Source: an uncultured bacterium (GTDB lineage Bacteria; Calescibacteriota; Calescibacteriia; Calescibacteriales; Calescibacteriaceae). From it: a stretch of DNA of 64,000 nucleotides. Shown piece by piece: positions 1 through 64,000 of the stretch. The DNA lies in contig CALHPK010000009.1 of the NCBI GenBank assembly GCA_938036315.1, forward strand, positions 82,236 to 146,235. Direction: 5' to 3'. The notes beneath the pieces were generated by a model, which was not told where the DNA came from, did not search any database, and saw only the letters and a list, made by a program, of their open reading frames with translations. Made by a program: the position numbers and the translations under genes. Position 1 is the first letter of the stretch, and each line of letters begins with the position of its first letter.

Positions 1-29
1 AAATCGACCTGAGAGGCACTGAATGTCCT

Positions 30-215
30 ATGAATGTAATTATTGCTAAAGTCAAGATGAAGGAAGTCCATACTGGTAAAATGGTTAGGATAATTGTTGA
101 TTTCCCCGCTGCGTACGATGATGTCCCTCAAGCACTAAAAAACGAGGGATATAAAATTATATCTATGAAAAAGCTCAACGAAAAGGATATGGAAATCATA
201 GTCCAAAAAACATAA
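30..215 (+). CDS. Small TusA-like fold protein lacking the CPxP cysteine motif
   Basis: The C-terminal 45 aa (GKMVRIIVDFPAAYDDVPQALKNEGYKIISMKK...IIVQK) align well with the TusA/SirA core ([20 protein letters not shown]...HELV...YLIRK). The N-terminal Cys-Pro-x-Pro is absent. Confidence 0.3.
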   Translation: MNVIIAKVKMKEVHTGKMVRIIVDFPAAYDDVPQALKNEGYKIISMKKLNEKDMEIIVQKT

Positions 216-216
216 G

Positions 217-273
217 TGATGATAAAGTGCTTCATCCAAAAAAGAGATGATAAAGTGTTTCATCTGAGAAACG
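217..273. repeat. Two copies of a 19-nt palindromic element (GATGATAAAGTGyTTCATC) 10 nt apart; candidate operator sites
   Basis: The direct repeat lies at ~226-244 and ~255-273. Each copy carries a GATGA/TCATC inverted repeat with a 9-nt spacer. Confidence 0.35.
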
Positions 274-712
274 TAACTGAATAAACTGAAACTATTTGAA
301 AGATCCTACCTTTAGTTTTGCTCATATCTTGTATTCGTTTTCTGGCTATTGAACATATCCTTTTGTTTCAACAAAGTCAGATCTTTACTGATTTTATTTC
401 CAAGTTGCGCAATTGAGTATATTTGTGCTCACAAATTATCAAATAATTTTCTTCACAGAAGATGTAGTTCAGAAACTTTACCACCAGATAGTCACCACCT
501 GCCCCATATCATCAGAAATCTGATATAACTAAAAAGTATCTTATCTTTAGCAGTAATTTTAGGGTCTCTTATGCTAAATTCCTTGCTAGGAACGAATTGT
601 GAGAATCCGAAAGTTTGAAGAATATGATAGAATGCAATCATTGTAAAATTCTGCTTATTTGATTATCTTATGATAAAATAAAAATGTTCTAAAATCTTTA
701 ATTTGTAAAGAT

Positions 713-1852
713 ATGCTTGAGATAAGAATGACGAAAGTTATCGATTTTATTGAAAAGGAGATCGAGAAAGGTAACGTAGTTGGGAGAATTGCAGATAAGA
801 TATTTCCACTACTGTTTGTCACCTTAAAAAGCAAGAATCCATCCGATCTGAAAAAAAATATAGCACTGTATCTTCTGACAAGGAGAATACTTGATACTGG
901 AGCTGGCATAACAGCAATAGCTTCATTGGGGACACTTTCAGAGATAGGAATCACAAAAAAGCTATATAACTGGCAGAGCACAGAAAATCTTGCGCAGGAA
1001 TTCTACATAGATAGAGAAAGGCTAGAAACACTTCTTGACTTTCTGGTAAAGGATGGCATTCTTGAAACCGAAACCAGAAACGGGATAAGATTTTACAGAA
1101 TCGGAGATGATTTCAAAAGATTCCTAAAAAATGGGGAAGGAACTATTGCACTACTGTGGTCACAGTTAAAAGCTCTCTCAGAACTCCCCAGAATACTTAA
1201 AACTAAAAAACCATCACAAACTCTTGATATATACAATCTCGAAGGAGACTATAAGTCCCTACTTTTAGGAGTCAATGAATTTTTATACAGAGCTACACAG
1301 GAGCTTATGAGAAAATACGAATTCAAAAATCTAAAAAGAGTTATGATCGGTTCTATGGGAGTGTCTTTTGCGAAAAATATTCAGAAAAGATTTCCTGATG
1401 TTGAAATACATATAGGATGCTACCCACATCTGATAAGAGAAGTTCCAAAACTTATAGAAAAATACAAACTTACTAACGTGAAAAGTATAAAAGAGCATAA
1501 AGGTAGCCCTTCGGAAGATAAGTGGGGTGATGAAGAAAAGAAATATGATCTTGTATTTTTGACTAAGAAGCTAACATTGAGGAATCTCAGCGAGTTTGGC
1601 AATGAATTTCTGAGAAAATCACATAGTGTTCTAGCAAAGGGTGGATATGCTGTTATATGGGAAGCTATTGTCGATGACTCCGGAACAAAAGGTCCTTTGC
1701 TGGAATCGGTTTTAGATATACTCGTGAGCTACTCTGGGAAGAGATGGAAAGAATCTGATTTGAGAAAACATATCCTTTCATTCGGTTTTGAAAAATTCGA
1801 AGTTGTAAGGTGTTTAGGTGGTAGGACAACCTTCGGAATAGCTGTAAAGTAA
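713..1852 (+). CDS. Class I SAM-dependent O-methyltransferase family protein
   Basis: KRVMIGSMGVSFAKNIQKRFPDVEIHIGCYPHL resembles the O-MTase SAM-binding segment (LVDVGGGxG...YPxIKGINFDLP). An N-terminal dimerisation-like region is present and the length suits an O-MTase. Confidence 0.45.
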   Translation: MLEIRMTKVIDFIEKEIEKGNVVGRIADKIFPLLFVTLKSKNPSDLKKNIALYLLTRRILDTGAGITAIASLGTLSEIGITKKLYNWQSTENLAQEFYIDRERLETLLDFLVKDGILETETRNGIRFYRIGDDFKRFLKNGEGTIALLWSQLKALSELPRILKTKKPSQTLDIYNLEGDYKSLLLGVNEFLYRATQELMRKYEFKNLKRVMIGSMGVSFAKNIQKRFPDVEIHIGCYPHLIREVPKLIEKYKLTNVKSIKEHKGSPSEDKWGDEEKKYDLVFLTKKLTLRNLSEFGNEFLRKSHSVLAKGGYAVIWEAIVDDSGTKGPLLESVLDILVSYSGKRWKESDLRKHILSFGFEKFEVVRCLGGRTTFGIAVK

Positions 1853-1878
1853 GTTCCCGGAATAGCTATTCTGAATAG

Positions 1879-2730
1879 CTATGAAGTAGACTGAGGATTC
1901 TCTGTTACAGCATCTGTTTTAGATGAACTATAAAATTCAATCTTCTCTATATACTCAGATATCTTATTTGCTACTTCCTTTGAGAATAAAATACTAAAAT
2001 GCCCATAATTATCGTAAACCACACAATTTGAATGTGGAGCCAAGCTCCTCAGATCAGTAATAAATTGGTCAAACTTAGCTCCAACATACATCGAAATTTC
2101 TTCTCTATCCATCTTTCCAAGTTTTTCGAGAAGCGCTGAATTGGGCCTCACTTCTCGCATAGCAACACCCGGAAAAAAATAAGCTATTTTAGTCCCTCTG
2201 TGAGGAGATGATATGCAGACAAAACTTTTGACTTTCAAATTAAACTGCTCTTGATTCATGGCTATGTACTTTGCTACAATCCCTCCTACAGAGAAACCAA
2301 CAAGTACAATTTGATCTACTCCAAGGATTTCTGTAAACTGTCTTATATTTTTCACAATTTGAAGAGAAATATCCTCCACTCCACCTCCAAACGGGAATGA
2401 ATCAAGAATAAAGATGTTTTCAAATTTTCTGTTTCTGAGCCTCCAAAAAATCGGATATAAAGATGCTTTAGTCATGAAGTAGCCCGGGATGAGAAAAACG
2501 GGGATCTTACTTCCTCCTTTTTGTCTTGGGACAAGGCTCTCAAGTCCCAAAAATCCGAATGGCCATGAGAAAAAAATATAAAGAAGTGCTAAAAACTCCT
2601 TGATATAAATATTAAGAAAGCTCCACCATCTTATCTTCTCCTCGTTTGAAAGTTTCTCATAGACAAGGATAAAAAATGATAGTGTATGGAAAACAAACAG
2701 AATAAATAATATTATTTTGAAAAGGTTCAT
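1879..2730 (-). CDS. Membrane-anchored alpha/beta hydrolase (lipase/esterase-like)
   Basis: Two N-terminal hydrophobic helices are followed by a lipase-type nucleophile elbow, GFSVGG (GxSxG), and a PGAP1/lipase-like fold pattern. Confidence 0.5.
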   Translation of the reverse strand: MNLFKIILFILFVFHTLSFFILVYEKLSNEEKIRWWSFLNIYIKEFLALLYIFFSWPFGFLGLESLVPRQKGGSKIPVFLIPGYFMTKASLYPIFWRLRNRKFENIFILDSFPFGGGVEDISLQIVKNIRQFTEILGVDQIVLVGFSVGGIVAKYIAMNQEQFNLKVKSFVCISSPHRGTKIAYFFPGVAMREVRPNSALLEKLGKMDREEISMYVGAKFDQFITDLRSLAPHSNCVVYDNYGHFSILFSKEVANKISEYIEKIEFYSSSKTDAVTENPQSTS

Positions 2731-2743
2731 TTAAATTCATCTT

Positions 2744-3685
2744 TTATTTGGTCTTACCTTTAGTGCTTTCTGCGGAAACCATAAGAGAAACCCAATTAAC
2801 AGCTCGGACTGAATACTCTTCTATATCTGATATGAGTCCGTTTGCTCTTGATGAAACTATAGCAAAAAGGACAACACCTAAAATTGCGGTTATAAGTCCG
2901 AACGCTGTAGAATGCATAACGATAGCGATAGATTTTGAAAGATATATTTGTCTCTGGGCTGGATCGAGTGCCCCGACACCGCCGAACGCTTCAATAAGTC
3001 CTATAACTGCTCCAAGAAGTCCCAGAAGAACAGCGGTGTTTGCAAAGATATGAATGAGCGGTATTCTTGCCTGTATTTTTGATGTGAACTTCAGATACTC
3101 CTCTTCTGCCACTGAATTCACAAGTTCCTTAAGCTTTTCCTCACTTATGCTGGATGTATTGGTTTCTTTTATAACTTTAAGAGCAGAGTAAAGGATGCTA
3201 CCAAGAGGGAACTTAGATAAACTTTCAGCAACCTCCAGAGCTCTTTGCAACCCACCTTCCTCAAATGCATCCTTAACTTTTAAGAATATTTCCCTTGGCT
3301 TCCTGCCATATGTCACATATACAGCAATAAACCTTTCTATAGATAATCCTATGATAACAAGGAGCATAAGCAATATAAAGTGCATCGGCCAATCACCAAC
3401 TACATAAGCTTCGATGAGTTTCCCAATAATCCCTTTTTCCTCTTTTGCCTTGGCTTCCTCTCCCTCGCCTGCCCCCGCTTGCTCAACCGTTCCTGCCTCT
3501 GGGGTAGCTTGCTCAGGTGCAGGTTGAGTAGCTTCCTGAGCATAAGCAACTTTGTAAACTTTAGTAAAAAAGTAAAAGTACGAACCTGCCGACATAAAGA
3601 CTACCAAAGACAAAATCAATGTCCTTTTCAAACCATGCATCACCCAACCACCTCCATCAAACCATAAAATAACATGATAAAACAA
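2744..3685 (-). CDS. MotA/TolQ/ExbB family proton-channel protein with an acidic low-complexity N-terminal periplasmic extension
   Basis: Three-TM core with the family-typical C-terminal segment (AIVMHSTAFGLITAILGVVLFAIV). An N-terminal signal/TM precedes a Q/E/A/P/G-rich linker, which is encoded by a locally GC-rich stretch at ~3420-3550. Confidence 0.65.
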   Translation of the reverse strand: MFYHVILWFDGGGWVMHGLKRTLILSLVVFMSAGSYFYFFTKVYKVAYAQEATQPAPEQATPEAGTVEQAGAGEGEEAKAKEEKGIIGKLIEAYVVGDWPMHFILLMLLVIIGLSIERFIAVYVTYGRKPREIFLKVKDAFEEGGLQRALEVAESLSKFPLGSILYSALKVIKETNTSSISEEKLKELVNSVAEEEYLKFTSKIQARIPLIHIFANTAVLLGLLGAVIGLIEAFGGVGALDPAQRQIYLSKSIAIVMHSTAFGLITAILGVVLFAIVSSRANGLISDIEEYSVRAVNWVSLMVSAESTKGKTK

Positions 3686-3857
3686 AAATAAAATAAAAAA
3701 GGTTAGTCCAACATTTACTTCTTATATTTCTTAGAATTCTATTTCAGAAATACAAAAAAAGCAAAAACATTACTGAGAAAACCCCCCTTTTGCCTCTCCT
3801 TCACCATTGTAATAACTTTGAGCTACATCGCAAAAATAAAATTGTTAAGCATTATCA

Positions 3858-4625
3858 TCAGAAATTTATAACTAATCCCAAACTCACCGTACCTTCAGAT
3901 GGCACAAATCTATCTTTAAGTTCTAACTTCACATCTGCAGGCTCTGCACCAGACTGTGGATGAAACTCCTTTAGGATAGGTACTAAAAATAACACCCCAA
4001 AATTGATAGCTACCACCCTACTCCCTAACTGGATACCCCCGTATATTGACGGCAGAATTAACTGGAATGGATCAGAGTATGTTTCTTCAAATTCTTGATA
4101 TAACTCAGTAGTTTTATCCTTTTCCCACCTTACTTTAGCATAGGGAATAAAAATTAGTTGGGTTCCAGCATATAGCTCAATAACAATCCCAAGAGAGTCT
4201 GCATAAAGAGAAAACTGTAGGTCCGGGAAAAATTCTACTCCTGAAAGAGATGGTGAAGATATAAGTCTCTCACCTTTGAACCCTATAAAGTTCAAAAAGA
4301 CCGAAGGTATAAAGCTCAAAGAAATTAACTTTGTATCTAACAGAGAGAAAATTTTCCCAACCCCCATTCCAACCCTAAGATCCCCCTCCCAGGGAGCTCC
4401 GGATATATTAGGAGTGAGTAAAAAATGTTCACGTAAATTGATCGAGCTTGAAAAGTAAAGTCCAGATAAACTTAGCCCGCCATTGGCTCTGAGATTCTTT
4501 TCATCTTTTACGTAGTAACCCACTGGAACTGGAGGAAAATAGTTCGGCCTTGCACACCCACCCGTTATGCACAGCATAAAAATAGCTGGACAAATGCTTA
4601 AGTTTCTGCCAAACATTGTACACAA
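3858..4625 (-). CDS. Putative lipoprotein / outer-membrane protein
   Basis: N-terminal signal with a lipobox-like ITGGC. The protein looks beta-rich and ends in Phe, as outer-membrane barrel proteins often do. Confidence 0.3.
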   Translation of the reverse strand: MCTMFGRNLSICPAIFMLCITGGCARPNYFPPVPVGYYVKDEKNLRANGGLSLSGLYFSSSINLREHFLLTPNISGAPWEGDLRVGMGVGKIFSLLDTKLISLSFIPSVFLNFIGFKGERLISSPSLSGVEFFPDLQFSLYADSLGIVIELYAGTQLIFIPYAKVRWEKDKTTELYQEFEETYSDPFQLILPSIYGGIQLGSRVVAINFGVLFLVPILKEFHPQSGAEPADVKLELKDRFVPSEGTVSLGLVINF

Positions 4626-4886
4626 TTTACATCCTAAATCTCAAATTCAATCAATATTTTAGACTTTTTTTAAATTTTATTTCTAAGATTTGCTGCTAAC
4701 AAGAAAATTTAGGGTGTCAGTATCTATCAAGTTAGAATGTTGGAGATTATCTATTGTGGACTAAATCTCATCTGCTAGAGTGTTAGAATTTAAATTTTAG
4801 CCCTTAAGCGATTATGAGATTTCAGTCTTTTCTTATTTTTTAAATCAAAAATTTAATTTTAAAGTGGAAAAAGGAGGTAAATATTT

Positions 4887-6101
4887 ATGAAAACAGAAGC
4901 AGTAATCGTTGATGCAATAAGGACACCTATAGGTAGATCGAGTTGGAAAGGGCTTGAAAAGTGTGGACCAATGGGGCACTTGAGTGCAATTGAACTTGCT
5001 TCTTTACCTGTGAAGAAAATAATAGAAAGAACAAAAGTTGATACAAGAGAGGTAGAAGATGTTGTGTGGGGATGCCTGAGCCAAATAGGTGAACAGGGCT
5101 TCAACCTTGGAAGAACATTACTTTACCAAGCAGGTTTTCACGATGAGGCAGTAGGTTGTACAATCAACAGATATTGTGGTTCAGGTCTTCAGGCAATAAA
5201 CTTCGCAGCGCAAGAGATAATGGCTGGAGAATGTGATTTAGTAATAGCTGGAGGATCGGAATCGATGTCTAGATATCCTATGGGCTCAGATGCGCAGTTG
5301 GCTGCAAGAGCTGGCGCTCCTCTGGTTATACCAGAAACAGTTCAGCAAAAAGGGCTAGTGCCTATGGGAGTCGCCGCAGATATGATAGCTCAAAAATACA
5401 AAATAACAAGAGAAGAAATAGAAATATTTGGATACAACTCCCAAAAAAGAGCAGTACTTGCTTGGAGAGCAGGAGTATATAACTCACAAATATTCCCAGT
5501 CGAAGCAGTAAAAGATGGACAGAAGTTCACCATAACCCGTGATGAAGGTGTAAGAGATAAAGCAGTTGATGATCCAGAGGGTTTCATCAAGGATATGCAA
5601 AACCTCCCCTACTCATTCACTACCGATGGACCTCATACCCCAGCAACATCGTCCCAGATATCTGATGCTGCTTGCGCAGTTATGATCACAACACCAGAAA
5701 AAGCAGAAAAACTCGGATTGAAACCCAGAGCGAGATTTGTTTCCTTTGGACTCGCAGGCTCAGATCCAGTCCTTATGCTTACCGGAATTGCTGACTCAAT
5801 TAAAAATGCTCTAAAGAAAGCAAATCTAAAAATAGATGATATGGATATTATAGAAATCAATGAAGCATTTGCATCTCCTGTTATATATGCTGCAAGAGTA
5901 TTGGGAATAGATTGGAAAACAGATATGAGACTCAATCCTAACGGTGGAGCAATAGCTCATGGACATCCAATAGGCGCAACCGGAGCAATTCTCTTTACAA
6001 AAGCTTTATATGAACTTGAAAGACTCAAAAAACGCTATGCTGTAATATCTTTGTGCATGGGCGGAGGGATGGGAATTGCAACAATCATTGAAAGAATTTA
6101 A
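4887..6101 (+). CDS. Acetyl-CoA acetyltransferase (thiolase)
   Basis: Thiolase motifs NRYCGSGLQAI (active Cys), NPNGGAIAHGHPIGATG and CMGGGMG. An SD, AAAGGAGG, sits upstream. Confidence 0.85.
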   Translation: MKTEAVIVDAIRTPIGRSSWKGLEKCGPMGHLSAIELASLPVKKIIERTKVDTREVEDVVWGCLSQIGEQGFNLGRTLLYQAGFHDEAVGCTINRYCGSGLQAINFAAQEIMAGECDLVIAGGSESMSRYPMGSDAQLAARAGAPLVIPETVQQKGLVPMGVAADMIAQKYKITREEIEIFGYNSQKRAVLAWRAGVYNSQIFPVEAVKDGQKFTITRDEGVRDKAVDDPEGFIKDMQNLPYSFTTDGPHTPATSSQISDAACAVMITTPEKAEKLGLKPRARFVSFGLAGSDPVLMLTGIADSIKNALKKANLKIDDMDIIEINEAFASPVIYAARVLGIDWKTDMRLNPNGGAIAHGHPIGATGAILFTKALYELERLKKRYAVISLCMGGGMGIATIIERI

Positions 6102-6103
6102 TA

Positions 6104-6673
6104 ATGCAACCTGATGCTCTTGAAGAAATAAAACAAGAAGCTCTAAAAATAATAAAGGAGAAAGCTGTCCTGAAGGGAGAATTTATACTCTCATCAGGGC
6201 AGAAGTCTAATTTTTACATCGACATAAAAAGAATTACTCTGGATGGGAAGTTCTTAGACATTATTACTGAAATAATATCAGATTACGTTGCTAAAAACTT
6301 CAAAACTCGTAACTTTGCCGGGATAGAACTCGGAAGCGTTCCAATTGTTGCAGCTACAATCTTAAAAATGAAACAGAAAGGATATAATTCTAAAGGAGTA
6401 ATTGTGAGAAAAGAGTTAAAAAAATATGGAACATCAAGAGAAATAGAAGGATCGGAAGATATCGGTTCAGCAATATTGATAGAAGATGTAATAACAACTG
6501 GGAAAACAACTGCTGATGCAATAGATAAGCTCCTTAGGAATAACATAAAAATAGAAGGAGTAATCACAATCATAGATAGAGGCGGAGGAGAAAATATCAA
6601 ATCGAAAGTCGATAAATTCTTCTCCCTGTTTGAAGCACGGAATGTTCTAGAAGATTCAGAACCTAAAATTTAA
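6104..6673 (+). CDS. pyrE: Orotate phosphoribosyltransferase
   Basis: OPRT signature GEFILSSGQKSNFYID and PRPP-binding loop ILIEDVITTGKT. Confidence 0.65.
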   Translation: MQPDALEEIKQEALKIIKEKAVLKGEFILSSGQKSNFYIDIKRITLDGKFLDIITEIISDYVAKNFKTRNFAGIELGSVPIVAATILKMKQKGYNSKGVIVRKELKKYGTSREIEGSEDIGSAILIEDVITTGKTTADAIDKLLRNNIKIEGVITIIDRGGGENIKSKVDKFFSLFEARNVLEDSEPKI

Positions 6674-8703
6674 CGAATATCAAGTAGCTGAGAAAGAGTA
6701 CTTATTAGATTTCTTCCAACTATCTGTAAAAAGGCATTAATTTCAAACAAGGTCGGGAGTGAATATCCCCTCTCATCAATAGACGGAATGAAAAATCTCA
6801 GAAAATCCCTATCTATGTACAGGAACCCAAAAATATCAGGATTCTGAAAAGCTACATATGGGAAGACTGAAAACAAACCGTCAGGCTGAATACTGTAGTC
6901 TGTGGACTTAACCTTCAATCCTAATCTAACAGGTGATAGAAAGTGACCAGTATCAGCATACCTTATAGTTTTTTCGCAAAACTCAGTTCTACTCCCTGCA
7001 AAGTTCTCTCTTATTCTGAAACCTACACAGAATTTCTTACATACTCCTCCATCTTCCTCAAGACATATATTCTTATTTATGCCCTTGTCAGTTTTACATT
7101 CACCACTTTTCCCACAGTACTGGATACACCCCACATCTTGTGATGACATCAGAGATTCATAACAGTGCATAATGTTTATATCACAAGATACCTTTGAAGA
7201 TTCAAAGCACATATTAGCCCTTGGATACTTACAGAAGAATGAGAAAATTGGATTACTCTCTGCAAGAGCGGGAACATCAGGAGAATCAGAGAGGCACTCC
7301 CATTCAAGCATAAAGTAGTTATCAGAAGTCCAAGCAGGTAGAATCTGTCTCAAAGCAACCGGTTGAGAAAACAACACCTTAAAATTGAATTTCAATCGAT
7401 CCGGAATTATAGCTGTTATCAAACCAGCAACTATACCAGGATTCACAACTTGAAAAATCTGATTTACGACTCCTTGAGGTACGCCGACAGAAGAAACTGA
7501 AGATATGAAAGAACTTATTAACCAGTCTAATATACCTGTTTTGAGAAAAACTGCTATAGAGAAAGACAAAGCTTCCACAATATTTCTCCAAGAGATAAGT
7601 TCACCTTTCTCTACACTATTTTTCAAGGCAATAAAAAAGACTTTCAAATCTGGTGGTGGTATTAGAGTAGAAGCATAACACTTGACACATTTCCCTGTTT
7701 TTTCATCAATATACCCCCCTCTTTTTTCAGTAAGTTCTTTATCATAAAAGAAAGTAGAAGAAGTTGGGAAAGCAATAGTTTTTATAAAAGTTTCCCCTCT
7801 TTCTGATTCTCCCACCTCTATCCTCTGCACAATGTCATCGGCCTGATCATCTGTCTCACCAAGTAAGTAATCATAGAAATTAATCATAGAATCAGCAAGA
7901 CCTATAAGAGAATTGGGTATCTCTTCCGTCCAGTACCTGATCCCACGTTTCGGTTCAATCCCTAAAAATGTTTCTTTGTCATTGAGAATAAATGGGATTA
8001 TATTCATAATAAAGGTTCGCGCTGTAATAGCAGATATCCCTCCTTGAGATGATATGTACTCTGCAACTCTTAAGATATTCCCTATTTCAAGATGTATATC
8101 AACGCTCATTATAAGTTTGACAATAGCTACAACTGCGCTCATAGCAGCGTATAATAAGTTAGCATCCGCTGCATCATACTCACCGGAAAGATCTATTTCC
8201 CAGAATACTACATCGCGAAACTTTATGGTTATCGTAAGGTGTTCGACAAACAGGCTCCAACTTCTGTCTCTCCTTGGTATTTCAAGCTCTTGAATTATCC
8301 CTTCTATTGGTCTTATAAGATTTGGGATTAGCACATCAGCAACAAGGTCATTTAAAGTTCTACCTTTTGCTTCATCTGGAATTTCCGACTTTAAACCAAG
8401 CGGGGGAGATATTCCCCCTATGATTTGAGCTATAATATTTCCGAGCTCGATTACGATATTCTCTATACTTTTACCTAAAGTAGCTATCTTGACAAGCGCC
8501 AAGCCAAAATGAGCTCTGGGGTCATGTGGGGAAATTTTTAGAGCCTCTGAAAAAGCTCGAGAAGCTTGTCCGTATTCCTTTTCACCAAGGGAAATTACCC
8601 CCTCCTTTAATAGAGTTTCAACACTTTTGTCTTCCTTCTTCTTGCAGGTTCCTGAAAAGATAAATAGTGCAGAAAGCAAAATCAGTAGTAGTGCCCTTTT
8701 CAC
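6670..8703 (-). CDS. Secreted protein with N-terminal TPR-like helices and a cysteine-rich module
   Basis: Signal peptide, then a TPR-like segment (EKEYGQASRAFSEALKISPHDPRAHFGLALV). About 16 Cys are clustered in a ~120-aa stretch near the C-terminus. I recognise no known family. Confidence 0.3.
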   Translation of the reverse strand: MKRALLLILLSALFIFSGTCKKKEDKSVETLLKEGVISLGEKEYGQASRAFSEALKISPHDPRAHFGLALVKIATLGKSIENIVIELGNIIAQIIGGISPPLGLKSEIPDEAKGRTLNDLVADVLIPNLIRPIEGIIQELEIPRRDRSWSLFVEHLTITIKFRDVVFWEIDLSGEYDAADANLLYAAMSAVVAIVKLIMSVDIHLEIGNILRVAEYISSQGGISAITARTFIMNIIPFILNDKETFLGIEPKRGIRYWTEEIPNSLIGLADSMINFYDYLLGETDDQADDIVQRIEVGESERGETFIKTIAFPTSSTFFYDKELTEKRGGYIDEKTGKCVKCYASTLIPPPDLKVFFIALKNSVEKGELISWRNIVEALSFSIAVFLKTGILDWLISSFISSVSSVGVPQGVVNQIFQVVNPGIVAGLITAIIPDRLKFNFKVLFSQPVALRQILPAWTSDNYFMLEWECLSDSPDVPALAESNPIFSFFCKYPRANMCFESSKVSCDINIMHCYESLMSSQDVGCIQYCGKSGECKTDKGINKNICLEEDGGVCKKFCVGFRIRENFAGSRTEFCEKTIRYADTGHFLSPVRLGLKVKSTDYSIQPDGLFSVFPYVAFQNPDIFGFLYIDRDFLRFFIPSIDERGYSLPTLFEINAFLQIVGRNLISTLSQLLDIR

Positions 8704-8903
8704 ATCTGTACCCCCAAAGGTAAATTTTAATCACCAGAAGTCTTTGAGAAGTTGAATTTGAATTTATAAGGCTCTCCAAGCGCAGGGTAGAAATTTTTTG
8801 ATAATCAACACAAGTTATATCACAAAGACTCTTTTTGTTCTTTAATAAGCTTTATAATTTTGCTTAACTTAAAATATAAAAGTATTCTTTTGAAGTTTTT
8901 GCT

Positions 8904-9422
8904 ATGACTCGCAAGATCATCTGGGCTCCTTGGAGGATTGAGTACATAGAGAAAGCAAAGGAAAGTTTAGGAACTGATAAAAAAGATGAATGCTTTCTAT
9001 GTACAGCATGGTACAACGATGATGAACTTGTAGTGTACAAAGCGCAAAATTCATTTATAATAATGAATAGATACCCGTACAATCCCGGGCATGTTATGGT
9101 ATGCCCAAAAACTCACACCCGCTACTTAGAGAATATCCCAGAAGAAGAGAAAATAGAAATGTGGAAGCTTCTTGAGGTCTCAATAAAAGCGCTGACATCT
9201 GCAATAAAGCCACATGGATTCAACGTAGGTATCAACATAGGAAGAATCGCCGGAGCAGGACTTGAAGACCACCTTCACATCCATGTTGTCCCAAGATGGG
9301 CTGGAGACACAAATTTTATGCCAATATGTGGAAATTCAAAGATAGTAGTGGAAGACCTAAAATCATCTATTATAAAAATAAAAAGTTACCTACAAGAAAT
9401 AGTCAAAGAACTAAAAATTTAA
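8904..9422 (+). CDS. HIT family nucleotide hydrolase/transferase
   Basis: Histidine triad HLHIHVV, plus an upstream Cys pair (ECFLC) typical of Zn-binding HIT/Ap4A-phosphorylase-like proteins. Confidence 0.6.
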   Translation: MTRKIIWAPWRIEYIEKAKESLGTDKKDECFLCTAWYNDDELVVYKAQNSFIIMNRYPYNPGHVMVCPKTHTRYLENIPEEEKIEMWKLLEVSIKALTSAIKPHGFNVGINIGRIAGAGLEDHLHIHVVPRWAGDTNFMPICGNSKIVVEDLKSSIIKIKSYLQEIVKELKI

Positions 9423-9574
9423 AACTTATAGCAAAGAATTTAGTAAGCTGTAATTAGCTACAAACTCAGGTGTTATCTATTACATCAATCTTACAAGAGC
9501 AAGACTTACACTCCAAATCTCATCTACAAAAATTATGACCAAATACCGTCATCTCACAAAAATAAAAACTTTAT

Positions 9575-9610
9575 CCTGAAAAATAAAAACTTTTGCATTA
9601 TAATATTCTT
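9575..9610 (+). promoter_or_regulatory. Candidate sigma70-type promoter for the cheY-like operon
   Basis: cTGAaA, a 17-nt spacer, then TATAAT, about 130 nt upstream of the start at 9736. An AAAGGAG SD lies 8 nt before the ATG. Confidence 0.3.
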
Positions 9611-9735
9611 ATATAAATATTTATTTTATATGATACTTATCTTACATTACCATATTCTTTTTAAATTTTTGCTAATAGTTAATTTTAAGTTGATCGATTC
9701 AATGATAAACTTAGATAAAAAGGAGTAATAGAGCT

Positions 9736-10104
9736 ATGAGTGTAAAAAAGAGAGTCCTCATAGTAGATGACAGCGTTTTCACTTACGAACAGCTAAAAAA
9801 TATAATTGAAAAAACCGGCATAGCAGAAGTCGTAGGGCATGCAAAAGATGGGATAGAAGGGATAAAACTTTATAAAAAACTCACACCTGATATTGTGTTT
9901 ATGGATATCCTTATGCCGAATATGGATGGTCTACAAGCTCTCAAATCAATCCTCAGCATAGATAAAAGTGCAAAAGTTATCATAGTATCATCTTTGGGAG
10001 GAGCTGTTGAAAAAGCAGAAGAAGCCCTAAAGGCAGGAGCAAAGGGAATAGTCTCCAAACCATTCAACGAAAACGAAATAAAAGAAAAAATAGAGAAACT
10101 GTAA
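9736..10104 (+). CDS. cheY: Single-domain CheY-like response regulator
   Basis: Receiver-domain residues: DD in LIVDDS, the phospho-acceptor D in FMDILMP, and a conserved K in VSKPF. At 122 aa it is CheY-sized. Confidence 0.8.
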   Translation: MSVKKRVLIVDDSVFTYEQLKNIIEKTGIAEVVGHAKDGIEGIKLYKKLTPDIVFMDILMPNMDGLQALKSILSIDKSAKVIIVSSLGGAVEKAEEALKAGAKGIVSKPFNENEIKEKIEKL

Positions 10105-10119
10105 AAAGGAGGACAAAAA

Positions 10120-10938
10120 ATGGGAGTAAAATTCTTTGGAGCTTTCTTAGTGGAAAGAGGGATAATAACAAAAGAACAACTCCTTGAGGCTCTGGAAGAA
10201 CAGAAAAAATCTAACCTCAAAATAGGAGAACACGCAATAAGACTCGGATACCTCACACCTCAACAGCTTGAAGACATAAGAAGGCTACAAAAAAGAGAAG
10301 AGATACTTTTCGGAGAGGCTGCAGTAAAACTCGGCTACCTTACAAAAGAACAAGTAGAACAAATAATAAGAATACAAAAAAGCTCACATAAACTTCTGGG
10401 AGATATATTGGTTGAAAAAGGAATAATAACAAGAGAAACCCTTGTAAGAGAACTCAAAGCCTTTGAAAATGAACAAAGACAATACATGACAGAGACAGTA
10501 TTTCTCCCAGAAGGTATAAAAGACAGAGATTTTATAAACATAGTCGTAGATCTGGGGAAAAAATTCCTTCTAAGAACAGTAGATATTAACACAAAGTTCG
10601 GAGACTTCTCTTTCGAAAACTTCAAAAAAAGAAACGAGTACGATGTCCAAGTTGATACCCTAGGAGATATAAAAGCAAAAGTTGTTTTCTCTCCACCCGA
10701 GAAATTAGGAGAGCTCCTTACCAAAGAATACGGACTCCCAAACACAATAGAACTCAGGAAAGATGCTGTCAAGGAATTTATGAATATTGTGCTGGGGAAC
10801 GCAACCGCTAAAATGGAAAGGCTAGGGAAACGTATAAGTATCTCTGTACCCAAAGATCCAGATATTGAGGGTAAAGCACTCAGATATACATTAGTAGCCC
10901 CGGATGAGGAATACATCTTCTACTTTAAAGAAGGCTAA
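10120..10938 (+). CDS. Fusion of four tandem MshEN-type (T2SS-E N-terminal-like) putative c-di-GMP-binding motifs with a C-terminal CheX/CheC-family CheY-P phosphatase domain
   Basis: Four 24-aa repeats fit xxGxx(LV)xxG(hh)xxxxLxxxLxxQ: FFGAFLVERGIITKEQLLEALEEQ, IGEHAIRLGYLTPQQLEDIRRLQ, LFGEAAVKLGYLTKEQVEQIIRIQ and LLGDILVEKGIITRETLVRELKAF. The C-terminal ~150 aa carry the CheX active-site motif EFMNIVLGNATA (compare T. maritima CheX ELGNMIAGNAAT). The start lies 16 nt after cheY. Confidence 0.65.
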   Translation: MGVKFFGAFLVERGIITKEQLLEALEEQKKSNLKIGEHAIRLGYLTPQQLEDIRRLQKREEILFGEAAVKLGYLTKEQVEQIIRIQKSSHKLLGDILVEKGIITRETLVRELKAFENEQRQYMTETVFLPEGIKDRDFINIVVDLGKKFLLRTVDINTKFGDFSFENFKKRNEYDVQVDTLGDIKAKVVFSPPEKLGELLTKEYGLPNTIELRKDAVKEFMNIVLGNATAKMERLGKRISISVPKDPDIEGKALRYTLVAPDEEYIFYFKEG

Positions 10939-10950
10939 ATACAATCCATC

Positions 10951-11676
10951 CTATTTTCTGATACGAAATAACCTAGGGAGCAGAATCCCCATAGTTAACA
11001 AAGCAAAGAAAAGGAAAAGAAACACACCACCTATAAAATAAGAACTAACTTCATATCTACCGTAAAATCTATTATATCTGTAGATAAGAAGATATGGAGA
11101 CAAACCTTTGGCCTCGGAAATTGCTAAAGCCAGATCCCTCTCAGATATGCGAAAAATGTGAAGAAACCTCGCTACCCTACCAGAACCATCAACTACTATA
11201 ACTACGTTAGGATGATATATCTCGCCTGTCTCTTTATCTTCCTCTATCTTATAATCGAATGATTCCAAAAACGATGCTATATCCTCCTGTAGATTCGTCC
11301 CTACAACAACCCAACTTCTGCCATCTATATTCCATCTCATCTGGAACTTCTTGAGATCATCCTTTGAGTCCCTACGATCGAATGAAAAGGTTATAATCTT
11401 AAAATCTTTACCCAATCCTTTTCCCAGACCCTCCCCCAAAAGTTGAATAAGCTTCGCAGTGATCATAGAACAAAACGAAGGACAATTCGTATATATTGGT
11501 GATATAATTGTAGGCTTCCCTTCAATCAGCTCCAAAATAAAAGATTCATTACCATCTTGATCAAAAACCTTTATATTCCGGATCAACTTCCCTACATACT
11601 CTTCCCTGGGAAATGGAACCTCTGTGGATAAAATGGCTAAAACTGCCACAATTGACCCAAAATAAAGCATATACAA
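10951..11676 (-). CDS. SCO1/SenC family thioredoxin-like copper chaperone
   Basis: CxxxC in YTNCPSFCS, a downstream His in EIYHPNVVIVVDGSGRV, and the overall SCO pattern (FSFDRRDSKDDLKKF...W...VG). Hydrophobic anchors at both ends. Confidence 0.5.
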   Translation of the reverse strand: MYMLYFGSIVAVLAILSTEVPFPREEYVGKLIRNIKVFDQDGNESFILELIEGKPTIISPIYTNCPSFCSMITAKLIQLLGEGLGKGLGKDFKIITFSFDRRDSKDDLKKFQMRWNIDGRSWVVVGTNLQEDIASFLESFDYKIEEDKETGEIYHPNVVIVVDGSGRVARFLHIFRISERDLALAISEAKGLSPYLLIYRYNRFYGRYEVSSYFIGGVFLFLFFALLTMGILLPRLFRIRK

Positions 11677-12029
11677 ACTACTTAATCAACACAACCAACA
11701 TATATAAAAAGAACAAAAATTGACCGACTAAAAAATTTTTTTCTCCGTAAAATTCTTCAACAACATAACTAATAGCACCCAATCGATACACAAGCTATTC
11801 ATAAAGACTGAATCATTCTGAATCATTCACACCTACAACTGGATAAGATACAGGTTCGACATTCTTCTTCTGAAGATATGTTCCAGATCTTCGGTAGCAA
11901 AACAATTAGATAGGTAATCCCTTATTATCAAGTTTTAGAATTAAATGCTCTCCAAAAGATCCTCTGAGTAAAAGTGTGGAAAAATTGAATATTTTGAGCA
12001 AAACTTGAAAAGTTATTTAAATTAATAGT

Positions 12030-14414
12030 ATGTTTTCGATCTTCTTCAGGATTTTTTTTCTGTTTGGTGCGGCTTTATTACTCAGCATCAAATCACTAAT
12101 TCCATCTACTACAAAAGAAGAAAATAGCTCAGAGAACATTGATTTTGAGATCTTTGGTCCTACACGAATAAATGGGGTAGTTGGCAATGGCGCCCTATCT
12201 TGCGGAATATCCGAATGGGGAGAAATAACCGTGCTTAGGTATCCCTCACCTTCTCATTGGGATCAACTTGATTACAAAACCAAACCAGGAGAAAAATCAC
12301 GAGAGCTGAAATATTTTGGAGCACTACCAAATCAAGGAAGCTTCATAGCAATCTACTATAACGGAAAATTAATAATTCTCAGAGATATAGAATCAAACAT
12401 GATAAACCAGCAATATAAATCAGAAGACTCTCCAATACTTGTCACAAAGTATAAAATTGATGATAATACCGAAGTTATTGTAGAGGATTTTGTCCACCCA
12501 AAAGAAGACATACTCATAAGAGAAGTTTCTCTGAACCTGCAAGGCTCTGGTGATGCTTACCTCATAAACTACTCCAACTTCGCACCTACAACTATAAAAT
12601 TACCTAAACTACCTCTGGAAGATTGGGATGATGACACAAAAAATGATTTTGCAGCATTTACCCAAGAAGGATCAGTTATACAATTCACACCGTTTTTTAG
12701 AACAAGAGATGAATTGAGAAAAGAATACAAATATGTTAGAGAAAACATAAATTCAAGGGAAAAACTTGTCGAGTATGCGAAAAACACATCAGGTATATTT
12801 ATAAAGAGTTTAGCTAAAGGGATCGGAAAAAGCTACTCATACATAGGATTTGATGAAAGATGTGGTGATGGTCGGGAAGCACCTCTAAGTACTCCGGAGA
12901 GTGCATTCGAGAAAATGAAAAAATTCTCTCCAGATAATTTATATGAGATTGAGAATGAAAATTTTGTTCTTTGTTCTGCGGATTCCGTAAACATTGCGAA
13001 AATCTGCGAAGCTGGAACTTGTAACAAAGGCTTTATCATAGTAGCTCTTGGGAAGAATTTGGAAGATGTCAACTCGAAAATGAATTTTGCACTGAAGAAC
13101 CTGCAAAAACTCAAATCAGAAACAGAAGAATACTGGAGTAACTTAATAGGAATGGTTAAGGAAAAAAGCTGGTTCTCAAAGCTAAAAGAGAAAGAAAAAG
13201 CGGTATGCCAGAGAGCCTTGATCTCCATCCTACAGGCAACTGACAGAGATACAAAAGCTACTGTAGCATCCATCTCAACACAACCTCCGTATGCAGAAGA
13301 CTGGCCAAGAGACGGAGCATATTTTAACATACTTTTGAACCTCGCTGGATTTACCGATGTGGCCAGAGAAAGAAATTACTTCTACGAAAAAGTTCAAAGC
13401 AAAGAACCAGAAGGAAGGATCCCAGCAGGAACATGGCGTATGAACTTTTACTCAGATGGGATGGTAGGTGGTCCATGGGACTTTGAAATAGATCAGGTCG
13501 GATTTGTAATATGGAGTTGGGCAACACACCTTATGTTTGAACCAAATAAAAACGAATTTCTGAAAAATATCTATTCAGCATTAAAACTTTCTGTGGAGGA
13601 AGTTCTCATAAATTGCAAAGATGAGAGAAATCTTCAATGTCTCGCTAATGAAGATGATAATCCAATACCGTCAGTAACAATAGTCGGAAGTGCTATGGTG
13701 TATGCCGGGCTCTTTCATGCTCAAAAGATAGCACAAGCTTACGGTGATCTAGATTTGTCATCAAGAATAAAAGAAAGGATGAAAGAACTGGAAATAGCCA
13801 TGCTACAAAATTATACCGATGAAAATGGATTTATTACATCATCAGCAAGCGAATTTCTAGAACAAGGCTTAGCATATATACTTTTCCCAGCAAACTTCCC
13901 TATGAAAACAGAGTGGATAATAAAGTACGGAGAAAGCTTAATTGATATGCTGAATCTCAATTTCAACAAAAAAGGATTCCTTCTGTATGAAGGGAAATGG
14001 ATAATCTCACTCATAATAGCCTCCGAAATACTAAAAAATAAAGATTATTTTTACTCAAAAAAATTCAAGGACGAAGCCGAAAAATATCTAAGAATACTTA
14101 TAGAAGAAGTTCCTACGAAAACCTACCACTATGGAGAAATAGCAAGATACACTGTCAAAGATGGTGGCAAGATCTACGAAAATAGAATAGCAATGCCACA
14201 TGTTTGGGAAGCTACTTTAAACTGCTTAACCTCTATAGCTTTACGAGATCCCCAAACCATTGAACTTATGGGAGTTGACTTGAATGTATATAAAGAACCT
14301 CGGAAGGAGAAAAAATCAATTTGTAGTTCATTTGGGCTTCTATCTTTCCACTTTATTATATTTCTTTATCTAATCTGGAGCTTTTTTAGAATCAGCTTAC
14401 ATTTCAGAGGATGA
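12030..14414 (+). CDS. Glycoside hydrolase family 15-like (glucoamylase/glucodextranase/trehalase-type (alpha/alpha)6 barrel) with N- and C-terminal hydrophobic anchors
   Basis: TVASISTQPPYAEDWPRDGAY matches the GH15 (I)VASPST...Y(x)W(x)RD motif. About 800 aa. A C-terminal TM helix (LLSFHFIIFLYLIWSFF) is present. Confidence 0.45.
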   Translation: MFSIFFRIFFLFGAALLLSIKSLIPSTTKEENSSENIDFEIFGPTRINGVVGNGALSCGISEWGEITVLRYPSPSHWDQLDYKTKPGEKSRELKYFGALPNQGSFIAIYYNGKLIILRDIESNMINQQYKSEDSPILVTKYKIDDNTEVIVEDFVHPKEDILIREVSLNLQGSGDAYLINYSNFAPTTIKLPKLPLEDWDDDTKNDFAAFTQEGSVIQFTPFFRTRDELRKEYKYVRENINSREKLVEYAKNTSGIFIKSLAKGIGKSYSYIGFDERCGDGREAPLSTPESAFEKMKKFSPDNLYEIENENFVLCSADSVNIAKICEAGTCNKGFIIVALGKNLEDVNSKMNFALKNLQKLKSETEEYWSNLIGMVKEKSWFSKLKEKEKAVCQRALISILQATDRDTKATVASISTQPPYAEDWPRDGAYFNILLNLAGFTDVARERNYFYEKVQSKEPEGRIPAGTWRMNFYSDGMVGGPWDFEIDQVGFVIWSWATHLMFEPNKNEFLKNIYSALKLSVEEVLINCKDERNLQCLANEDDNPIPSVTIVGSAMVYAGLFHAQKIAQAYGDLDLSSRIKERMKELEIAMLQNYTDENGFITSSASEFLEQGLAYILFPANFPMKTEWIIKYGESLIDMLNLNFNKKGFLLYEGKWIISLIIASEILKNKDYFYSKKFKDEAEKYLRILIEEVPTKTYHYGEIARYTVKDGGKIYENRIAMPHVWEATLNCLTSIALRDPQTIELMGVDLNVYKEPRKEKKSICSSFGLLSFHFIIFLYLIWSFFRISLHFRG

Positions 14415-16778
14415 TTCTTTCATCACCGATTCGGTGTAGCTTATAGTCTTATCCACAAGAATCCTTATGTTATTAAGATCTTGTTCCAATTTATCAACTG
14501 CTAAAATGATTTTTCTACTCTCTTCTCTAATTCCTTCGAGTGAAACCCTCATATCCCTTACTATTCCATTGTATCTTGAAATGATCATACGGTACTCTGA
14601 TGAGAATCTTTCGTATCTAGACTCAAGTTCTCTTATACTTTGAGAAACTTTTTCAAGTTTAGAGAATATATTATCTACAGAAGGAATAATTTCTGCTACC
14701 ACTCCTTTTATATCTTCAGATGCATTTGCAATGTCGGAAAACTTAGATTCAAACTCTGAAACTAACCTCGATACTTCAGAAAATGTCTTCTTCGTATTAC
14801 TCACATATCCTCCAAGCTGGTTCAGATACGACATAAAATCTTCGAGTATATCATCCACCTTTCCTGCATAAGCTTTTACAGATTCTATCTTATCTGCTAT
14901 AGCGTTATCCCCTAATAAAATCTCGAGCTTTCTTCTTATCTCATTTATCAATGAAATAATCTCCTTTGTACCGGATTCTATTCTTTTCACATCTTCACTA
15001 ATAAGATTGGAAAGTTGTTTTGAGAAAGTAGAGAACTCACCTGCAACTTCTGTCTGAGTAATCTTTGCGGAAGATATGGAAATATTCATTGAAAGTATAA
15101 CGAGTCTCTTTTTCAATCTATCGATTTCTGAACGCAAACTCTCAATATCTCTGAATTTTTCTTCAAGATCTTCAAAAGTATCTTTAGAAATTTTCACGCT
15201 TTCGCTAAGCTCATCTAAGGATTTTTTGAACATCTCAAACGAGCTTATAAGTATCTGAAATTTTTTTTCGACCTGAGTTCCAATCCTGCTACCAACTTCA
15301 TCTTGAGATAATGTTAGCACTCTTTTGGGGCCGCCTTTCAGAATATCGTAAATCTTTTGAAATTTAGATGAAACAGAAGAGAGTTTTCCTCTTAAGTCTC
15401 TTAGCTCTTTTATAATATCTAAAACTTCTTCAGATGAAGAAGAAGATGCCTCAAAAGTCAAAACTTCTAAAGTTTCAATTTCTTTACCAGACATTGCTAT
15501 AATTCTCTCCGAATTTATGCGAATCAACTTCAGATCATTTATCAATGAATTTATCTGCCCTCGCAGCGATATAGAATCTGAAAATATCTTTGAAAGAACC
15601 TTGCCGATTCTTGAAGAAAAATCATCACATCTTGAACTTAAGATTTCCACCATCCCATGAGTATAGTTATTCTCAATAGATATTTTAAAGAATTCATCAT
15701 TTGTCACAACCAAATTCTTAGAATCAATAAGATCTAATGCTTGAGAAATATAACTAACTAAAGAACTATAGAATGCATATATAACTACAAGAATAATCAC
15801 AGCTAAGATTCCAAATAGACTTAGGAAAAGCTTTTTGAACTCATCATCGATCCACTTCAACGGAAGATACAATCCTTTTATAACATTTTGACTCGCAAAG
15901 AAAACGAAAGCACCTGGAGAGACGTAGTCAAACAAAATATTCTCTCCAATACTTAACTTCTCTTTCATACTACTGATAATTACTTTATCAATGAATGGGT
16001 GCTCAGAATCTAAGATGCCAATCTCAAATGGTACAGTTCCTGGAATACTTTCGCCTCTGACAAAATCATCAAACACCTGCTTTGCCTCACTATATCTGAG
16101 CTGTCGAATGTGGTTTTCAATAAATATACTGCTTACTAAAAATGCCACAAACAAGGCGTATGAAATAAAAGCTATCAAAATCTTGAACTTCACCGAAATA
16201 GTAGGTGAAAAGTAAATTTTCTCCCTAATTTTACCTTCAATCTTAAATATCTTTGCAAATTCCCTTTCAAGATAATAGTAAATTATCTGTGAAACAGGTA
16301 GAGCTAAAAATACGATATTCAGAAGGAAAAAAAGGGCTACCCGTTCACTGGAAATCTCCCCAACCCTTATTATAACATACGATAAAATACCTGCAATAAT
16401 CCAAATCAAAAAAGATACGGACGCTGAATAAAATGGTAAAGAAGAATAAGAGTTTATAAACTGCAGAAGCTCAGCTCCAGTCCCTATCCCCTGATTCTCA
16501 AGTTGCAGAAGTTGTCGATAAACCTGCTTAGTTCTGACTAACACAGCAAAGGCATAAACCCCAAGAAGTACAATATAAACGAAAATTAGAGGAGGAAGTA
16601 TCCTCAGAAGAAATGGATATATCAACTTCCACCAATTAAGATAAACAACAGAAAAAACAACTCCTACAACCAAACCTACAAACACGCTCAAATATATTGG
16701 TAAAAGAATAGAGAGGAACACAATCTTTCTTAACTTGTCACTGATTCCCGGACTTACACGCAAAATACTCTGCTCCAT
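14397..16778 (-). CDS. Multi-pass membrane protein (about 6 TM) with a ~450-aa C-terminal coiled-coil region; possibly a very divergent MCP-like signalling protein
   Basis: Hydrophobic helices sit in the N-terminal 330 aa. The long heptad-rich C-terminus contains LSMNISISSAKITQTEVAGEFSTFSKQLSNL, which weakly resembles the MCP tip [29 protein letters not shown] but with a 4-aa gap. Confidence 0.3.
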   Translation of the reverse strand: MEQSILRVSPGISDKLRKIVFLSILLPIYLSVFVGLVVGVVFSVVYLNWWKLIYPFLLRILPPLIFVYIVLLGVYAFAVLVRTKQVYRQLLQLENQGIGTGAELLQFINSYSSLPFYSASVSFLIWIIAGILSYVIIRVGEISSERVALFFLLNIVFLALPVSQIIYYYLEREFAKIFKIEGKIREKIYFSPTISVKFKILIAFISYALFVAFLVSSIFIENHIRQLRYSEAKQVFDDFVRGESIPGTVPFEIGILDSEHPFIDKVIISSMKEKLSIGENILFDYVSPGAFVFFASQNVIKGLYLPLKWIDDEFKKLFLSLFGILAVIILVVIYAFYSSLVSYISQALDLIDSKNLVVTNDEFFKISIENNYTHGMVEILSSRCDDFSSRIGKVLSKIFSDSISLRGQINSLINDLKLIRINSERIIAMSGKEIETLEVLTFEASSSSSEEVLDIIKELRDLRGKLSSVSSKFQKIYDILKGGPKRVLTLSQDEVGSRIGTQVEKKFQILISSFEMFKKSLDELSESVKISKDTFEDLEEKFRDIESLRSEIDRLKKRLVILSMNISISSAKITQTEVAGEFSTFSKQLSNLISEDVKRIESGTKEIISLINEIRRKLEILLGDNAIADKIESVKAYAGKVDDILEDFMSYLNQLGGYVSNTKKTFSEVSRLVSEFESKFSDIANASEDIKGVVAEIIPSVDNIFSKLEKVSQSIRELESRYERFSSEYRMIISRYNGIVRDMRVSLEGIREESRKIILAVDKLEQDLNNIRILVDKTISYTESVMKESSSEM

Positions 16779-16839
16779 ACATTAAATTTTAGAATTTCGA
16801 AAGCAACTTTCTCCTAAAAATTAAAATTTTATACTAATT

Positions 16840-17943
16840 ATGAAATACCAGATAATCCAAAGCGATATAGAGAACTTCAGAAAAGAATTCGAAAGTATAA
16901 AGACAACAGTAAACCTCAATGCAATGCTAAATAAACTTCAGGAGATAGAAAATGCTCTCAAAAATTCATCAGACCACCGAAAAATTTCCGAGCTTATGAA
17001 AGAAAAATCAAGCATTATAAAGAAAACAGAAAAATTTGAAAAAATCAATGAATTGATAGAGAATGTTGAAGGTCTATATGAGCTCTGGATTGAGTCAGGA
17101 GATGACGAGGCACTCAGAGAACTACAATCGGAAGCGTCCAGACTAAAAAGAGAACTTAAAAAACTCAAGATCGAGTTTATGCTATCAGACAAATATGATA
17201 AATCCAATGCAATAGTTGAGATAACCCCAGGAGCTGGAGGAACAGAAAGTATGGATTGGGCATCTATGCTCTTCAGAATGTACTCAAGATGGGCAGAAGA
17301 ACACTCATTTGAAGTGAAAATCATAGATAAAACACCAGGAGAACAAGCTGGGCTCAAGAGTATAACATTCATCATAGAGGGAGAATATGCATACGGATAT
17401 ATGAAAGGAGAAAATGGAATCCATAGGCTCGTCAGAATTTCGCCCTTCGATGCTAACAGAAGAAGACACACATCATTCGCCGCTGTCACAGTATATCCAG
17501 AAATTGACGAATCCATAAAAGTAGAAATAAATCCTGCAGACCTTGAAATAGAAACCTTCAGAGCTTCAGGTCCCGGAGGACAATATGTGAATAAAACTGA
17601 TTCTGCAGTACGAATAAGGCACATACCCACAGGTATTATCGTCACATGCCAGTCTGAAAGATCACAATACAAAAATAAACAAATAGCACTAAAAATACTT
17701 ATCTCTCGTCTTCATGAAATTGAAAGACAAAAAAAAGAAGAAGAAAAAAAAGGGCTTGCTGAGAAAAAAGATATATCGTGGGGGAATCAAATAAGAAGCT
17801 ATATATTGTATCCGTATAAACTTGTAAAAGATCATAGAACGGGCTATGAAACAGCACTTGCCGAGGAAGTCCTCGACGGGCAAATAGATGAATTCATAGA
17901 GGAATATCTTAAAAAACTAACCGCAAGCAAAATTATAAATTAA
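16840..17943 (+). CDS. prfB: Peptide chain release factor 2
   Basis: SPF stop-codon recognition tripeptide (RISPFDANRRRHTSFAAV) and the GGQ motif (GPGGQYVNKTDSAVRIRHIPTGI). The ORF is contiguous with no programmed +1 frameshift. Confidence 0.9.
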   Translation: MKYQIIQSDIENFRKEFESIKTTVNLNAMLNKLQEIENALKNSSDHRKISELMKEKSSIIKKTEKFEKINELIENVEGLYELWIESGDDEALRELQSEASRLKRELKKLKIEFMLSDKYDKSNAIVEITPGAGGTESMDWASMLFRMYSRWAEEHSFEVKIIDKTPGEQAGLKSITFIIEGEYAYGYMKGENGIHRLVRISPFDANRRRHTSFAAVTVYPEIDESIKVEINPADLEIETFRASGPGGQYVNKTDSAVRIRHIPTGIIVTCQSERSQYKNKQIALKILISRLHEIERQKKEEEKKGLAEKKDISWGNQIRSYILYPYKLVKDHRTGYETALAEEVLDGQIDEFIEEYLKKLTASKIIN

Positions 17944-17950
17944 TAAAAAC

Positions 17951-18364
17951 ATGTTCATACGCCTATTAACTAAAGTTGCTGAAACTATAATCCCATTCCC
18001 GAATAACAACCTTGAAAGTTTCAAAAACAATTTCATAGCAAGAGCCAAAGAATTTTTCGCAAATATGGCAATACTACCACGCATTACCTTCTCGGTTATA
18101 CTTATCCTAATTCAACTTACACCTATGTTAAGATACCTCAGGCCTTTTTCTAAACTCTCCATCGAAAAAAGAAAAAAAGTAGTAGAAAAATGGTATACAT
18201 CAAAAATTATGACAAAAAGATTGATGATAAATGCCATAAAAGGACTATGCACTATGATATACCTGAGTCTACAAGGAGATGAATTCAATTTCAATTCTAC
18301 AAAACCTAAAAGATGCGAGAAAATTACACAGAAACAGAATTTAGAATACTCCGAACAAAGCTAA
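17951..18364 (+). CDS. Hypothetical protein (one predicted TM)
   Basis: ORF lying between prfB and ribF on the same strand, 7-8 nt from each neighbour. No family recognised. Confidence 0.25.
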   Translation: MFIRLLTKVAETIIPFPNNNLESFKNNFIARAKEFFANMAILPRITFSVILILIQLTPMLRYLRPFSKLSIEKRKKVVEKWYTSKIMTKRLMINAIKGLCTMIYLSLQGDEFNFNSTKPKRCEKITQKQNLEYSEQS

Positions 18365-18370
18365 AACAAA

Positions 18371-19321
18371 ATGAGAGAAAAAGTAAAGACTCTAATCATA
18401 TGGGACTTGAAAAAAGATCTAAATAAACTCCATCGTCTTAAGAACTCTGTGTTGTGTATAGGAAATTTTGATGGATTACATAAAGGGCACAATAGGGTCC
18501 TACAAGAAGGATACGATATGTCTAAAAGATTTGAACGCCCTCTTGTAGCTATCTCCTTTCTACCTCATCCCCGTCTACTCCTTAGACCACAAAACTTCTT
18601 CATCCTCACTCCCGTTTCCGCAAAGATATTAGAACTTACAAAACTCGGCGCTGATTACTTGGTCATGTTCAATTTTCCATCAATTATGAATATTGAGTAC
18701 AAAGAATTTTGCGAATTTATAGAAGTTCACCTCAATCCCTGTGGAATATGTGTGGGGTTTGATTTTTCGTTCGGGAAAGGAGCTCTGGGCACAGCAGAGG
18801 ACATAAAAAAATTCTTCTCCAAAATAGAAGTTAAAATTGTTGGTAAAATCAGTGTAAATTCTGATCAAAAAATCTCTTCATCACTTCTGAGGAAAACTAT
18901 AAGAGAAGGAAGCGTCGATAAATACCCAAAATACACAGGAAGATTTTACTCAGTTAGAGGATGTGTTGTAAAAGGAGAAGGAAGAGGGACTAAAATCGGC
19001 TTCCCAACTGCAAATATTTCGACTACATACTTTCTACCACCAGACGGAGTCTATGCGTGCTTTGTAAAATTACTTGATCAAGGTAATCAAACTGCGTTAA
19101 AGGCAGTCTGCAATATTGGACCACAGCCTACCTTCAACTCCAATAAAAAAACTCTGGAAGTATTCATAATAGGATTCGAAGGAAATATATACCTCAAATC
19201 AATTGAAATTATGTTCGTAAAAAGAATAAGAGATGTAATGAAGTTCCAAAATCCTGAAGAACTCAAAAAAAGAATCCAGGAAGATATAGAGGAAGCAAAA
19301 AGTATATTGGCAAGCTGGTGA
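18371..19321 (+). CDS. ribF: Bifunctional riboflavin kinase / FAD synthetase
   Basis: N-terminal nucleotidyltransferase motif GNFDGLHKGH and C-terminal riboflavin-kinase motifs (GRGTKIGFPTANI). 316 aa. Confidence 0.8.
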   Translation: MREKVKTLIIWDLKKDLNKLHRLKNSVLCIGNFDGLHKGHNRVLQEGYDMSKRFERPLVAISFLPHPRLLLRPQNFFILTPVSAKILELTKLGADYLVMFNFPSIMNIEYKEFCEFIEVHLNPCGICVGFDFSFGKGALGTAEDIKKFFSKIEVKIVGKISVNSDQKISSSLLRKTIREGSVDKYPKYTGRFYSVRGCVVKGEGRGTKIGFPTANISTTYFLPPDGVYACFVKLLDQGNQTALKAVCNIGPQPTFNSNKKTLEVFIIGFEGNIYLKSIEIMFVKRIRDVMKFQNPEELKKRIQEDIEEAKSILASW

Positions 19322-19403
19322 AGATGTAACAATAAAAACGAAAAAATATTTACCTCAGAAAGAAAATTTAGGACATACACAAGATTAGATCAGTACTGTT
19401 CTT

Positions 19404-19439
19404 TGGATTCTAAATCTCAAATGGATTCTAAATCTCAAA
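19404..19439. repeat. Perfect tandem direct repeat of ggattctaaatctcaaa, two copies
   Basis: Seen directly in the ribF-LplA-like intergenic region. Confidence 0.5.
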
Positions 19440-19496
19440 GAGAGCGGAAATATTAATAACTAAAGTGAAACAATAAAAATAAAAAATGACGAATGA

Positions 19497-20087
19497 ATGA
19501 TATATCTTCTAAATTTAAATTCTAATTCTTCTTATCCTTTAGAGGTTAACAGATGGGCATATGAGAATTCCGAAAGAATAATCCACGTTTTCTCATTTTC
19601 TATAAGGTGTGTAAGCGTTGGTAGAACTTATCAAGATTTTCAGCCTATCAGTGCCGAAAGCTCCCCTGAAACCGAACACTTACCTGTTTTCAGAAGAATA
19701 ACAGGTGGGGGCGCGGTCTTCCATTCTCCTGATAGTGATATATCCTTTGCGTTTTCATTTGAACACGATCTAATTTCAATAAAAAAAATATTTTTGAATA
19801 TAGCTAAAAAAATAAGCACATTTCTTGAAACAGAATTGAATTTAAACAACCTAAGAATTTTTGATAATGGAGATATTTTACTAAATGATATAAAAATCTG
19901 TGGTATATCCTGTGTAAGGAAGGGGAAATTTTTTCTATTTGAGGGATGTTTTTTAATACCAAACAAGACAAAAAAAATCCCATTTAATTTTTCAAAATTA
20001 TGTTTCAATTCATACGGAAAAAAGATCCGAAACTTCAAAGATTTATCAGCCAAACTCTTCAATTTTCTAAAAGAGAATTTTCAATAA
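19497..20087 (+). CDS. Short lipoate-protein ligase / octanoyltransferase family (BPL_LplA_LipB) protein
   Basis: FRRITGGGAVFHSPDSDISFAF matches the LplA signature RRxSGGGAVFHDxGN. KICGIS aligns with the lipoyl-AMP lysine region. Only ~196 aa, so the catalytic domain may be truncated. Confidence 0.45.
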   Translation: MIYLLNLNSNSSYPLEVNRWAYENSERIIHVFSFSIRCVSVGRTYQDFQPISAESSPETEHLPVFRRITGGGAVFHSPDSDISFAFSFEHDLISIKKIFLNIAKKISTFLETELNLNNLRIFDNGDILLNDIKICGISCVRKGKFFLFEGCFLIPNKTKKIPFNFSKLCFNSYGKKIRNFKDLSAKLFNFLKENFQ

Positions 20088-20446
20088 GGTAACAGAAGCT
20101 GTATTCGGCAAGATAAAATAAAGAAATTTTTCAAAAATTTACTCATATCAAATATAATTCATTAATAATAAATAATCTAAATTAAAATTTAAAACATTAA
20201 AAGTAATGAAACTTATATTCTTATATCTTTTAAATATATTCCTGAGAAGAAAAGAACTATAAAATGAAATTTCTGGGGAAAATTTTTGAAAAATTTGACA
20301 AAAAAACGAAAAATTATTATAATTATTTTTGATGAAATTATTAAACGGATTTGAATTTTATGATTTCAAAAATTTTTATTCTTTACTTTTACTTTCATTA
20401 AATTTAACGGAGGAAAAGGTTAAAAATAAGTTGAATTTTAAAAATA

Positions 20447-21517
20447 TTGGAAAAGGGGGAAAACATGCCTGAGATAGGAAAAAAAACAGCTTTAATAGTG
20501 GTAGATATACAGAAGGATTTTCTGCCTGGGGGAAATTTAGCGGTCCCAGATGGGGATAAGATAATTCCAATCGTAAACGAGTATATACAAAAATTTGAAG
20601 AAGCAGGAGGATTGATAGTAGCTACAAGAGATTGGCATCCTGTAGATCATATCTCATTTAAGGAGAGGGGAGGGCCTTGGCCACCACACTGCATTCAAAA
20701 TACCGACGGTGCAAAGTTTCATGATGATTTAAAACTCCCTGAGAATACCGTTATAATATCAAAAGCTGATGAACCTGATAAAGAAGCATACTCAGGATTC
20801 CAAGGAACAGAACTTCAAAATCTTCTCAAAGAAAAAGGAATTGACAGCGTATTTGTGTGCGGTCTTGCAACTGAATATTGTGTGAAAAATACTGTACTTG
20901 ACGCTATAAAACTCGGATTCAAAACCCATATCCTCGCTGATGCTATAAAGGGAATAGATGCTAATCCAGGGGATTCAGAAAAAGCAATAGAAGAGATGAA
21001 ATCAGAGGGAGCAGAAATCGTAAATATAAAGGATGTAACGATAACACCTGGAATTATCCAAAAGACCATAGAGTCAGTGGTTGAGTCCATAGAAGCCGCA
21101 ACAGAAAAACCCCGTAAAGAGCTCCGAAGGAGTATTAAAAGAGCAAAAAAAGAGGTCGGGAAAATTTTGAAAAGGTATGGTAAGAAAGTTGAAAAGGCTA
21201 GCAAACAAATCGGCGTGGAGCTATCAAGAACTATTCAAAAAGTAGCAGATATAATAAAAGAAACATCAGAAAAAGTACGCGCAGGAGAGAGAGTAAAAAT
21301 CAAAAAGCCTAAAGCTAAAGTAATGAGTAAAAAAAAGCCAGCAAGTATAAAGGGGAAAAAGATAATAGCACCAAATGTGAAACAAAAGGTTAAAAAAATT
21401 TCCCAGAGGGGGAAACCCTCTGGGGGAAAAAGAAAAGGAAAAGGAGGTGGAAAACCTATGGCTACCAAAAAAGCAGCCGCTGGAAAAAAGAAAACCGCAA
21501 CCAAAAAGAAAAAGTAA
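20447..21517 (+). CDS. pncA: Nicotinamidase/isochorismatase-family enzyme (PncA-like) fused to a ~150-aa lysine-rich histone-H1/Hc1-like C-terminal tail
   Basis: ALIVVDIQKDF (Asp), the catalytic Cys in VFVCGLATEYCV, and WHPVDHISF. The C-terminus is KKPKAKVMSKKKPASIKGKK...MATKKAAAGKKKTATKKKK. Confidence 0.65.
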   Translation: MEKGENMPEIGKKTALIVVDIQKDFLPGGNLAVPDGDKIIPIVNEYIQKFEEAGGLIVATRDWHPVDHISFKERGGPWPPHCIQNTDGAKFHDDLKLPENTVIISKADEPDKEAYSGFQGTELQNLLKEKGIDSVFVCGLATEYCVKNTVLDAIKLGFKTHILADAIKGIDANPGDSEKAIEEMKSEGAEIVNIKDVTITPGIIQKTIESVVESIEAATEKPRKELRRSIKRAKKEVGKILKRYGKKVEKASKQIGVELSRTIQKVADIIKETSEKVRAGERVKIKKPKAKVMSKKKPASIKGKKIIAPNVKQKVKKISQRGKPSGGKRKGKGGGKPMATKKAAAGKKKTATKKKK

Positions 21518-21549
21518 TAATCATAATACATTAATAATTATATAAAAAA

Positions 21550-21593
21550 GAAGGGGGATTTTCAAATTTACTAAATAAAGTCCCCCTTCTTCT
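21550..21593 (+). terminator. Stem-loop downstream of pncA-like gene (9-bp perfect stem GAAGGGGGA / TCCCCCTTC, ~22-nt loop)
   Basis: The inverted repeat is seen directly. The T-tract is weak (TTCTTCT) and the loop is large, so intrinsic-terminator function is uncertain. Confidence 0.35.
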
Positions 21594-21620
21594 ACCACAA
21601 CCTGTGGGTGGATCAGATAT

Positions 21621-22502
21621 ATGAAGGCTGTTATACTAGCTGGGGGGAGAGGTACTCGCCTTTATCCAACTACGTTTGTCGTGAATAAACACCTTCTTCC
21701 AATATACAACAAACCTATGATATACTACCCTGTATCAGTAGCTCTACTTTGCAGAATAAGAGAAATAATTATCGTTACAAACCCTGAAGACGTAGAAATC
21801 TATAAAAAGTTGTTTCTCTTCACTGAAGAGATAGGGGTTGATATAAAATATGCTGTACAGGAAACACCTGGGGGATTAGCTCACGCTTTATTAACTGCGG
21901 AAGAATTCGCCAGAGGAGCTCCAATTTGCCTTATCTTAGGAGATAATATATTTTTCGGACACGGGCTCCCAGATATTCTTATGGAAGCCAGAAGATCAGT
22001 TGAAAAGGAGGGTGGAGCCTATATTTTTGTCTACTACGTAAACGACCCAGAAAGATATGGCATCGCAGAATTTGACAGTACAGGAAAAGTCATATCACTC
22101 GAAGAAAAGCCCAAGAAAGCTAAATCTAACTTTGCTGTAACTGGATTGTACTTTTATGATCAGACAGTATTTGAAAAAGCAAGACGAATAGAGCCATCAT
22201 CAAGAGGAGAGCTTGAAATAACATCTGTAAATCAGGAATATCTCAAGGAAGGTAAGCTCAAAGCAAAGCTTTTAGGAAGGGGATTTGCTTGGTTCGACGC
22301 CGGGACACATGAAAGCTTTCTTTCTGCAGGGGAATTCGTATATACTATAGAGAAAAAGACCGGACTTATGATAGGCTGTCTAGAAGAAATAGCGTTCAAT
22401 AACGGATGGATCAGCAGGCAAAAACTACTTACACTTGCAAATAGATTAAAAAATACAGATTATGGTGAGTACCTTTCAAAAATAGCCAAAAGCAAAGATT
22501 AA
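21621..22502 (+). CDS. rmlA: Glucose-1-phosphate thymidylyltransferase
   Basis: N-terminus [18 protein letters not shown]...[15 protein letters not shown], which is the canonical RmlA form. 293 aa. Confidence 0.85.
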
Positions 22503-23279
22503 CTAGCCTCTCTTCCTCAGCTCTTTATATATATTTATTATTCTCTCCCCTGATGTCACAACTGCTCCAATAAATATCACAAAAACAGCTATTTTCAAAA
22601 ATAGAATCTCCCCAAAGAATCTTGAATAGATTGAGTCAAAAATAAGAGAAAATGTGATTATAAACACTCTTTCTTGTCTTCTCATATATCCCTCTCGAGA
22701 TACTATATTAAGAGATTCTGCCCTGGCTCTGGCATAACTCACAAGCAATGAAAATCCCATAGCAAGTAATGAGACAACCGATACAATAATTTCACCTTTT
22801 TTGATAATTACATAAGTTATACCTGCAAAAATTCCTATCTCACTTATTCTATCCAGGACAGAATCTAAAAAAGCCCCGGCCTTATCTTTTCTTCCAGTTT
22901 CCCTTGCAGTTTTTCCATCTACAATATCAAGAACTCCACCAATTGCAGCCGAGATCCCAGCAAAAGAGAACATCCCAAAAATCAAAAGCATTGCTCCTGA
23001 AATGTTGAAAATCAATCCAACAAGAGATATACTATCTGGATCTAGTCCTTTCAATGGTAATCTATGTGCTATTTTATAAAGCCACCCTCCTACAAGATGA
23101 TATATATTTCTGTAAAATGCCCATGATCTTTTTGTGTCCTTTTCGAATCTTATTCTTTCCTCTTCACCGACACCAGATGGATGAATAATATAAAATACAA
23201 AAGAAAATATCACAAACGATAAAAATGCTACACCTACTATCAGATCCACCAGCTGAAGAATCTCCATTTGCATTACCAC
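22503..23279 (-). CDS. CDP-alcohol phosphatidyltransferase family protein
   Basis: Motif DIVDGKTARETGRKDKAGAFLDSVLDRISE corresponds to D-x2-DG-x2-AR...G-x3-D-x3-D, in a multi-TM protein. Confidence 0.7.
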   Translation of the reverse strand: MVMQMEILQLVDLIVGVAFLSFVIFSFVFYIIHPSGVGEEERIRFEKDTKRSWAFYRNIYHLVGGWLYKIAHRLPLKGLDPDSISLVGLIFNISGAMLLIFGMFSFAGISAAIGGVLDIVDGKTARETGRKDKAGAFLDSVLDRISEIGIFAGITYVIIKKGEIIVSVVSLLAMGFSLLVSYARARAESLNIVSREGYMRRQERVFIITFSLIFDSIYSRFFGEILFLKIAVFVIFIGAVVTSGERIINIYKELRKRG

Positions 23280-23358
23280 TTAAATTAAGGATAATTTTTT
23301 TGTTTTTCGTAAAAATCCTTTTACAATTCTTTAATGTATATGATATAGGAGGTAAGCT

Positions 23359-23814
23359 ATGGCGGAAGAGAAAAAAAGCGAACTGAAGGAAGAGGTTGAA
23401 CTTTCAGATAAAGTTAAGGGGATAATCGATAGCATAAGTAGTCTCAATGTTATGGAATTAGTTCAGCTTGTAAAAGCTCTGGAAAAGCTTTTCGGGATCT
23501 CTGGAGTACCTGTGGTTGCGGCTGGAGCAGGAATCCCAGCAGCACAAGCAGCAGGAGCCCAAGCCCCAGCAGAAGCTAAAGAGGAAGCAAAGAAAAAAGT
23601 ATTCAATGTTATACTAAAAGAAGCCGGTCCCAATAAACTTCAGGTTATAAAAGAAGTGAGAGTAATCCTCCCTAATCTTAACATAAAAGAGGCTAAAGAT
23701 TTTGTCGAGTCGCTACCAAAAACCTTAAAAGAAGGAGTAGAAGAAAAGGAAGCGAACGAGCTCAAAGATAGGTTTGAAAAGATAGGGGCAAAAATAGAAC
23801 TATCTGCAACCTAA
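23359..23814 (+). CDS. rplL: 50S ribosomal protein L7/L12
   Basis: The C-terminal domain (KLQVIKEVRVILPNLNIKEAKDFVESLPKTLKEGVEEKEANELKDRFEKIGAKIEL) and the Ala/Gly-rich hinge are present. A ~15-aa N-terminal extension precedes the canonical start. Confidence 0.9.
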   Translation: MAEEKKSELKEEVELSDKVKGIIDSISSLNVMELVQLVKALEKLFGISGVPVVAAGAGIPAAQAAGAQAPAEAKEEAKKKVFNVILKEAGPNKLQVIKEVRVILPNLNIKEAKDFVESLPKTLKEGVEEKEANELKDRFEKIGAKIELSAT

Positions 23815-23874
23815 AATTCCTGAAAAACATCTATTTCTTAGTTTCTAAATATAAAATAAAAGCTACTTTTCCAT

Positions 23875-26800
23875 ATGAAAGAAAATAACTCTCTGAATTT
23901 TCTAAATTCATTAAGGGAATACCCTTACATAGCATTTGAACTCCCTGATAGGTTTTTCCCAAGAGAAATTAGAAATTCTGTTGATATCCCAGATCTACTT
24001 AGTATTCAGAAAGAAACATTCGATTTATTCCTGCAAGAGGGTGTACCAGCAGAAAAGAGGTTAGATGTAGGTATCCACAGAGTTCTCTCAACTTTGAAAT
24101 TCCAGATCCCAGGAAGAAAACTTGAATATGTAGATTACCAACTAGATCCCCCCAGATACACTCCCGAAGAGTGCAAAGCCAGAGAACTTACATATTCATC
24201 AATAATGAAAGTGAAACTAAGGCTAACAATATTCGAAGATGAGAATAATTTAAAACCCAAAGAGATAAGAGAAGAATGGGTATACTTTGGAGAAATCCCC
24301 AGAATGACGCAAAAATGCTCCTTTGTTATATCGGGAACAGAAAAGGTAGTAGTTAATCAGCTACACAAATCTCCAGGAGTATATTTCGAATACGATAAGT
24401 CTAAGCTAAGAACAACTTCAAAATTTGTCCCAACCGCAAGAATAGTCCCATACAAAGGGATGTGGATAGACTTTGATTTCGATCAAAAAGACATTTTATA
24501 CGCTAGATTCCAGAAGAAAAAGAGGTTAAATGCCTGGGTATTCCTACGCGCTATAGGATTAGAGCTTGAAGATCTTCTTGATATATATATAAAAGAAAAA
24601 TTGATGATCACTAAAGAAAATGATAAGCTTGTGGTTCTGAAGGAGATCAACCCAGATATTTTAAGATACCAAAGGACCTCCCGAGATTACCCAGGAGTGC
24701 CAACCGGAAGCAGATTCACAAGAGCTATAATAGACTCATTGATGAAAACGGCTAAGATAATAAAAGATAGACCATTCATAGAAGTTTCAATAGAAGAATT
24801 TGATCCTACCAAAAGAAGTATCTGGGGAACCAGAGTACTAGCCCAGAGCATAACCAAAGACGGCAAGATCATAGCTCCGGTTGCAGAGGAAATAACTCCG
24901 GAACTCCTGATGAAACTTTATGAAAATGATATAACATCGATTGACACAATATGGTACGATGACGTATTCATATCTGGATCAATTATCAGGACATACAAGG
25001 TAATGGAAAAAACACTCAAGATAAAAAGCCCAGAAGAAGCCGCTATTGAATTTTACAGGAGGACAAGACCTGGTGAACCAACCGACCCCAAGGTTATTTT
25101 GAACTCAGTAAGGAACGCATTTATGAACCCGACAAAATTTAATCTTTCACGTGTGGGTAGAATAAGAATATCAAAAAGATTTGATATTGAAGAAACATTC
25201 GAAATAATAATAACGAAAGATGGACAAATCCTCAAAGAAATAAAGGAAAAATTCTTAAAGTTTCAATTGGCCTCGTGCAATTTAGAACTCAAAGACGGAG
25301 CAAAAATCAACCCAGGTGAAAGAATAAAATCAGAGCATGTAAAAAAACTTATAGAAAATGGAATAAAATACATTCCAATATCAGAAGAAGAGTTAAAAGA
25401 ATATGCTCCTACCGAGGATATAAAAGATGAATCAGGAGAAGTAATAATCCCTAAAAAGAGGAATTTTGAAGACCATCATATAAAGATCCTGAAATCAAAA
25501 GGTGAAGAAATTAAATTCAAAGCCTATTGGTACCCCAATAGCTTAACATACCTTGATCTTTACAAGGTGATAGAGTATCTTTTTGACCTAAGAATGGGAA
25601 AAGAAGGTAGAAGTATAGATGATGTGGACAATTTAGCCAACAGACGTGTTAGACCAGTCGGAGAGCTCATAGAAATGGAATTAGCAAGAGGGATAGAAAG
25701 AATAAAAAGATCCATAATAGAAAAATTGAGTACTCCTGAAATTGAAAAAAAATCTTTACGAGATATTGTCAATTTCAAACCAGCTGCATCAGCTCTTAAG
25801 GAATTTTTCGCAATGGGTCAACTTGTCCAGTTCCTTGATAATACTAATCCTCTCTCAGAACTTACACATAAAAGGAGACTTTCAGCTCTGGGAACTGGAG
25901 GGTTGAGAAGAGAAACTGCAGGCATAGAAGCAAGGGATGTTCACTCATCTCACTACGGGAAAATATGTCCAGTGGAAACACCGGAGGGGCAAAATGTCGG
26001 TCTTATAGTTTCTATGGCAGCATTTTCAAGAATAGATGAACTCGGACTACTCCAGACTCCATACAGAAAAGTAATAAATGGCACTGTAGCAGATGAAATA
26101 GAATATATTTCGGCTTTAGATGAAGAGAAACTTCCAATAGCTCCCTGGGGTGTTGAAATTGATAAAAACGGAAAAATAGCACCTGAGGAGTTACCAGCGA
26201 GAGTCGGGACAGAAATCAAACTTGTCAAAAAAGAAGATATAAAGTATATTGATGCGGTTCCATATCAGATTCTAGGAGTTTCTGCCTCGCTAATTCCATT
26301 CTTTGAGCACAACGATTCAAACAGAGCACTAATGGGCTCTAATATGCAACGGCAAGCAGTTCCGCTCCTTTTCACCGAACCGCCATTAGTCGGGACAGAA
26401 ATGGAAAAAATAGTCGCAAAAAATTCTCTGGCAACCGTTACCGCAAGACACGCTGGCATAGTCAAATATGTTGACTCAACAAGGATTGTTATAGAAGTAG
26501 ATGACCCGGATTTTCCGGAGCTCAAAGGAACAGCAGATATATACACTCTTACAAAGTGGTCGCGAACAAATCAATCAACATCGATAAACCAAAGACCCAT
26601 CATTAGATTTGGAGAAAGAGTTAAAAGGGGACAGATAATAGCTGACGGACACGCAACAGCTGGCGGAGAACTTGCTCTTGGTAAAAATGTTCTGGTTGCT
26701 ATAATGAGCTGGCGAGGATATAACTTCGAGGACTCCATAGTAATATCAGAAAGACTTGTATATGATGATGTCTACACATCGGTTCACATCGAAGAGCTTT

Positions 26801-28548
26801 CTATTGACATAAGACAAACCAAACACGGTCCTGAAGAAATAACAAAGGACATCCCTGGGGTCTCCACAGAACTTGTTGCAAACCTAGATGAGGATGGAAT
26901 AGTAAGAGCCGGAGTTTTTGTGAATCCAGGAGATATTCTCGTCGGAAAACTCACACCTGTACCCGAGATGCCACTAACTCCAGAGGAAAGACTCATCAAA
27001 TCAATTTTCGGTAAAGCTGTAGAGAATGTCATTGACACATCCTTAAGGTGTCCACCAGATATAAAAGGTATAGTTCTTTCTGTATTTGTTCACTACAGAA
27101 AAGATGTTGTCAAAGATCAGAGAATAAAGGCGCAGGAGGAGAAGATAATATTGAGAATAAGGAAGGATATGTCTGACGCGGTTGAGATTTTAAGAGGGAA
27201 ACTCTGGGAGGGTATAGGAAAATATCTGCAGGATATAAAAGTAATATCTCCTATAAAAATCGATAAAAATATCTTCAATGATAATACAAAAGAATTCAGA
27301 GAAGCTTTAGTGGCAAAGCTAAAATCTTACAGAGAAACCTCGAGCATGGTAAAGTTCCTCGAATCCCTCCAAGGAAATATAGATGAAGAGTCTATCAAAA
27401 GGATATCAGAAGCTATAAAATCCTTTGAAGTAGAAGAAAAAACATTGAAAAAAATATTTGAGGATAAGATAGCAGAAGTTAGAAAGGGAGAAGAACTCCC
27501 TCCAGGGGTACTCAAAAGAATAAGAATATTTGTAGCTTCAAAGAGAAAGATTCAAGTTGGAGATAAATTATCTGGGAGGCATGGAAATAAAGGAGTTGTA
27601 TCAGTAATACTACCTCAAGAAGATATGCCATTCCTGCCAGATGGGACCCCTGTTGATATCATTCTAAGCCCACTTGGTATTCCATCAAGAATGAATATAG
27701 GACAACTTTTTGAGCTTGAACTTGGCTGGATATCAAAGGAACTTGGACGTAAAATAGCACAAGTCGTAGACAAACTTCAGGAAGAATTCATAATAAAAAA
27801 TAAAGCTCAAATAAAGTCAAAAATCATGGAAATGCTCACGGATGGAGAGGATAAAACCGGAATTATAGAGAAATTTTCCAAATATATAGATGGATTAAAT
27901 GATGAGGATTTCGCAAAATTTGTTATAAGCTGCGAAAAACTCGGAGTAAGATTTAGCTGCCCACCATTTTTAGGGATGACTGAGGAGGAATTAAAAGAAA
28001 TTGCAAGAAGAGTTGGGATTCCAGATACTTTCTCGGTTGAGCTCAGAGATGGAATAACAGGTGATAAATTTGATCAACCGGTTGCAGTTGGCTACATGTA
28101 CATTATGAGATTGGTTCATATGGTAGAAGATAAAATACATGCAAGGTCCACTGGAACCTACTCGCTGATAACGCAACAACCGCTTGGAGGTAAATCAAGA
28201 GGTGGTGGGCAAAGGTTAGGAGAAATGGAAGTGTGGGCTCTTGAGGCATATGGAGCAGCATACACTCTTCAGGAGATGCTCACCGTAAAGTCTGATGATA
28301 TCTCCGGCAGAGAAAGAACTGTTCTGAATATCATCGAAGGGAAGCCGGTATACACTCCATCTATCCCCGAATCTTTCCTTGTCCTTGTCAAGGAGCTGCA
28401 GGCAATGGGTTTTGACGTGGAATTACTATCCAGACGAGATCTTGAGGAATTAGAAGCCAAAAAAGAGGAAACTCAAGAAGGGAAAGAAATTTTTATTCCT
28501 TTCTCTAAAAAAAGTGGATATGAAAGAGTACGAAATGATAAAAAATAA
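23875..28548 (+). CDS. rpoB: DNA-directed RNA polymerase subunit beta (1557 aa, with lineage-specific insertions)
   Basis: Conserved beta blocks from the N-terminal LLSIQKETF through the C-terminal GGQRLGEMEVWALEAYGAAYTLQE. It is longer than E. coli beta (1342 aa). Confidence 0.97.
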   Translation: MKENNSLNFLNSLREYPYIAFELPDRFFPREIRNSVDIPDLLSIQKETFDLFLQEGVPAEKRLDVGIHRVLSTLKFQIPGRKLEYVDYQLDPPRYTPEECKARELTYSSIMKVKLRLTIFEDENNLKPKEIREEWVYFGEIPRMTQKCSFVISGTEKVVVNQLHKSPGVYFEYDKSKLRTTSKFVPTARIVPYKGMWIDFDFDQKDILYARFQKKKRLNAWVFLRAIGLELEDLLDIYIKEKLMITKENDKLVVLKEINPDILRYQRTSRDYPGVPTGSRFTRAIIDSLMKTAKIIKDRPFIEVSIEEFDPTKRSIWGTRVLAQSITKDGKIIAPVAEEITPELLMKLYENDITSIDTIWYDDVFISGSIIRTYKVMEKTLKIKSPEEAAIEFYRRTRPGEPTDPKVILNSVRNAFMNPTKFNLSRVGRIRISKRFDIEETFEIIITKDGQILKEIKEKFLKFQLASCNLELKDGAKINPGERIKSEHVKKLIENGIKYIPISEEELKEYAPTEDIKDESGEVIIPKKRNFEDHHIKILKSKGEEIKFKAYWYPNSLTYLDLYKVIEYLFDLRMGKEGRSIDDVDNLANRRVRPVGELIEMELARGIERIKRSIIEKLSTPEIEKKSLRDIVNFKPAASALKEFFAMGQLVQFLDNTNPLSELTHKRRLSALGTGGLRRETAGIEARDVHSSHYGKICPVETPEGQNVGLIVSMAAFSRIDELGLLQTPYRKVINGTVADEIEYISALDEEKLPIAPWGVEIDKNGKIAPEELPARVGTEIKLVKKEDIKYIDAVPYQILGVSASLIPFFEHNDSNRALMGSNMQRQAVPLLFTEPPLVGTEMEKIVAKNSLATVTARHAGIVKYVDSTRIVIEVDDPDFPELKGTADIYTLTKWSRTNQSTSINQRPIIRFGERVKRGQIIADGHATAGGELALGKNVLVAIMSWRGYNFEDSIVISERLVYDDVYTSVHIEELSIDIRQTKHGPEEITKDIPGVSTELVANLDEDGIVRAGVFVNPGDILVGKLTPVPEMPLTPEERLIKSIFGKAVENVIDTSLRCPPDIKGIVLSVFVHYRKDVVKDQRIKAQEEKIILRIRKDMSDAVEILRGKLWEGIGKYLQDIKVISPIKIDKNIFNDNTKEFREALVAKLKSYRETSSMVKFLESLQGNIDEESIKRISEAIKSFEVEEKTLKKIFEDKIAEVRKGEELPPGVLKRIRIFVASKRKIQVGDKLSGRHGNKGVVSVILPQEDMPFLPDGTPVDIILSPLGIPSRMNIGQLFELELGWISKELGRKIAQVVDKLQEEFIIKNKAQIKSKIMEMLTDGEDKTGIIEKFSKYIDGLNDEDFAKFVISCEKLGVRFSCPPFLGMTEEELKEIARRVGIPDTFSVELRDGITGDKFDQPVAVGYMYIMRLVHMVEDKIHARSTGTYSLITQQPLGGKSRGGGQRLGEMEVWALEAYGAAYTLQEMLTVKSDDISGRERTVLNIIEGKPVYTPSIPESFLVLVKELQAMGFDVELLSRRDLEELEAKKEETQEGKEIFIPFSKKSGYERVRNDKK

Positions 28549-28622
28549 AAAGGATAAAGAATAAAAGGAAATAAAAGGTAAGATAAAATTAATTTAAAAT
28601 AAAAAATTTCAAGGGAAGAAAG

Positions 28623-31600
28623 ATGGAAACGAACAGAGAAGTAGTAAGAAGCGTAAACGATATAGAGGCAGTTCGAATATCTATTGCATCTCCAGAGAAA
28701 ATATCACAGATAGCATATGGAGAGATTCGGCGCCCTGATACAATAAACTACAGAACTGGCAAACCAGAAAAAGAAGGATTATTCTGTGCTGTAATTTTTG
28801 GGCCAATAAATGATTTTGAATGCCTGTGCGGCAAATACAAAGGGCAAAGATACAGAGGAACGGTTTGCGAAAGATGTGGAGTTGAGGTAACATCAAAAAG
28901 AGTAAGAAGAGAAAGAATGGGCAAGATAACTTTAAGCTACCCCGTCACCCATATCTGGTTCCTAAAAGTAGCACCCAATCCCATATCGTCTCTACTAGAT
29001 ATGTCTCAAAGAGATATAGAGGATATTGTAAATTTTAGCCTTTGGATTGTAGTAGAACCTCCAGAAAAAATATACGAACTGAGCGTATCAGAACAGCACA
29101 TCGAAAAACTCATAAAGGCCCTGAAACAATTTTCAGCCTTAGTAAGAGAAGTCGACTTTGAAAAAAAATACTCTCAACACATCGAACAGATAAAAAGATT
29201 TGAAACAGTCCTTAAAGAGATAGCTATAAGAAAAATCTTAATCAAATACGCATTCGATCCAGAAATAAACAAAAGCAGAGATCCTCAGAAGTTATGCAAC
29301 GGAATAATAAAGGAATTATCGAAGTTCAAAAACTTCAAAGAAGCAGAAGATATAGTTGAATCCATCCAGGAGATAGAAGATAAACTAAAAACAATAGAAG
29401 ATGAAAAAAGATCTGAAAGATTTGATGAGATAAAGGATAAAATAATAGCAAATGCTATCAAATTCCCTGAATATGTGATAGTTCACAGAGAAGTCATAGG
29501 ACTGTTCGTTGCGCACTTTCCGAATATATTCCTACCCACAACAATTTTAGGTGGAATAGGTGGAGATACTATAAAAGGATTCGATGAGAAAAATCTATCA
29601 GTTGAGAGGTTTAGCTTTGGAAAAGATCAAATAGCTTTGGTCGTCCACAAGAAAGATTCCCCAAAATACACTGATCCATCAAAGCATAAGGTATCAAATT
29701 TTGTTGTAGGCTCTGGTGCAGAAACTATAAGATATATGCTCAAGAATTTAGATCTAAATAGACTCTCAGAATTGATCAGAGTGGAGATAGAAAACATAAA
29801 TAAGAATCATAGAGCAGAAGAATCATCCAGATTCATCAGACTTTCAAGAAGGCTAAGAATAGTAAATGAGTTTAAAGGTTCAGAAAACAGACCAGAATGG
29901 ATGATAATGGAAGTGATTCCTGTGCTACCACCTGAACTAAGACCTTTGGTTATTCTGGAAGAAGGAAGAATAGCAAGGTCAGACCTTAACGAATTCTACC
30001 GGATGATAATCCAGAGAAATTCAAGATTAACAAAGATGAAAAGATTATTGGAACTTGGCATAGGGATTCCAGATGCAGTTATTGAGAACGAAATTAGGTT
30101 ACTTCAGGCAGCAGTTGATTCCCTTATAGATTCATCAAAGGCAAAAAAACCTCAGGCCTCAAGAACTGGAAGACCTCTCAGATCACTTGCCGATATAATA
30201 AAGGGAAAATATGGGAGATTGAGACAGAATTTACTTGGAAAAAGAACTGATTTCTCAGCAAGAAGTGTGATAGTTGTTGGTCCGGATCTCAGATTGCATC
30301 AGATAGGAGTTCCAAAAGAAATAGCTCTGGAGATATTCAAACCATACATTATATGGTGGCTCATAAAGAAAAAAGGATTGGTTACCTCCGTAAAAGAGGC
30401 AAGAAAGCTATTTGAAGAAAAGAAATATTCAGCAATAAGTGGCAGAATCGATGAACAAACAAAGTGGTTATTCTACGCACTTGAAGATATTATAAAAGAG
30501 AAACTTATACTTGCTAATAGAGCTCCGACACTTCACAGGATGAACATTCAGGCATTCGAAATAGTCCTGACAGAAGGTAAAGCTATAAGACTGCACCCTT
30601 TAGTCTGCACAGCATACAATGCAGATTTTGATGGAGATCAGATGGGACTATTCCTCCCCTTATCCATACAAGCTCAGACGGAATCCAGAATCCTTATGCT
30701 ATCAACACATCAGATACTCTCACCAGCTCATGGAAACCCAATAGTATATCCAACCCAGGATCAAGTTATGGGGATATTCTGGATGACAAAAGAAAAAATA
30801 GGTGAGAAGGGAGAAGGGAGATTCTTCTCTTCAGCGAGAGAGGTTTACATAGCATATGAAAACAAAGAGGTATCACTCCATGCAATAATAGAGTGCTTGA
30901 TCACGTGTTTGTGTAATAAATGTCATGGAAAAGAAAAAATCTACAGAACAACACCCGGAAGAGTAATATTCTTTCAGGATGTACTTCCTAAAAAACTTTG
31001 TTTTGAACTTATAAACAAACCAATTGGTAAAAAGGAGATAATAGATCTAGTGGCCATATCAAGACAAATAGCTGGCGAGAAAGAAACGGTTATCTTCCTT
31101 GACAAGATGAAGGATATAGGATTTGAAATGCTAACACGCTCAGGCTTTACGCTTGCAGTTCACCACTTTGTCATTCCAGAAGAGAAAGGGAAAGTTCTTG
31201 AAGAAGCAGAAAGAATGGTCAAAAACATAGAAGAAAAATATGCAAAAAGACTTATTACTTGGGGAGAAAGATACAACAGAATAACCCAAATATGGCTTGA
31301 GTATACTGAAAAAATAGGTAAATTAGCAAGAGAAAAGGTCTCGTGGACAGAAATCGAAATCGGAGGAAGGAAAGAAAAAGTTATGTCTGACAATCCAGTC
31401 TTTTTGGCGGTTCACTCTGGAGCTCGTGGATCATACGAACAGATAAAGCAAATCTCCGGTATGAGAGGTGTAATGGCAAAACCCGGTGGCGAACTTATAG
31501 AATTTCCGATAAAGCACAACTTAAGGGAAGGATTAACCCCCCTTGAATACTTTATATCAACTCATGGTGGAAGAAAAGGAATAGCGGATACAGCACTTAA

Positions 31601-33440
31601 AACCGCAAAAGCAGGTTACCTGACCAGGAAACTTGTAGATGTAGCTCAAGAAATTATAGTAAAAACTGAAGACTGCGGAACTAAAAAGTTCATACGTATG
31701 ACCCCCCTCACATACGGAGGGGAAGTTCTCAGACCACTATCGCACAGAATATTCGGCAGGGTAGCCGCGGATGATATAATTTCTCCTGAAACAGGAGAGA
31801 TAATAGTCAAAAAAGGAGAATACATAACTAAAGAAAAAGCAACTCTTATAGAGGAACTCGGCATAGAAGAGGTAAGTATAAGGAGTGTCTTAACTTGCGA
31901 AGCTGAAGATGGAATCTGTGCAAAATGCTACGGATGGGCTTTAGCATCATGGGAAGAAGTAACTTTAGGAGAAGCTGTGGGAATAATCGCTGCACAAAGT
32001 ATAGGAGAACCAGGTACCCAGCTCACAATGAGAACATTCCACTACGGCGGAATAGCAGCCCTTACAGAAAAAGGAGATATAGTGGCAAATCACGATGGGA
32101 AAGTTAAATTCAAAGATTTTAAATATATAGAAGTCGAAATATCTCAAGAGGAAATGGAAAAACTCGGACTGACCAAAGAAGATATCATAGAAGGTAAGAA
32201 AATTCTCAGAGTTACATCAAGACTAGGAACAATAGAAATCGTATCAAAAAAGGAACGCACTCTTGAAAGATATGAAGTAAAATACGGAGCAGCAATATTT
32301 GTAAGACCAGATCAGGAAGTAAAAAGAGGACAGAAAATAGCAGTCTGGAACCCATATGCAAACATAATCTTGACACACACCAGCGGTAGAGTCAAATTCA
32401 AAGATATAGTCCCCGGAGTCACAGTTATTGAAAAGAAAGAAGAAGTAACTGGTAAAGTCGTCAGAACTATTATAGAGCCAATCGGGAAAGCAGCCTCCAC
32501 TATGAGACCCTCTATAATCGTCACCACACCCGATGGGAAAGAAATAACCTACCCACTACCAGTGAGAGCTACAATATCTGTAGAAGAAGGAGCGAGCGTC
32601 AAAGCTGGAGAGGAAATAGCAAGAGTAGAAACAGGTTACGCAAAGACGAAAGATATAACAACAGGATTGCCGAAAGTCGAAGAGTTCTTCGAAGCAAGAA
32701 ATCCAAAGGAAGAAGCAGTAGTATCAGAAATAACAGGCAGAGTCGAGAAAATAGAAGATATAAAAGGTGGCAAAAAGAGAATAATAATAAAGCCTCTTGG
32801 TAAAGCATCGATGAAAGTCCAACAACGTTCATACGACATTCCTAAAAACAGACACATAATCGTAGTCTTGGGAGATATCGTAAATGCTGGTGATGCATTA
32901 ACAGATGGCGTCCCCAATCCGAAATCTCTACTAAAAATAAAAGACCCAGACCATGTAGGTCTTTTCCTACTAAATGAGATACAAAAGATATACTCATCTC
33001 AGGGAATAGATATAAATGATAAGCACTTTGAAGTTATAATCAGGCAGATGATAAAATGGGTAAAGATAAAGAATCCAGGGGATAGTTCCTTCATCCCGGG
33101 TGAAATAGTAGACAAGTTCAAGGTCAAACAGGAAAACGATAAACTAAGAAAAATGGGCAAGAAACCAGCTATCTTTGAATATACAATTTTGGGCATCAGC
33201 AAAGCTTCTTTATACTCTGACTCATGGATCGCAGCCGCGTCATTCCAAGAAACTCCAAAAGTTCTCACCTCAGCAGCTTTAGCATCAAAAATAGATAAGC
33301 TAGAAGGTATAAAAGAAAACGTTCTCATTGGCAAACTCATCCCAGCAGGATCAAACTTTCCAGCTTACAGAAACATAGGAATTGAAACAGAAAAAATGCA
33401 AATCACCGAAGAACTAGTAGAAAGAGAATTGAAAAGATAA
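28623..33440 (+). CDS. rpoC: DNA-directed RNA polymerase subunit beta' (1605 aa, with lineage-specific insertions)
   Basis: N-terminal Zn finger CLCGKYKG...CERCGV, NADFDGDQM catalytic motif, and the trigger-loop/bridge-helix regions. Confidence 0.97.
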   Translation: METNREVVRSVNDIEAVRISIASPEKISQIAYGEIRRPDTINYRTGKPEKEGLFCAVIFGPINDFECLCGKYKGQRYRGTVCERCGVEVTSKRVRRERMGKITLSYPVTHIWFLKVAPNPISSLLDMSQRDIEDIVNFSLWIVVEPPEKIYELSVSEQHIEKLIKALKQFSALVREVDFEKKYSQHIEQIKRFETVLKEIAIRKILIKYAFDPEINKSRDPQKLCNGIIKELSKFKNFKEAEDIVESIQEIEDKLKTIEDEKRSERFDEIKDKIIANAIKFPEYVIVHREVIGLFVAHFPNIFLPTTILGGIGGDTIKGFDEKNLSVERFSFGKDQIALVVHKKDSPKYTDPSKHKVSNFVVGSGAETIRYMLKNLDLNRLSELIRVEIENINKNHRAEESSRFIRLSRRLRIVNEFKGSENRPEWMIMEVIPVLPPELRPLVILEEGRIARSDLNEFYRMIIQRNSRLTKMKRLLELGIGIPDAVIENEIRLLQAAVDSLIDSSKAKKPQASRTGRPLRSLADIIKGKYGRLRQNLLGKRTDFSARSVIVVGPDLRLHQIGVPKEIALEIFKPYIIWWLIKKKGLVTSVKEARKLFEEKKYSAISGRIDEQTKWLFYALEDIIKEKLILANRAPTLHRMNIQAFEIVLTEGKAIRLHPLVCTAYNADFDGDQMGLFLPLSIQAQTESRILMLSTHQILSPAHGNPIVYPTQDQVMGIFWMTKEKIGEKGEGRFFSSAREVYIAYENKEVSLHAIIECLITCLCNKCHGKEKIYRTTPGRVIFFQDVLPKKLCFELINKPIGKKEIIDLVAISRQIAGEKETVIFLDKMKDIGFEMLTRSGFTLAVHHFVIPEEKGKVLEEAERMVKNIEEKYAKRLITWGERYNRITQIWLEYTEKIGKLAREKVSWTEIEIGGRKEKVMSDNPVFLAVHSGARGSYEQIKQISGMRGVMAKPGGELIEFPIKHNLREGLTPLEYFISTHGGRKGIADTALKTAKAGYLTRKLVDVAQEIIVKTEDCGTKKFIRMTPLTYGGEVLRPLSHRIFGRVAADDIISPETGEIIVKKGEYITKEKATLIEELGIEEVSIRSVLTCEAEDGICAKCYGWALASWEEVTLGEAVGIIAAQSIGEPGTQLTMRTFHYGGIAALTEKGDIVANHDGKVKFKDFKYIEVEISQEEMEKLGLTKEDIIEGKKILRVTSRLGTIEIVSKKERTLERYEVKYGAAIFVRPDQEVKRGQKIAVWNPYANIILTHTSGRVKFKDIVPGVTVIEKKEEVTGKVVRTIIEPIGKAASTMRPSIIVTTPDGKEITYPLPVRATISVEEGASVKAGEEIARVETGYAKTKDITTGLPKVEEFFEARNPKEEAVVSEITGRVEKIEDIKGGKKRIIIKPLGKASMKVQQRSYDIPKNRHIIVVLGDIVNAGDALTDGVPNPKSLLKIKDPDHVGLFLLNEIQKIYSSQGIDINDKHFEVIIRQMIKWVKIKNPGDSSFIPGEIVDKFKVKQENDKLRKMGKKPAIFEYTILGISKASLYSDSWIAAASFQETPKVLTSAALASKIDKLEGIKENVLIGKLIPAGSNFPAYRNIGIETEKMQITEELVERELKR

Positions 33441-33466
33441 TAACAGCTACCGTTAAAAAGATCAGT

Positions 33467-33919
33467 GTGAAAGGCTTGATCCATTTTCTCAACTCAATAG
33501 TAAATGAGCGCAAAACTGTTATTATTCAAGGAATAAAATACGGGATGATCGGAGTATGTGGTTTAACCTCTAACCTTTTGATATTTTCTTTTTTAGTATA
33601 CATTCTTAAAGTGTGGTATATCGTATCGGGTATACTCGCTGGGTGGCTATCTATGACCCAGAACTTTATCCTCCACAGGAAATTTACCTTCAAAGGATAC
33701 TCAAATTTCAAAGTCATATCATTAACCGGAATCAAAAGATATGCAAGATTCTGGATATTATCCCTGGTAAACATACCTCTTTTTTCATCTTTACTTTACA
33801 CCCAAGTTGAATTTCTCCATTTACCAAAAGTCATAGCACAGTTCAATGCATCCTTAATAGGCGGAGTCATAAACTTTATAGTTGCAAGAAGATTCATATT
33901 TCATCCTGTCCAAATATGA
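33467..33919 (+). CDS. GtrA-like family small membrane protein
   Basis: 150 aa, four predicted TM helices, GtrA-type topology and the conserved N-terminal KYGMIGVCG region. Starts 26 nt after rpoC. Confidence 0.5.
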   Translation: MKGLIHFLNSIVNERKTVIIQGIKYGMIGVCGLTSNLLIFSFLVYILKVWYIVSGILAGWLSMTQNFILHRKFTFKGYSNFKVISLTGIKRYARFWILSLVNIPLFSSLLYTQVEFLHLPKVIAQFNASLIGGVINFIVARRFIFHPVQI

Positions 33920-33938
33920 ACTTCATCATCACCTCTTT

Positions 33939-34943
33939 TTACCGCTTCAACTCCTCTATAACTTTATTGAGTATAGTGTGCAGATCCTTGAGATCTTGAG
34001 AAAACCATATCTTATTCCTAACCTGCTCTCTGAGCCAAGCTTCATCCTCTTGAGAAAGTTTAATAAACTTCACTCCCATATTTCTTAATCTTTCCTTTGC
34101 CTTTTCCTGAAAGTCTCTTATGACTTTGCGACTCCTCCTTTCAAACTCCTTGAATTCCTCTTCAAAAGATCTTTTTACATCTGCGGGAAGAGAGTCCCAA
34201 GACTTCTTATACATAACCAGTGCCCCATGCTCATATCTGAATGGCAAATCAATAGCTATTTTTACATGATTGCACCACTGCAAACTTAAACAAGCTTCAG
34301 GACTTGAATGGAAAGATTCTATCATCCCTGTTTCAAGTGCAGTCAATACATCAGGAACCCGAAGAAATATCGGTTTTGTTCCCAGAACTTCCGGTACTTT
34401 GGCATCGATCGGTTCTCCAGCCCATGCCCAAAATCTTGTCTTACCTAAATCCTTAAGATTTGATACAAGCTGTTTTGAAAAAAAGTAAGCTACCCCTTCT
34501 TCCGAAAACGCAAGAAGCTTAAAATTCCGCTCCTCAAAAAGCTTCCCAAAATATCCTTTAAATTTCTCTATAATCTCATCTATTTCTTCATAATTTTTGA
34601 AAAGCATTGGTAGATCTAAGATACCTGTCTCTGGCACTATTTTTTTCACCCCATTTATAGTAAAGGCCCCTGAGTGTAGCTGTCCCATCTTTATCTTTTT
34701 CAAGACTTCTTCTTCGTCTCCCATAACCCCACCTGGATAAATCATTATCTTTACTACTCCCTTGTGTCTTTCCTTTATATTCCGCACAGAAGAATCTAAC
34801 AAATCATACCAAACTGATCCAACTGGAGCAAGTGTGGCTATCTTTATAGTCACCTCTTGTTGAGCAAATACAGAAGGACAGAACAAAATCAAAAGGAATA
34901 AAACATAAGTATTCAACTTCACACTTTTTGCACCCATATGCAA
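33939..34943 (-). CDS. TRAP transporter solute-binding protein (DctP family), without adjacent DctQ/DctM
   Basis: Signal peptide plus a DctP-like core (IKIATLAPVGSVWYDLL...IMIYPGGVMGDEEEVLKKIKMGQLHSGAFT). Confidence 0.55.
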   Translation of the reverse strand: MHMGAKSVKLNTYVLFLLILFCPSVFAQQEVTIKIATLAPVGSVWYDLLDSSVRNIKERHKGVVKIMIYPGGVMGDEEEVLKKIKMGQLHSGAFTINGVKKIVPETGILDLPMLFKNYEEIDEIIEKFKGYFGKLFEERNFKLLAFSEEGVAYFFSKQLVSNLKDLGKTRFWAWAGEPIDAKVPEVLGTKPIFLRVPDVLTALETGMIESFHSSPEACLSLQWCNHVKIAIDLPFRYEHGALVMYKKSWDSLPADVKRSFEEEFKEFERRSRKVIRDFQEKAKERLRNMGVKFIKLSQEDEAWLREQVRNKIWFSQDLKDLHTILNKVIEELKR

Positions 34944-35000
34944 AATCCAATTTCAAAAATGAAAACGTAAAAAATATATATTAAGCATCCAATAGTACTG

Positions 35001-35678
35001 ATGCATGTTCTTGAAAAAGATCGTAATGTTATACTCTACGGTTCAGATAGCATAAGGGAAGCTTTTTTCGAATGTGCAAAATTTGGACTCTTGTTTCCGT
35101 TTATTCCATTTATTGATATGTCGACTCAGGAGCTACTACAAATTTCAGATTTTTCAGCTTTCGGTTTCCCATTTACCCACTATGTCAGTGGCTTGGAAGT
35201 CGAAATAAGAAGCGGAAGCAACACAAAAGTAATAAAATACGGCGGAACCATATACAAAACCAATACCACCTTCAATATAGTTCCACTACTTATCGGATCA
35301 AAAATACATCAGATCACAGGTAGCACAAAATATAAGCTTTTTACTGATCTCCAGAGCGAACAAATAAAATTTAGGTGGACCTCGATAAAGATCCTCCCTC
35401 CAAAGCAGATATACTTATCTGACCTAAGGCAAAATAGGAACTCCAAGTACATCGTAAAGCAGGGGGAAAATATTTATGCCATCTCTGAAGAAATAGTAAG
35501 TGACTCAGTGAAAATTGATATCCCTAAAGATATAGATAAACTTGAAAAACTTTTTTTTAAAAAAGCTCTTAACCACATATCAGTAGAAACTGAACTTACA
35601 AAAGTGCTGAAAGAACATAAAAACCTGCTCATTATCTCGGAAAAGGAATATTTCCTATGTTTAAGTTTAAATGAGTGA
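35001..35678 (+). CDS. Hypothetical protein, co-operonic with the downstream permease
   Basis: Overlaps the next ORF by 8 nt. No signal peptide, no Walker motifs, and no family recognised. Confidence 0.25.
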   Translation: MHVLEKDRNVILYGSDSIREAFFECAKFGLLFPFIPFIDMSTQELLQISDFSAFGFPFTHYVSGLEVEIRSGSNTKVIKYGGTIYKTNTTFNIVPLLIGSKIHQITGSTKYKLFTDLQSEQIKFRWTSIKILPPKQIYLSDLRQNRNSKYIVKQGENIYAISEEIVSDSVKIDIPKDIDKLEKLFFKKALNHISVETELTKVLKEHKNLLIISEKEYFLCLSLNE

Positions 35679-37200
35679 GATTCTCGAGTTCATACTAAAT
35701 TTTCCTGAACTCCTCGCCTTAAGCGTAGTATCTCTTTTTCGCATATTCATAGCATATTTTATAAGCATAACTTTAGCAATCATATTATCTTACATAGCAG
35801 TATCACATTCGAAACTTGAGAAAATTCTCATAGGCATCATCGATATTATGCAATCTATACCGGTCTTAAGCTTCGTTCCAGCAGTCATGATCTTTTTGAC
35901 AAAATTTGGGAAACTCGGAGCGGAATTAGCATCGCTTATCCTCATAACAACTGGTATGATATGGAATCTAATCTTTTCTTACTACTCATCTTTAAAATCA
36001 ATTCCAAAAGAACTTCGGGAAGTAGGTAAAATAGCTCATATAGGTCCTCTAAATAAATTTCTTTTCATAGATCTACCATACGCTATACCAGGTTTAGTAT
36101 GGAATAGTATGCTGTCATTTGGCGGTGGATGGTATTTTCTGATGTACTGCGAGACGATAACTGTTGGTAACATTGATGTGAAACTTATAGGCATAGGCTC
36201 AGCAATTCTAAACGCATCAGAAGATGGTAATATAATAGCGGCAATAGAAGGTATCCTATCTATTTTGATAATTGTAACGCTAACTTTTCTACTTTTGTGG
36301 ATTCCAATGGAAACTTGGTCAAAAAAATTCGTAGTAGAAGAAGAAATTCATGGGAAAGCGATATCGCCCTCTATGTTCAAAGCAACGTACAAAATCTTAG
36401 ATAAAATATATCATCTATTATTAAGATTGGCGTCAAAATTCAGAGATAGGCCGATGAGCTTTGATATAGTTAGCAAAACTGCATATATTTTTGTAATCTG
36501 CCTCCTTTCTGCACTTGGGATATTTACTTTGTGGTTGATGACAAAAATCCCACTGAACGAGCTCCTTGATGTTCCTACATCTTTCCTTTTATCATTAATG
36601 AGGGTTATAGTTGGAATTTGCATTTCTTCAGCTATAGCAGTACCACTGGGGGTATACATAGGACTAAGGGCAAACATCCTTGCAAGGCTACGTCTTGTGA
36701 TCTTAATTTTGTCGTGTCTGCCCGCTCCCGCACTAATACCTGTAATCTTTTCCGCTCTTTCAAAATTTGATCTTGGCATAGAAATAAACGCAATCTTGGT
36801 CATAATACTTTCATCTATTTGGTACATCTTTTTCAATACCGCGGGAGGAGTAGCTTCTATACCGCAAGAATACTTTGATCTTGCTAAAATTACCAGAATG
36901 AACAGAAAGGATAAACTTACAAAGATAATAATACCCGGATCTGCAAAAAACATGATAGTTGGATTCATAACCGCCTGGGGTGGAGCATGGAATGGGACAT
37001 TTGTAGCCGAATACATAGAATTCAAAGGAGAAAAACATGCTCTTCGGGGAATCGGCAGCCTGATATCCGAATCAGCAGAGAAAGGGAACCTTGAAATGCT
37101 TATGTTCTCAACAATACTACTGGCTTTTTCCATATTTATAATAAATCTGTTCGGATGGCGTAAAGTACTCAACTTTATCCTGCAAAGACACCTTACCTGA
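35671..37200 (+). CDS. Fused tandem ABC transporter permease (two BPD-type transmembrane domains, NitT/TauT-like)
   Basis: Two EAA-loop-like motifs: ELREVGKIAHIGPLNKFLFIDLPYAIPGL and QEYFDLAKITRMNRKDKLTKIIIPGSAKNM. About 12 TM helices. No ATPase or binding protein lies adjacent. Confidence 0.5.
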   Translation: MSEILEFILNFPELLALSVVSLFRIFIAYFISITLAIILSYIAVSHSKLEKILIGIIDIMQSIPVLSFVPAVMIFLTKFGKLGAELASLILITTGMIWNLIFSYYSSLKSIPKELREVGKIAHIGPLNKFLFIDLPYAIPGLVWNSMLSFGGGWYFLMYCETITVGNIDVKLIGIGSAILNASEDGNIIAAIEGILSILIIVTLTFLLLWIPMETWSKKFVVEEEIHGKAISPSMFKATYKILDKIYHLLLRLASKFRDRPMSFDIVSKTAYIFVICLLSALGIFTLWLMTKIPLNELLDVPTSFLLSLMRVIVGICISSAIAVPLGVYIGLRANILARLRLVILILSCLPAPALIPVIFSALSKFDLGIEINAILVIILSSIWYIFFNTAGGVASIPQEYFDLAKITRMNRKDKLTKIIIPGSAKNMIVGFITAWGGAWNGTFVAEYIEFKGEKHALRGIGSLISESAEKGNLEMLMFSTILLAFSIFIINLFGWRKVLNFILQRHLT

Positions 37201-37217
37201 CCATACCCTTCACAGAC

Positions 37218-38060
37218 TCACTTGACAATCTCAGTCCCAATACCTTCATCAGTGAATATTTCAAGTAGGATAGAATGCTTTATAAGGCCACTTATTATAT
37301 GAACTTTTCTAACCCCATTTTCAACGGCTTTCACCGCAAGCCTGACTTTAGGAACCATACCATCCTTTATCACTCCTTCTGCTATAAGTTTTTCAGATAT
37401 ATCCTTTGTGAGTGTTTTTAGTAAATTACCGTTTTTATCAAGTACCCCCTCCTCATCTGTTAGCAACAGTAATTTTTCTGCCCCAATCCATATTGCAAGC
37501 TCACAAGCCACTTCATCTGCATTAGTGTTCATAGAAGTACCATCCTCAAGAACGGTGATTGGAGATATCACAGGGATAAAGCCAGATAAAAGTAGCTTTC
37601 TTATCTCTTCAACCCTCACTTCCTTTACTTTCCCCACTCTACCTTCTCTGACCTCTGAAATTATTGAGAACGCATCTACACCAGATACTCCTATTGCTTT
37701 TGCCCCTTTTTTGCAGATCGCAGAAACAACTTTACTATTTACTTTTCCATCAAGCACCATCTCAACTACTTCCATTATTTCATCTGTAGTTTTTCTTATC
37801 CCCTCCTTGAACTCGGACTTTATGCCAAGTTTTTCAAGAATTTGCGTTATCTCCTTTCCTCCCCCATGTACAACAATAACTTTCACACCCACAAGATAAA
37901 GTAGAACTATATCACCGGCTATCATATCAAGAACATACGGATCATCGAGAATTCTCCCCCCAATTTTTACAACGAAAATCTTATCCCTGAACCTGAGAAA
38001 GTATGGTATAGATTCAGTAAGTACCTCCGCCTTGTGTGAGAATTTTTCTTCCTTCAACAT
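37218..38060 (-). CDS. argB: Acetylglutamate kinase
   Basis: Amino-acid-kinase fold with VVKIGG, VVHGGG and the nucleotide-binding C-terminal region. 280 aa. Confidence 0.8.
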   Translation of the reverse strand: MLKEEKFSHKAEVLTESIPYFLRFRDKIFVVKIGGRILDDPYVLDMIAGDIVLLYLVGVKVIVVHGGGKEITQILEKLGIKSEFKEGIRKTTDEIMEVVEMVLDGKVNSKVVSAICKKGAKAIGVSGVDAFSIISEVREGRVGKVKEVRVEEIRKLLLSGFIPVISPITVLEDGTSMNTNADEVACELAIWIGAEKLLLLTDEEGVLDKNGNLLKTLTKDISEKLIAEGVIKDGMVPKVRLAVKAVENGVRKVHIISGLIKHSILLEIFTDEGIGTEIVK

Positions 38061-38141
38061 TATCCACTACGAATAGCTTCGCGCTTCTTCATATTTACAA
38101 ATTTTCCTTTTATTTTTATTTTATAACTTTTTTAATTTTTG

Positions 38142-39152
38142 CTAATCAATTATCTGTTTTGCTGCTTTTTTAAGCCTGTTCATAATCCCAAGACCGACTC
38201 CCTCCTCCTCTACGGATTCAAAAATGATGACATCATATTTTTCACCAAAAGTAATGAGTATGTCGAAGAGATTTCTTGCAACTTCCTCGAGTGTCCGCCC
38301 AGCTGAGATAGTGTCTAATCCGAACTTCTCTTTTACCCTAAGGGCCCTCTCCTGATCTCCAAAGACCACAACGACAATATTTTGTGACAATCTTTCTTCT
38401 CTCATTTTTTCTATAGCTGAAAAAAGTTTTTCCTTTGATGCAACTATAAGTTCTGCATTGGGACTGTAATGTTGATACTTAAGCCCCGGGCTTTTTGGCC
38501 TCTCACTTCCAGTGCAGTGAACCAATCTTTTTCCGATCACTTTTTCAATAGCTTTAGGTTCAATCATGCCCGGGCGAAGTAGTAAAGGCTCTAATGGAGA
38601 GGTCAGATCAACCACGGTTGACTCTATACCTATTTTTATTTTCCCTTCAAGTACAAAAACTTTATCCCCAAAATAGTGTCTTATATGTTCTGCTTTTGTC
38701 GCTGAAGGTTTTCCAGCTGGGTTAGCACTTGGAGCAGCTATGGGAACACCTGCCAGGTCAATAAGCTTTAGGGCAACTTTGTGAGATGGCATTCTTACTG
38801 CAACTGAGTCTAACCCAGCAGTAACAATATCAGGCACAGTCAGATTCTTCTTAAGAACAATTGTTAATGGACCGGGCCAGAAACTATCGATGAGCTTATA
38901 TGCTTGCTCTGGAATATCTACGGCAATCAAAGGCAGGTCCTCTTTTTTTGATATATGAACTATGAGTGGGTTGTCAAGAGGTCTTCCCTTCAAACTGAAA
39001 ATCTTTCGAACCGCCCTTTCGTCAAAGGTGTTTGCACCCAGACCATAAACTGTCTCTGTAGGGAAAGCAACAACTTCACCTTTCCTTATCAATTCCGCAG
39101 CCTTAGCTATCTGCTCCTCATTCGCTTCTGCTATCTCCTCCTCAACCCACAC
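38142..39152 (-). CDS. L-threonylcarbamoyladenylate synthase (Sua5/TsaC, with C-terminal Sua5 domain)
   Basis: The YrdC domain contains VVAFPTETVYGLGANTF. At 336 aa the length includes the Sua5 C-terminal domain. Confidence 0.8.
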   Translation of the reverse strand: MWVEEEIAEANEEQIAKAAELIRKGEVVAFPTETVYGLGANTFDERAVRKIFSLKGRPLDNPLIVHISKKEDLPLIAVDIPEQAYKLIDSFWPGPLTIVLKKNLTVPDIVTAGLDSVAVRMPSHKVALKLIDLAGVPIAAPSANPAGKPSATKAEHIRHYFGDKVFVLEGKIKIGIESTVVDLTSPLEPLLLRPGMIEPKAIEKVIGKRLVHCTGSERPKSPGLKYQHYSPNAELIVASKEKLFSAIEKMREERLSQNIVVVVFGDQERALRVKEKFGLDTISAGRTLEEVARNLFDILITFGEKYDVIIFESVEEEGVGLGIMNRLKKAAKQIID

Positions 39153-39307
39153 GATTTGTGAAAATCTTGGAAAAACTATGAACCCCCTCGAAAATCTCTA
39201 AAATTTCAACTTTCAATAATCTATAAATCTAAAACTAAAAATTTAATTAATGATTTTTAATAAATTTGTAAATTAAATATAACTAAATAATCTGAGGAGG
39301 TTATGAG

Positions 39308-40693
39308 ATGGGAAAAAAGATAGAGGCTAAGATAATTGAGAGTTCTCCTGAACCACTGAAAGTAGCACTAAAAGCCCTGGCGGAGGTAAGGGGAATAAGC
39401 GAGTCAAAAATTATAGATCATATAAAGGACATACTTATTGAAACCGCAAAAGATATTTTAGGAGATGGTGATTACGATGTTGAAGTAGATCAAGATAACT
39501 TCATTATCAAAAGAAGAAAAAGAGTCGTTGAAGTTGTGAAAAATCCGAATTACGAAATTTCTCTTGAAGAGATAAAAAAGATAGATCCAAGAGCCGAACC
39601 CGGCGATGAAGTCGATGAAATTATACCATTTTCAGCCTTCGGCAGACGCGGGGCACAAAAAGCAAAATCTTTGCTCACAATGCAACTTACCGGCGCAATA
39701 GAAGAAGCCATATTCGAAGAATATTCAAAAAAGAAAGGTCAGTTAATCACAGGAATAGTTAAAGAAGTTGAGTTTAACAGGTTCACCCGTAGCAAACAAG
39801 TATTTGTAAACCTCGGCAGAAACATAATAGGAACCTTGGGTCCAGAAGACTTACTTCCTCAGGATATGAGTAAAATAAAAGAAGGAGACAGTATAAAAGC
39901 AATCATCAAAGAGGTGAGAAAGAAAAAGGAGGGGAAATTTGAAAGAACAGAAATAATCCTATCAAGAACAGATCCGAAATTTGTTGAGGAGATACTAAGA
40001 AAGAATGTGAGTGAAGTTGAGCATGGGGTGGTAAAAATCAAAAAAATAGTTAGAGAACCGGGGATGAGGAGCAAAATTCTTGTCTACTCCAATGATCCAT
40101 CAATAGACCCAGTCGGAACCTGCATAGGAATTAAGGGCATCAGAATAAAGAACATAATGCAGGAACTAGGGGGCGAAAGAATAGATATAATTGCATACAC
40201 AACCGACATCCAAAAATTGATAATGAACTCCTTGGGAATAACAAAAGCCAGCGGGATCTCTATAAGAAAAACCCAAGATTTTACTGAAGCTATTGTCTTT
40301 GTGCCGGATGATATTTTAGCTATGGCTGTTGGTAGGAAAGGAGTAAATGTTAAACTTGCCTCCGAGCTGCTCGATATGAAAATCATCGTCAGGTCTGAAA
40401 CAGAAAGAGAAAGAATAAAAGCTATGCTACCAGAGTTTTATAAACAGTTCGGACTTGGAGAAAAACAATCTCAAATACTCTGGGAACACGGTTTCAAAAC
40501 GCTCGAGGATATAGCTTTGGCACCACTTGAAAAACTGAAAGGCATCCCAGGAATGACTGAGGAAGAGCTAACAAAACTCTGGCAGGGAGCAAGAAAACTA
40601 TATTTTGAAAAACTGAAAGAAATTAGCTCCAGAGAAGCGAAAGAAGAAGAAAAAGAAGAAGAAAAAGGAGCTGAAGCAGGACAAGAACAATAA
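39308..40693 (+). CDS. nusA: Transcription termination/antitermination factor NusA
   Basis: N-terminal domain, an S1 domain, two KH domains (GTCIGIKGIRIKNIMQELGGERIDII; ILAMAVGRKGVNVKLASELL) and an acidic C-terminal tail. SD GGAGG upstream. Confidence 0.9.
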   Translation: MGKKIEAKIIESSPEPLKVALKALAEVRGISESKIIDHIKDILIETAKDILGDGDYDVEVDQDNFIIKRRKRVVEVVKNPNYEISLEEIKKIDPRAEPGDEVDEIIPFSAFGRRGAQKAKSLLTMQLTGAIEEAIFEEYSKKKGQLITGIVKEVEFNRFTRSKQVFVNLGRNIIGTLGPEDLLPQDMSKIKEGDSIKAIIKEVRKKKEGKFERTEIILSRTDPKFVEEILRKNVSEVEHGVVKIKKIVREPGMRSKILVYSNDPSIDPVGTCIGIKGIRIKNIMQELGGERIDIIAYTTDIQKLIMNSLGITKASGISIRKTQDFTEAIVFVPDDILAMAVGRKGVNVKLASELLDMKIIVRSETERERIKAMLPEFYKQFGLGEKQSQILWEHGFKTLEDIALAPLEKLKGIPGMTEEELTKLWQGARKLYFEKLKEISSREAKEEEKEEEKGAEAGQEQ

Positions 40694-41131
40694 ATGATAG
40701 GAAAACAAGGGCTCTTTGAAATCATCTCTACCGAAATAGATTGGAACATAGACTATGAAAAGCTTATCTTTGGTTGTAGAGCAAAAATAAAGGTGAGGAT
40801 TGGCGACAGGATAAAATTTGGGTTTGCTTCATCAAAGAATGGACAAATTAACGCGTTTGATATTGCCCTACGGAATGTGCTAACAGAATTCTTCCCACAA
40901 ATAGAATGGATAAACCTCACAGATTATCAAGTTGAACTTGTAGGAAAAGAAAAGGGAACCCACGGATATGTCAAAGTTAAGGTTGTCGTCGAATCCCGAG
41001 AAAGTAAAAAGTTTGAGATGGAATCAATGGGGGCTGATCTCGTTGCGGCAAGTATAGAAGCCCTCGCTGGAGCTTACGAAATGGCACTCCAGGAAATCTT
41101 GTCAAAAGAAAAAGAAATGAAAATAACATAA
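40694..41131 (+). CDS. Stand-alone LeuA-type allosteric (LeuA_dimer-like) regulatory domain protein, translationally coupled to nusA
   Basis: GFASSKNGQINAFDIALRNVL and LTDYQVELVGKEKGTHGYVKVKVVV...GADLVAASIEALAGAYEMAL match the isopropylmalate/homocitrate synthase C-terminal regulatory domain pattern (ASGxGNGPVDAxFxAI; L.DY...G.G.DA.A.V.V...G.G.DIVEAS.xAyLnAl). The start ATG overlaps the nusA stop (TAAATG). Confidence 0.45.
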   Translation: MIGKQGLFEIISTEIDWNIDYEKLIFGCRAKIKVRIGDRIKFGFASSKNGQINAFDIALRNVLTEFFPQIEWINLTDYQVELVGKEKGTHGYVKVKVVVESRESKKFEMESMGADLVAASIEALAGAYEMALQEILSKEKEMKIT

Positions 41132-41197
41132 ACAAAAGTCTACAACGTAAAAATCTCAAAAAAGCAACGAAAGAAAAAGCTCAATTAACATAAAAAT

Positions 41198-42559
41198 ATG
41201 GGAGTCTCTATATTCAAAACTATAAGGTCACCAGTGATAAAAATAATGTATCTTTTACTTGCAGTCTCATTCTTCATAGGATTCGGCATCCTCGGATCAC
41301 TATCTTTCAAACCAGGATTGCCAGAGATAAAAATTGGAGATAGCAAAGTAAAGTATGATGAATTTATGCTCGTTATGAAAGATATGGGGGGAGAAGATTT
41401 ACCTGAGGAAACAAGAGCTATGCGCGCTTTTGATATGCTTGTCCTAAGAAAAGCAATCTCCTCCCTTATGGAAAATGAAATGAAGATCAATATAGATAAA
41501 ACTTCAATTTTTGGAATATTAGCTTCACCAGCCGGAATAAGATCAAGGCAAGATTACAACAATCTACTCAGGAGTCTTGGAGTGACACAAAGCTCATTCG
41601 AAAATTATCTTGTAGATTCATATCTTTTTGCAAAACTTCAAGATATCATTGTAAGAGTAGAGACAGCGGGTGATTTTACAGAATTTCAAAATTTTGTGAC
41701 AAGATACCTTGGCTCACGCCAGCTCTCGATAGCAGAAATAGATAAATCAAAATTTAGCGTAAAATATCATGAAAAAGAAATGAAAAAATATTACCTCATA
41801 AATCAACATGAATTCAAAGTCCCAGAAAAGAGAGAATTCTGGATAGCAAAGTTTAGCTCAGAGGAAAAAGCCAGATCATTTTTCGATGAAAATAAAAATA
41901 CAAAATTTCAAAGCTTTGAAGAATTTGAAAAGATAGTAGCTAATAAAGAAGGGAAAGCAACAACAACCATTATAGGCAAAGAAAGAGGAGTTCAAGATCT
42001 CCAATTAGCCCCATTTTTTGCTGTGCCTGAAGGTACTATCTCACCGCCACTGCAGGCTCGAGATGAGTGGTGGATAGTGCATGTGAACAAAGTATTTCCC
42101 GAAAATATAATGAGCTTTGAAGAAGCTCTCCCTAAAATAAAACAAAGGTTCTACACAGAGCAAGTCAAAAATGAACTAAGAAAAATCATATCACAAAAAA
42201 ATCTAGACTCACTCGATGAATTCGAAAGATTCATTTCAAAATATTCAGAAAATATATACAGAGAAACAATTCCAATCCATTTAGATTTCTACCCTCACAT
42301 AGGAGTCCAGCAGGAGCTTACCCCATACCTATCAATAGAGAAAGAAGATTTTGTATTCCCGATACCAGTGGAGAACAAAGATAAAGTTTTTGTCGTGTTT
42401 ATTGGCAAATTTTTCCCAGCTCCTGAAGAAAAATTTTCTCAAATGCTCATCAGTGATGTTGAAAGAATAATTCAAGGGATTGTAGCATCATATCTACCCA
42501 GAATTAAAGTGAAACCAGCATCAAAGGAAGAAGCTATTAAAAAGCTAACAGGTATGTAA
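41198..42559 (+). CDS. Membrane-anchored periplasmic chaperone, PpiD/SurA-like (tentative)
   Basis: An N-terminal TM anchor is followed by a long soluble domain. The resemblance to PpiD/SurA chaperone-domain architecture is only weak. Confidence 0.25.
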   Translation: MGVSIFKTIRSPVIKIMYLLLAVSFFIGFGILGSLSFKPGLPEIKIGDSKVKYDEFMLVMKDMGGEDLPEETRAMRAFDMLVLRKAISSLMENEMKINIDKTSIFGILASPAGIRSRQDYNNLLRSLGVTQSSFENYLVDSYLFAKLQDIIVRVETAGDFTEFQNFVTRYLGSRQLSIAEIDKSKFSVKYHEKEMKKYYLINQHEFKVPEKREFWIAKFSSEEKARSFFDENKNTKFQSFEEFEKIVANKEGKATTTIIGKERGVQDLQLAPFFAVPEGTISPPLQARDEWWIVHVNKVFPENIMSFEEALPKIKQRFYTEQVKNELRKIISQKNLDSLDEFERFISKYSENIYRETIPIHLDFYPHIGVQQELTPYLSIEKEDFVFPIPVENKDKVFVVFIGKFFPAPEEKFSQMLISDVERIIQGIVASYLPRIKVKPASKEEAIKKLTGM

Positions 42560-42601
42560 AAAATACGCAACAAGCTCTTTATGCAAAGGTAACCTTGTTT
42601 A

Positions 42602-43705
42602 CTAAAAGGAATATGGATATCTGAAGATTCCATCCTCAGTGATGATCGATGAGATGAGCTCTGGAGGAGTTATATCAAATACGTAGTTTATAACATTGGT
42701 TTCATCATGAGTAATTTTTACCCCAAAAATTTCTTTCACCTCACGTGGGTCTCTTTGCTCCAAGGGGATAGTATCAGAGCTAACATCTATAGTTGTTTTT
42801 GGAGCAAGAACATAAAAAGGGATGGAAAAATGCTTTGACAAAATAGCAAGCATAAGAGTTCCTATTTTGTTCGAAACCGTTCCATCTTTGAGAATCCTAT
42901 CTGCCCCCGTCAGAACACAACTTATGTGGGGGGATGATTTTGACATAACAAATGCAGAAGCGGAATCAACTATTAGCTTGAACTTTATTTTCTCTCTTAT
43001 AAGCTCCCACGTTGTGAGCCTTGCCCCTTGCAAAAATGGTCTTGTCTCCAGAGAAATAACTTCTATGTCCTTACCGAGCTTTTTGACCGCATACTTTATG
43101 GCCGAAAAAGCAGTACCCCATCCCCCGGTTGCTAAACTTCCAGTGTTACAGATAGTAAAAACAGTTCCTTCATCTGGAATGAGCTGAGCACCATTTTTCC
43201 CTATAAGGTAGCAGGATTTGAAGTCCAAAAACCAAATCTCCAAGGCTTTTCTTCTCATTCTTTCGACCAAATCACTGCCTTGAGAACTTACAAACTCTTC
43301 CTCCATATCTTGAAGAGCTCGAAAAAGATTGTAAGCAGTCGGGCGCGAATCAAGTATTACGTTCTTTATTTCACAGAACACCTTATAATCTACTTTCTGC
43401 CCTTTCTCTACCCTTTTTTTCAATCCAAGCCAAACCCCGAAAGCGGCTGATATTCCTATTGCTGGCGCCCCCCTGACGACCATATTCTTTATGCAAAGCG
43501 CTACATCCCGTTCATCTCTGCAGATAACCCATTCTTCCCTCAAGGGCAGATACCTCTGATCTAAGAACTTGATGCAGTCATCACACAACTCAAACCAGGT
43601 ATGTCTTCTCCCACCCTCTGTCTCTTCCTCAAATATCCTACTTACTTCATCACTCATCGAATCTACTCTCAATGCTAAATCCTCCCTTGCAGTCATCCTT
43701 ACCAA
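42602..43705 (-). CDS. mtnA: Methylthioribose-1-phosphate isomerase / eIF-2B alpha-beta-delta family
   Basis: GAPAIGISAAFGVWLG and VLTGADRILKDGTVSNKIGT are typical of MtnA/eIF2B-like proteins. 367 aa. Confidence 0.65.
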   Translation of the reverse strand: MVRMTAREDLALRVDSMSDEVSRIFEEETEGGRRHTWFELCDDCIKFLDQRYLPLREEWVICRDERDVALCIKNMVVRGAPAIGISAAFGVWLGLKKRVEKGQKVDYKVFCEIKNVILDSRPTAYNLFRALQDMEEEFVSSQGSDLVERMRRKALEIWFLDFKSCYLIGKNGAQLIPDEGTVFTICNTGSLATGGWGTAFSAIKYAVKKLGKDIEVISLETRPFLQGARLTTWELIREKIKFKLIVDSASAFVMSKSSPHISCVLTGADRILKDGTVSNKIGTLMLAILSKHFSIPFYVLAPKTTIDVSSDTIPLEQRDPREVKEIFGVKITHDETNVINYVFDITPPELISSIITEDGIFRYPYSF

Positions 43706-46700
43706 AACCTCATTATTGTTTTTATATCCATACCCAAATTGCCCATATTCCCAAGGCCAGAAAATCCATATTTTTTGTTGTCCCAGGTCAACTGTAAAGA
43801 TATGCTATCAGATAACCTATGTGACAACCGAAATTTCACAACTTCATCAATGATACTTTGAACAATTTCGACTTCATTTGCTCCCCACTCTCCCGCTACC
43901 CCTACACTCGTCGGAGATATTGTCGGTCTTATAGTACCCTCCTTCAAGTTCATAGCCTCTTCAATACGAGAAAATAAGAATCTCACATTTCTGTACATTA
44001 CAGATCCGAGTATCTTTCGGAAATCGTCTGCAGATCTACATTTTCTCAAAACAGCAATAACACACACTATATCTGATTCGGGAAGGGAAGGGATAGAAGA
44101 TAAATATATGTTTGGAGCTCTCAGATTTCCCAGAATATTTAACTTTATCAGATAACTCTCACCATCAAGTGTTGATATAGAATTTTGAGCAGATAAATTC
44201 ACGATTATCTCTTCATTCCTCATAAAGACATTCCCCGTAATTTTTCTGAAATCCATACCAGCAAACAAAAACGTCCCATCATGTATTTCAAATATTCCCA
44301 AAATTTTCGGAGAATCTACATATCCAACAATATATATCTGGCCACTAAGTTTCAAGTTTAAAGGAGGTTCATCATAGACAACATTCTTGAGATTTATAAC
44401 TATATTTAATGGAGAACCTTTAGTTGGCTCCGCTGAGGCTGAAGCAAATATTCCTTTGGATTCACCCGTACGAAAGCTCTGAAGCTCCGAGACAACAGAG
44501 CGAATTCTCCTATCTGAAAAGGTTTCATTTGAAATCGTCACTTCACCGAAAATACTCATAGCTCTAAGATCTCCTGAGATACTAAGTTTTCCACCAAGAG
44601 GAATACCTGCAAAACTTTTCATAAAAAGCTCGGCAGAAATTCTTTTAGTCACCATATTATAAATACCATATAATTCTACGGGATTCTCCTTAAAACTCGC
44701 TCTCAAAGCAAAATCTAAAACATCTCTTTTTATATCGGAGGCGAAGTCAAAGTCATCAAATCTTATCCCTTCGAAGATAAAATAACCTGATTTTACCTTT
44801 ACAAAACCACTCCTATCTCTCTTACCATATGCAAACCTGAAAACCCCATCACCATAAATGGGTAAGACACTCTGTACCCCTTTGATACTTCCATCTCCAT
44901 ATATATCACTACCATTAGTAAAGATCATAACATCATCACTCCACACATATGCTAAAAATTTATTAGTATCGAATAAATAAGTAGCAGAGATCTGAAAATT
45001 CTCACAAGTATCACCTGAAAAATTCAGACGTTCCTGCGAGAAAGTAATTTTACCCTTAGCGCACGAACTTCTTATAGGATAATCAACAAAACTTAACTCC
45101 TGAGTAGAAACATCTATTTCTCCATAAATTTTTCCTTTCAAGTTTCCAGATACGCTCCCTAAAAACTCAGAAACTCCAACCATACCCAAATCTACCATAT
45201 CAAATCTTTGCAAATCATAAACACCTTGCAAATATGTCTTAAAGCCTCGATCATCGATTTTAGCCCTGAAGTTCACAAAAGATAATCCATCTAAACTTAT
45301 TCCAGAAGAGGGACAAGCTCCTTCTTTTTCGTAATCCACTCCAACTCCCTCAAGATCTATATTAAATCTTCCATCAAACCTTACTTTCGTTCTAACACTC
45401 AAGGATACACATTCTATTTTTTCTCCCAAGAAATTCGCGTTGCGCACATCTACATATCCGCTAACATTTATGCTATCTTTTAGAAAGAATTTTCCACTCC
45501 CGAAGGTAACCCCGTCTACAGGCATACTTACGCTTAGCGCTTCGAGTATTTTTTTTGCACTTACCTCAAAAAGATTAAAGTCAGCTCTCACGCTCTTTCT
45601 TCTCAAATCTGCCTCACCCCTCCACCTCACTGGATATTCTCCTACATAAATAAGCAGACTAAAATAGGCAACATAATCCTTGAAAGATATCTTTGCCTCA
45701 CCTCTTTCTATATTGATAATATCATATCTGAAATTTTTGATGTCGCCTATCAGCAGACCACCAAACTTCGGAACCTGCGAAGACCCAGAAAATTTTAAAT
45801 ACCCCCTGAGATACCTGATGAGTGAAAGATCAATCGTTCCTGAGAATTTCAAATCCCCTGAACCCATCTTAGAATCGTAGCTACCAGTAATTTCTATGCT
45901 TTCCGATTTTTCCTGACCCAGCTCTACCCTACTATTCCAATCAATTCGAACATACCCAGCATAATCAACTACAATTTTCATCCAACTTGTGGATGATAAA
46001 AAAGTTTTAAATTCATCCCCTGATACAATCTCACTTAAAATATCTGAGAAATTACTTCCTATCTCTACAATCTTTTCCAGATCTGACATAAGTGAAACGG
46101 AAGCCATTACTTCAAACCAGTTATCCTGACAAATTACAAGATGAAAACCACTCCGAATCCGAGGATTATAAATTTCAAACGCCCCGTCCCCTTCAGAACC
46201 TTTCAAATTCCCTCTAAAAGTAAGAATCCCGTCGGTCACCTTCCTGTCCCTGAAAATCAATGATAAGGTGGACTTCAAAGAGATCTTACCGGACAATACA
46301 TTTATATTCCCATCTGAAATTATGCCGAAATCCTTCACATATAAACCAAGTGAACCAAAATCTATGTTTACATTCAAAAGCTTCCCGATCTTCTCCCTTA
46401 TCACCTCTAAAGTTGTACAAACTGAATTGAGATTCAAATCACCACCCGTGCTCCCAGAAATATCAATACGGGCTCCACTGAGCTGGATAATGATATGATT
46501 TGGTAACCTTAATTTAAACTCAACTTGCTGAATTCCAACTACATTGGCATAGATTCCATCAGCAACTAATTTGAAATTTTCAACTTTTACACTATCCAAT
46601 TTCAGACTTTTCGCTCCGACTCCAAAGCTAACCCCCTTTGCATGAACATTCCAAATTTGAACAAGTGGGAAAAATTTAATGTCTATATCTTCAATTTTTA

Positions 46701-46863
46701 CTGCGAACTTTCTATCTAAAAACTCGAGGAAAGGTTTTTTTATTTTATCCTGACGAGATATCAGAAGTCCTATAAGAGCCAGTAAAGATAGTATAACAGA
46801 AATTACAGTTAGAGCCCATATAATAAGAACAGATACAGATATAGGAACTCTGCCTCTGATCAT
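43699..46863 (-). CDS. tamB: TamB/AsmA-like translocation-and-assembly module protein
   Basis: Single N-terminal TM anchor, a long beta-rich body, and a C-terminal DUF490-like ending (LNILGNLRAPNIYLSSIPSLPESDIVCVIAV). No Omp85/TamA gene is adjacent. Confidence 0.5.
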   Translation of the reverse strand: MIRGRVPISVSVLIIWALTVISVILSLLALIGLLISRQDKIKKPFLEFLDRKFAVKIEDIDIKFFPLVQIWNVHAKGVSFGVGAKSLKLDSVKVENFKLVADGIYANVVGIQQVEFKLRLPNHIIIQLSGARIDISGSTGGDLNLNSVCTTLEVIREKIGKLLNVNIDFGSLGLYVKDFGIISDGNINVLSGKISLKSTLSLIFRDRKVTDGILTFRGNLKGSEGDGAFEIYNPRIRSGFHLVICQDNWFEVMASVSLMSDLEKIVEIGSNFSDILSEIVSGDEFKTFLSSTSWMKIVVDYAGYVRIDWNSRVELGQEKSESIEITGSYDSKMGSGDLKFSGTIDLSLIRYLRGYLKFSGSSQVPKFGGLLIGDIKNFRYDIINIERGEAKISFKDYVAYFSLLIYVGEYPVRWRGEADLRRKSVRADFNLFEVSAKKILEALSVSMPVDGVTFGSGKFFLKDSINVSGYVDVRNANFLGEKIECVSLSVRTKVRFDGRFNIDLEGVGVDYEKEGACPSSGISLDGLSFVNFRAKIDDRGFKTYLQGVYDLQRFDMVDLGMVGVSEFLGSVSGNLKGKIYGEIDVSTQELSFVDYPIRSSCAKGKITFSQERLNFSGDTCENFQISATYLFDTNKFLAYVWSDDVMIFTNGSDIYGDGSIKGVQSVLPIYGDGVFRFAYGKRDRSGFVKVKSGYFIFEGIRFDDFDFASDIKRDVLDFALRASFKENPVELYGIYNMVTKRISAELFMKSFAGIPLGGKLSISGDLRAMSIFGEVTISNETFSDRRIRSVVSELQSFRTGESKGIFASASAEPTKGSPLNIVINLKNVVYDEPPLNLKLSGQIYIVGYVDSPKILGIFEIHDGTFLFAGMDFRKITGNVFMRNEEIIVNLSAQNSISTLDGESYLIKLNILGNLRAPNIYLSSIPSLPESDIVCVIAVLRKCRSADDFRKILGSVMYRNVRFLFSRIEEAMNLKEGTIRPTISPTSVGVAGEWGANEVEIVQSIIDEVVKFRLSHRLSDSISLQLTWDNKKYGFSGLGNMGNLGMDIKTIMRFW

Positions 46864-46924
46864 TAATTCAATTTAAGATACGCAAATTTAAGTTTTTACC
46901 TTTTCAGGAATAAGATTCTTATGC

Positions 46925-48334
46925 CTAAGATGAAGTACCTACGATTGATTCGAAATTTTTTCTGACAAACTCAATAGCTTCGGATTTGGTGGCTTCAATT
47001 TTTCCTTCAACTATTGCCCTTTCAATTTCCGCCTTTATCTTGCCTACAAGCGGACCTGGTGGAAGATTGAAGATAGACTGAATTTCGTATCCGTTTAGTG
47101 GTGATTTTATCTCAATTCTACCCAGTTTCATAACCTCCTTTGCTATTCTCGATCTTAACTCTTTTATACCCTTGAGTCTCGGATATGGATCTTTTAGAGC
47201 CATTATATCATACTCAACAAATGAAAGGACAAGATCAGTATTTGTTCCGAGCTTTTTGATAAGCCTTCTTACAGCTGTATCTGACCAAGAAGGAGAATAG
47301 TTAATCATATGATTTTCGACGATAAATGCAACTTTTTTTCTTTCATTTTCTGGGAATTTAAAGGTTTCAAGGAAATCCGTAGCGATCTCTTTTGATATCT
47401 TTTCATGTCCCCAATACACGATCCTACCATCTGGCAACTCCTTTTCTGCGAAGGCTTTTCCTATATCGTGGAAAAAGGCTGACAACCTCATAACTATATC
47501 AGCTGGTGTGATATCAGCGACTCGACAGCAGTGTTCAAAAACACCCTCATAGTGATATGGGGACTTCTGCTCTTTGTATAACGCGGGAACAATCTTAGGA
47601 TATATTATATGAAATACTCCTACATCACGCAGGAATAGGAGTCCCAAGGATGGTTTTGATGCTAAAAAGAGCTTACGGAGTTCCTCACCTATTCTTTCTC
47701 GTGGCTCTGATGTGAGCATTTTCACACATTTTTGTATTGCAACTGTAACCTGATGTGATAAAATATATTCATCAGCAACAAATCGCGCCGCTCGGATTAT
47801 TCTCACTGGATCTGACTTTATACTTTTGAGTGGAGAACCTGGAGCTCTTATAACTTTATGAGTTATATCCACAACCGAAGTTCCGAGAGGATCCAATATA
47901 TTGCTGAATGGTTCAAGAATATTCTTCACTGGAATGACCAAGGTATTTATAGTAAAGTCCCTCCTCAGAAGGTCTTCCTTTACATCTCCTCCCTTTGCTG
48001 CGGACACATCTATTACAATTCTCTTTTCATAACTCTCCTTCCCTGAATTATTTTCAGATCTATCTAAAATTACTCTCACCATCTTGTATTTTTCGATATC
48101 CACAAGAACAACTTTCGAATCTTGAAAGAGCTCTTTAAGTATCTGAGCCAACTGTTTTGCAAAAGTCCTGTAATCTCCTCTAAAAACTGCAATATCAATA
48201 TCATTAAGTTTTATGTCTTCGAATTTCTTTTTAAGGTATAGTTCTCGGGGGAATCCTCCCACAACAAAAGAGTAAGATAGACTTTTGTTCTCTGCTCTAT
48301 ATATAGCAAATAGTATCTTTTTTGTAAAATCCAT
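46925..48334 (-). CDS. cca: CCA-adding tRNA nucleotidyltransferase / poly(A) polymerase family with C-terminal HD domain
   Basis: VVGGFPRELYL...DIDIAV nucleotidyltransferase head, RRDFTINTL, and the HD motif (FFHDIGK). Confidence 0.75.
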   Translation of the reverse strand: MDFTKKILFAIYRAENKSLSYSFVVGGFPRELYLKKKFEDIKLNDIDIAVFRGDYRTFAKQLAQILKELFQDSKVVLVDIEKYKMVRVILDRSENNSGKESYEKRIVIDVSAAKGGDVKEDLLRRDFTINTLVIPVKNILEPFSNILDPLGTSVVDITHKVIRAPGSPLKSIKSDPVRIIRAARFVADEYILSHQVTVAIQKCVKMLTSEPRERIGEELRKLFLASKPSLGLLFLRDVGVFHIIYPKIVPALYKEQKSPYHYEGVFEHCCRVADITPADIVMRLSAFFHDIGKAFAEKELPDGRIVYWGHEKISKEIATDFLETFKFPENERKKVAFIVENHMINYSPSWSDTAVRRLIKKLGTNTDLVLSFVEYDIMALKDPYPRLKGIKELRSRIAKEVMKLGRIEIKSPLNGYEIQSIFNLPPGPLVGKIKAEIERAIVEGKIEATKSEAIEFVRKNFESIVGTSS

Positions 48335-48462
48335 AAAAGGAAAACAATTTTAATACTCAATATGATACAACTTTAACCTTCAATTTTCAGTAAAATTAAT
48401 CAAATAAAATTTATCTATTATCATTGTAAGATTATTGCTGGTCAGAGAAAAACAAAATTGAC

Positions 48463-48840
48463 ATGAAATGGGATATAAGTAATAGTATCCCAGATAATCT
48501 TAAGAGGCTGTTACCGATAATCCTACTTTTTATCTCTAATATCTTTATGACCTTTGCATGGTACGGGCATCTGAAAACTATGAAAAATAAAGGATTAGTT
48601 TTAGCTATAATTTTTAGCTGGACAATCGCTCTGTTTGAGTACTGCCTGCAAGTTCCAGCAAATAGAATTGGTTCGAATTACTTTACTTTACCGCAACTGA
48701 AGATCTTGCAGGAGATAATCACCATGGTTGTATTTGCGCTCTTTTGCATAATCTATATGAAAGTCAAGATAACAGCGGATTATATATGGGCCACACTGTG
48801 TCTTATCGGCGCAGCTTACTTTATCTTCAGAAAAATATAA
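48463..48840 (+). CDS. Small 4-TM membrane protein (DMT-superfamily-like / DUF486-like)
   Basis: 125 aa, four hydrophobic helices, and the motif FAWYGHLK. The family assignment is from memory only. Confidence 0.3.
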   Translation: MKWDISNSIPDNLKRLLPIILLFISNIFMTFAWYGHLKTMKNKGLVLAIIFSWTIALFEYCLQVPANRIGSNYFTLPQLKILQEIITMVVFALFCIIYMKVKITADYIWATLCLIGAAYFIFRKI

Positions 48841-48977
48841 AATGTAACACCCTTTACGATAAGGGGCAGATCAAAAGCACTATCATAATTTCATTTACAA
48901 TGGCAAACTATAAAAAATAATTCAAATAGTCAAATATAAAGACTTCAATATAGTCAAATATAAAGATTTTAATAGAG

Positions 48978-49970
48978 CTACCTAAAGGGGAAATTCATAA
49001 AATATAATTTCAACTTAATCCACCTCCCATAAAGACCATGCTGTTCAAATATCATAACAAGCACAATGGCAATAGCAAAAACAATAGGTATAAATTCTTT
49101 CAAAGCAACAAAGATTTGCTGAATAACTATAACAAAAGCAGCCCCCAGAGCAGAACCGAAAACAGAGCCTATACCTCCTATAACTATTGCGGAAAACATC
49201 AAAATAGACTCTGTTATGTTGAACATTGTCGGCTCAAGATAGCCGATAAAGTAAGCATATAGTCCACCGGCAACCCCAGTGAAAAAGGAACTTATCATAA
49301 AAGATAAAATTTTGTATCTGCTTACATCTACACCCAACGATTCAGCAGCTACCTCACTATCTCTTATTGCAACAAAAATCCTACCCGTATTAGATTTGAC
49401 AATTCTATAACCCCAAAGATAAAACAGTATACACAAGCTCAGAGATAAACAGTACAGTTCATAAGGAGAATCTATCCCCCAGACTCTCTCTATAAATAGT
49501 CCCATTCTACCACCCGAGATAGCAGGCGTGTTTTGCACAAGTTGGAAAAATGCCACTGAGAATCCCAAGGTAGCTATAGCGAGATATGGACCTTTCAACC
49601 TCAGGGAAGGTACTCCCACAATAGCACCGACCACTGCCGCAGTTACGCCAGCCAAAAAAATAGCCGGAATAAGTCCAAGCTTCAAAGAATGCGCTAACAC
49701 ATAAGCTCCAACTCCCCAAAATCCCACCTGCCCGAAAGATATCAAACCTGTGTAACCTATGAGAATATTCTGCCCTAAAACTGCAATCGAATATATAACA
49801 ACTTGCGTTAGAATGTGAATGATGTAATCTGAAACGAAAGCAGGGAGGATAAATAATGTCAGAACTGATACAGCCGTAAAGATAAAGGCTGGTCTGTCCT
49901 GAATTATCCTCCAGTCATCAAGATAATCAATTTTTAACCTTACCGTTCTTTTTTTCAGAGCTGATATCAT
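48978..49970 (-). CDS. livM: Branched-chain amino acid ABC transporter permease (LivM-type)
   Basis: LivM-like multi-TM topology, with the conserved GYTGLISFGQ and GGxGSVxG segments. Confidence 0.65.
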   Translation of the reverse strand: MISALKKRTVRLKIDYLDDWRIIQDRPAFIFTAVSVLTLFILPAFVSDYIIHILTQVVIYSIAVLGQNILIGYTGLISFGQVGFWGVGAYVLAHSLKLGLIPAIFLAGVTAAVVGAIVGVPSLRLKGPYLAIATLGFSVAFFQLVQNTPAISGGRMGLFIERVWGIDSPYELYCLSLSLCILFYLWGYRIVKSNTGRIFVAIRDSEVAAESLGVDVSRYKILSFMISSFFTGVAGGLYAYFIGYLEPTMFNITESILMFSAIVIGGIGSVFGSALGAAFVIVIQQIFVALKEFIPIVFAIAIVLVMIFEQHGLYGRWIKLKLYFMNFPFR

Positions 49971-50051
49971 ATAATCTATCTACTCAATAGATATCTAATC
50001 AATCAATAGATATCTGACAATAAACACCTAAACTTTCTTAATATGTAACAC

Positions 50052-50930
50052 CTAAACTCTTTCCTTAATCTCTTTACCAAATATCCCCTCAGGTCTTATT
50101 CCAAGGAAAATAAGACCGATAAAAAATATAAAGGCGGTCTTATACTTTATGGATACATATCCTCCAAATAGAGATTCTGTTATACCTACAATGAGGCTAC
50201 CGATGATTGCTCCGGGCGGGCTATCGAGCCCTCCTATCACTGCACCAATAAAAGCTTTCAGGAAGGGGTCAAATAAAAAAAATTGATCAACAGAATATAC
50301 TGGGGCTATAAGAATACCCGCTATTCCAGAGGCCAAAGAAGATAAAAAAAATGCAAAACCTACAACGAATCTCACATTTATACCTAAAGTTCTTGAAGCA
50401 TCAAGGTTCTGAGATATAGCTCTGAGAGCAATTCCAAGCCGAGTTTTCATAATAAGAAGATACAGAATAAACATAATAGTCAAGCTGACTACTACAATAA
50501 CCGCAAAATGCCATGTCAGTTCAATCCCCATCAAACTAAACTTTCCTGAAACAAAGTGCGGCACAGCCTTGGGGTCCGCCCCCCAAATGATAATTTCCAG
50601 ACTCTGAAAAAAATATGCAATCCCAATCGTGACTATAGTGAGTCCAAGAGGAGATACTCCTCTTTTCTGCCCTTCATAAATTATAAAAAAGTAGATAATG
50701 AATGATACACAGGCAGACAAAATTGCTCCCGCACCCCCAGCAAGAATATAAACCCACGCAGACTTATCTCCGTATTTATCCAAAATATCTATAGCAATAA
50801 AAATCCCAAATGTAGCAAAATCTGGGTGAGCAAAATTCAAAATTCTTGTAGCCCGATATACAAGAACAATCCCTAGTGAAACAAGGGCATAAATAAACCC
50901 GACTTGAATTCCAGCTATAAGATAATCCAT
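50052..50930 (-). CDS. livH: Branched-chain amino acid ABC transporter permease (LivH-type)
   Basis: LivH-like, ~292 aa, with the conserved GLDSPPGAIIGSLIVG motif. Confidence 0.7.
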   Translation of the reverse strand: MDYLIAGIQVGFIYALVSLGIVLVYRATRILNFAHPDFATFGIFIAIDILDKYGDKSAWVYILAGGAGAILSACVSFIIYFFIIYEGQKRGVSPLGLTIVTIGIAYFFQSLEIIIWGADPKAVPHFVSGKFSLMGIELTWHFAVIVVVSLTIMFILYLLIMKTRLGIALRAISQNLDASRTLGINVRFVVGFAFFLSSLASGIAGILIAPVYSVDQFFLFDPFLKAFIGAVIGGLDSPPGAIIGSLIVGITESLFGGYVSIKYKTAFIFFIGLIFLGIRPEGIFGKEIKERV

Positions 50931-50942
50931 TTAATCTCCCAT

Positions 50943-51593
50943 CTATCTTGAATAAGTTCCGTAAAACTCTGCTTCCGCCAGAACCTTTCCTTCAATAGCT
51001 TTGATAACATCAGATTTCGAAGCCTCTGGTTTTAGTCCTATATTCTCCACTGAAAGAGCTTTGAGTTTAAATATATATCTGTGAGTTCCATGCCCCACAG
51101 GAGGACACGGACCGCTCCACCCTGTCCTGCCGAAATCATTAGTTCCCTGTTTTGTTCCATCTGGAAGCTGACGAACTCTCCCGAGGTTCTCAGGTAAAGA
51201 ATTGCGCTGAGCAGGGATATCGTATATAACCCAATGATTAAAAGTTCCCCCAGGAGCATCAGGATCGTCAACTATAATGACAAAACTTCTGGTACCTTCT
51301 GGAGCACCGCTCCACTCCAAAGGTGGAGAAACATCTTCCCCACTGCAGGTGTACTTTTCCGGAATCCTCTCACCATTTCTAAAAGCGGGCGATCTTATCT
51401 CCATATGTACTACCTCCTTTTTAGATATTTGCAAAAAAGTTGAATCATCAATAATTATATTGTTATTTTCAGCATAGATATAAAAGGAAGTAATTTCTTT
51501 TACAGCGACAGAAAAAACTAATAACAATCCTATTTTTCCCACAAACAACACAGACCACTTATATATCACAAGTAGCTTTCTTATACACATCAC
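50943..51593 (-). CDS. YbhB/YbcL (PEBP/Raf-kinase-inhibitor-like) family protein
   Basis: PEBP signature DPDAPGGTFNHWVIYDIP and GPCPPVGHGTHRYIFKLKAL, with an N-terminal signal/anchor. Confidence 0.7.
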   Translation of the reverse strand: MMCIRKLLVIYKWSVLFVGKIGLLLVFSVAVKEITSFYIYAENNNIIIDDSTFLQISKKEVVHMEIRSPAFRNGERIPEKYTCSGEDVSPPLEWSGAPEGTRSFVIIVDDPDAPGGTFNHWVIYDIPAQRNSLPENLGRVRQLPDGTKQGTNDFGRTGWSGPCPPVGHGTHRYIFKLKALSVENIGLKPEASKSDVIKAIEGKVLAEAEFYGTYSR

Positions 51594-51622
51594 CTTACAT
51601 AAAAATTCATAAGTTTTTCATC

Positions 51623-54358
51623 TTAACTACTGGACCGATGTTTTCTTTTTACAAGCGAAAATATTGCTGGCATAAGAATGAATGTTGTGATCATAGAGAT
51701 GGTAATCCCTATAGCTATCGTTATTCCTAAGTGCTGAAGTCCTCTGAACCTTGCAATAACCAAGGCCATAAACCCGATAACTGTAGTTAGCGCTGCAACT
51801 AAGACCACCTTTCCCCCTTCTACTGTTGCCTTCTCAAAGCTTTTCTCTTCAGTAAGTCTATGAACCATATGTAATCCATAATCTATACCTGAGCCGACTA
51901 TTATAGCATAAGCTCCCATATTGATGTAGTGAATTTTCAATCCCAAAAGCGAGCAAATAGAAGCTGTAACTATTTCTGATATTGTAACTGGAAGCATTGC
52001 AATTAGGGCGAGTTTGACATTCCTAAATGTTATATAAGCAAAAATAAGGCATATCATATATGCCAAAGCAAGTGAAATTGCAAAATCTCTCTTTACTCTA
52101 TCTGCTATGTGCAAAAATAATGTTGCTATTCCAAAAGCAGACCTTGAAATTTCTAAAGCTTCCATAACATTCTTCCTCATATATCTTTCATCTTCCCACA
52201 GTGTCCGCTCAGGATAAGCAAATATTATGAATGAACCGTCTTTGCCTATAAATTGCTTCTTTATATCCTCTGGGAGCTCCTCAAGCGCAAACCCAGAACT
52301 TTCTGATGCAAGCTTTATATCAGATAAAAACTCTCTTACTGTCTCATAATTTACCCTCTGAAGTCTTGAAATGTCAAAACTTTCCCTTTGCTTTACCAAT
52401 TCAAGAATATCCGAAATATCTTTTTTGAGAATTTTCACTTCATCCTCTCCTTTGAAAAAACCAGAAAGAACTGCCAGCTCAGAAAGGGCTGAAGCAACGC
52501 TATACATACTCTCAAAAGCAGAATAAAGTTCAGCAGAACTGAAAAGCCCATCTTCAGGAATTGCTCCTAATCTAACATCCTTAACAACTTTGAAAACTTC
52601 TTTCACATACGGAACTTTCTCACTCATGTCTTTAGGGAAAAATGTCAAAACAGACTCCACTTTGCCGAACGTCTCCTTCTTTTCTATAAGCTCTACTTTA
52701 TGCTTCAAATCTTCAAAATCTTCTGCTGTTATCACTTGATAATCCTTCGATCTACCGAATTTCTCTATCATATAATCCTCAGATTCGATAGCATTCAATT
52801 TCGGGAAAACTTTCCGTAGGTTATACTCAAACCCAAATTTTGGTAAACCTACCACGACTAACGGAATCAAAGCTAAAAAACTGACTATTACTGCCCATGG
52901 ATGCGACTCAGCTACGTAACTAAACTTTTTGTATAATTTATCAAAATAATCTAAAACCTTCTCTTTTTTAATAAGCCTATATACAGGTTTAACGTTCATA
53001 ACAGATGGTAAAAACAGCATAGCTACCAGTGCATATATCATAACCCCAATTCCAGATACTAGCGAAAGGATTTTCACCCCCTCTATCTCAGAAATCAGAA
53101 GACATAAAAATGCAAAAGCTGTAGTTGTGAATTCCGAGAAAATAGCTGGAGAAAGGAAATAAACTGTTTCCTTAACTGATTCTTTCATATTTTCAATCCT
53201 GTTTTCCTTGGGACGAGATAGAACATAGACACCGTAATTGATACCCATCCCCATAAGAAATGCTCCAAACATTGCAGATATTACGGTCACATAACCATAA
53301 GTAAGCATAAGGAAACCAAATGTTATGGCTAAACCTATCACAAGGTAAACATTTAGAATAATAAATGAAGCTAAACTTCCGTATACAATTAGAAAGCAAA
53401 GAGTAATGGCGAAGAAAGATAGAAGTCCCCCTCTTTGCATATCCTGAAGAACCACTCTTCTTTGTTCTTCAAGAACTATATAATTCCCACCTATGTAAGT
53501 TTTCAGTCCAACACATTCGGTTTTCTCGAGCTTTTCTTTTACTGAAAAAACTCTATCATATATAATTCTGTTGAATCCATAATCATCAGCGGGTTTGTTT
53601 GGGAACACACTTATCAGAATTGCTTTCATATCAGGTGACATCAGAAATTCTTCGTCAACTGAATATTCTCTCCTTGAGTTTCCCGAAGCTACAAAAAAGC
53701 TCTTTGAAAAATTTCTTTTATACCTTTCTGGATCTATCTCCTCACCCAAAACACCAGCTTTCACATCTGTAAGCCACTTTCTCATATTCAAAACGAATTC
53801 CACAAATTCATCCTCCTCACCTTCAAATTTTTCCCTTTCCAAAATCTCCTGAGTCATTATTTTAGCCCAGTTGGAAATAAAATCTGGGAATCTTAATTCC
53901 AGAAACAGACGCCTGAATTCAAAATCCCTTCTACGGAGGAAATCCACAAAATCTTTAAGTTCCCTCTCATCTAGAAAATACAGAGCATGCTTTTTGAAAA
54001 ATTCGATATCCAGTTTTCCTCTTACACTCTTTATCTCTGGGAGTAATCTCAGTTCTCTCTCAAATGCGCGTGCGCAGTCTTTGAGCCTCCTCACGGGTTC
54101 TCCTTCGATAGCTACAAACACAAAGTCAGTTCCACCATAGTTCTCTGCAACATATCTGAATCTCTCGACATAAGGATCATCTGACGGGAGCTCATCAAAA
54201 AAAGAAAGCTTAACTTGAAAGTTCCTCAAAGAATATACAGAAAATCCAACCAAAATCAGTGTAAATGGAATGATTGCCCAATAATACTTATTAGGAATCT
54301 CAGATAATGTATCTCTGTATTTATTTGTCACCTCTTCCACCTTTTTTATGAAGTTCAC
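51623..54358 (-). CDS. MMPL/RND-superfamily membrane exporter
   Basis: 911 aa. Two bundles of ~6 TM helices each follow a large soluble domain, as in MMPL/HpnN-like transporters. Confidence 0.55.
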   Translation of the reverse strand: MNFIKKVEEVTNKYRDTLSEIPNKYYWAIIPFTLILVGFSVYSLRNFQVKLSFFDELPSDDPYVERFRYVAENYGGTDFVFVAIEGEPVRRLKDCARAFERELRLLPEIKSVRGKLDIEFFKKHALYFLDERELKDFVDFLRRRDFEFRRLFLELRFPDFISNWAKIMTQEILEREKFEGEEDEFVEFVLNMRKWLTDVKAGVLGEEIDPERYKRNFSKSFFVASGNSRREYSVDEEFLMSPDMKAILISVFPNKPADDYGFNRIIYDRVFSVKEKLEKTECVGLKTYIGGNYIVLEEQRRVVLQDMQRGGLLSFFAITLCFLIVYGSLASFIILNVYLVIGLAITFGFLMLTYGYVTVISAMFGAFLMGMGINYGVYVLSRPKENRIENMKESVKETVYFLSPAIFSEFTTTAFAFLCLLISEIEGVKILSLVSGIGVMIYALVAMLFLPSVMNVKPVYRLIKKEKVLDYFDKLYKKFSYVAESHPWAVIVSFLALIPLVVVGLPKFGFEYNLRKVFPKLNAIESEDYMIEKFGRSKDYQVITAEDFEDLKHKVELIEKKETFGKVESVLTFFPKDMSEKVPYVKEVFKVVKDVRLGAIPEDGLFSSAELYSAFESMYSVASALSELAVLSGFFKGEDEVKILKKDISDILELVKQRESFDISRLQRVNYETVREFLSDIKLASESSGFALEELPEDIKKQFIGKDGSFIIFAYPERTLWEDERYMRKNVMEALEISRSAFGIATLFLHIADRVKRDFAISLALAYMICLIFAYITFRNVKLALIAMLPVTISEIVTASICSLLGLKIHYINMGAYAIIVGSGIDYGLHMVHRLTEEKSFEKATVEGGKVVLVAALTTVIGFMALVIARFRGLQHLGITIAIGITISMITTFILMPAIFSLVKRKHRSSS

Positions 54359-54408
54359 AACTTCATTTTAGGGAGATAAAAGGATTTTTTCTTATCCAAC
54401 AAACTTTT

Positions 54409-55212
54409 TCAGTATTTTTTTCCGGAGATGAATTTTTGTCCAGTCAAGTTAAAAAATATTACAAGACAAGTTATAGCAAGGCCTGGGAATATGACAAGAT
54501 GCGGATGAGTCAGGATATAATCTATTTCTGCTGAGACGATAGATCCGAGGGAGATTTTGTGATGCGGTCTTAATCCCAAAAACCCCAGACTTCCTTCTGC
54601 CAGAATAAAAGCTGAAAATGAAAACATCAATTGCGTGAGCAATGCTGGGAATATAAATGGGAAAACATATCTTAGTATAATTCTGGGGGTTTTCACTCCT
54701 AATACATAAGCAGAAAGGATAAATTCAGAATTTTTGAGAACAAGAGACTCCGCTCGAGATATTCTTGCAAAAGATGTCCACCCAAATATAGATAATGATA
54801 TAATAAGATTCAAATCTCCGCCTCCAAATAAAGAAACAATAAAGATCACGAATATCAGAGATGGGAAACTTTGGAAAAATTCTACAATACCCATTATAAT
54901 AAAGTCGTATAATCCCCCTCGGAATCCAGCAAATGTTCCGAGAGTTCCACCTATAACAAACGATATTCCTGAGGCAAAAAAAGCTACCTTTAATGAAGAC
55001 ACAACTCCTTTACCAATAAGGCAGGCCATATCTTGGCCGAGTTCATTTGTTCCAAGCAGGAACTCAAAAGATGGCTTTAAAAATACTCTGTTGAGATCAA
55101 CTTTACTGGGCGAACAATCAGAAAACTCTGCAAATAGCAAAAGTCCCAAAGGGTATACAAGAAAAAGGGAATAAAAGACTAAATCACGAATTCTAAAGCT
55201 TGCACTTATCAT
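54409..55212 (-). CDS. Oligopeptide/dipeptide-type ABC transporter permease (DppC/OppC-like), partner-less
   Basis: LGTNELGQDMACLI (compare LGTDxLGRD) and an EAA-loop-like segment. Overlaps tsaE by 4 nt. Confidence 0.55.
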   Translation of the reverse strand: MISASFRIRDLVFYSLFLVYPLGLLLFAEFSDCSPSKVDLNRVFLKPSFEFLLGTNELGQDMACLIGKGVVSSLKVAFFASGISFVIGGTLGTFAGFRGGLYDFIIMGIVEFFQSFPSLIFVIFIVSLFGGGDLNLIISLSIFGWTSFARISRAESLVLKNSEFILSAYVLGVKTPRIILRYVFPFIFPALLTQLMFSFSAFILAEGSLGFLGLRPHHKISLGSIVSAEIDYILTHPHLVIFPGLAITCLVIFFNLTGQKFISGKKY

Positions 55213-55694
55213 TGATTTCTGTGTAAGTACAAAGTTATAAATCTCTGATCAAAATCTTCACCAAACTCAATTTTTATCTTTGCGTAATTAAAATGGGTCA
55301 GATACAATTCCACTTTTTCTCCCCATTCAAAAACTACCAGATAGTTCTCTCGTAATTTCTCGGTAGCAAAAGCCAAAATTTTTATCAAATCCTCCTCCTG
55401 TGATAATCTATATAAATCAATATGTAAAATTTTCACGGTATCAGATAAGTACTCCTGAATTATCGTGAAGGTAGGAGATGTAACTTCTTCATCGGAAATA
55501 CTGAATAGATTGGCGAGTCCCTTCACAAAAGAGGTCTTCCCGCTGCCAAGTTCCCCTTCAATAAGGATTAAAAAGTCACTACCCAAATTTCCTTGAATTT
55601 TTTTGTAGATAATTTTAGCAAGGTTTTTTGTTTCGTTCTCAGAACTCGATATGAAACTTATTCTATCTCCAAAATAGACTCTATCCCTTCCCAA
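55209..55694 (-). CDS. tsaE: tRNA threonylcarbamoyladenosine biosynthesis ATPase TsaE (YjeE)
   Basis: Walker A GELGSGKTSFVKG, ~160 aa, and the TsaE-typical SPTFTIIQEY. Confidence 0.75.
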   Translation of the reverse strand: MGRDRVYFGDRISFISSSENETKNLAKIIYKKIQGNLGSDFLILIEGELGSGKTSFVKGLANLFSISDEEVTSPTFTIIQEYLSDTVKILHIDLYRLSQEEDLIKILAFATEKLRENYLVVFEWGEKVELYLTHFNYAKIKIEFGEDFDQRFITLYLHRNQ

Positions 55695-55707
55695 ACTTGT
55701 AAACTTT

Positions 55708-56232
55708 TTACTGCTTCCACTTTACTGTACAGCCAACAGGCTGGGTCTCTTGGATAGATGGGAATTGCCCTTTTAGAACTGCTTCGAGAGCATCTACAAA
55801 GTAGTAATTTTTCACTTTGGTTTCATCTTCCCAGTTATCGTCTGGCGCTCCATGATACACGAGTTTGTGGTTTTGATCAAACAGGAAAATTTCAGGTGTC
55901 CTCTGTGCACCATATTTCCTTGCCACATCTTGACTCTCATCAAAAAGATACGGGAATGGATACCCTTTTTCCTCCGCCCTTTTTTTCATATTATCGAAGG
56001 AATCTTCGGGGTACCTTTTCGGGTCATTTGAATTTATCAGGACAAAATTAACTTTATCTTTGTATTTTTTTCCTATCTTAACGATTCTATCTTCCCACGC
56101 TTTCACGTAAGGACAGTGATTACACCAGAATATAATTGCTATTGGTTTACTTTTATCAAATGAATCAATAGAGTAAACCCTTCCATCTACCCCTGGCAAC
56201 TTAAAGTCTATAATCTGATCACCTATTTTCAT
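55708..56232 (-). CDS. Thioredoxin-fold thiol:disulfide oxidoreductase (redoxin/TlpA-like)
   Basis: WCNHC (WCxxC) active site within a thioredoxin-like fold pattern. Confidence 0.5.
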   Translation of the reverse strand: MKIGDQIIDFKLPGVDGRVYSIDSFDKSKPIAIIFWCNHCPYVKAWEDRIVKIGKKYKDKVNFVLINSNDPKRYPEDSFDNMKKRAEEKGYPFPYLFDESQDVARKYGAQRTPEIFLFDQNHKLVYHGAPDDNWEDETKVKNYYFVDALEAVLKGQFPSIQETQPVGCTVKWKQ

Positions 56233-56288
56233 AACTTGAAATTAATAACGATTCTAAATGAAAAGGTTTTTTCCACTTAAAAGAGGTC

Positions 56289-56948
56289 TTAAAACATTAT
56301 TTTTTTTCTATGCTTTATTATTTCTCCTTTGACCATAAATATAACATCTTCTCCTATATTTGTTGACAAATCAGCAATTCTTTCAAGATTTCCGGAAATC
56401 CTGATAAGATGTAGTGCCCTTTCTATAGTAGATGGATCTGATATCATATATGTTATTAGTTCTCTTATTATTTGATTTCTGTAGGCATCTATGATATCGT
56501 CTCTTTCGCATACAGATTTTGCAAGGCGAGGATCTTCTTTTATAAAAGCTTCAATACTATCATGGAACATACTTTTGACCTCTTCAGCCATCCGAGGAAT
56601 ATCGATCAGAGGTTTGACCTGCGGTCTATCTATTAGAAAAAGGGCACTCTGGGAGATATTTACCGCATGATCTCCCATCCTCTCAAGATCATTATTCATC
56701 TTCAGAGCAATTATAATAGTTCTTAAAAATTTACCTTTTGGCTGATATTTAGCAAGCATAGAAATACACATTTCATCTATTTCAAGTTCAAAGTTATTAC
56801 TCCGTGGTTCATCCTTTTTGATCACCTCTTCCAAAACGTTTTTATTTTTTTCGAGAAGTCCTGAAATTGACTTTGTAAGCATCTGAAGGATATGCTCTGA
56901 AAAAGTCCTGAGTTTCTGCTTCAGATTATCAATTTCTATATCCAGCAT
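56289..56948 (-). CDS. phoU: Phosphate transport system regulator PhoU
   Basis: Two PhoU repeats (ERMGDHAVNISQ; LERIADLSTNIGEDVIF). 219 aa. Confidence 0.75.
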   Translation of the reverse strand: MLDIEIDNLKQKLRTFSEHILQMLTKSISGLLEKNKNVLEEVIKKDEPRSNNFELEIDEMCISMLAKYQPKGKFLRTIIIALKMNNDLERMGDHAVNISQSALFLIDRPQVKPLIDIPRMAEEVKSMFHDSIEAFIKEDPRLAKSVCERDDIIDAYRNQIIRELITYMISDPSTIERALHLIRISGNLERIADLSTNIGEDVIFMVKGEIIKHRKKIMF

Positions 56949-57077
56949 CTTATAAATTCTATATAAAGTAACACACTTTATTAATATTTCAAAAATTTAA
57001 AATCTGATCAGCGAGTCAGAGTCTATCAGGCGAGAATATTGAGGGTATCACTTCTGTCAATTAAATCAATTACACAA

Positions 57078-57656
57078 TTAAATTTTATGCAAAGGTTTAT
57101 CGCTTATGATAACTTTAAGAGTATATGGATTAATTACTACCCAATTTTTTTTGTCAATCTCAATTTCAACAAATGGGATATTCAATCTCTGGAATAATAT
57201 TTCAACATCTGCCCCAAATGTTTCTTCGTTTTCTACGAAAATTGCGGTGATTTCAGAACCAATTTTAATATCTTTGACTCTTTTCCACTCACATAAAATC
57301 GGTCTTACTTCTTCGAATACAAAAGGTAAAAATCCACCGAGCTGATCTTTTAGCTTCTCTATCTCTTTTTGCTTCTCCTTCCAGAGTTCATCTATTTCTC
57401 CTGATGGCACACATTCATAGATTTCAATTTTCCTGTCTTTCTTTGTAATCTTCACTTTTAGATTCTTTTTGTTTTTTACAACTTTTTCGAGAACATCGGA
57501 GAAGATTCTGTAAACAATTCTTGCGGAGCCCTTGCTCTTTTCACCTTTGGGGAGCTGGGGGAAGGCCAATATCAACACAAGTGTAAGAATAGCTATTACA
57601 ACCGAGAGTTCTATAAGAGTAAAGGTTCTGAACTTAATGTGATTATTGATCTTCAC
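57078..57656 (-). CDS. Type IV pilin-like pseudopilin (minor T2SS pseudopilin candidate)
   Basis: N-terminal class III signal KFRTFTLIELSVVIAIL. The FTLIE motif with Glu+5 is present, but position -1 is Thr rather than Gly. Confidence 0.5.
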   Translation of the reverse strand: MKINNHIKFRTFTLIELSVVIAILTLVLILAFPQLPKGEKSKGSARIVYRIFSDVLEKVVKNKKNLKVKITKKDRKIEIYECVPSGEIDELWKEKQKEIEKLKDQLGGFLPFVFEEVRPILCEWKRVKDIKIGSEITAIFVENEETFGADVEILFQRLNIPFVEIEIDKKNWVVINPYTLKVIISDKPLHKI

Positions 57657-57668
57657 GCAAGCACCAGC

Positions 57669-58094
57669 TTAGTATTGCAGACTTTCTCCAGCCACAGCCC
57701 CACTACCCTCTAAGCTCACATCATCCTGTGTCCCCGGAGCTCTATCAGGACCGCTAGATTTCAAAGTATAGACATTACCGTCGGATAAATAATAGTAATC
57801 TGATCCCCACGGATCTTTTGGTACTTGCCTTGCTTTAAGATATCCATTCTTGACCAAAATTGCTATCCCTTCTTCCGTTGTAGGGTATCTTCCATTTTCT
57901 AGCCTATATAGTTCTAGAGCCTGCTCTATCATCGTAAGCTGAGCTCTTGCTGTCTTTTCCTTTGCCCGCTCGAAATACCTTATAACATTTATACCAACAA
58001 GTCCAACAAGAAGCCCTATAATCAGAACAACAACCATTATTTCTATCAGAGTAAAGGCTCTCACCCTTTGGACTCTACTTTTTCTTTCTGCCAT
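57669..58094 (-). CDS. gspG: Type II secretion system major pseudopilin GspG
   Basis: RAFTLIEIMVVVLIIGLLVGL prepilin N-terminus and the GspG-typical PKDPWGSDYYY segment. Position -1 is Ala rather than Gly. Confidence 0.75.
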   Translation of the reverse strand: MAERKSRVQRVRAFTLIEIMVVVLIIGLLVGLVGINVIRYFERAKEKTARAQLTMIEQALELYRLENGRYPTTEEGIAILVKNGYLKARQVPKDPWGSDYYYLSDGNVYTLKSSGPDRAPGTQDDVSLEGSGAVAGESLQY

Positions 58095-58110
58095 GAAATT
58101 CTGTTATGAA

Positions 58111-58140
58111 TAAAAAAGAAGGGGGGAACTTCCCCCCCCC
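58111..58140 (-). terminator. Rho-independent terminator (read on the minus strand: G6-AAGTT-C6 hairpin followed by TTCTTTTTT)
   Basis: Seen directly as ggggggaacttcccccc with the T-run on the minus strand. It lies between the stop of the 1342-aa gene and the gspG start, which is only ~17 nt further. Confidence 0.55.
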
Positions 58141-58149
58141 TTTGCATCT

Positions 58150-61100
58150 TTACCTTTTTCTACTCTTCAATATAGCAGAGACAAACCCAAAGAGTAAAAT
58201 CATTAGCCCTAAGCTTGGAATACCAGCTGCAGAAGAAGACGAGCAACCAAATACCCCAACTTTTTCAGTAACGAAGAATCTGTGCTTATATGTAGATATA
58301 TTACCTACATCATCCTTTGCTCTGACCTCAAGTATGTGCTCACCTTTTGTAAGCCCTTTAAGGTCAATCGCGGTGATCTCAGATGCAGATTTCCAACCAC
58401 TCCATTCTCCACCATCAATCCTATAAGATACTAATACCACGTCTTGAGGAGCTTGTGCATCGCGAATGTCAGCAAATACCCTTACAGAATTTCCCTTCAC
58501 AACTTCGGGGGCTTGAAGTCTTATATCAGGTCCGACTGAGTCAACCCTGAAGATATACCTTGCTGGCGTTGGGTCAATAAACTTGTTCTCATCCCTAGAT
58601 CTAACCTCAAACATATGGTAACCTTCAAGCAAATGAGTCAGAACAACTTCGTCACTGCTCTGCCAGAGACTCCACGTTCCCCCATCTAATCTCCAGGAGT
58701 ATTTTAGTCCAGAAGAACTATTAGCACTCCACCCAGCAAACTTAATCTTTGTAAACAGAGCATGCGGATCGGATGTGTAAACTATGAAAGTCTCTGGAGG
58801 AGTTACCTTATAGCCATTGCCATTAACCTCATAGTCAGCAAGTCTTACTTGAACAGGAACCTGCGGAGCACCTCCCATGACCCCGCTGATAGTATCAACT
58901 ATATCCACCCCAAAGTTTTTCAAAAGCTTTATTATATTTGTGAGAGTTGGCCTGCCTCTCCAGTGTATAAACATCTCAAAGTAATCCCCTACACCATCCG
59001 CTGGATTGCCTACAAACGGAGTGTCCCAATTCTGAACCCCGGTTCCGAACTCAGGACCAACCCATGGGAAGTTAAGCTCTATTGGAATCTGGATCAAAGC
59101 AGTGGGATCAAGAGCTACTCTAAGTTTTGCCCCGGCAAGACCATTTAAGACCACTGGAAGAACATTCCCAAGAATCTCAGACCACTGAGAACCTGAAAGC
59201 CCCAGAGCATTAGAGTTATAAGCTATGAAATACCTTACATCAGGGTCAGCATAAAGAGTCAGATCTATCACACGGGCAAATGTCCCCCCCTGAGGGAAAT
59301 AAGCATTATCTTTATTATAAGCTTGACCAGTGTAATAATCTTTGTAAATTGATGTCAGAGGTTGGGTAAAATTAGTAGAATCATATGGCGGGAATTTAAC
59401 AGTCAGACCGCAATCAGGAGATACGCACGGAACTATATCAACATCTACAGAAAGCCTAATTCCAACTGTCAGACCGAATACCCTCATCCAGTTTCTTGAG
59501 GGGGAATTTATATCTCCTGTCGTTATAACATTAAACGAAAGATCTATATACGGCAGATCTATTGTAAGATCAGCTGTATCAAACCATGTTGAAGGACTTG
59601 GAAACATTGTGAACGAACTTCCGAATGTAGCATTTGAAACGAATTCTGACCAGAAATTAACCCTTGTTGAACCAGTCATATACACATTGTTGACAGGTCT
59701 GAAAGTAGGACCACCTGTCTTAGCATAAGCCACAACAGATAAAGGCTTGTTATATGATGCTGCTCCACCTGTATTCCCAGATGGATTTCCTGGATCTCTG
59801 TAATTTGGAATGATCTCCACTGCCATATCTTTGCCTGGGAATGCATCTTTTAATTTTGGCATAAAGAATGCAAACGAATCGGTCTTGAGGAAACCGCCAG
59901 CAAACCCCCCAAGCATTGGTGTATACTTATCTACCCAAACACAAGCAAGACCATCACCTATTGCTTCATAAAGTATACGAGAAATAAGATTGTGATGAAC
60001 CGCAATCCCTACATAGTAACTTGTCAGGCTATATCCATATCTACCCTCTGCAAGCGTTGGAGCCGAAGGATATTGTGGCAAAACCTCGGAAGAGAAAACA
60101 TGTGGATACACACCCGAATTATTGTTAAGAGCACCTGTACACTGGGAGACCGTTCTTACTGGAGCAGGGCAGGTAGTTTGTGGTACACATTCTCTTATTA
60201 AGTTTATTGGGCTTGTTGCAGCTTGAAGTGCTGCAAAATTTCCTTGCACACAAGTTGAAACATAGTCATTAAAGTTTTGCAGTTTAACCTGAGTAATACT
60301 TGTTGCTGGCGAATTCCACAGAACGTATCTTATATCAACCCCAACATTCATTGCAAGTATAATTCCTGCTGAGTCTGCCCAGAAATCATTTGTAAAACCA
60401 AAATCAAAAAAGATCTTATTAGGCTTGTGTGTATAGTAATCAGGAGCCCCAACATATATAACCTCCTCAGTTGGATGATCTACTGGGCTCAGGGATTTTA
60501 TTATATCTTTTAAATCGAAAACCTGTCCCGGAAAGAGGAAATAAGCTATACAAGTATCATATTGAGTAACTGTGTGATTGGGGATACAATCGGTTCTGAA
60601 GTAATCAAGTGCCATAAGTCTGAGCACAGCGTCAAGCCACAGAAGAGTTTTTGCAAATTTTTGTGAAACTCTGTACTCGGGACAATACTGAGCGGTTCCA
60701 ACCTGGTTCCAGTTCGGGTTTCTACACGCCGGAGTTGTAGCGGACGAACTCATTGGTACAAAGTCATAAGCAACTCCTGCTACCAAATCCAACGCTTTCA
60801 AGTTTATACCTAATCCCCTCACAACCTTGCCCCAATCATAGTCATCAGTAAAATTTCCTTTTATCTGTATACCAAGTCTCAACCCCAAAATCGGCATCCT
60901 TATATATGCTCTTCCATTTATGTAATTTGAGATAACTCTCTCAGGATCATAATCATAATTGGTAGTGTTTTTCCCTGGGTATTGAGGGTCACATATATGC
61001 TCATCATTCTTAACATCTCTGTTTTTAAAGCAGAATGAAGCCGAGTTCGGGAAGTAAGTCGCAGATGCATTAAAATTACAACTTGGTCCAAAAGATAAAC

Positions 61101-62178
61101 AATCAATATACAAATTTTGAGATGAAACATATGGAGATGAGAATGTAAGGGCAACCTCAAAATTCCTGAGTTCAACTGTTATATCAAGATAATCATCTGT
61201 GGTATGCTCGGTATAGTCACCTTCACAAGTTGCAGTCGCTGGCCAATCTTCACCTATGTTCCCCTTAAGTCTCACAGTCAAATCTTTCCTGTTATAGTCA
61301 ACAATAAGCCTATTTCCTGTAATCCGGTCTATAAAGTAGTAATTATCCCAATTCCACGGAGAAGAAGTCGGACAAACGCCAGGTAAGTCTCTCCCACACT
61401 TTCCGAACGGAGACCAGTAAAACCCACCCATAGCATATGTGATCGGATTTCCTGCTGCAGGTCCAACTCTTTTATCTCTCTCCTGCCCCCATATTATAGC
61501 ATTTACACATATCGGTGCTCCTTCATCGTTAAGAAGTGGGATTGGGAGACACATTGAAAAAAGACCTTTACCATCGTCTTTGCAGGAATTAGTTCCCTGA
61601 TCCCATGTCCCAGTTGGGTTATACCCTGCAATGTACTCAAAGTAAATTTCATTCCCAAAACAGTGAGTGGTACCTTCACCGTAGTTAAAAAGGGAAGGAT
61701 TACTGGTAGTAATTCCACAGGCGTAGGTAGCATTCTGGAGGTAGTAATTTTTAGTTGGCTGGTTCGGGTAATTATTATCTATCCAGTAGGTGAAATCTGC
61801 ATAATTATCCCATAGGTCAGCAACAACTTTAGTATCTGTGCATTTGTCTAAAAATCCCATTGCAAGGTAGTTTATAAGATTTGCAACAGATGGATCTCCC
61901 GAGAGTATGTCAGAAATTAAATCTCCTATCTCTTTAAGTCCTGCTTGGGTAAGCCTTACAACAACATTGTGCTTTTCAAGCAAGCGCCTCTCAAGAACAG
62001 CAGTGCTCGTCACACCTCCCCAAGTTATGGGGTTTTTAGGCCCCACCTGATACGGGTTGGCACTAGTTTCTGTAACCGGTCTATCCTGATGGAATGTAAC
62101 AGCAAGAGTAGAATATGGGAGAACAAAAACCGCCGTAAAGATTAGCCCTACCAACGCTGATACAATTTTTTTACCCAT
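58150..62178 (-). CDS. Giant secreted/cell-surface protein with two C-terminal Y_Y_Y-type domains and a Cys-containing C-terminal sorting signal (MYXO-CTERM/Synerg-CTERM-like)
   Basis: N-terminal signal peptide. The body is rich in G/N/T/Y/P/D/S and compositionally distinct from its neighbours. Tandem Y_Y_Y-type repeats (YSWRLDGGTWSLW...GYHMFEVRSRD; YRIDGGEWSGW...GEHILEVRAKD). The C-terminus is VFGCSSSSAAG-IPSLGLMILLFGFVSAIL-KSRKR. Confidence 0.5.
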   Translation of the reverse strand: MGKKIVSALVGLIFTAVFVLPYSTLAVTFHQDRPVTETSANPYQVGPKNPITWGGVTSTAVLERRLLEKHNVVVRLTQAGLKEIGDLISDILSGDPSVANLINYLAMGFLDKCTDTKVVADLWDNYADFTYWIDNNYPNQPTKNYYLQNATYACGITTSNPSLFNYGEGTTHCFGNEIYFEYIAGYNPTGTWDQGTNSCKDDGKGLFSMCLPIPLLNDEGAPICVNAIIWGQERDKRVGPAAGNPITYAMGGFYWSPFGKCGRDLPGVCPTSSPWNWDNYYFIDRITGNRLIVDYNRKDLTVRLKGNIGEDWPATATCEGDYTEHTTDDYLDITVELRNFEVALTFSSPYVSSQNLYIDCLSFGPSCNFNASATYFPNSASFCFKNRDVKNDEHICDPQYPGKNTTNYDYDPERVISNYINGRAYIRMPILGLRLGIQIKGNFTDDYDWGKVVRGLGINLKALDLVAGVAYDFVPMSSSATTPACRNPNWNQVGTAQYCPEYRVSQKFAKTLLWLDAVLRLMALDYFRTDCIPNHTVTQYDTCIAYFLFPGQVFDLKDIIKSLSPVDHPTEEVIYVGAPDYYTHKPNKIFFDFGFTNDFWADSAGIILAMNVGVDIRYVLWNSPATSITQVKLQNFNDYVSTCVQGNFAALQAATSPINLIRECVPQTTCPAPVRTVSQCTGALNNNSGVYPHVFSSEVLPQYPSAPTLAEGRYGYSLTSYYVGIAVHHNLISRILYEAIGDGLACVWVDKYTPMLGGFAGGFLKTDSFAFFMPKLKDAFPGKDMAVEIIPNYRDPGNPSGNTGGAASYNKPLSVVAYAKTGGPTFRPVNNVYMTGSTRVNFWSEFVSNATFGSSFTMFPSPSTWFDTADLTIDLPYIDLSFNVITTGDINSPSRNWMRVFGLTVGIRLSVDVDIVPCVSPDCGLTVKFPPYDSTNFTQPLTSIYKDYYTGQAYNKDNAYFPQGGTFARVIDLTLYADPDVRYFIAYNSNALGLSGSQWSEILGNVLPVVLNGLAGAKLRVALDPTALIQIPIELNFPWVGPEFGTGVQNWDTPFVGNPADGVGDYFEMFIHWRGRPTLTNIIKLLKNFGVDIVDTISGVMGGAPQVPVQVRLADYEVNGNGYKVTPPETFIVYTSDPHALFTKIKFAGWSANSSSGLKYSWRLDGGTWSLWQSSDEVVLTHLLEGYHMFEVRSRDENKFIDPTPARYIFRVDSVGPDIRLQAPEVVKGNSVRVFADIRDAQAPQDVVLVSYRIDGGEWSGWKSASEITAIDLKGLTKGEHILEVRAKDDVGNISTYKHRFFVTEKVGVFGCSSSSAAGIPSLGLMILLFGFVSAILKSRKR

Positions 62179-62565
62179 ATCTTTTACCTCCCTGTGAAAA
62201 CTTTTTTACAGAAAAAAATATAATCACTTTTTCTGAAAAAGTCAAGTTTTTGAACATCTCCGCTCTCCCTTGTCAGGTAAAGGATTCCGAAGATCAACTT
62301 TCAAAATTTTCTGTCACACGCACAATTTTTTACAAAATTTTCAAAATGTAAATTATGTCTAACTAAGCAAAAAATTTCTCATCAGTAATCTCTTCTTTAA
62401 ATAATCACAAGATTGGTAATTCTTTTTTTGCCAAACTTAGCTTAGCTAACTATACAATACAAAAAGCTATTCATCTACTCTTCTGAAGAGATTCTAAAAA
62501 AGCTCTGAAGTTTCTCATACAAAAAAGAATATAGAAAACTATAGAGATATTATGTTAATCTTGTT

Positions 62566-63933
62566 ATGTTAATCTTACCCAAAGAGCTTCTCACATTCAA
62601 AAAAGTAGGAAGAAGAGTTTCGCTGAATTTTGCTACAGAAGATGATGTGAATGAAATCCTCCAGCTATGGCATGAATCAAAAGGTTTAACTCTCAGAGAG
62701 ATGAGAAAAAAATTTTCAGAACTTGAAGACTTCGCAAATTACAAATTTGTAAGAGGACTCCTTTATATCCTCTCAAAAATTTCAGACTTTGAAAGCTCTG
62801 AAGAGAATGCTTACAAAATCAGGGAATTCCTATTCTCCTTTGGTCCAGTTTTAGAAGAAGATAGGAGGAACAAAATTCTGCTTGAGGCTGAAAGAGTCTT
62901 TGGATTCAGAATCTCAGACGATAAAATGTGGGGGGACCTCGATTCCTTCAAAGTCTTCCGGAGTCTGAAAATGGACTTCACCCCGCTCAAGATTGCGGGC
63001 TTATATAACCTGGCACTTATCCTTGGTACTTCATCCGTTTCCAACAAGATAAGAATAAAAACTTCAAAGAATATAAGGAATATCCTTTACTATACCAGAA
63101 AACTCGGGCTTATGTATGAAGTTGACCGCGGAGAAATCATCGTATTTGGTCCAGAAAGCATAATCAGAAATTCCCAAAGGTACGGGTTAGCCTTTGCAAG
63201 GCTCATAAGCAAGATCCTGAAACAAGGTGATTTCGAAATTTCTATAGAACTACCGCAAGGAATCCTAAATCTGTCTGACTCAGATATTCATAATTTTATT
63301 TTCTTAGAAGATGAAGAAGAAAAGTTCGATTCCTCGTATGAAGAAAGCTTCTTCAGGTTAGTCAGAGAAGTTTTTCCATCAGTTAAGATACTACGCGAGC
63401 CAGAAGTAGATATATCAGATGCAGGGATTTTTATCCCCGATTTCAAACTCATATCTGGACAAAACCACATTTTCGTGGAAGTCATAGGATTCTGGACTCC
63501 CGAATATCTTCTTCGCAAAGCCGAAAAATTGAAAAGGTTCAAAAAGAAGATTCTCTTGATAGCTTCCGAAGAGTTTGCCCTATCTCAGCTAAATCCCAAA
63601 GAGCAGAACTCAGGTATTAGCAATAATCCAGACATAAGAATAATCACCTTCAAAAGAGAATTACCATATCTTGAGATTATCAAATTCTTGAAATCCAATC
63701 TAGCGGTGGAAGTGGGGAGAGCCCAGAAAAAAGCTCTGATTCCTGAGTACATACTTGAGAGCTTATCTGCAAAACTTCACGATGGCATGGACATCCGGTC
63801 AGCAAAAGATATAATAGCATCAGAAATAGATATCGATTTCAAGGAAGTTCTAAAACATCTGAACTACTCAATAGAGTGGACTTCTCTTGTCCCACCTGTG
63901 GGCAGGATAAGGAAAAAACAGGACAAATTCTGA
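62566..63933 (+). CDS. DUF790/Bax1-like putative nuclease (PD-(D/E)xK-like C-terminal region)
   Basis: An N-terminus MLILPKELLTFKKVGRRVSL, as I recall for DUF790/Bax1 proteins. A C-terminal IFIPDF...FVEVIGFW segment resembles the PD...E core of PD-(D/E)xK nucleases, but the canonical Lys is not evident. The assignment rests on memory only. Confidence 0.3.
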   Translation: MLILPKELLTFKKVGRRVSLNFATEDDVNEILQLWHESKGLTLREMRKKFSELEDFANYKFVRGLLYILSKISDFESSEENAYKIREFLFSFGPVLEEDRRNKILLEAERVFGFRISDDKMWGDLDSFKVFRSLKMDFTPLKIAGLYNLALILGTSSVSNKIRIKTSKNIRNILYYTRKLGLMYEVDRGEIIVFGPESIIRNSQRYGLAFARLISKILKQGDFEISIELPQGILNLSDSDIHNFIFLEDEEEKFDSSYEESFFRLVREVFPSVKILREPEVDISDAGIFIPDFKLISGQNHIFVEVIGFWTPEYLLRKAEKLKRFKKKILLIASEEFALSQLNPKEQNSGISNNPDIRIITFKRELPYLEIIKFLKSNLAVEVGRAQKKALIPEYILESLSAKLHDGMDIRSAKDIIASEIDIDFKEVLKHLNYSIEWTSLVPPVGRIRKKQDKF

Positions 63934-64000
63934 TATCTACAAACCAAGAACCGGTCTTATAGGTGTTGTTTTGATACCTTGCCAATATTCTTTATTATAT

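Follow-up and report, generated by a model that had tools for sequence, protein, structure and literature searches.

We identified a free-standing allosteric domain protein of the LeuA/CimA type, encoded directly behind nusA in a 64-kb window (the whole stretch of DNA analysed here, 64,000 nucleotides) from an uncultured bacterium of the Calescibacteriaceae. That the 145-aa open reading frame (ORF) is a real gene for a complete regulatory (R) domain can be stated with very high confidence. Together with its orthologues it represents a novel form of a known domain family: free-standing, diverged in sequence and confined to a candidate phylum. We favour, with moderate confidence, the reading that the protein is a cytoplasmic homodimeric small-ligand sensor of CimA R-domain descent, acting in trans and co-expressed with the gene of a PpiD-like chaperone, and that it lies behind nusA only through a local rearrangement. 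The genes and the junction concerned are:

39308-40693, plus strand: nusA, 461 aa, with NusA_N, S1, KH and one HhH domain and an E/K-rich tail
40691-40696, plus strand: TAA/ATG junction of nusA and the ORF, read from the sequence, with a 0-nt spacer and no overlap
40694-41131, plus strand: the ORF, a free-standing LeuA/CimA-type allosteric (regulatory) domain protein, 145 aa, pI 5.6
41198-42559, plus strand: PpiD/SurA-family parvulin-type PPIase-chaperone with an N-terminal membrane anchor (Pfam SurA_N_3 and Rotamase_2)
42602-43705, minus strand: mtnA-like gene (IF-2B family), convergent; the ORF-ppiD-mtnA block is also found in Ca. Calescibacterium

To establish the identity of the ORF we combined profile searches with a predicted structure. 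The Pfam family PF08502 (LeuA_dimer) matched residues 29-131 with 42.3 bits (E 8.6e-11), above the gathering cut-off of 24.9 bits. Among NCBIfam models the best match was citramalate synthase (TIGR00977), in its C-terminal part (positions 414-519 of 526, 50.2 bits), whereas the bacterial LeuA model TIGR00973 (leuA_bact) reached 14.5 bits only. When a profile of the ORF and its orthologues was aligned by hhalign to a profile of the full-length synthase (CimA), the probability was 99.6% (E 1e-23) over columns 392-522 of 540; the ORF thus spans the regulatory domain in full, first strand included. Pfam and hhalign thus both place the protein in the LeuA_dimer superfamily. A phmmer search with the single ORF protein against PDB sequences found no match, unlike the profile search, which did reach 3f6g.

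The AF2 model (pLDDT 90.6, pTM 0.84, from a 126-sequence alignment) consists of two units in the order beta-beta-beta-alpha / beta-beta-beta-alpha, with strands at residues 9-20, 25-36 and 39-47, a helix at 51-64, strands at 74-83, 92-100 and 106-113 and a second helix at 116-144. These units can be superposed on solved regulatory domains: the best twelve Foldseek matches in the PDB were all either the LiCMS regulatory domain (3f6g/3f6h; TM 0.76-0.80 on the target) or M. tuberculosis LeuA (1sr9, 3fig, 3hps, 3hpz), and the matches beyond the best twelve were structurally poor. The initial annotation had assigned the ORF, from the letters, to the C-terminal regulatory/dimerisation domain of LeuA-type enzymes and had proposed a profile comparison with PF08502; the assignment was borne out by Pfam, hhalign, AF2 and Foldseek alike, and the two motifs that it quoted are indeed those at the N-termini of the two helices. 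Its mention of homocitrate synthases as bearers of the domain was inexact, as these enzymes are described as being without it (PMC9860122). Nor can the leucine binding of LeuA be transferred to this protein, which is nearest to the citramalate-synthase (isoleucine-sensing) type and has remodelled ligand loops.

The protein is not itself an enzyme of the CimA/LeuA kind: no HMGL-like TIM barrel is present in the 145 aa, and none of the six lineages that have the ORF was found to carry an HMGL-like gene in the 6-8 kb around it (window, L001-L017). By its sequence it is predicted to be cytoplasmic, with neither a signal peptide nor a transmembrane segment. The clade-invariant LIFGC (residues 24-28, window 40763-40777), which stands behind an acidic N-terminus, was considered as a lipobox, but the lack of a signal peptide and the position of the segment, which is strand 2 of the domain, rule out a lipoprotein. 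In the AF2 model strands 1-2 are built from residues 1-27, an acidic stretch, Cys28 is invariant in the clade where canonical domains have S/A/C, and the maximum 19-residue hydropathy, 1.14, is located in the C-terminal helix.

We then mapped the ligand site known from LiCMS on to the ORF by way of the profile's HMMER alignment with chain 3f6g_B (offset 389). The isoleucine pocket of LiCMS, which we take to comprise Tyr430, Asp431, Leu451, Tyr454, Ile458, Thr464, Val468, Pro493' and Gln495', is said to have been reported by Zhang et al. in 2009 in Biochem J 421:133; all nine residue identities sit at the predicted positions of chain 3f6g_B. The core of the pocket is kept in the ORF, with LiCMS L451/Y454/I458/T464/V468 corresponding to L75/Y78/L82/T89/V93, and the rim or specificity positions are changed (Y430 to I52, D431 to N53, P493 to A114 and Q495 to L116). 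These rim positions fall in two loops:

40829-40861, plus strand: loop 1, at the N-terminus of helix 1 (residues 46-56, SSKNGQINAFD), in place of the canonical AEGNGPVNALD; equivalent to LiCMS Tyr430/Asp431 by the 3f6g alignment
41021-41056, plus strand: loop 2, at the N-terminus of helix 2 (residues 110-121, ESMGADLVAASI), in place of the canonical VGVSxNIIEASW; equivalent to LiCMS Pro493/Gln495 by the same alignment

Column statistics for 114 canonical sequences and 12 clade members revealed 27 positions at which the canonical set is conserved to 80% or more, whereas all or nearly all of the 12 clade members have another residue there, itself invariant within the clade. Residues conserved at 100% in the canonical set are G48, P51, R81 and W107, which become K/R, Q, E and I/L/F in the clade, respectively; V52 (99%) becomes I, H42 becomes L/F, E118 becomes A and D126 becomes Q/T/G. 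The canonical GxGP(V)xA loop motif at the N-terminus of helix 1 is not kept, with K/R48, Q51 and I52 in 12 of 12 clade members. The clade has signatures of its own, namely IDWxIDYExLIFGC, S-K/R-D/N-G-Q-I-x-A-F-D and E-x-x-G-A/S-D-L-V-A, and the two most conserved of the clade-specific motifs coincide with the loops at the helix N-termini which, in LiCMS, build the ligand site across the interface of the dimer. LiCMS is itself off consensus (G-D-G-G-Y in the loop, and F for W) yet binds isoleucine, so departure from the consensus does not imply that binding is lost; only the change at G48 is without precedent among the sequences compared. We infer that the ligand pocket of the ORF is retained but retuned. 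Several of the lost surface residues (R81, W107, E118 and D126) may once have contacted the accessory and catalytic domains, a task that a free protein does not have. Given the replacement of the first glycine of the GxGP loop by K/R and of R81 by E, the ligand site could have been inactivated or repurposed.

Orthologues of the ORF were sought in protein clusters and in genomes. An exhaustive HMMER search over 1.84 billion cluster representatives gave 558 matches, among which a single cluster (P0003, from a 50%-identity clustering) was close, at 58% identity, all others being at about 38% or less. A word-indexed profile search recovered 14 clusters (90% identity level) whose proteins have 145-150 aa and share 48-100% identity with the ORF. 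Outside the window species the orthologues are 48-58% identical and were found only in Calescamantes-type bacteria: among species-representative genomes the clade-specific peptides occurred only in Candidatus Calescibacterium sp. and Ca. C. nevadense, and 'bacterium HR19' is a further clade member. Three giant proteins (P0013, P0019 and P0070; 2046-4661 aa) that scored E of about 1e-9 to 1e-7 against the ORF were rejected as homologues, as they had accumulated weak matches over 6-8 stretches each; P0013 and P0070 are DUF11/DUF7927 repeat surface proteins, whose summed repeat scores make them false positives. In their source records the clade proteins are labelled '2-isopropylmalate synthase' or '(R)-citramalate synthase'; these labels are wrong, and such enzymes they cannot be.

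The ORF is under purifying selection. By the Nei-Gojobori method, dN/dS was 0.04 between loci L003 and L009 (dS 0.65), 0.12 between L013 and L016, and 0.15-0.29 in more distant, unsaturated pairs. Start, length and stop are conserved across the 14 clusters, and the GC content of the ORF is that of its neighbours. It might nevertheless be asked whether the ORF is a broken fragment of cimA or leuA, or spurious, since most of the other short LeuA_dimer proteins that we viewed in context are such fragments (of six, four stand right behind an HMGL-like ORF and a fifth is at the end of a contig). This has next to no probability for the present clade and is refuted by the dN/dS values of 0.04-0.12, the conserved gene ends and the alignment of the complete domain from its first strand, and no HMGL-like sequence stands upstream in any lineage.

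Short LeuA_dimer proteins are numerous in the searches, mostly on 1-5 kb contigs, and we viewed six of them in context. All six retain the canonical motif (AEGNGPVNALD). Four (L018, L023, L024 and L025) directly follow an HMGL-like (and HCS_D2) ORF and are thus split or frameshifted cimA genes; a fifth is at a contig end beside ilvD. The sixth (P0135, 145 aa, L027 395-832) lies 75 nt downstream of the 3' end of ruvA on a 1.1-kb contig and provides, independently of the clade, a second regulatory domain that is truly detached. These ORFs, named 'alpha-isopropylmalate synthase regulatory domain-containing protein' by NCBI, likewise carry the domain as a separate ORF, but they are canonical in sequence and mostly split cimA, whereas the Calescamantes proteins have diverged, are encoded in a pair with a ppiD-like gene and are never linked to an HMGL-like gene. 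In L018, a Manganitrophus MAG, the AA_kinase, SurE and phosphomutase genes are split too, which suggests assembly frameshifts. No study of a free-standing member came to light in the literature searched under LeuA_dimer, PF08502 and the name used by NCBI.

The junction with nusA was then inspected. The identity of nusA is beyond doubt, with Pfam matches to NusA_N, KH_5 and HHH_5 and a match to TIGR01953 (298.8 bits). Its stop codon TAA occupies 40691-40693 and the ATG of the ORF 40694-40696, so that the direct adjacency reported in the initial annotation stands, although the start is beside the stop codon with a 0-nt spacer and not on it, as had been written. A strong Shine-Dalgarno sequence (GAGGAGG) is present upstream of nusA; the sole such motif before the ORF is AGGA, ending 12 nt upstream of the ATG. 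No terminator-like site or hairpin was found between nusA, the ORF and the following gene. Co-transcription of nusA and the ORF in the window genome is likely, and translation of the ORF through termination-reinitiation after nusA is plausible. A promoter scan gave sites no more numerous than in shuffled sequence, and an Rfam scan of the window and five related loci found no riboswitch, T-box or leader upstream of the ORF, its single match being a tRNA in L009. As had been noted, ylxR, an L7Ae-like gene and infB are absent after nusA: the next genes are the ORF and the PpiD-like gene, and no ORF scanned in the 64-kb window matched the IF-2 family. In its region (window 38142-40693) nusA stands outside the usual rimP-nusA-infB arrangement and is divergent from a Sua5/TsaC gene, with a 155-nt AT-rich spacer. 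In a 99%-identical strain (L001 6603-8000) NusA has 465 aa against 461 aa in the window (39308-40693); the indel is in the E/K-rich C-terminal tail right before the TAA/ATG junction, which is unaltered.

Comparison of the six lineages revealed six different genes upstream of the ORF. NusA precedes it only in the window species, that is, in the window and the 99%-identical strains L001, L002 and L026. The upstream gene is methylmalonyl-CoA mutase in L003-L008 and L010, a divergent NUDIX gene beside an integrase and a tRNA in L009, a divergent mlaE in L013-L015, argJ in HR19 (L011) and diadenylate cyclase in L016. By tblastn, no NusA was found within 6-8 kb either side of the ORF in the five other lineages. 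A metagenome scan with NusA for loci in relatives returned only NusA of 31-35% identity from unrelated organisms, which has no bearing on the relatives. The ORF proteins of L003 and L009 are 95% identical, yet their upstream genes already differ, which points to rapid turnover on this side. In L009 (6283-7815 and 1794-1866; Ca. Calescibacterium sp. PSS.bin.4) a phage-type integrase and the NUDIX gene lie upstream with the tRNA a few kb off, and the altered upstream side may be a mobile-element insertion.

The downstream side is stable. Orthologues of the PpiD-like protein (42-47% identity; transmembrane segment at residues 13-31 in the window protein) are encoded directly downstream of the ORF in five of the six lineages (loci L003-L009 and L013-L017), with a gap of about 16-130 nt. 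Beyond this gene the lineages diverge into a convergent mtnA, a TPR gene or clpP. The exception is HR19, in which a 555-aa polytopic membrane protein is encoded downstream and the ORF has no ppiD-like neighbour; the pairing has been seen in one phylum only. Between the window and Ca. Calescibacterium the ORF protein is 58% identical, on a par with MtnA (59%) and better conserved than the PpiD-like protein (47%). As the downstream gene is conserved and the upstream gene is variable, the conserved unit is the ORF with its ppiD-like gene. In the window the rearrangement breakpoint lies exactly at the 5' end of the ORF and has put it behind nusA. The adjacency to nusA is therefore very probably an incidental, species-specific result of local rearrangement, to judge from the loci compared.

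The protein is a free-standing paralogue of the allosteric domain at the C-terminus of citramalate/2-isopropylmalate synthases. In the mechanism that we prefer, it would form a homodimer like its parent domain and bind an amino-acid- or keto-acid-like small ligand at the dimer interface, and its ligand-dependent rigidification would be read out in trans by another protein, in a manner reminiscent of stand-alone ACT regulatory subunits, e.g. IlvH. We give an even chance to the protein being a ligand-binding dimer. The isolated CimA regulatory domain binds isoleucine specifically and forms dimers or tetramers unaided (PMC13381585). The ORF would most likely be co-expressed with the downstream gene for the membrane-anchored PpiD-like chaperone, its sole conserved genomic partner, and the abutment on nusA would give co-transcription, and probably translation by termination-reinitiation, with no partnership that is conserved. 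Nearly all of a PpiD-type protein is periplasmic, which makes it difficult to imagine that it directly touches the cytoplasmic ORF protein. By guilt-by-association, some neighbours point weakly toward branched-chain amino-acid metabolism: in Ca. Calescibacterium the upstream methylmalonyl-CoA mutase, in L013 a class-IV aminotransferase whose gene is the second one upstream of the ORF, and in the window Liv-type (BCAA) permease genes 8 kb from the ORF.

A ligand-independent dimerisation or scaffold module that has lost small-molecule binding, for instance a factor in the cytoplasm that is expressed along with the PpiD-like chaperone and serves the biogenesis of membrane or secretory proteins, is doubtful in our estimate, though it would account for the replacement of the invariant glycine of the GxGP loop by K/R, of the proline by Q and of R81 by E, and for a pair with the ppiD-like gene that has held together at 16-130 nt despite rearranged flanks. 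Against it, the strongest clade-specific conservation falls on the two loops of the LiCMS ligand site and the hydrophobic pocket is kept, which is typical of a retained, retuned site; LiCMS departs from the consensus at several of the same positions and still binds Ile, and HR19 does without the ppiD-like neighbour. The kept pocket residues would suit a trans-acting regulatory subunit for an unlinked CimA-, LeuA- or homocitrate-synthase-like enzyme that has no regulatory domain of its own. The best family match is citramalate synthase, a regulatory part on a separate ORF is common among split cimA genes in assemblies, and separate subunits of the IlvH type are an established precedent (PMC13381585). 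We consider this unlikely, however, as no HMGL-like gene lies near the ORF in six lineages and as R81, W107, H42, E118 and D126, near-invariant in enzyme-attached domains, are replaced, which is expected if the contacts with accessory or catalytic domains have been lost. In addition, Calescamantes (EM19) are described as thermophiles of hot springs that live heterotrophically and take up peptides and amino acids (PMC4791363), and the window holds BCAA permease genes; the papers on Calescamantes report nothing on branched-chain amino-acid biosynthesis.

The initial annotation had raised a metabolite-sensing partner of the transcription machinery, and had made conservation of the ORF after nusA in relatives the point on which this would turn. 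In such a scheme the protein would be translationally coupled to NusA for stoichiometry and would link amino-acid status to elongation or termination by RNA polymerase. The TAA/ATG abutment of an ORF that has no well-spaced Shine-Dalgarno sequence, a nusA without its usual operon partners, the lack of a terminator-like site between the two genes and a very weak Foldseek likeness to dsRBD/S5-like folds (ranks 13-17, rmsd above 16 A) are in its favour. Those matches are structurally poor, however, and linkage to nusA is not conserved, being limited to the window species and its 99% strains amid rapid upstream turnover (L003/L009), while in the remaining five lineages a different gene stands upstream and NusA is missing from the 6-8 kb around the ORF. 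That the protein works together with NusA or the transcription machinery is thus unsupported, and we regard it as very unlikely. A broader proposal, to which we give a small chance, is that the CimA-derived allosteric domain was freed from its enzyme in Calescamantes and now senses a metabolite on its own, through a ligand loop that has been remodelled and become more polar, controlling a non-biosynthetic process, either envelope or secretory protein biogenesis with its PpiD-like neighbour or, in the window species, transcription via NusA. If this repurposed sensor were real, it would be the first LeuA-type regulatory domain to serve as a general signalling module, like ACT or GlnB-like domains.

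For the small-ligand sensor that we favour, three known systems offer comparison. With the R domain of LiCMS (Leptospira interrogans, residues ~390-516, 3F6G/3F6H) the ORF shares the fold, the domain boundaries and the pocket core; it differs in having no catalytic TIM barrel or accessory domain attached, in its identity of about 20%, in the K/R at the first loop glycine throughout its clade and in a long C-terminal helix that runs to residue 144. The regulatory domain of M. tuberculosis LeuA (1SR9/3FIG) has the same two beta-beta-beta-alpha units and the ORF matches PF08502 above the gathering score, but the ORF is free-standing, its sequence match is far weaker than that to CimA, and leucine specificity is not to be assumed. 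The ACT-type subunits IlvH/IlvN of acetolactate synthase are a functional analogy only, as small dimeric ligand-binding proteins acting in trans (PMC13381585); their fold is unrelated, and no partner enzyme is linked to the ORF. For IlvH the gene of the partner enzyme is adjacent and known.

Allosteric domains such as ACT, RAM and PII occur both fused to enzymes and as free signalling proteins. To our knowledge, work on the LeuA/CimA regulatory domain has dealt with it only within the enzyme that carries it. A detached, selected and lineage-restricted clade with retuned loops suggests that this fold, too, can become an autonomous sensor. The protein could further offer a compact thermostable ligand-binding module of the kind lately used for biosensors (PMC13381585). 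For annotation the lesson is twofold: clade members are mislabelled as synthases, and most other 'stand-alone' LeuA_dimer ORFs are split genes.

Elsewhere in the window, four large ORFs have no Pfam family at E<=1e-5:

6670-8703, minus strand: 677 aa
12030-14414, plus strand: 794 aa
58150-62178, minus strand: 1342 aa, adjoining and divergent from a DUF790 gene (62566-63933)
713-1852, plus strand: 379 aa

Two unusually long ORFs, of 1557 and 1605 aa, lie adjacent to each other at 23875-33440. The 1605-aa ORF carries RNA polymerase Rpb1 domains 1-5 (rpoC) in the gene table of L001, and the 1557-aa ORF is presumably rpoB. E. coli RpoB and RpoC are shorter than these two proteins, which suggests lineage-specific insertions.

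Follow-up and report, generated by a model that had tools for sequence, protein, structure and literature searches.

Four Cys-type C-terminal sorting signals have been described, among them CGP-CTERM (TIGR04288), which occurs in the hyperthermophilic archaeal order Thermococcales, and the Synerg-CTERM/MrtS system of Synergistota (TIGR04564, NF040589) co-profiles with a dedicated type II secretion system (T2SS) cassette (Haft, 2023, bioRxiv 10.1101/2023.06.07.544157). The MYXO-CTERM/myxosortase system (MrtX, MrtC and MrtP; TIGR03901, TIGR03382 and NF040914) has a published range of Myxococcota and Bradymonadales, and cleavage by MrtX has been shown experimentally (Guo, Haft and Wall, 2025, PMC11980579). 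The JDVT-CTERM/MrtJ system (NF033191, NF033192) is found in Pseudomonadota, and GlyGly-CTERM/rhombosortase, as in Vibrio VesB, gives T2SS-dependent surface display of hydrolases.

The DNA analysed here is a 64-kb stretch (the window) from a member of the Calescibacterium lineage, and it encodes a giant protein of 1342 aa for which a preliminary description had proposed a sorting signal of the MYXO-CTERM or Synerg-CTERM type. We consider it likely that this is a Sec-exported, disulfide-rich surface protein whose last 36 residues form a tripartite sorting signal of the Cys-type MYXO-CTERM class. The features discussed are collected in Table 1.

Table 1. Features of the giant-protein locus, and the second cargo candidate, by position in the window.
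Feature	Position	Strand	Basis
Giant-protein gene, 1342 aa, secreted, Cys-rich	58150..62178	(-)	ORF list
Candidate promoter TTGACT-17-TATATT upstream of the giant gene	62217..62245	(-)	Best sigma-70-like consensus match only
Giant-protein signal peptide, residues 1-25 (MGKK, hydrophobic core, TLA/V)	62104..62178	(-)	Sequence reading
Orphan ectodomain core, residues 26-1124	58807..62103	(-)	24 largely invariant Cys
FnIII/Ig-like beta-sandwich domain 1, residues ~1129-1212	58543..58794	(-)	AlphaFold pLDDT 70-92
FnIII/Ig-like beta-sandwich domain 2, residues ~1218-1304	58267..58527	(-)	AlphaFold; sub-threshold Y_Y_Y/Big_13 match
C-terminal sorting tail (putative), residues 1307-1342	58153..58260	(-)	VGVFG-C1312-SSSSAAG, helix I1320-L1337, KSRKR
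Predicted intrinsic terminator between giant-gene stop and gspG start	58105..58143	(-)	Hairpin and T-run
gspG, major T2SS-type pseudopilin, leader RA/FTLIE	57669..58094	(-)	TIGR01710, PF08334
pp2, second prepilin-type protein, orphan globular domain	57078..57656	(-)	Class-III leader RT/FTLIEL
Second cargo candidate, GH15-type secreted protein, 794 aa	12030..14414	(+)	TIGR01577 93.6 bits, E=1e-26

The giant protein and its ectodomain

Several traits first noted in the preliminary description were borne out. A Sec-type signal peptide, read directly as MGKKIVSALVGLIFTAVFVLPYSTLA/V, opens the protein, and Sec-type leaders are also present in the orthologs; Lys and Glu are scarce (K 4.0% and E 3.1%, where the remaining window ORFs have 8.2% and 7.9%); and the C-terminus consists of FGCSSSSAAG, a hydrophobic helix and KSRKR, the helix following a disordered linker in the AlphaFold model. 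The consensus match upstream of the gene may act as its promoter. Close homologs (n=17) all belong to the Calescibacterium lineage (17/17), their sources being Candidatus Calescibacterium MAGs and single-cell genomes, and more remote relatives (26-38% identity) are present in other lineages. A DUF790 protein is also encoded in the neighbourhood of the giant gene.

The ectodomain contains 24 Cys, and a further one, Cys1312, lies in the tail. No Pfam or NCBIfam match to the core (residues 26-1124) was found in profile scans, and searches of the PDB with either the ortholog alignment or the wider-family alignment as profile query gave nothing credible; AlphaFold run on residues 27-1124 with 16 orthologs reached a pLDDT of 28.5. 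The last 233 residues were modelled at pLDDT 77 as two beta-sandwich domains, for which Foldseek returned tandem FnIII/Ig-like structures. Two tandem Y_Y_Y domains had been claimed for this region: the two Ig/FnIII-like sandwiches are there in the model, but the name is not sustained, as Y_Y_Y (PF07495) scores 18.8 bits on the giant protein against a gathering score of 26.6 and no stretch passes alone. A Y_Y_Y match was obtained in nine of the 17 wider-family members (best E=4e-7). As modelled, the two domains have a generic FnIII/Ig-like sandwich fold and probably serve as a stalk; an adhesin or surface-matrix role for the ~1100-residue core is a guess.

A conserved Cys-containing tail

The tail reads ...VGVFGCSSSSAAG-IPSLGLMILLFGFVSAIL-KSRKR, with 18 hydrophobic residues before the basic end. 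The helix is uncharged and has Pro1321 at its start, and Cys1312 is the single Cys of the tail. All 15 full-length orthologs (59-71% overall identity) have G-x-[LF]-G-C-S followed by a hydrophobic stretch and R/K, with G-C-S itself unchanged in 15/15 (G202, C203 and S204 of the alignment). Cys1312 is nearly invariant across the wider family, and the full-length distant relatives, at 26-38% identity, all end in [GS]FGC[SA]-TM-RRR. Judged from these sequences, the giant protein is a member of a family that spans several lineages and consists of large proteins, all of which retain a [GS]-F-G-C-[SA] tag.

When scanned against NCBIfam, the window tail had TIGR03382 (MYXO-CTERM) as its sole match (11.2 bits; cutoff 15.85), and matched neither TIGR03901.2 nor the Synerg-CTERM model. 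The tail of one ortholog (P0008) passes TIGR03382 with 16.9 bits and scores 17.4 against 20 on TIGR03901.2, and among the distant relatives P0091 passes TIGR03901.2 (23.9 bits, cutoff 20), P0086 passes TIGR03382 (20.5 bits, cutoff 15.85) and P0090 scores 26.2 against 27 on the JDVT model. The only curated models approached or passed by these tails are the Cys-type MYXO and JDVT ones, and a GG, PEP or PGF signature is absent from the giant-protein tail. The proposed comparison with the MYXO-CTERM and Synerg-CTERM models hence gave a divided answer, with some ortholog and relative tails passing MYXO-CTERM and the window tail below the cutoff; membership in any Cys-containing model family is likewise borderline, the window tail being sub-threshold and those of its ortholog and relatives at or above threshold.

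With MYXO-CTERM the giant protein shares an extreme C-terminal tripartite tail in which an invariant Cys, preceded by Gly, is followed in turn by a spacer, a helix free of charges and a basic end; a tag borne by several signal-peptide proteins that are otherwise unrelated, hydrolases as well as large adhesin-like proteins; and, for a distant family member, an adjoining gene for an Mrt_core-positive protease. It differs in its G-C-S with a single Cys, where MYXO-CTERM frequently has GCGC (CSC occurs in the M6 client described below, and GCGC or GCSC in the tails of GH15-family relatives), in the Lys-rich end KSRKR, in the Pro near the helix start and in its sub-threshold score. It differs, too, in its host: Calescibacterota, a candidate phylum from hot springs, lies beyond the published range, and no myxosortase was located in the ~350 kb of lineage DNA searched.

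Synerg-CTERM is likewise a Cys-type tag of a non-proteobacterial diderm with a Ser/Gly-rich single-Cys context, and its published T2SS-cassette profiling is the kind of T2SS association that the preliminary description had proposed. In Synerg-CTERM, however, the Cys abuts the helix with no spacer, whereas the giant tail has a spacer of ~8 residues after its Cys; a Pro within a Leu-rich stretch is invariant in the Synerg-CTERM helix, and the best Calescibacterium ortholog reaches 13.9 on this model (cutoff 22.5). JDVT-CTERM resembles the giant tail in its single invariant Cys and similar length, but has an almost invariant Asp-Pro nine residues beyond this Cys, and the giant tail has no DP motif; each genome has a single JDVT client, encoded next to the protease, as opposed to several clients and no adjacent CPBP gene found in Calescibacterium, and the best Calescibacterium tail scores 7.3 against its cutoff of 27. 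CGP-CTERM has Gly-Pro right after the invariant Cys, where the giant tail has Ser, and gave no match in NCBIfam. GlyGly-CTERM follows the same tripartite logic, but with a GG signature and a rhomboid serine protease, whereas the giant tail lacks GG and no rhombosortase-like gene was found.

Further proteins with the tag

A search for further tagged proteins proved productive. By a rule-based tail scan, the GH15-type protein of the window has the C-terminus ...KKSICSS-FGLLSFHFIIFLYLIWSFF-RISLHFRG, so the motif is not unique in the genome and two tag-bearing proteins are encoded within the same 64 kb. In related genomes the scan identified similar tails in an M19+DUF8251 protein (...YGCS..., loci L001/L010) and an M6 peptidase (...AGCSCS..., locus L004), and the GH15-like, M19+DUF8251 and M6 proteins all have signal peptides (3/3). 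Eleven other ORFs with a terminal TM helix and basic residues all lack the Cys and are all polytopic membrane proteins (11/11 for each), and as a control none of 1144 ORFs in 539 kb of unrelated bacterial DNA passed the scan. The chance of finding C-S within 17 residues before the helix in four independent families is p ~4e-8.

Nearly all full-length GH15-like homologs, both Calescibacterium orthologs and proteins 28-41% identical from other phyla, have a GC-type tripartite tail, one of them being annotated at source as MYXO-CTERM. The M19, M6 and GH15 tails matched no curated CTERM model, and with leave-one-family-out tail HMMs the held-out families scored 0-13 bits against a background of 9-12, which is not significant; because these HMMs do not rise above background, cross-family support is architectural rather than profile-based. 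A tail-only profile search of a 5.8-billion-protein index collected 262 candidates and gave two matches. An Ig-repeat protein (L002/L008; tail ...VLSC...KKKKK) is a doubtful client, with 6.1 bits on the lineage tail HMM. The giant protein is probably one of several clients of the tag in Calescibacterium, the others being the GH15-like enzyme and the M19- and M6-family peptidases.

Protease and secretion genes

The best-scoring distant relative (P0085, E=3e-40; locus L016) is encoded 3 kb from a gene for a 219-aa CPBP protein that passes NF040914 Mrt_core (100.4 bits, cutoff 100), with MrtP, MrtC and MrtX as its best matches. Such adjacency was seen at one of the four distant loci. In the window there is no gene for a CPBP/Mrt protein, Lgt, a prepilin peptidase or GspD/E/F, and motif, tblastn and phmmer searches of ~350 kb of lineage DNA found no Mrt-like gene; GspD/E/F were likewise not found in the lineage DNA examined, where GspG and one further pseudopilin were the only such components seen. 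TamB and SurA-like proteins are encoded, as is GspG, and from the TamB and SurA-like genes the organism is diderm. An M48 peptidase near the cassette in L002, considered as a lead for a Ste24-type CAAX protease, is not conserved in L001 or L003.

That no sortase was found in this ~350 kb would also fit a simpler arrangement, in which the giant protein is a type I inner-membrane protein permanently held by its last helix, with no dedicated cleavage or outer-membrane transit, and the conserved tail Cys serves some different purpose, for instance forming a disulfide or contacting a metal. A hydrophobic helix with a basic end suffices for stop-transfer, and both the sub-threshold score of the window tail on curated models and the lack of significant tail profile similarity between families agree with a plain anchor. 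We nevertheless regard this as improbable, since it leaves unexplained why G-C-S stays invariant while the remaining tail drifts, why unrelated secreted hydrolases have Cys-Ser before the helix, why distant relatives retain FGC[SA] and pass MYXO-CTERM models, and why an Mrt_core protease lies beside one of them. The ectodomain Cys being even in number, the tail Cys would moreover be left without a partner.

A genuine signal could alternatively be processed by an enzyme of a different class, be it rhomboid-type, exosortase-type or novel, and would then be of a new type rather than a relative of MYXO-CTERM. Besides the failure to find an Mrt gene in ~350 kb of lineage DNA, the tails of three clients that match no curated model could be taken in this sense, as could a rhomboid gene in L016, located two genes downstream of the distant relative. 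That rhomboid, however, is GlpG-like and scores 29 bits against a rhombosortase cutoff of 84, the tail has none of the GG, PEP or PGF signatures, and it is Cys-type models alone that these tails approach or pass; an Mrt_core-positive protease is encoded beside one family member, and linkage to a cargo gene is not to be expected of a housekeeping sortase that serves many clients (Haft, 2023, bioRxiv 10.1101/2023.06.07.544157). A different enzyme class is, in our assessment, quite improbable.

The reading of the tail as a Cys-type sorting signal, already put forward in the preliminary description, stands on the invariant G-C-S, the unrelated tagged proteins, the relatives that pass MYXO-CTERM models and the Mrt_core neighbour in L016. 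Under this reading, the signal peptide would bring the giant protein across the inner membrane, where the helix I1320-L1337 would hold it with KSRKR in the cytoplasm, as its architecture suggests. By analogy with described systems (PMC11980579; bioRxiv 10.1101/2023.06.07.544157), Cys1312 in the invariant G-C-S would then be lipidated and the helix removed by a CPBP/Rce1-type protease of the myxosortase family, an enzyme not located in the window or in ~350 kb of lineage DNA, and the lipid-anchored protein would cross the outer membrane to the surface, most likely via a T2SS.

Pseudopilin genes beside the giant gene

The gspG gene and that of a second pseudopilin, pp2, directly follow the giant gene on the same strand, as had been noted. 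GspG scores 112 bits on TIGR01710 (cutoff 88.85) and matches a solved GspG structure (PDB 5wda, E=2e-22); its leader has Glu at +5, and Ala at position -1 where Gly is canonical. The second pseudopilin gave weak N_methyl matches only, matches PDB entries through its pilin helix only and always accompanies gspG in the loci compared. Giant gene, gspG and pp2 occur together in the window and in L001/L010, L002/L007/L008, L003 and L006, and both flanks of the trio vary.

The three genes had been taken to form an operon, a reading which is unsupported because a conserved terminator separates the giant gene from gspG, L009 and L011 lack the adjacency, and the pair is free-standing in L020. The predicted terminator of the window has a 13-bp G/C-rich stem with seven G-C pairs and a T-run after it, and an equivalent hairpin lies right after the stop codon in 10/10 ortholog loci, whether gspG follows or not (dG -17 to -25 kcal/mol), with stems that differ in sequence and show compensatory changes. 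In L009 and L011, from two species, true orthologs of the giant gene are present and the gspG-pp2 pair is absent from that position; in L020, from a third genome, the pair lies among housekeeping genes, between a dienelactone hydrolase gene and efp. This locus (identical to L021) was the one distinct Calescibacterium-lineage locus in a gspG metagenome scan that returned mostly unrelated GspGs. No pilin genes adjoin the paralogs (L004, L012) or the four distant relatives examined (L016-L019). On these comparisons, gspG and pp2 appear to be a transcription unit separate from the giant gene, and their adjacency to be lineage-limited synteny rather than an operon.

Genes for large adhesins often lie next to those for minor pilins, and the trio is kept in the loci listed above despite changing flanks. 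The giant protein, GspG and pp2 could hence be imagined as a three-protein machine, the giant protein being, for instance, a PilY1-like tip adhesin or the dedicated substrate of a minimal pseudopilus. The conserved terminator, the true orthologs that do without the pair, the pair on its own in L020 and the paralogs and distant relatives with no adjoining pilins all argue against such a pilus-associated adhesin, and PilY1-type proteins are not known to have a C-terminal TM tag; we hold this explanation to be very remote.

Discussion

Neither a signal of this kind nor its linkage to T2SS pseudopilins had been considered documented for such a thermophilic lineage. The occurrence in Calescibacterota, and only that, appears to be undocumented; the broader claim was overstated because Haft (2023, bioRxiv 10.1101/2023.06.07.544157) covers Cys-type signals, including CGP-CTERM in Thermococcales, and the T2SS co-profiling of Synerg-CTERM. 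The class, its T2SS dependence included, was published between 2023 and 2025, and the giant protein is an added case in a candidate phylum. No new mechanism is revealed.

A wider reading, which we think rather unlikely, is that Cys-tag/myxosortase sorting is old and widespread in uncultured diderms, with the giant ectodomain and its universally retained [GS]FGC[SA] tag as a conserved core client. The pathway may then extend to a deep-branching hyperthermophilic phylum and not be a myxobacterial speciality, and a GspG-partner pair that once stood alone may, in some genomes of Calescibacterium, have been recruited beside the giant gene as a minimal export module.

If confirmed, the case presented here would mean that Cys-dependent sorting of the myxosortase type, known before from Myxococcota/Bradymonadales, some Pseudomonadota, Synergistota and Thermococcales, reaches Calescibacterota, a phylum of uncultured bacteria that live at about 80 °C, and it suggests that RefSeq-based surveys underestimate the spread of the Cys-tag system. 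In two families, the orphan giant protein and the GH15-like enzyme, the tag is present in several lineages. The tagged proteins provide a concrete list of candidate surface-displayed hydrolases for a heterotroph that lives in the streamer communities of hot springs, and the giant protein, large, conserved and probably surface-located, now offers a target for structural and functional work.

A Cys-type tail on the giant protein and its relatives

The giant secreted protein begins with a Sec-type signal peptide and is poor in Lys (4.0%) and Glu (3.1%) compared with the other ORFs of the window (8.2% and 7.9%), as the preliminary description had it. Its body holds 24 Cys and its tail one more (Cys1312); the C-terminal order is VGVFGCSSSSAAG, the 18-residue hydrophobic stretch IPSLGLMILLFGFVSAIL and KSRKR. 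All 15 of 15 full-length orthologues, with overall identities of 59-71%, keep G-x-[LF]-G-C-S followed by a hydrophobic segment and a cluster of R/K, and the residues between these elements drift. Close homologues all come (17/17) from hot-spring metagenomes, or from MAGs or single-cell genomes named Candidatus Calescibacterium (candidate phylum Calescamantes/EM19), with which the ~36% G+C of the window is consistent; genes in the window for TamB and a SurA-like chaperone mark the cell as diderm.

About a dozen distant relatives (26-38% identity) were added by exhaustive HMMER searching with the 1098 N-terminal residues; all those of full length have tails made up of [GS]-F-G-C-[SA], a helix and a terminus rich in Arg. 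Comparison with the MYXO-CTERM models, to which the tail had been likened, gave a divided result: the tails of two distant relatives pass (P0091 with TIGR03901.2, 23.9 vs 20 bits; P0086 with TIGR03382, 20.5 vs 15.85 bits) and those of P0085, P0090 and P0097 reach 19.6-19.9 bits against a threshold of 20, but the giant protein's own tail scores 11.2 bits with TIGR03382 (cutoff 15.85) and gave no match to TIGR03901.2 in the NCBIfam scan. We considered filing it as a curated TIGR03901/TIGR03382 member and did not, because its tail falls below the HMM cutoff, its lineage lies outside the published taxonomic range, and the cognate protease is only putative.

Features of the window and of related loci (L-numbers) from other genomes and metagenomes
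Feature	Location	Strand	Evidence
Giant protein gene	58150-62178	minus	1342-codon ORF
Predicted terminator	58143-58105	minus	Sequence; strong hairpin and T-run directly after the giant gene's stop
gspG	57669-58094	minus	141-codon ORF; TIGR01710 112 bits (cutoff 88.85); PDB GspG 5wda, E=2e-22
pp2 (second prepilin-type protein)	57078-57656	minus	192-codon ORF; prepilin leader T|FTLIEL
GH15-type secreted protein, 794 aa	12030-14414	plus	TIGR01577 E=1e-26; tail rule (...ICSS...)
M19+DUF8251 protein	L001/L010		Tail rule (...YGCS...)
M6 peptidase	L004		Tail rule (...AGCSCS...)
CPBP protease, 219 aa	L016:6366-7025	minus	NF040914 myxosortase-core, 100.4 vs 100 bits

Unrelated proteins carry the same tail design

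The window and related loci were scanned with a tail rule (ORF of at least 150 aa, uncharged helix with at least two K/R at the end, Cys among the 14 residues preceding the helix). Three proteins unrelated to the giant protein were among the matches (GH15-type, M19+DUF8251 and M6 peptidase), all with signal peptides; the first lies in the window itself, and hence the motif is not unique in the genome. Eleven other ORFs with a terminal helix and basic residues all lack the Cys and are all polytopic membrane proteins, and in 539 kb of DNA from unrelated bacteria the rule picks out 0 of 1144 ORFs. Given residue frequencies taken from the lineage itself, C-S would occur by chance in the short pre-helix stretch of all four independent families with a probability of ~4e-8. 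Curated CTERM models did not match the M19, M6 or GH15 tails, and tail HMMs from one client family did not recognise the others above background, so that support across families comes from architecture and statistics, not from profile similarity.

Orthologues of the GH15-like protein within the Calescibacterium lineage end in GCS, GCI, GCQC or GCSC tails, and homologues from other phyla (28-41% identity), one of them annotated at source as a MYXO-CTERM protein, in GCGC, GCAC or GCSC. With a GC-type tripartite tail on almost all members of this multi-phylum family, the enzyme appears, as judged from its homologues, to be sorted routinely by way of a Cys tag. Taken with the conservation among orthologues, the tag shared by unrelated clients and the tails of distant relatives, this upholds the reading of the giant protein's tail as a sorting signal, one that appears on sequence grounds to work like a MYXO-CTERM-class signal.

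A 780-aa Ig-repeat protein (L002:4794-7136, minus strand, with an equivalent in L008) ends ...GGGAGTVLSC...helix...RAKKKKKNS; despite this tripartite look it is doubtful as a fifth client, since it scores only 6.1 bits with the lineage tail HMM. The 3' end of the GH15-like gene is overlapped by 18 nt by a convergent gene (14397-16778, minus strand) whose 793-aa coiled-coil product matches Pfam families below threshold only; a 796-aa gene ~6 kb from the GH15-like gene of L013 shares with it a weak Baculo_PEP_C match.

The pseudopilin pair is probably a neighbour rather than an operon partner

Two pseudopilin genes had been placed after the giant gene. The first is a genuine gspG by both its NCBIfam model and its PDB match; the second, pp2, is recognisable by its prepilin leader, but its globular part matched nothing in Pfam, NCBIfam or PDB searches. 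At every locus with the pair (the window, L001-L003, L006-L008, L010 and L020) position -1 of the prepilin site of GspG and pp2 is Ala, Ser or Thr, not the canonical Gly. An AsnC_trans_reg-like frame in L003 (8075-8686) runs in frame and without a stop into gspG, and the 203-aa called product is a fusion or else an artefact of gene calling.

The order giant gene-gspG-pp2 is kept in the window, L001/L010, L002/L007/L008, L003 and L006, within flanks that vary: downstream lies phoU (window), glyA (L001, L002) or thiI (L003), and upstream a DUF790 gene (window) or atpA (L001, L002, L003). Hairpins equivalent to the predicted terminator, with different stem sequences, lie 3' of the gene in 10 of 10 orthologue loci, both where the next gene is gspG and where it is aroA. 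True orthologues in L009 and L011 have no adjoining pseudopilins, nor have the paralogues (L004, L012) or the loci of four distant relatives. Conversely, a Calescibacterium-lineage contig (L020) carries gspG-pp2 with a dienelactone hydrolase gene on one side and efp on the other; neither a giant gene nor any T2SS core gene lies within 10 kb. Neither the proposed operon nor an obligate link is therefore borne out, though some read-through of the predicted terminator may occur: given the hairpins, L009/L011 and L020, gspG-pp2 is best described, from gene order, as a free-standing two-gene module whose place beside the cargo gene is partial synteny. The terminator stem in the window includes a nine-G run (58132-58140, minus strand), a homopolymer long enough that it might invite slippage or errors in assembly.

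Domains of the giant protein

AlphaFold models the last 233 residues (mean pLDDT 77) as two beta-sandwiches, a disordered linker with G-C-S and a terminal helix; structure comparison likens the sandwiches to tandem FnIII/Ig-like structures. The two Ig-like domains described earlier thus stand, and 9 of 17 members of the wider family match Y_Y_Y in Pfam, but for Y_Y_Y the giant protein itself is sub-threshold (18.8 vs 26.6 bits). No relative of its core was found in Pfam, NCBIfam or PDB searches. Two weak matches to the BPI/LBP/CETP lipid-binding family at positions 631-658 of the family alignment A5 (PDB 1bp1 with the profile, E=0.36; Pfam LBP_BPI_CETP_C in one member, E=0.0046) are probably noise, though the sole hint on this orphan core. 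Two paralogues, P0015 (L004:579-5222) and P0016 (L012:10001-14216), have a block of MopE-type Cys-rich repeats (PF11617) inserted after the core and ahead of the FnIII/Ig domains. TraA, a MYXO-CTERM protein of Myxococcus, has a similar Cys-rich repeat stalk. Our guess, from its size, its FnIII/Ig stalk and the conservation of 24 Cys, is that the giant protein is a disulfide-stabilised adhesin or surface-matrix protein.

A candidate myxosortase

The CPBP protease of L016, which over its full length matches MrtP, MrtC and MrtX best, is encoded 3 kb from P0085, the highest-scoring of the distant relatives; the two genes are divergent, and mutS alone separates them. L016 is a Logan contig (SRR27730023; G+C 42%) from an uncultured organism, which may lie inside or outside the published Mrt range. 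Such adjacency occurs in one of the four distant-relative loci. The fully annotated 64-kb window has no gene for a CPBP protease, Lgt, prepilin peptidase or GspD/E/F, and ~350 kb of lineage DNA searched with the L016 sequence yielded no homologue; as linkage to cargo genes would not be expected of a housekeeping sortase that serves many clients (Haft 2023), the absence of such an enzyme near the cargo gene is uninformative rather than negative.

Relation to known systems and proposed route

The preliminary observation stands, the operon excepted, but the novelty it claimed is overstated. Cys-containing tripartite signals (MYXO-, JDVT-, Synerg- and CGP-CTERM) with CPBP proteases were described in 2023, in work that also covered how MYXO-CTERM and GlyGly-CTERM cargo depends on the T2SS and how Synerg-CTERM co-profiles with a T2SS cassette (Haft 2023), and MrtX was confirmed experimentally in 2025 (PMC11980579). 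CGP-CTERM is already a Cys-type tag of hyperthermophiles, but archaeal ones. Calescibacterota are covered neither in the literature searched nor by any NCBIfam model that the giant protein's tail reaches at cutoff.

The published MYXO-CTERM pathway (PMC11980579), used here as template, is the best-supported model for the giant protein. Sec export, for which the signal peptide is present, would be followed by retention in the inner membrane through the C-terminal helix, also present; the invariant Cys, whose conservation is observed, would then be lipidated, a CPBP/Rce1-type myxosortase would remove the helix, and the protein would be transferred to the cell surface in a T2SS-dependent manner.
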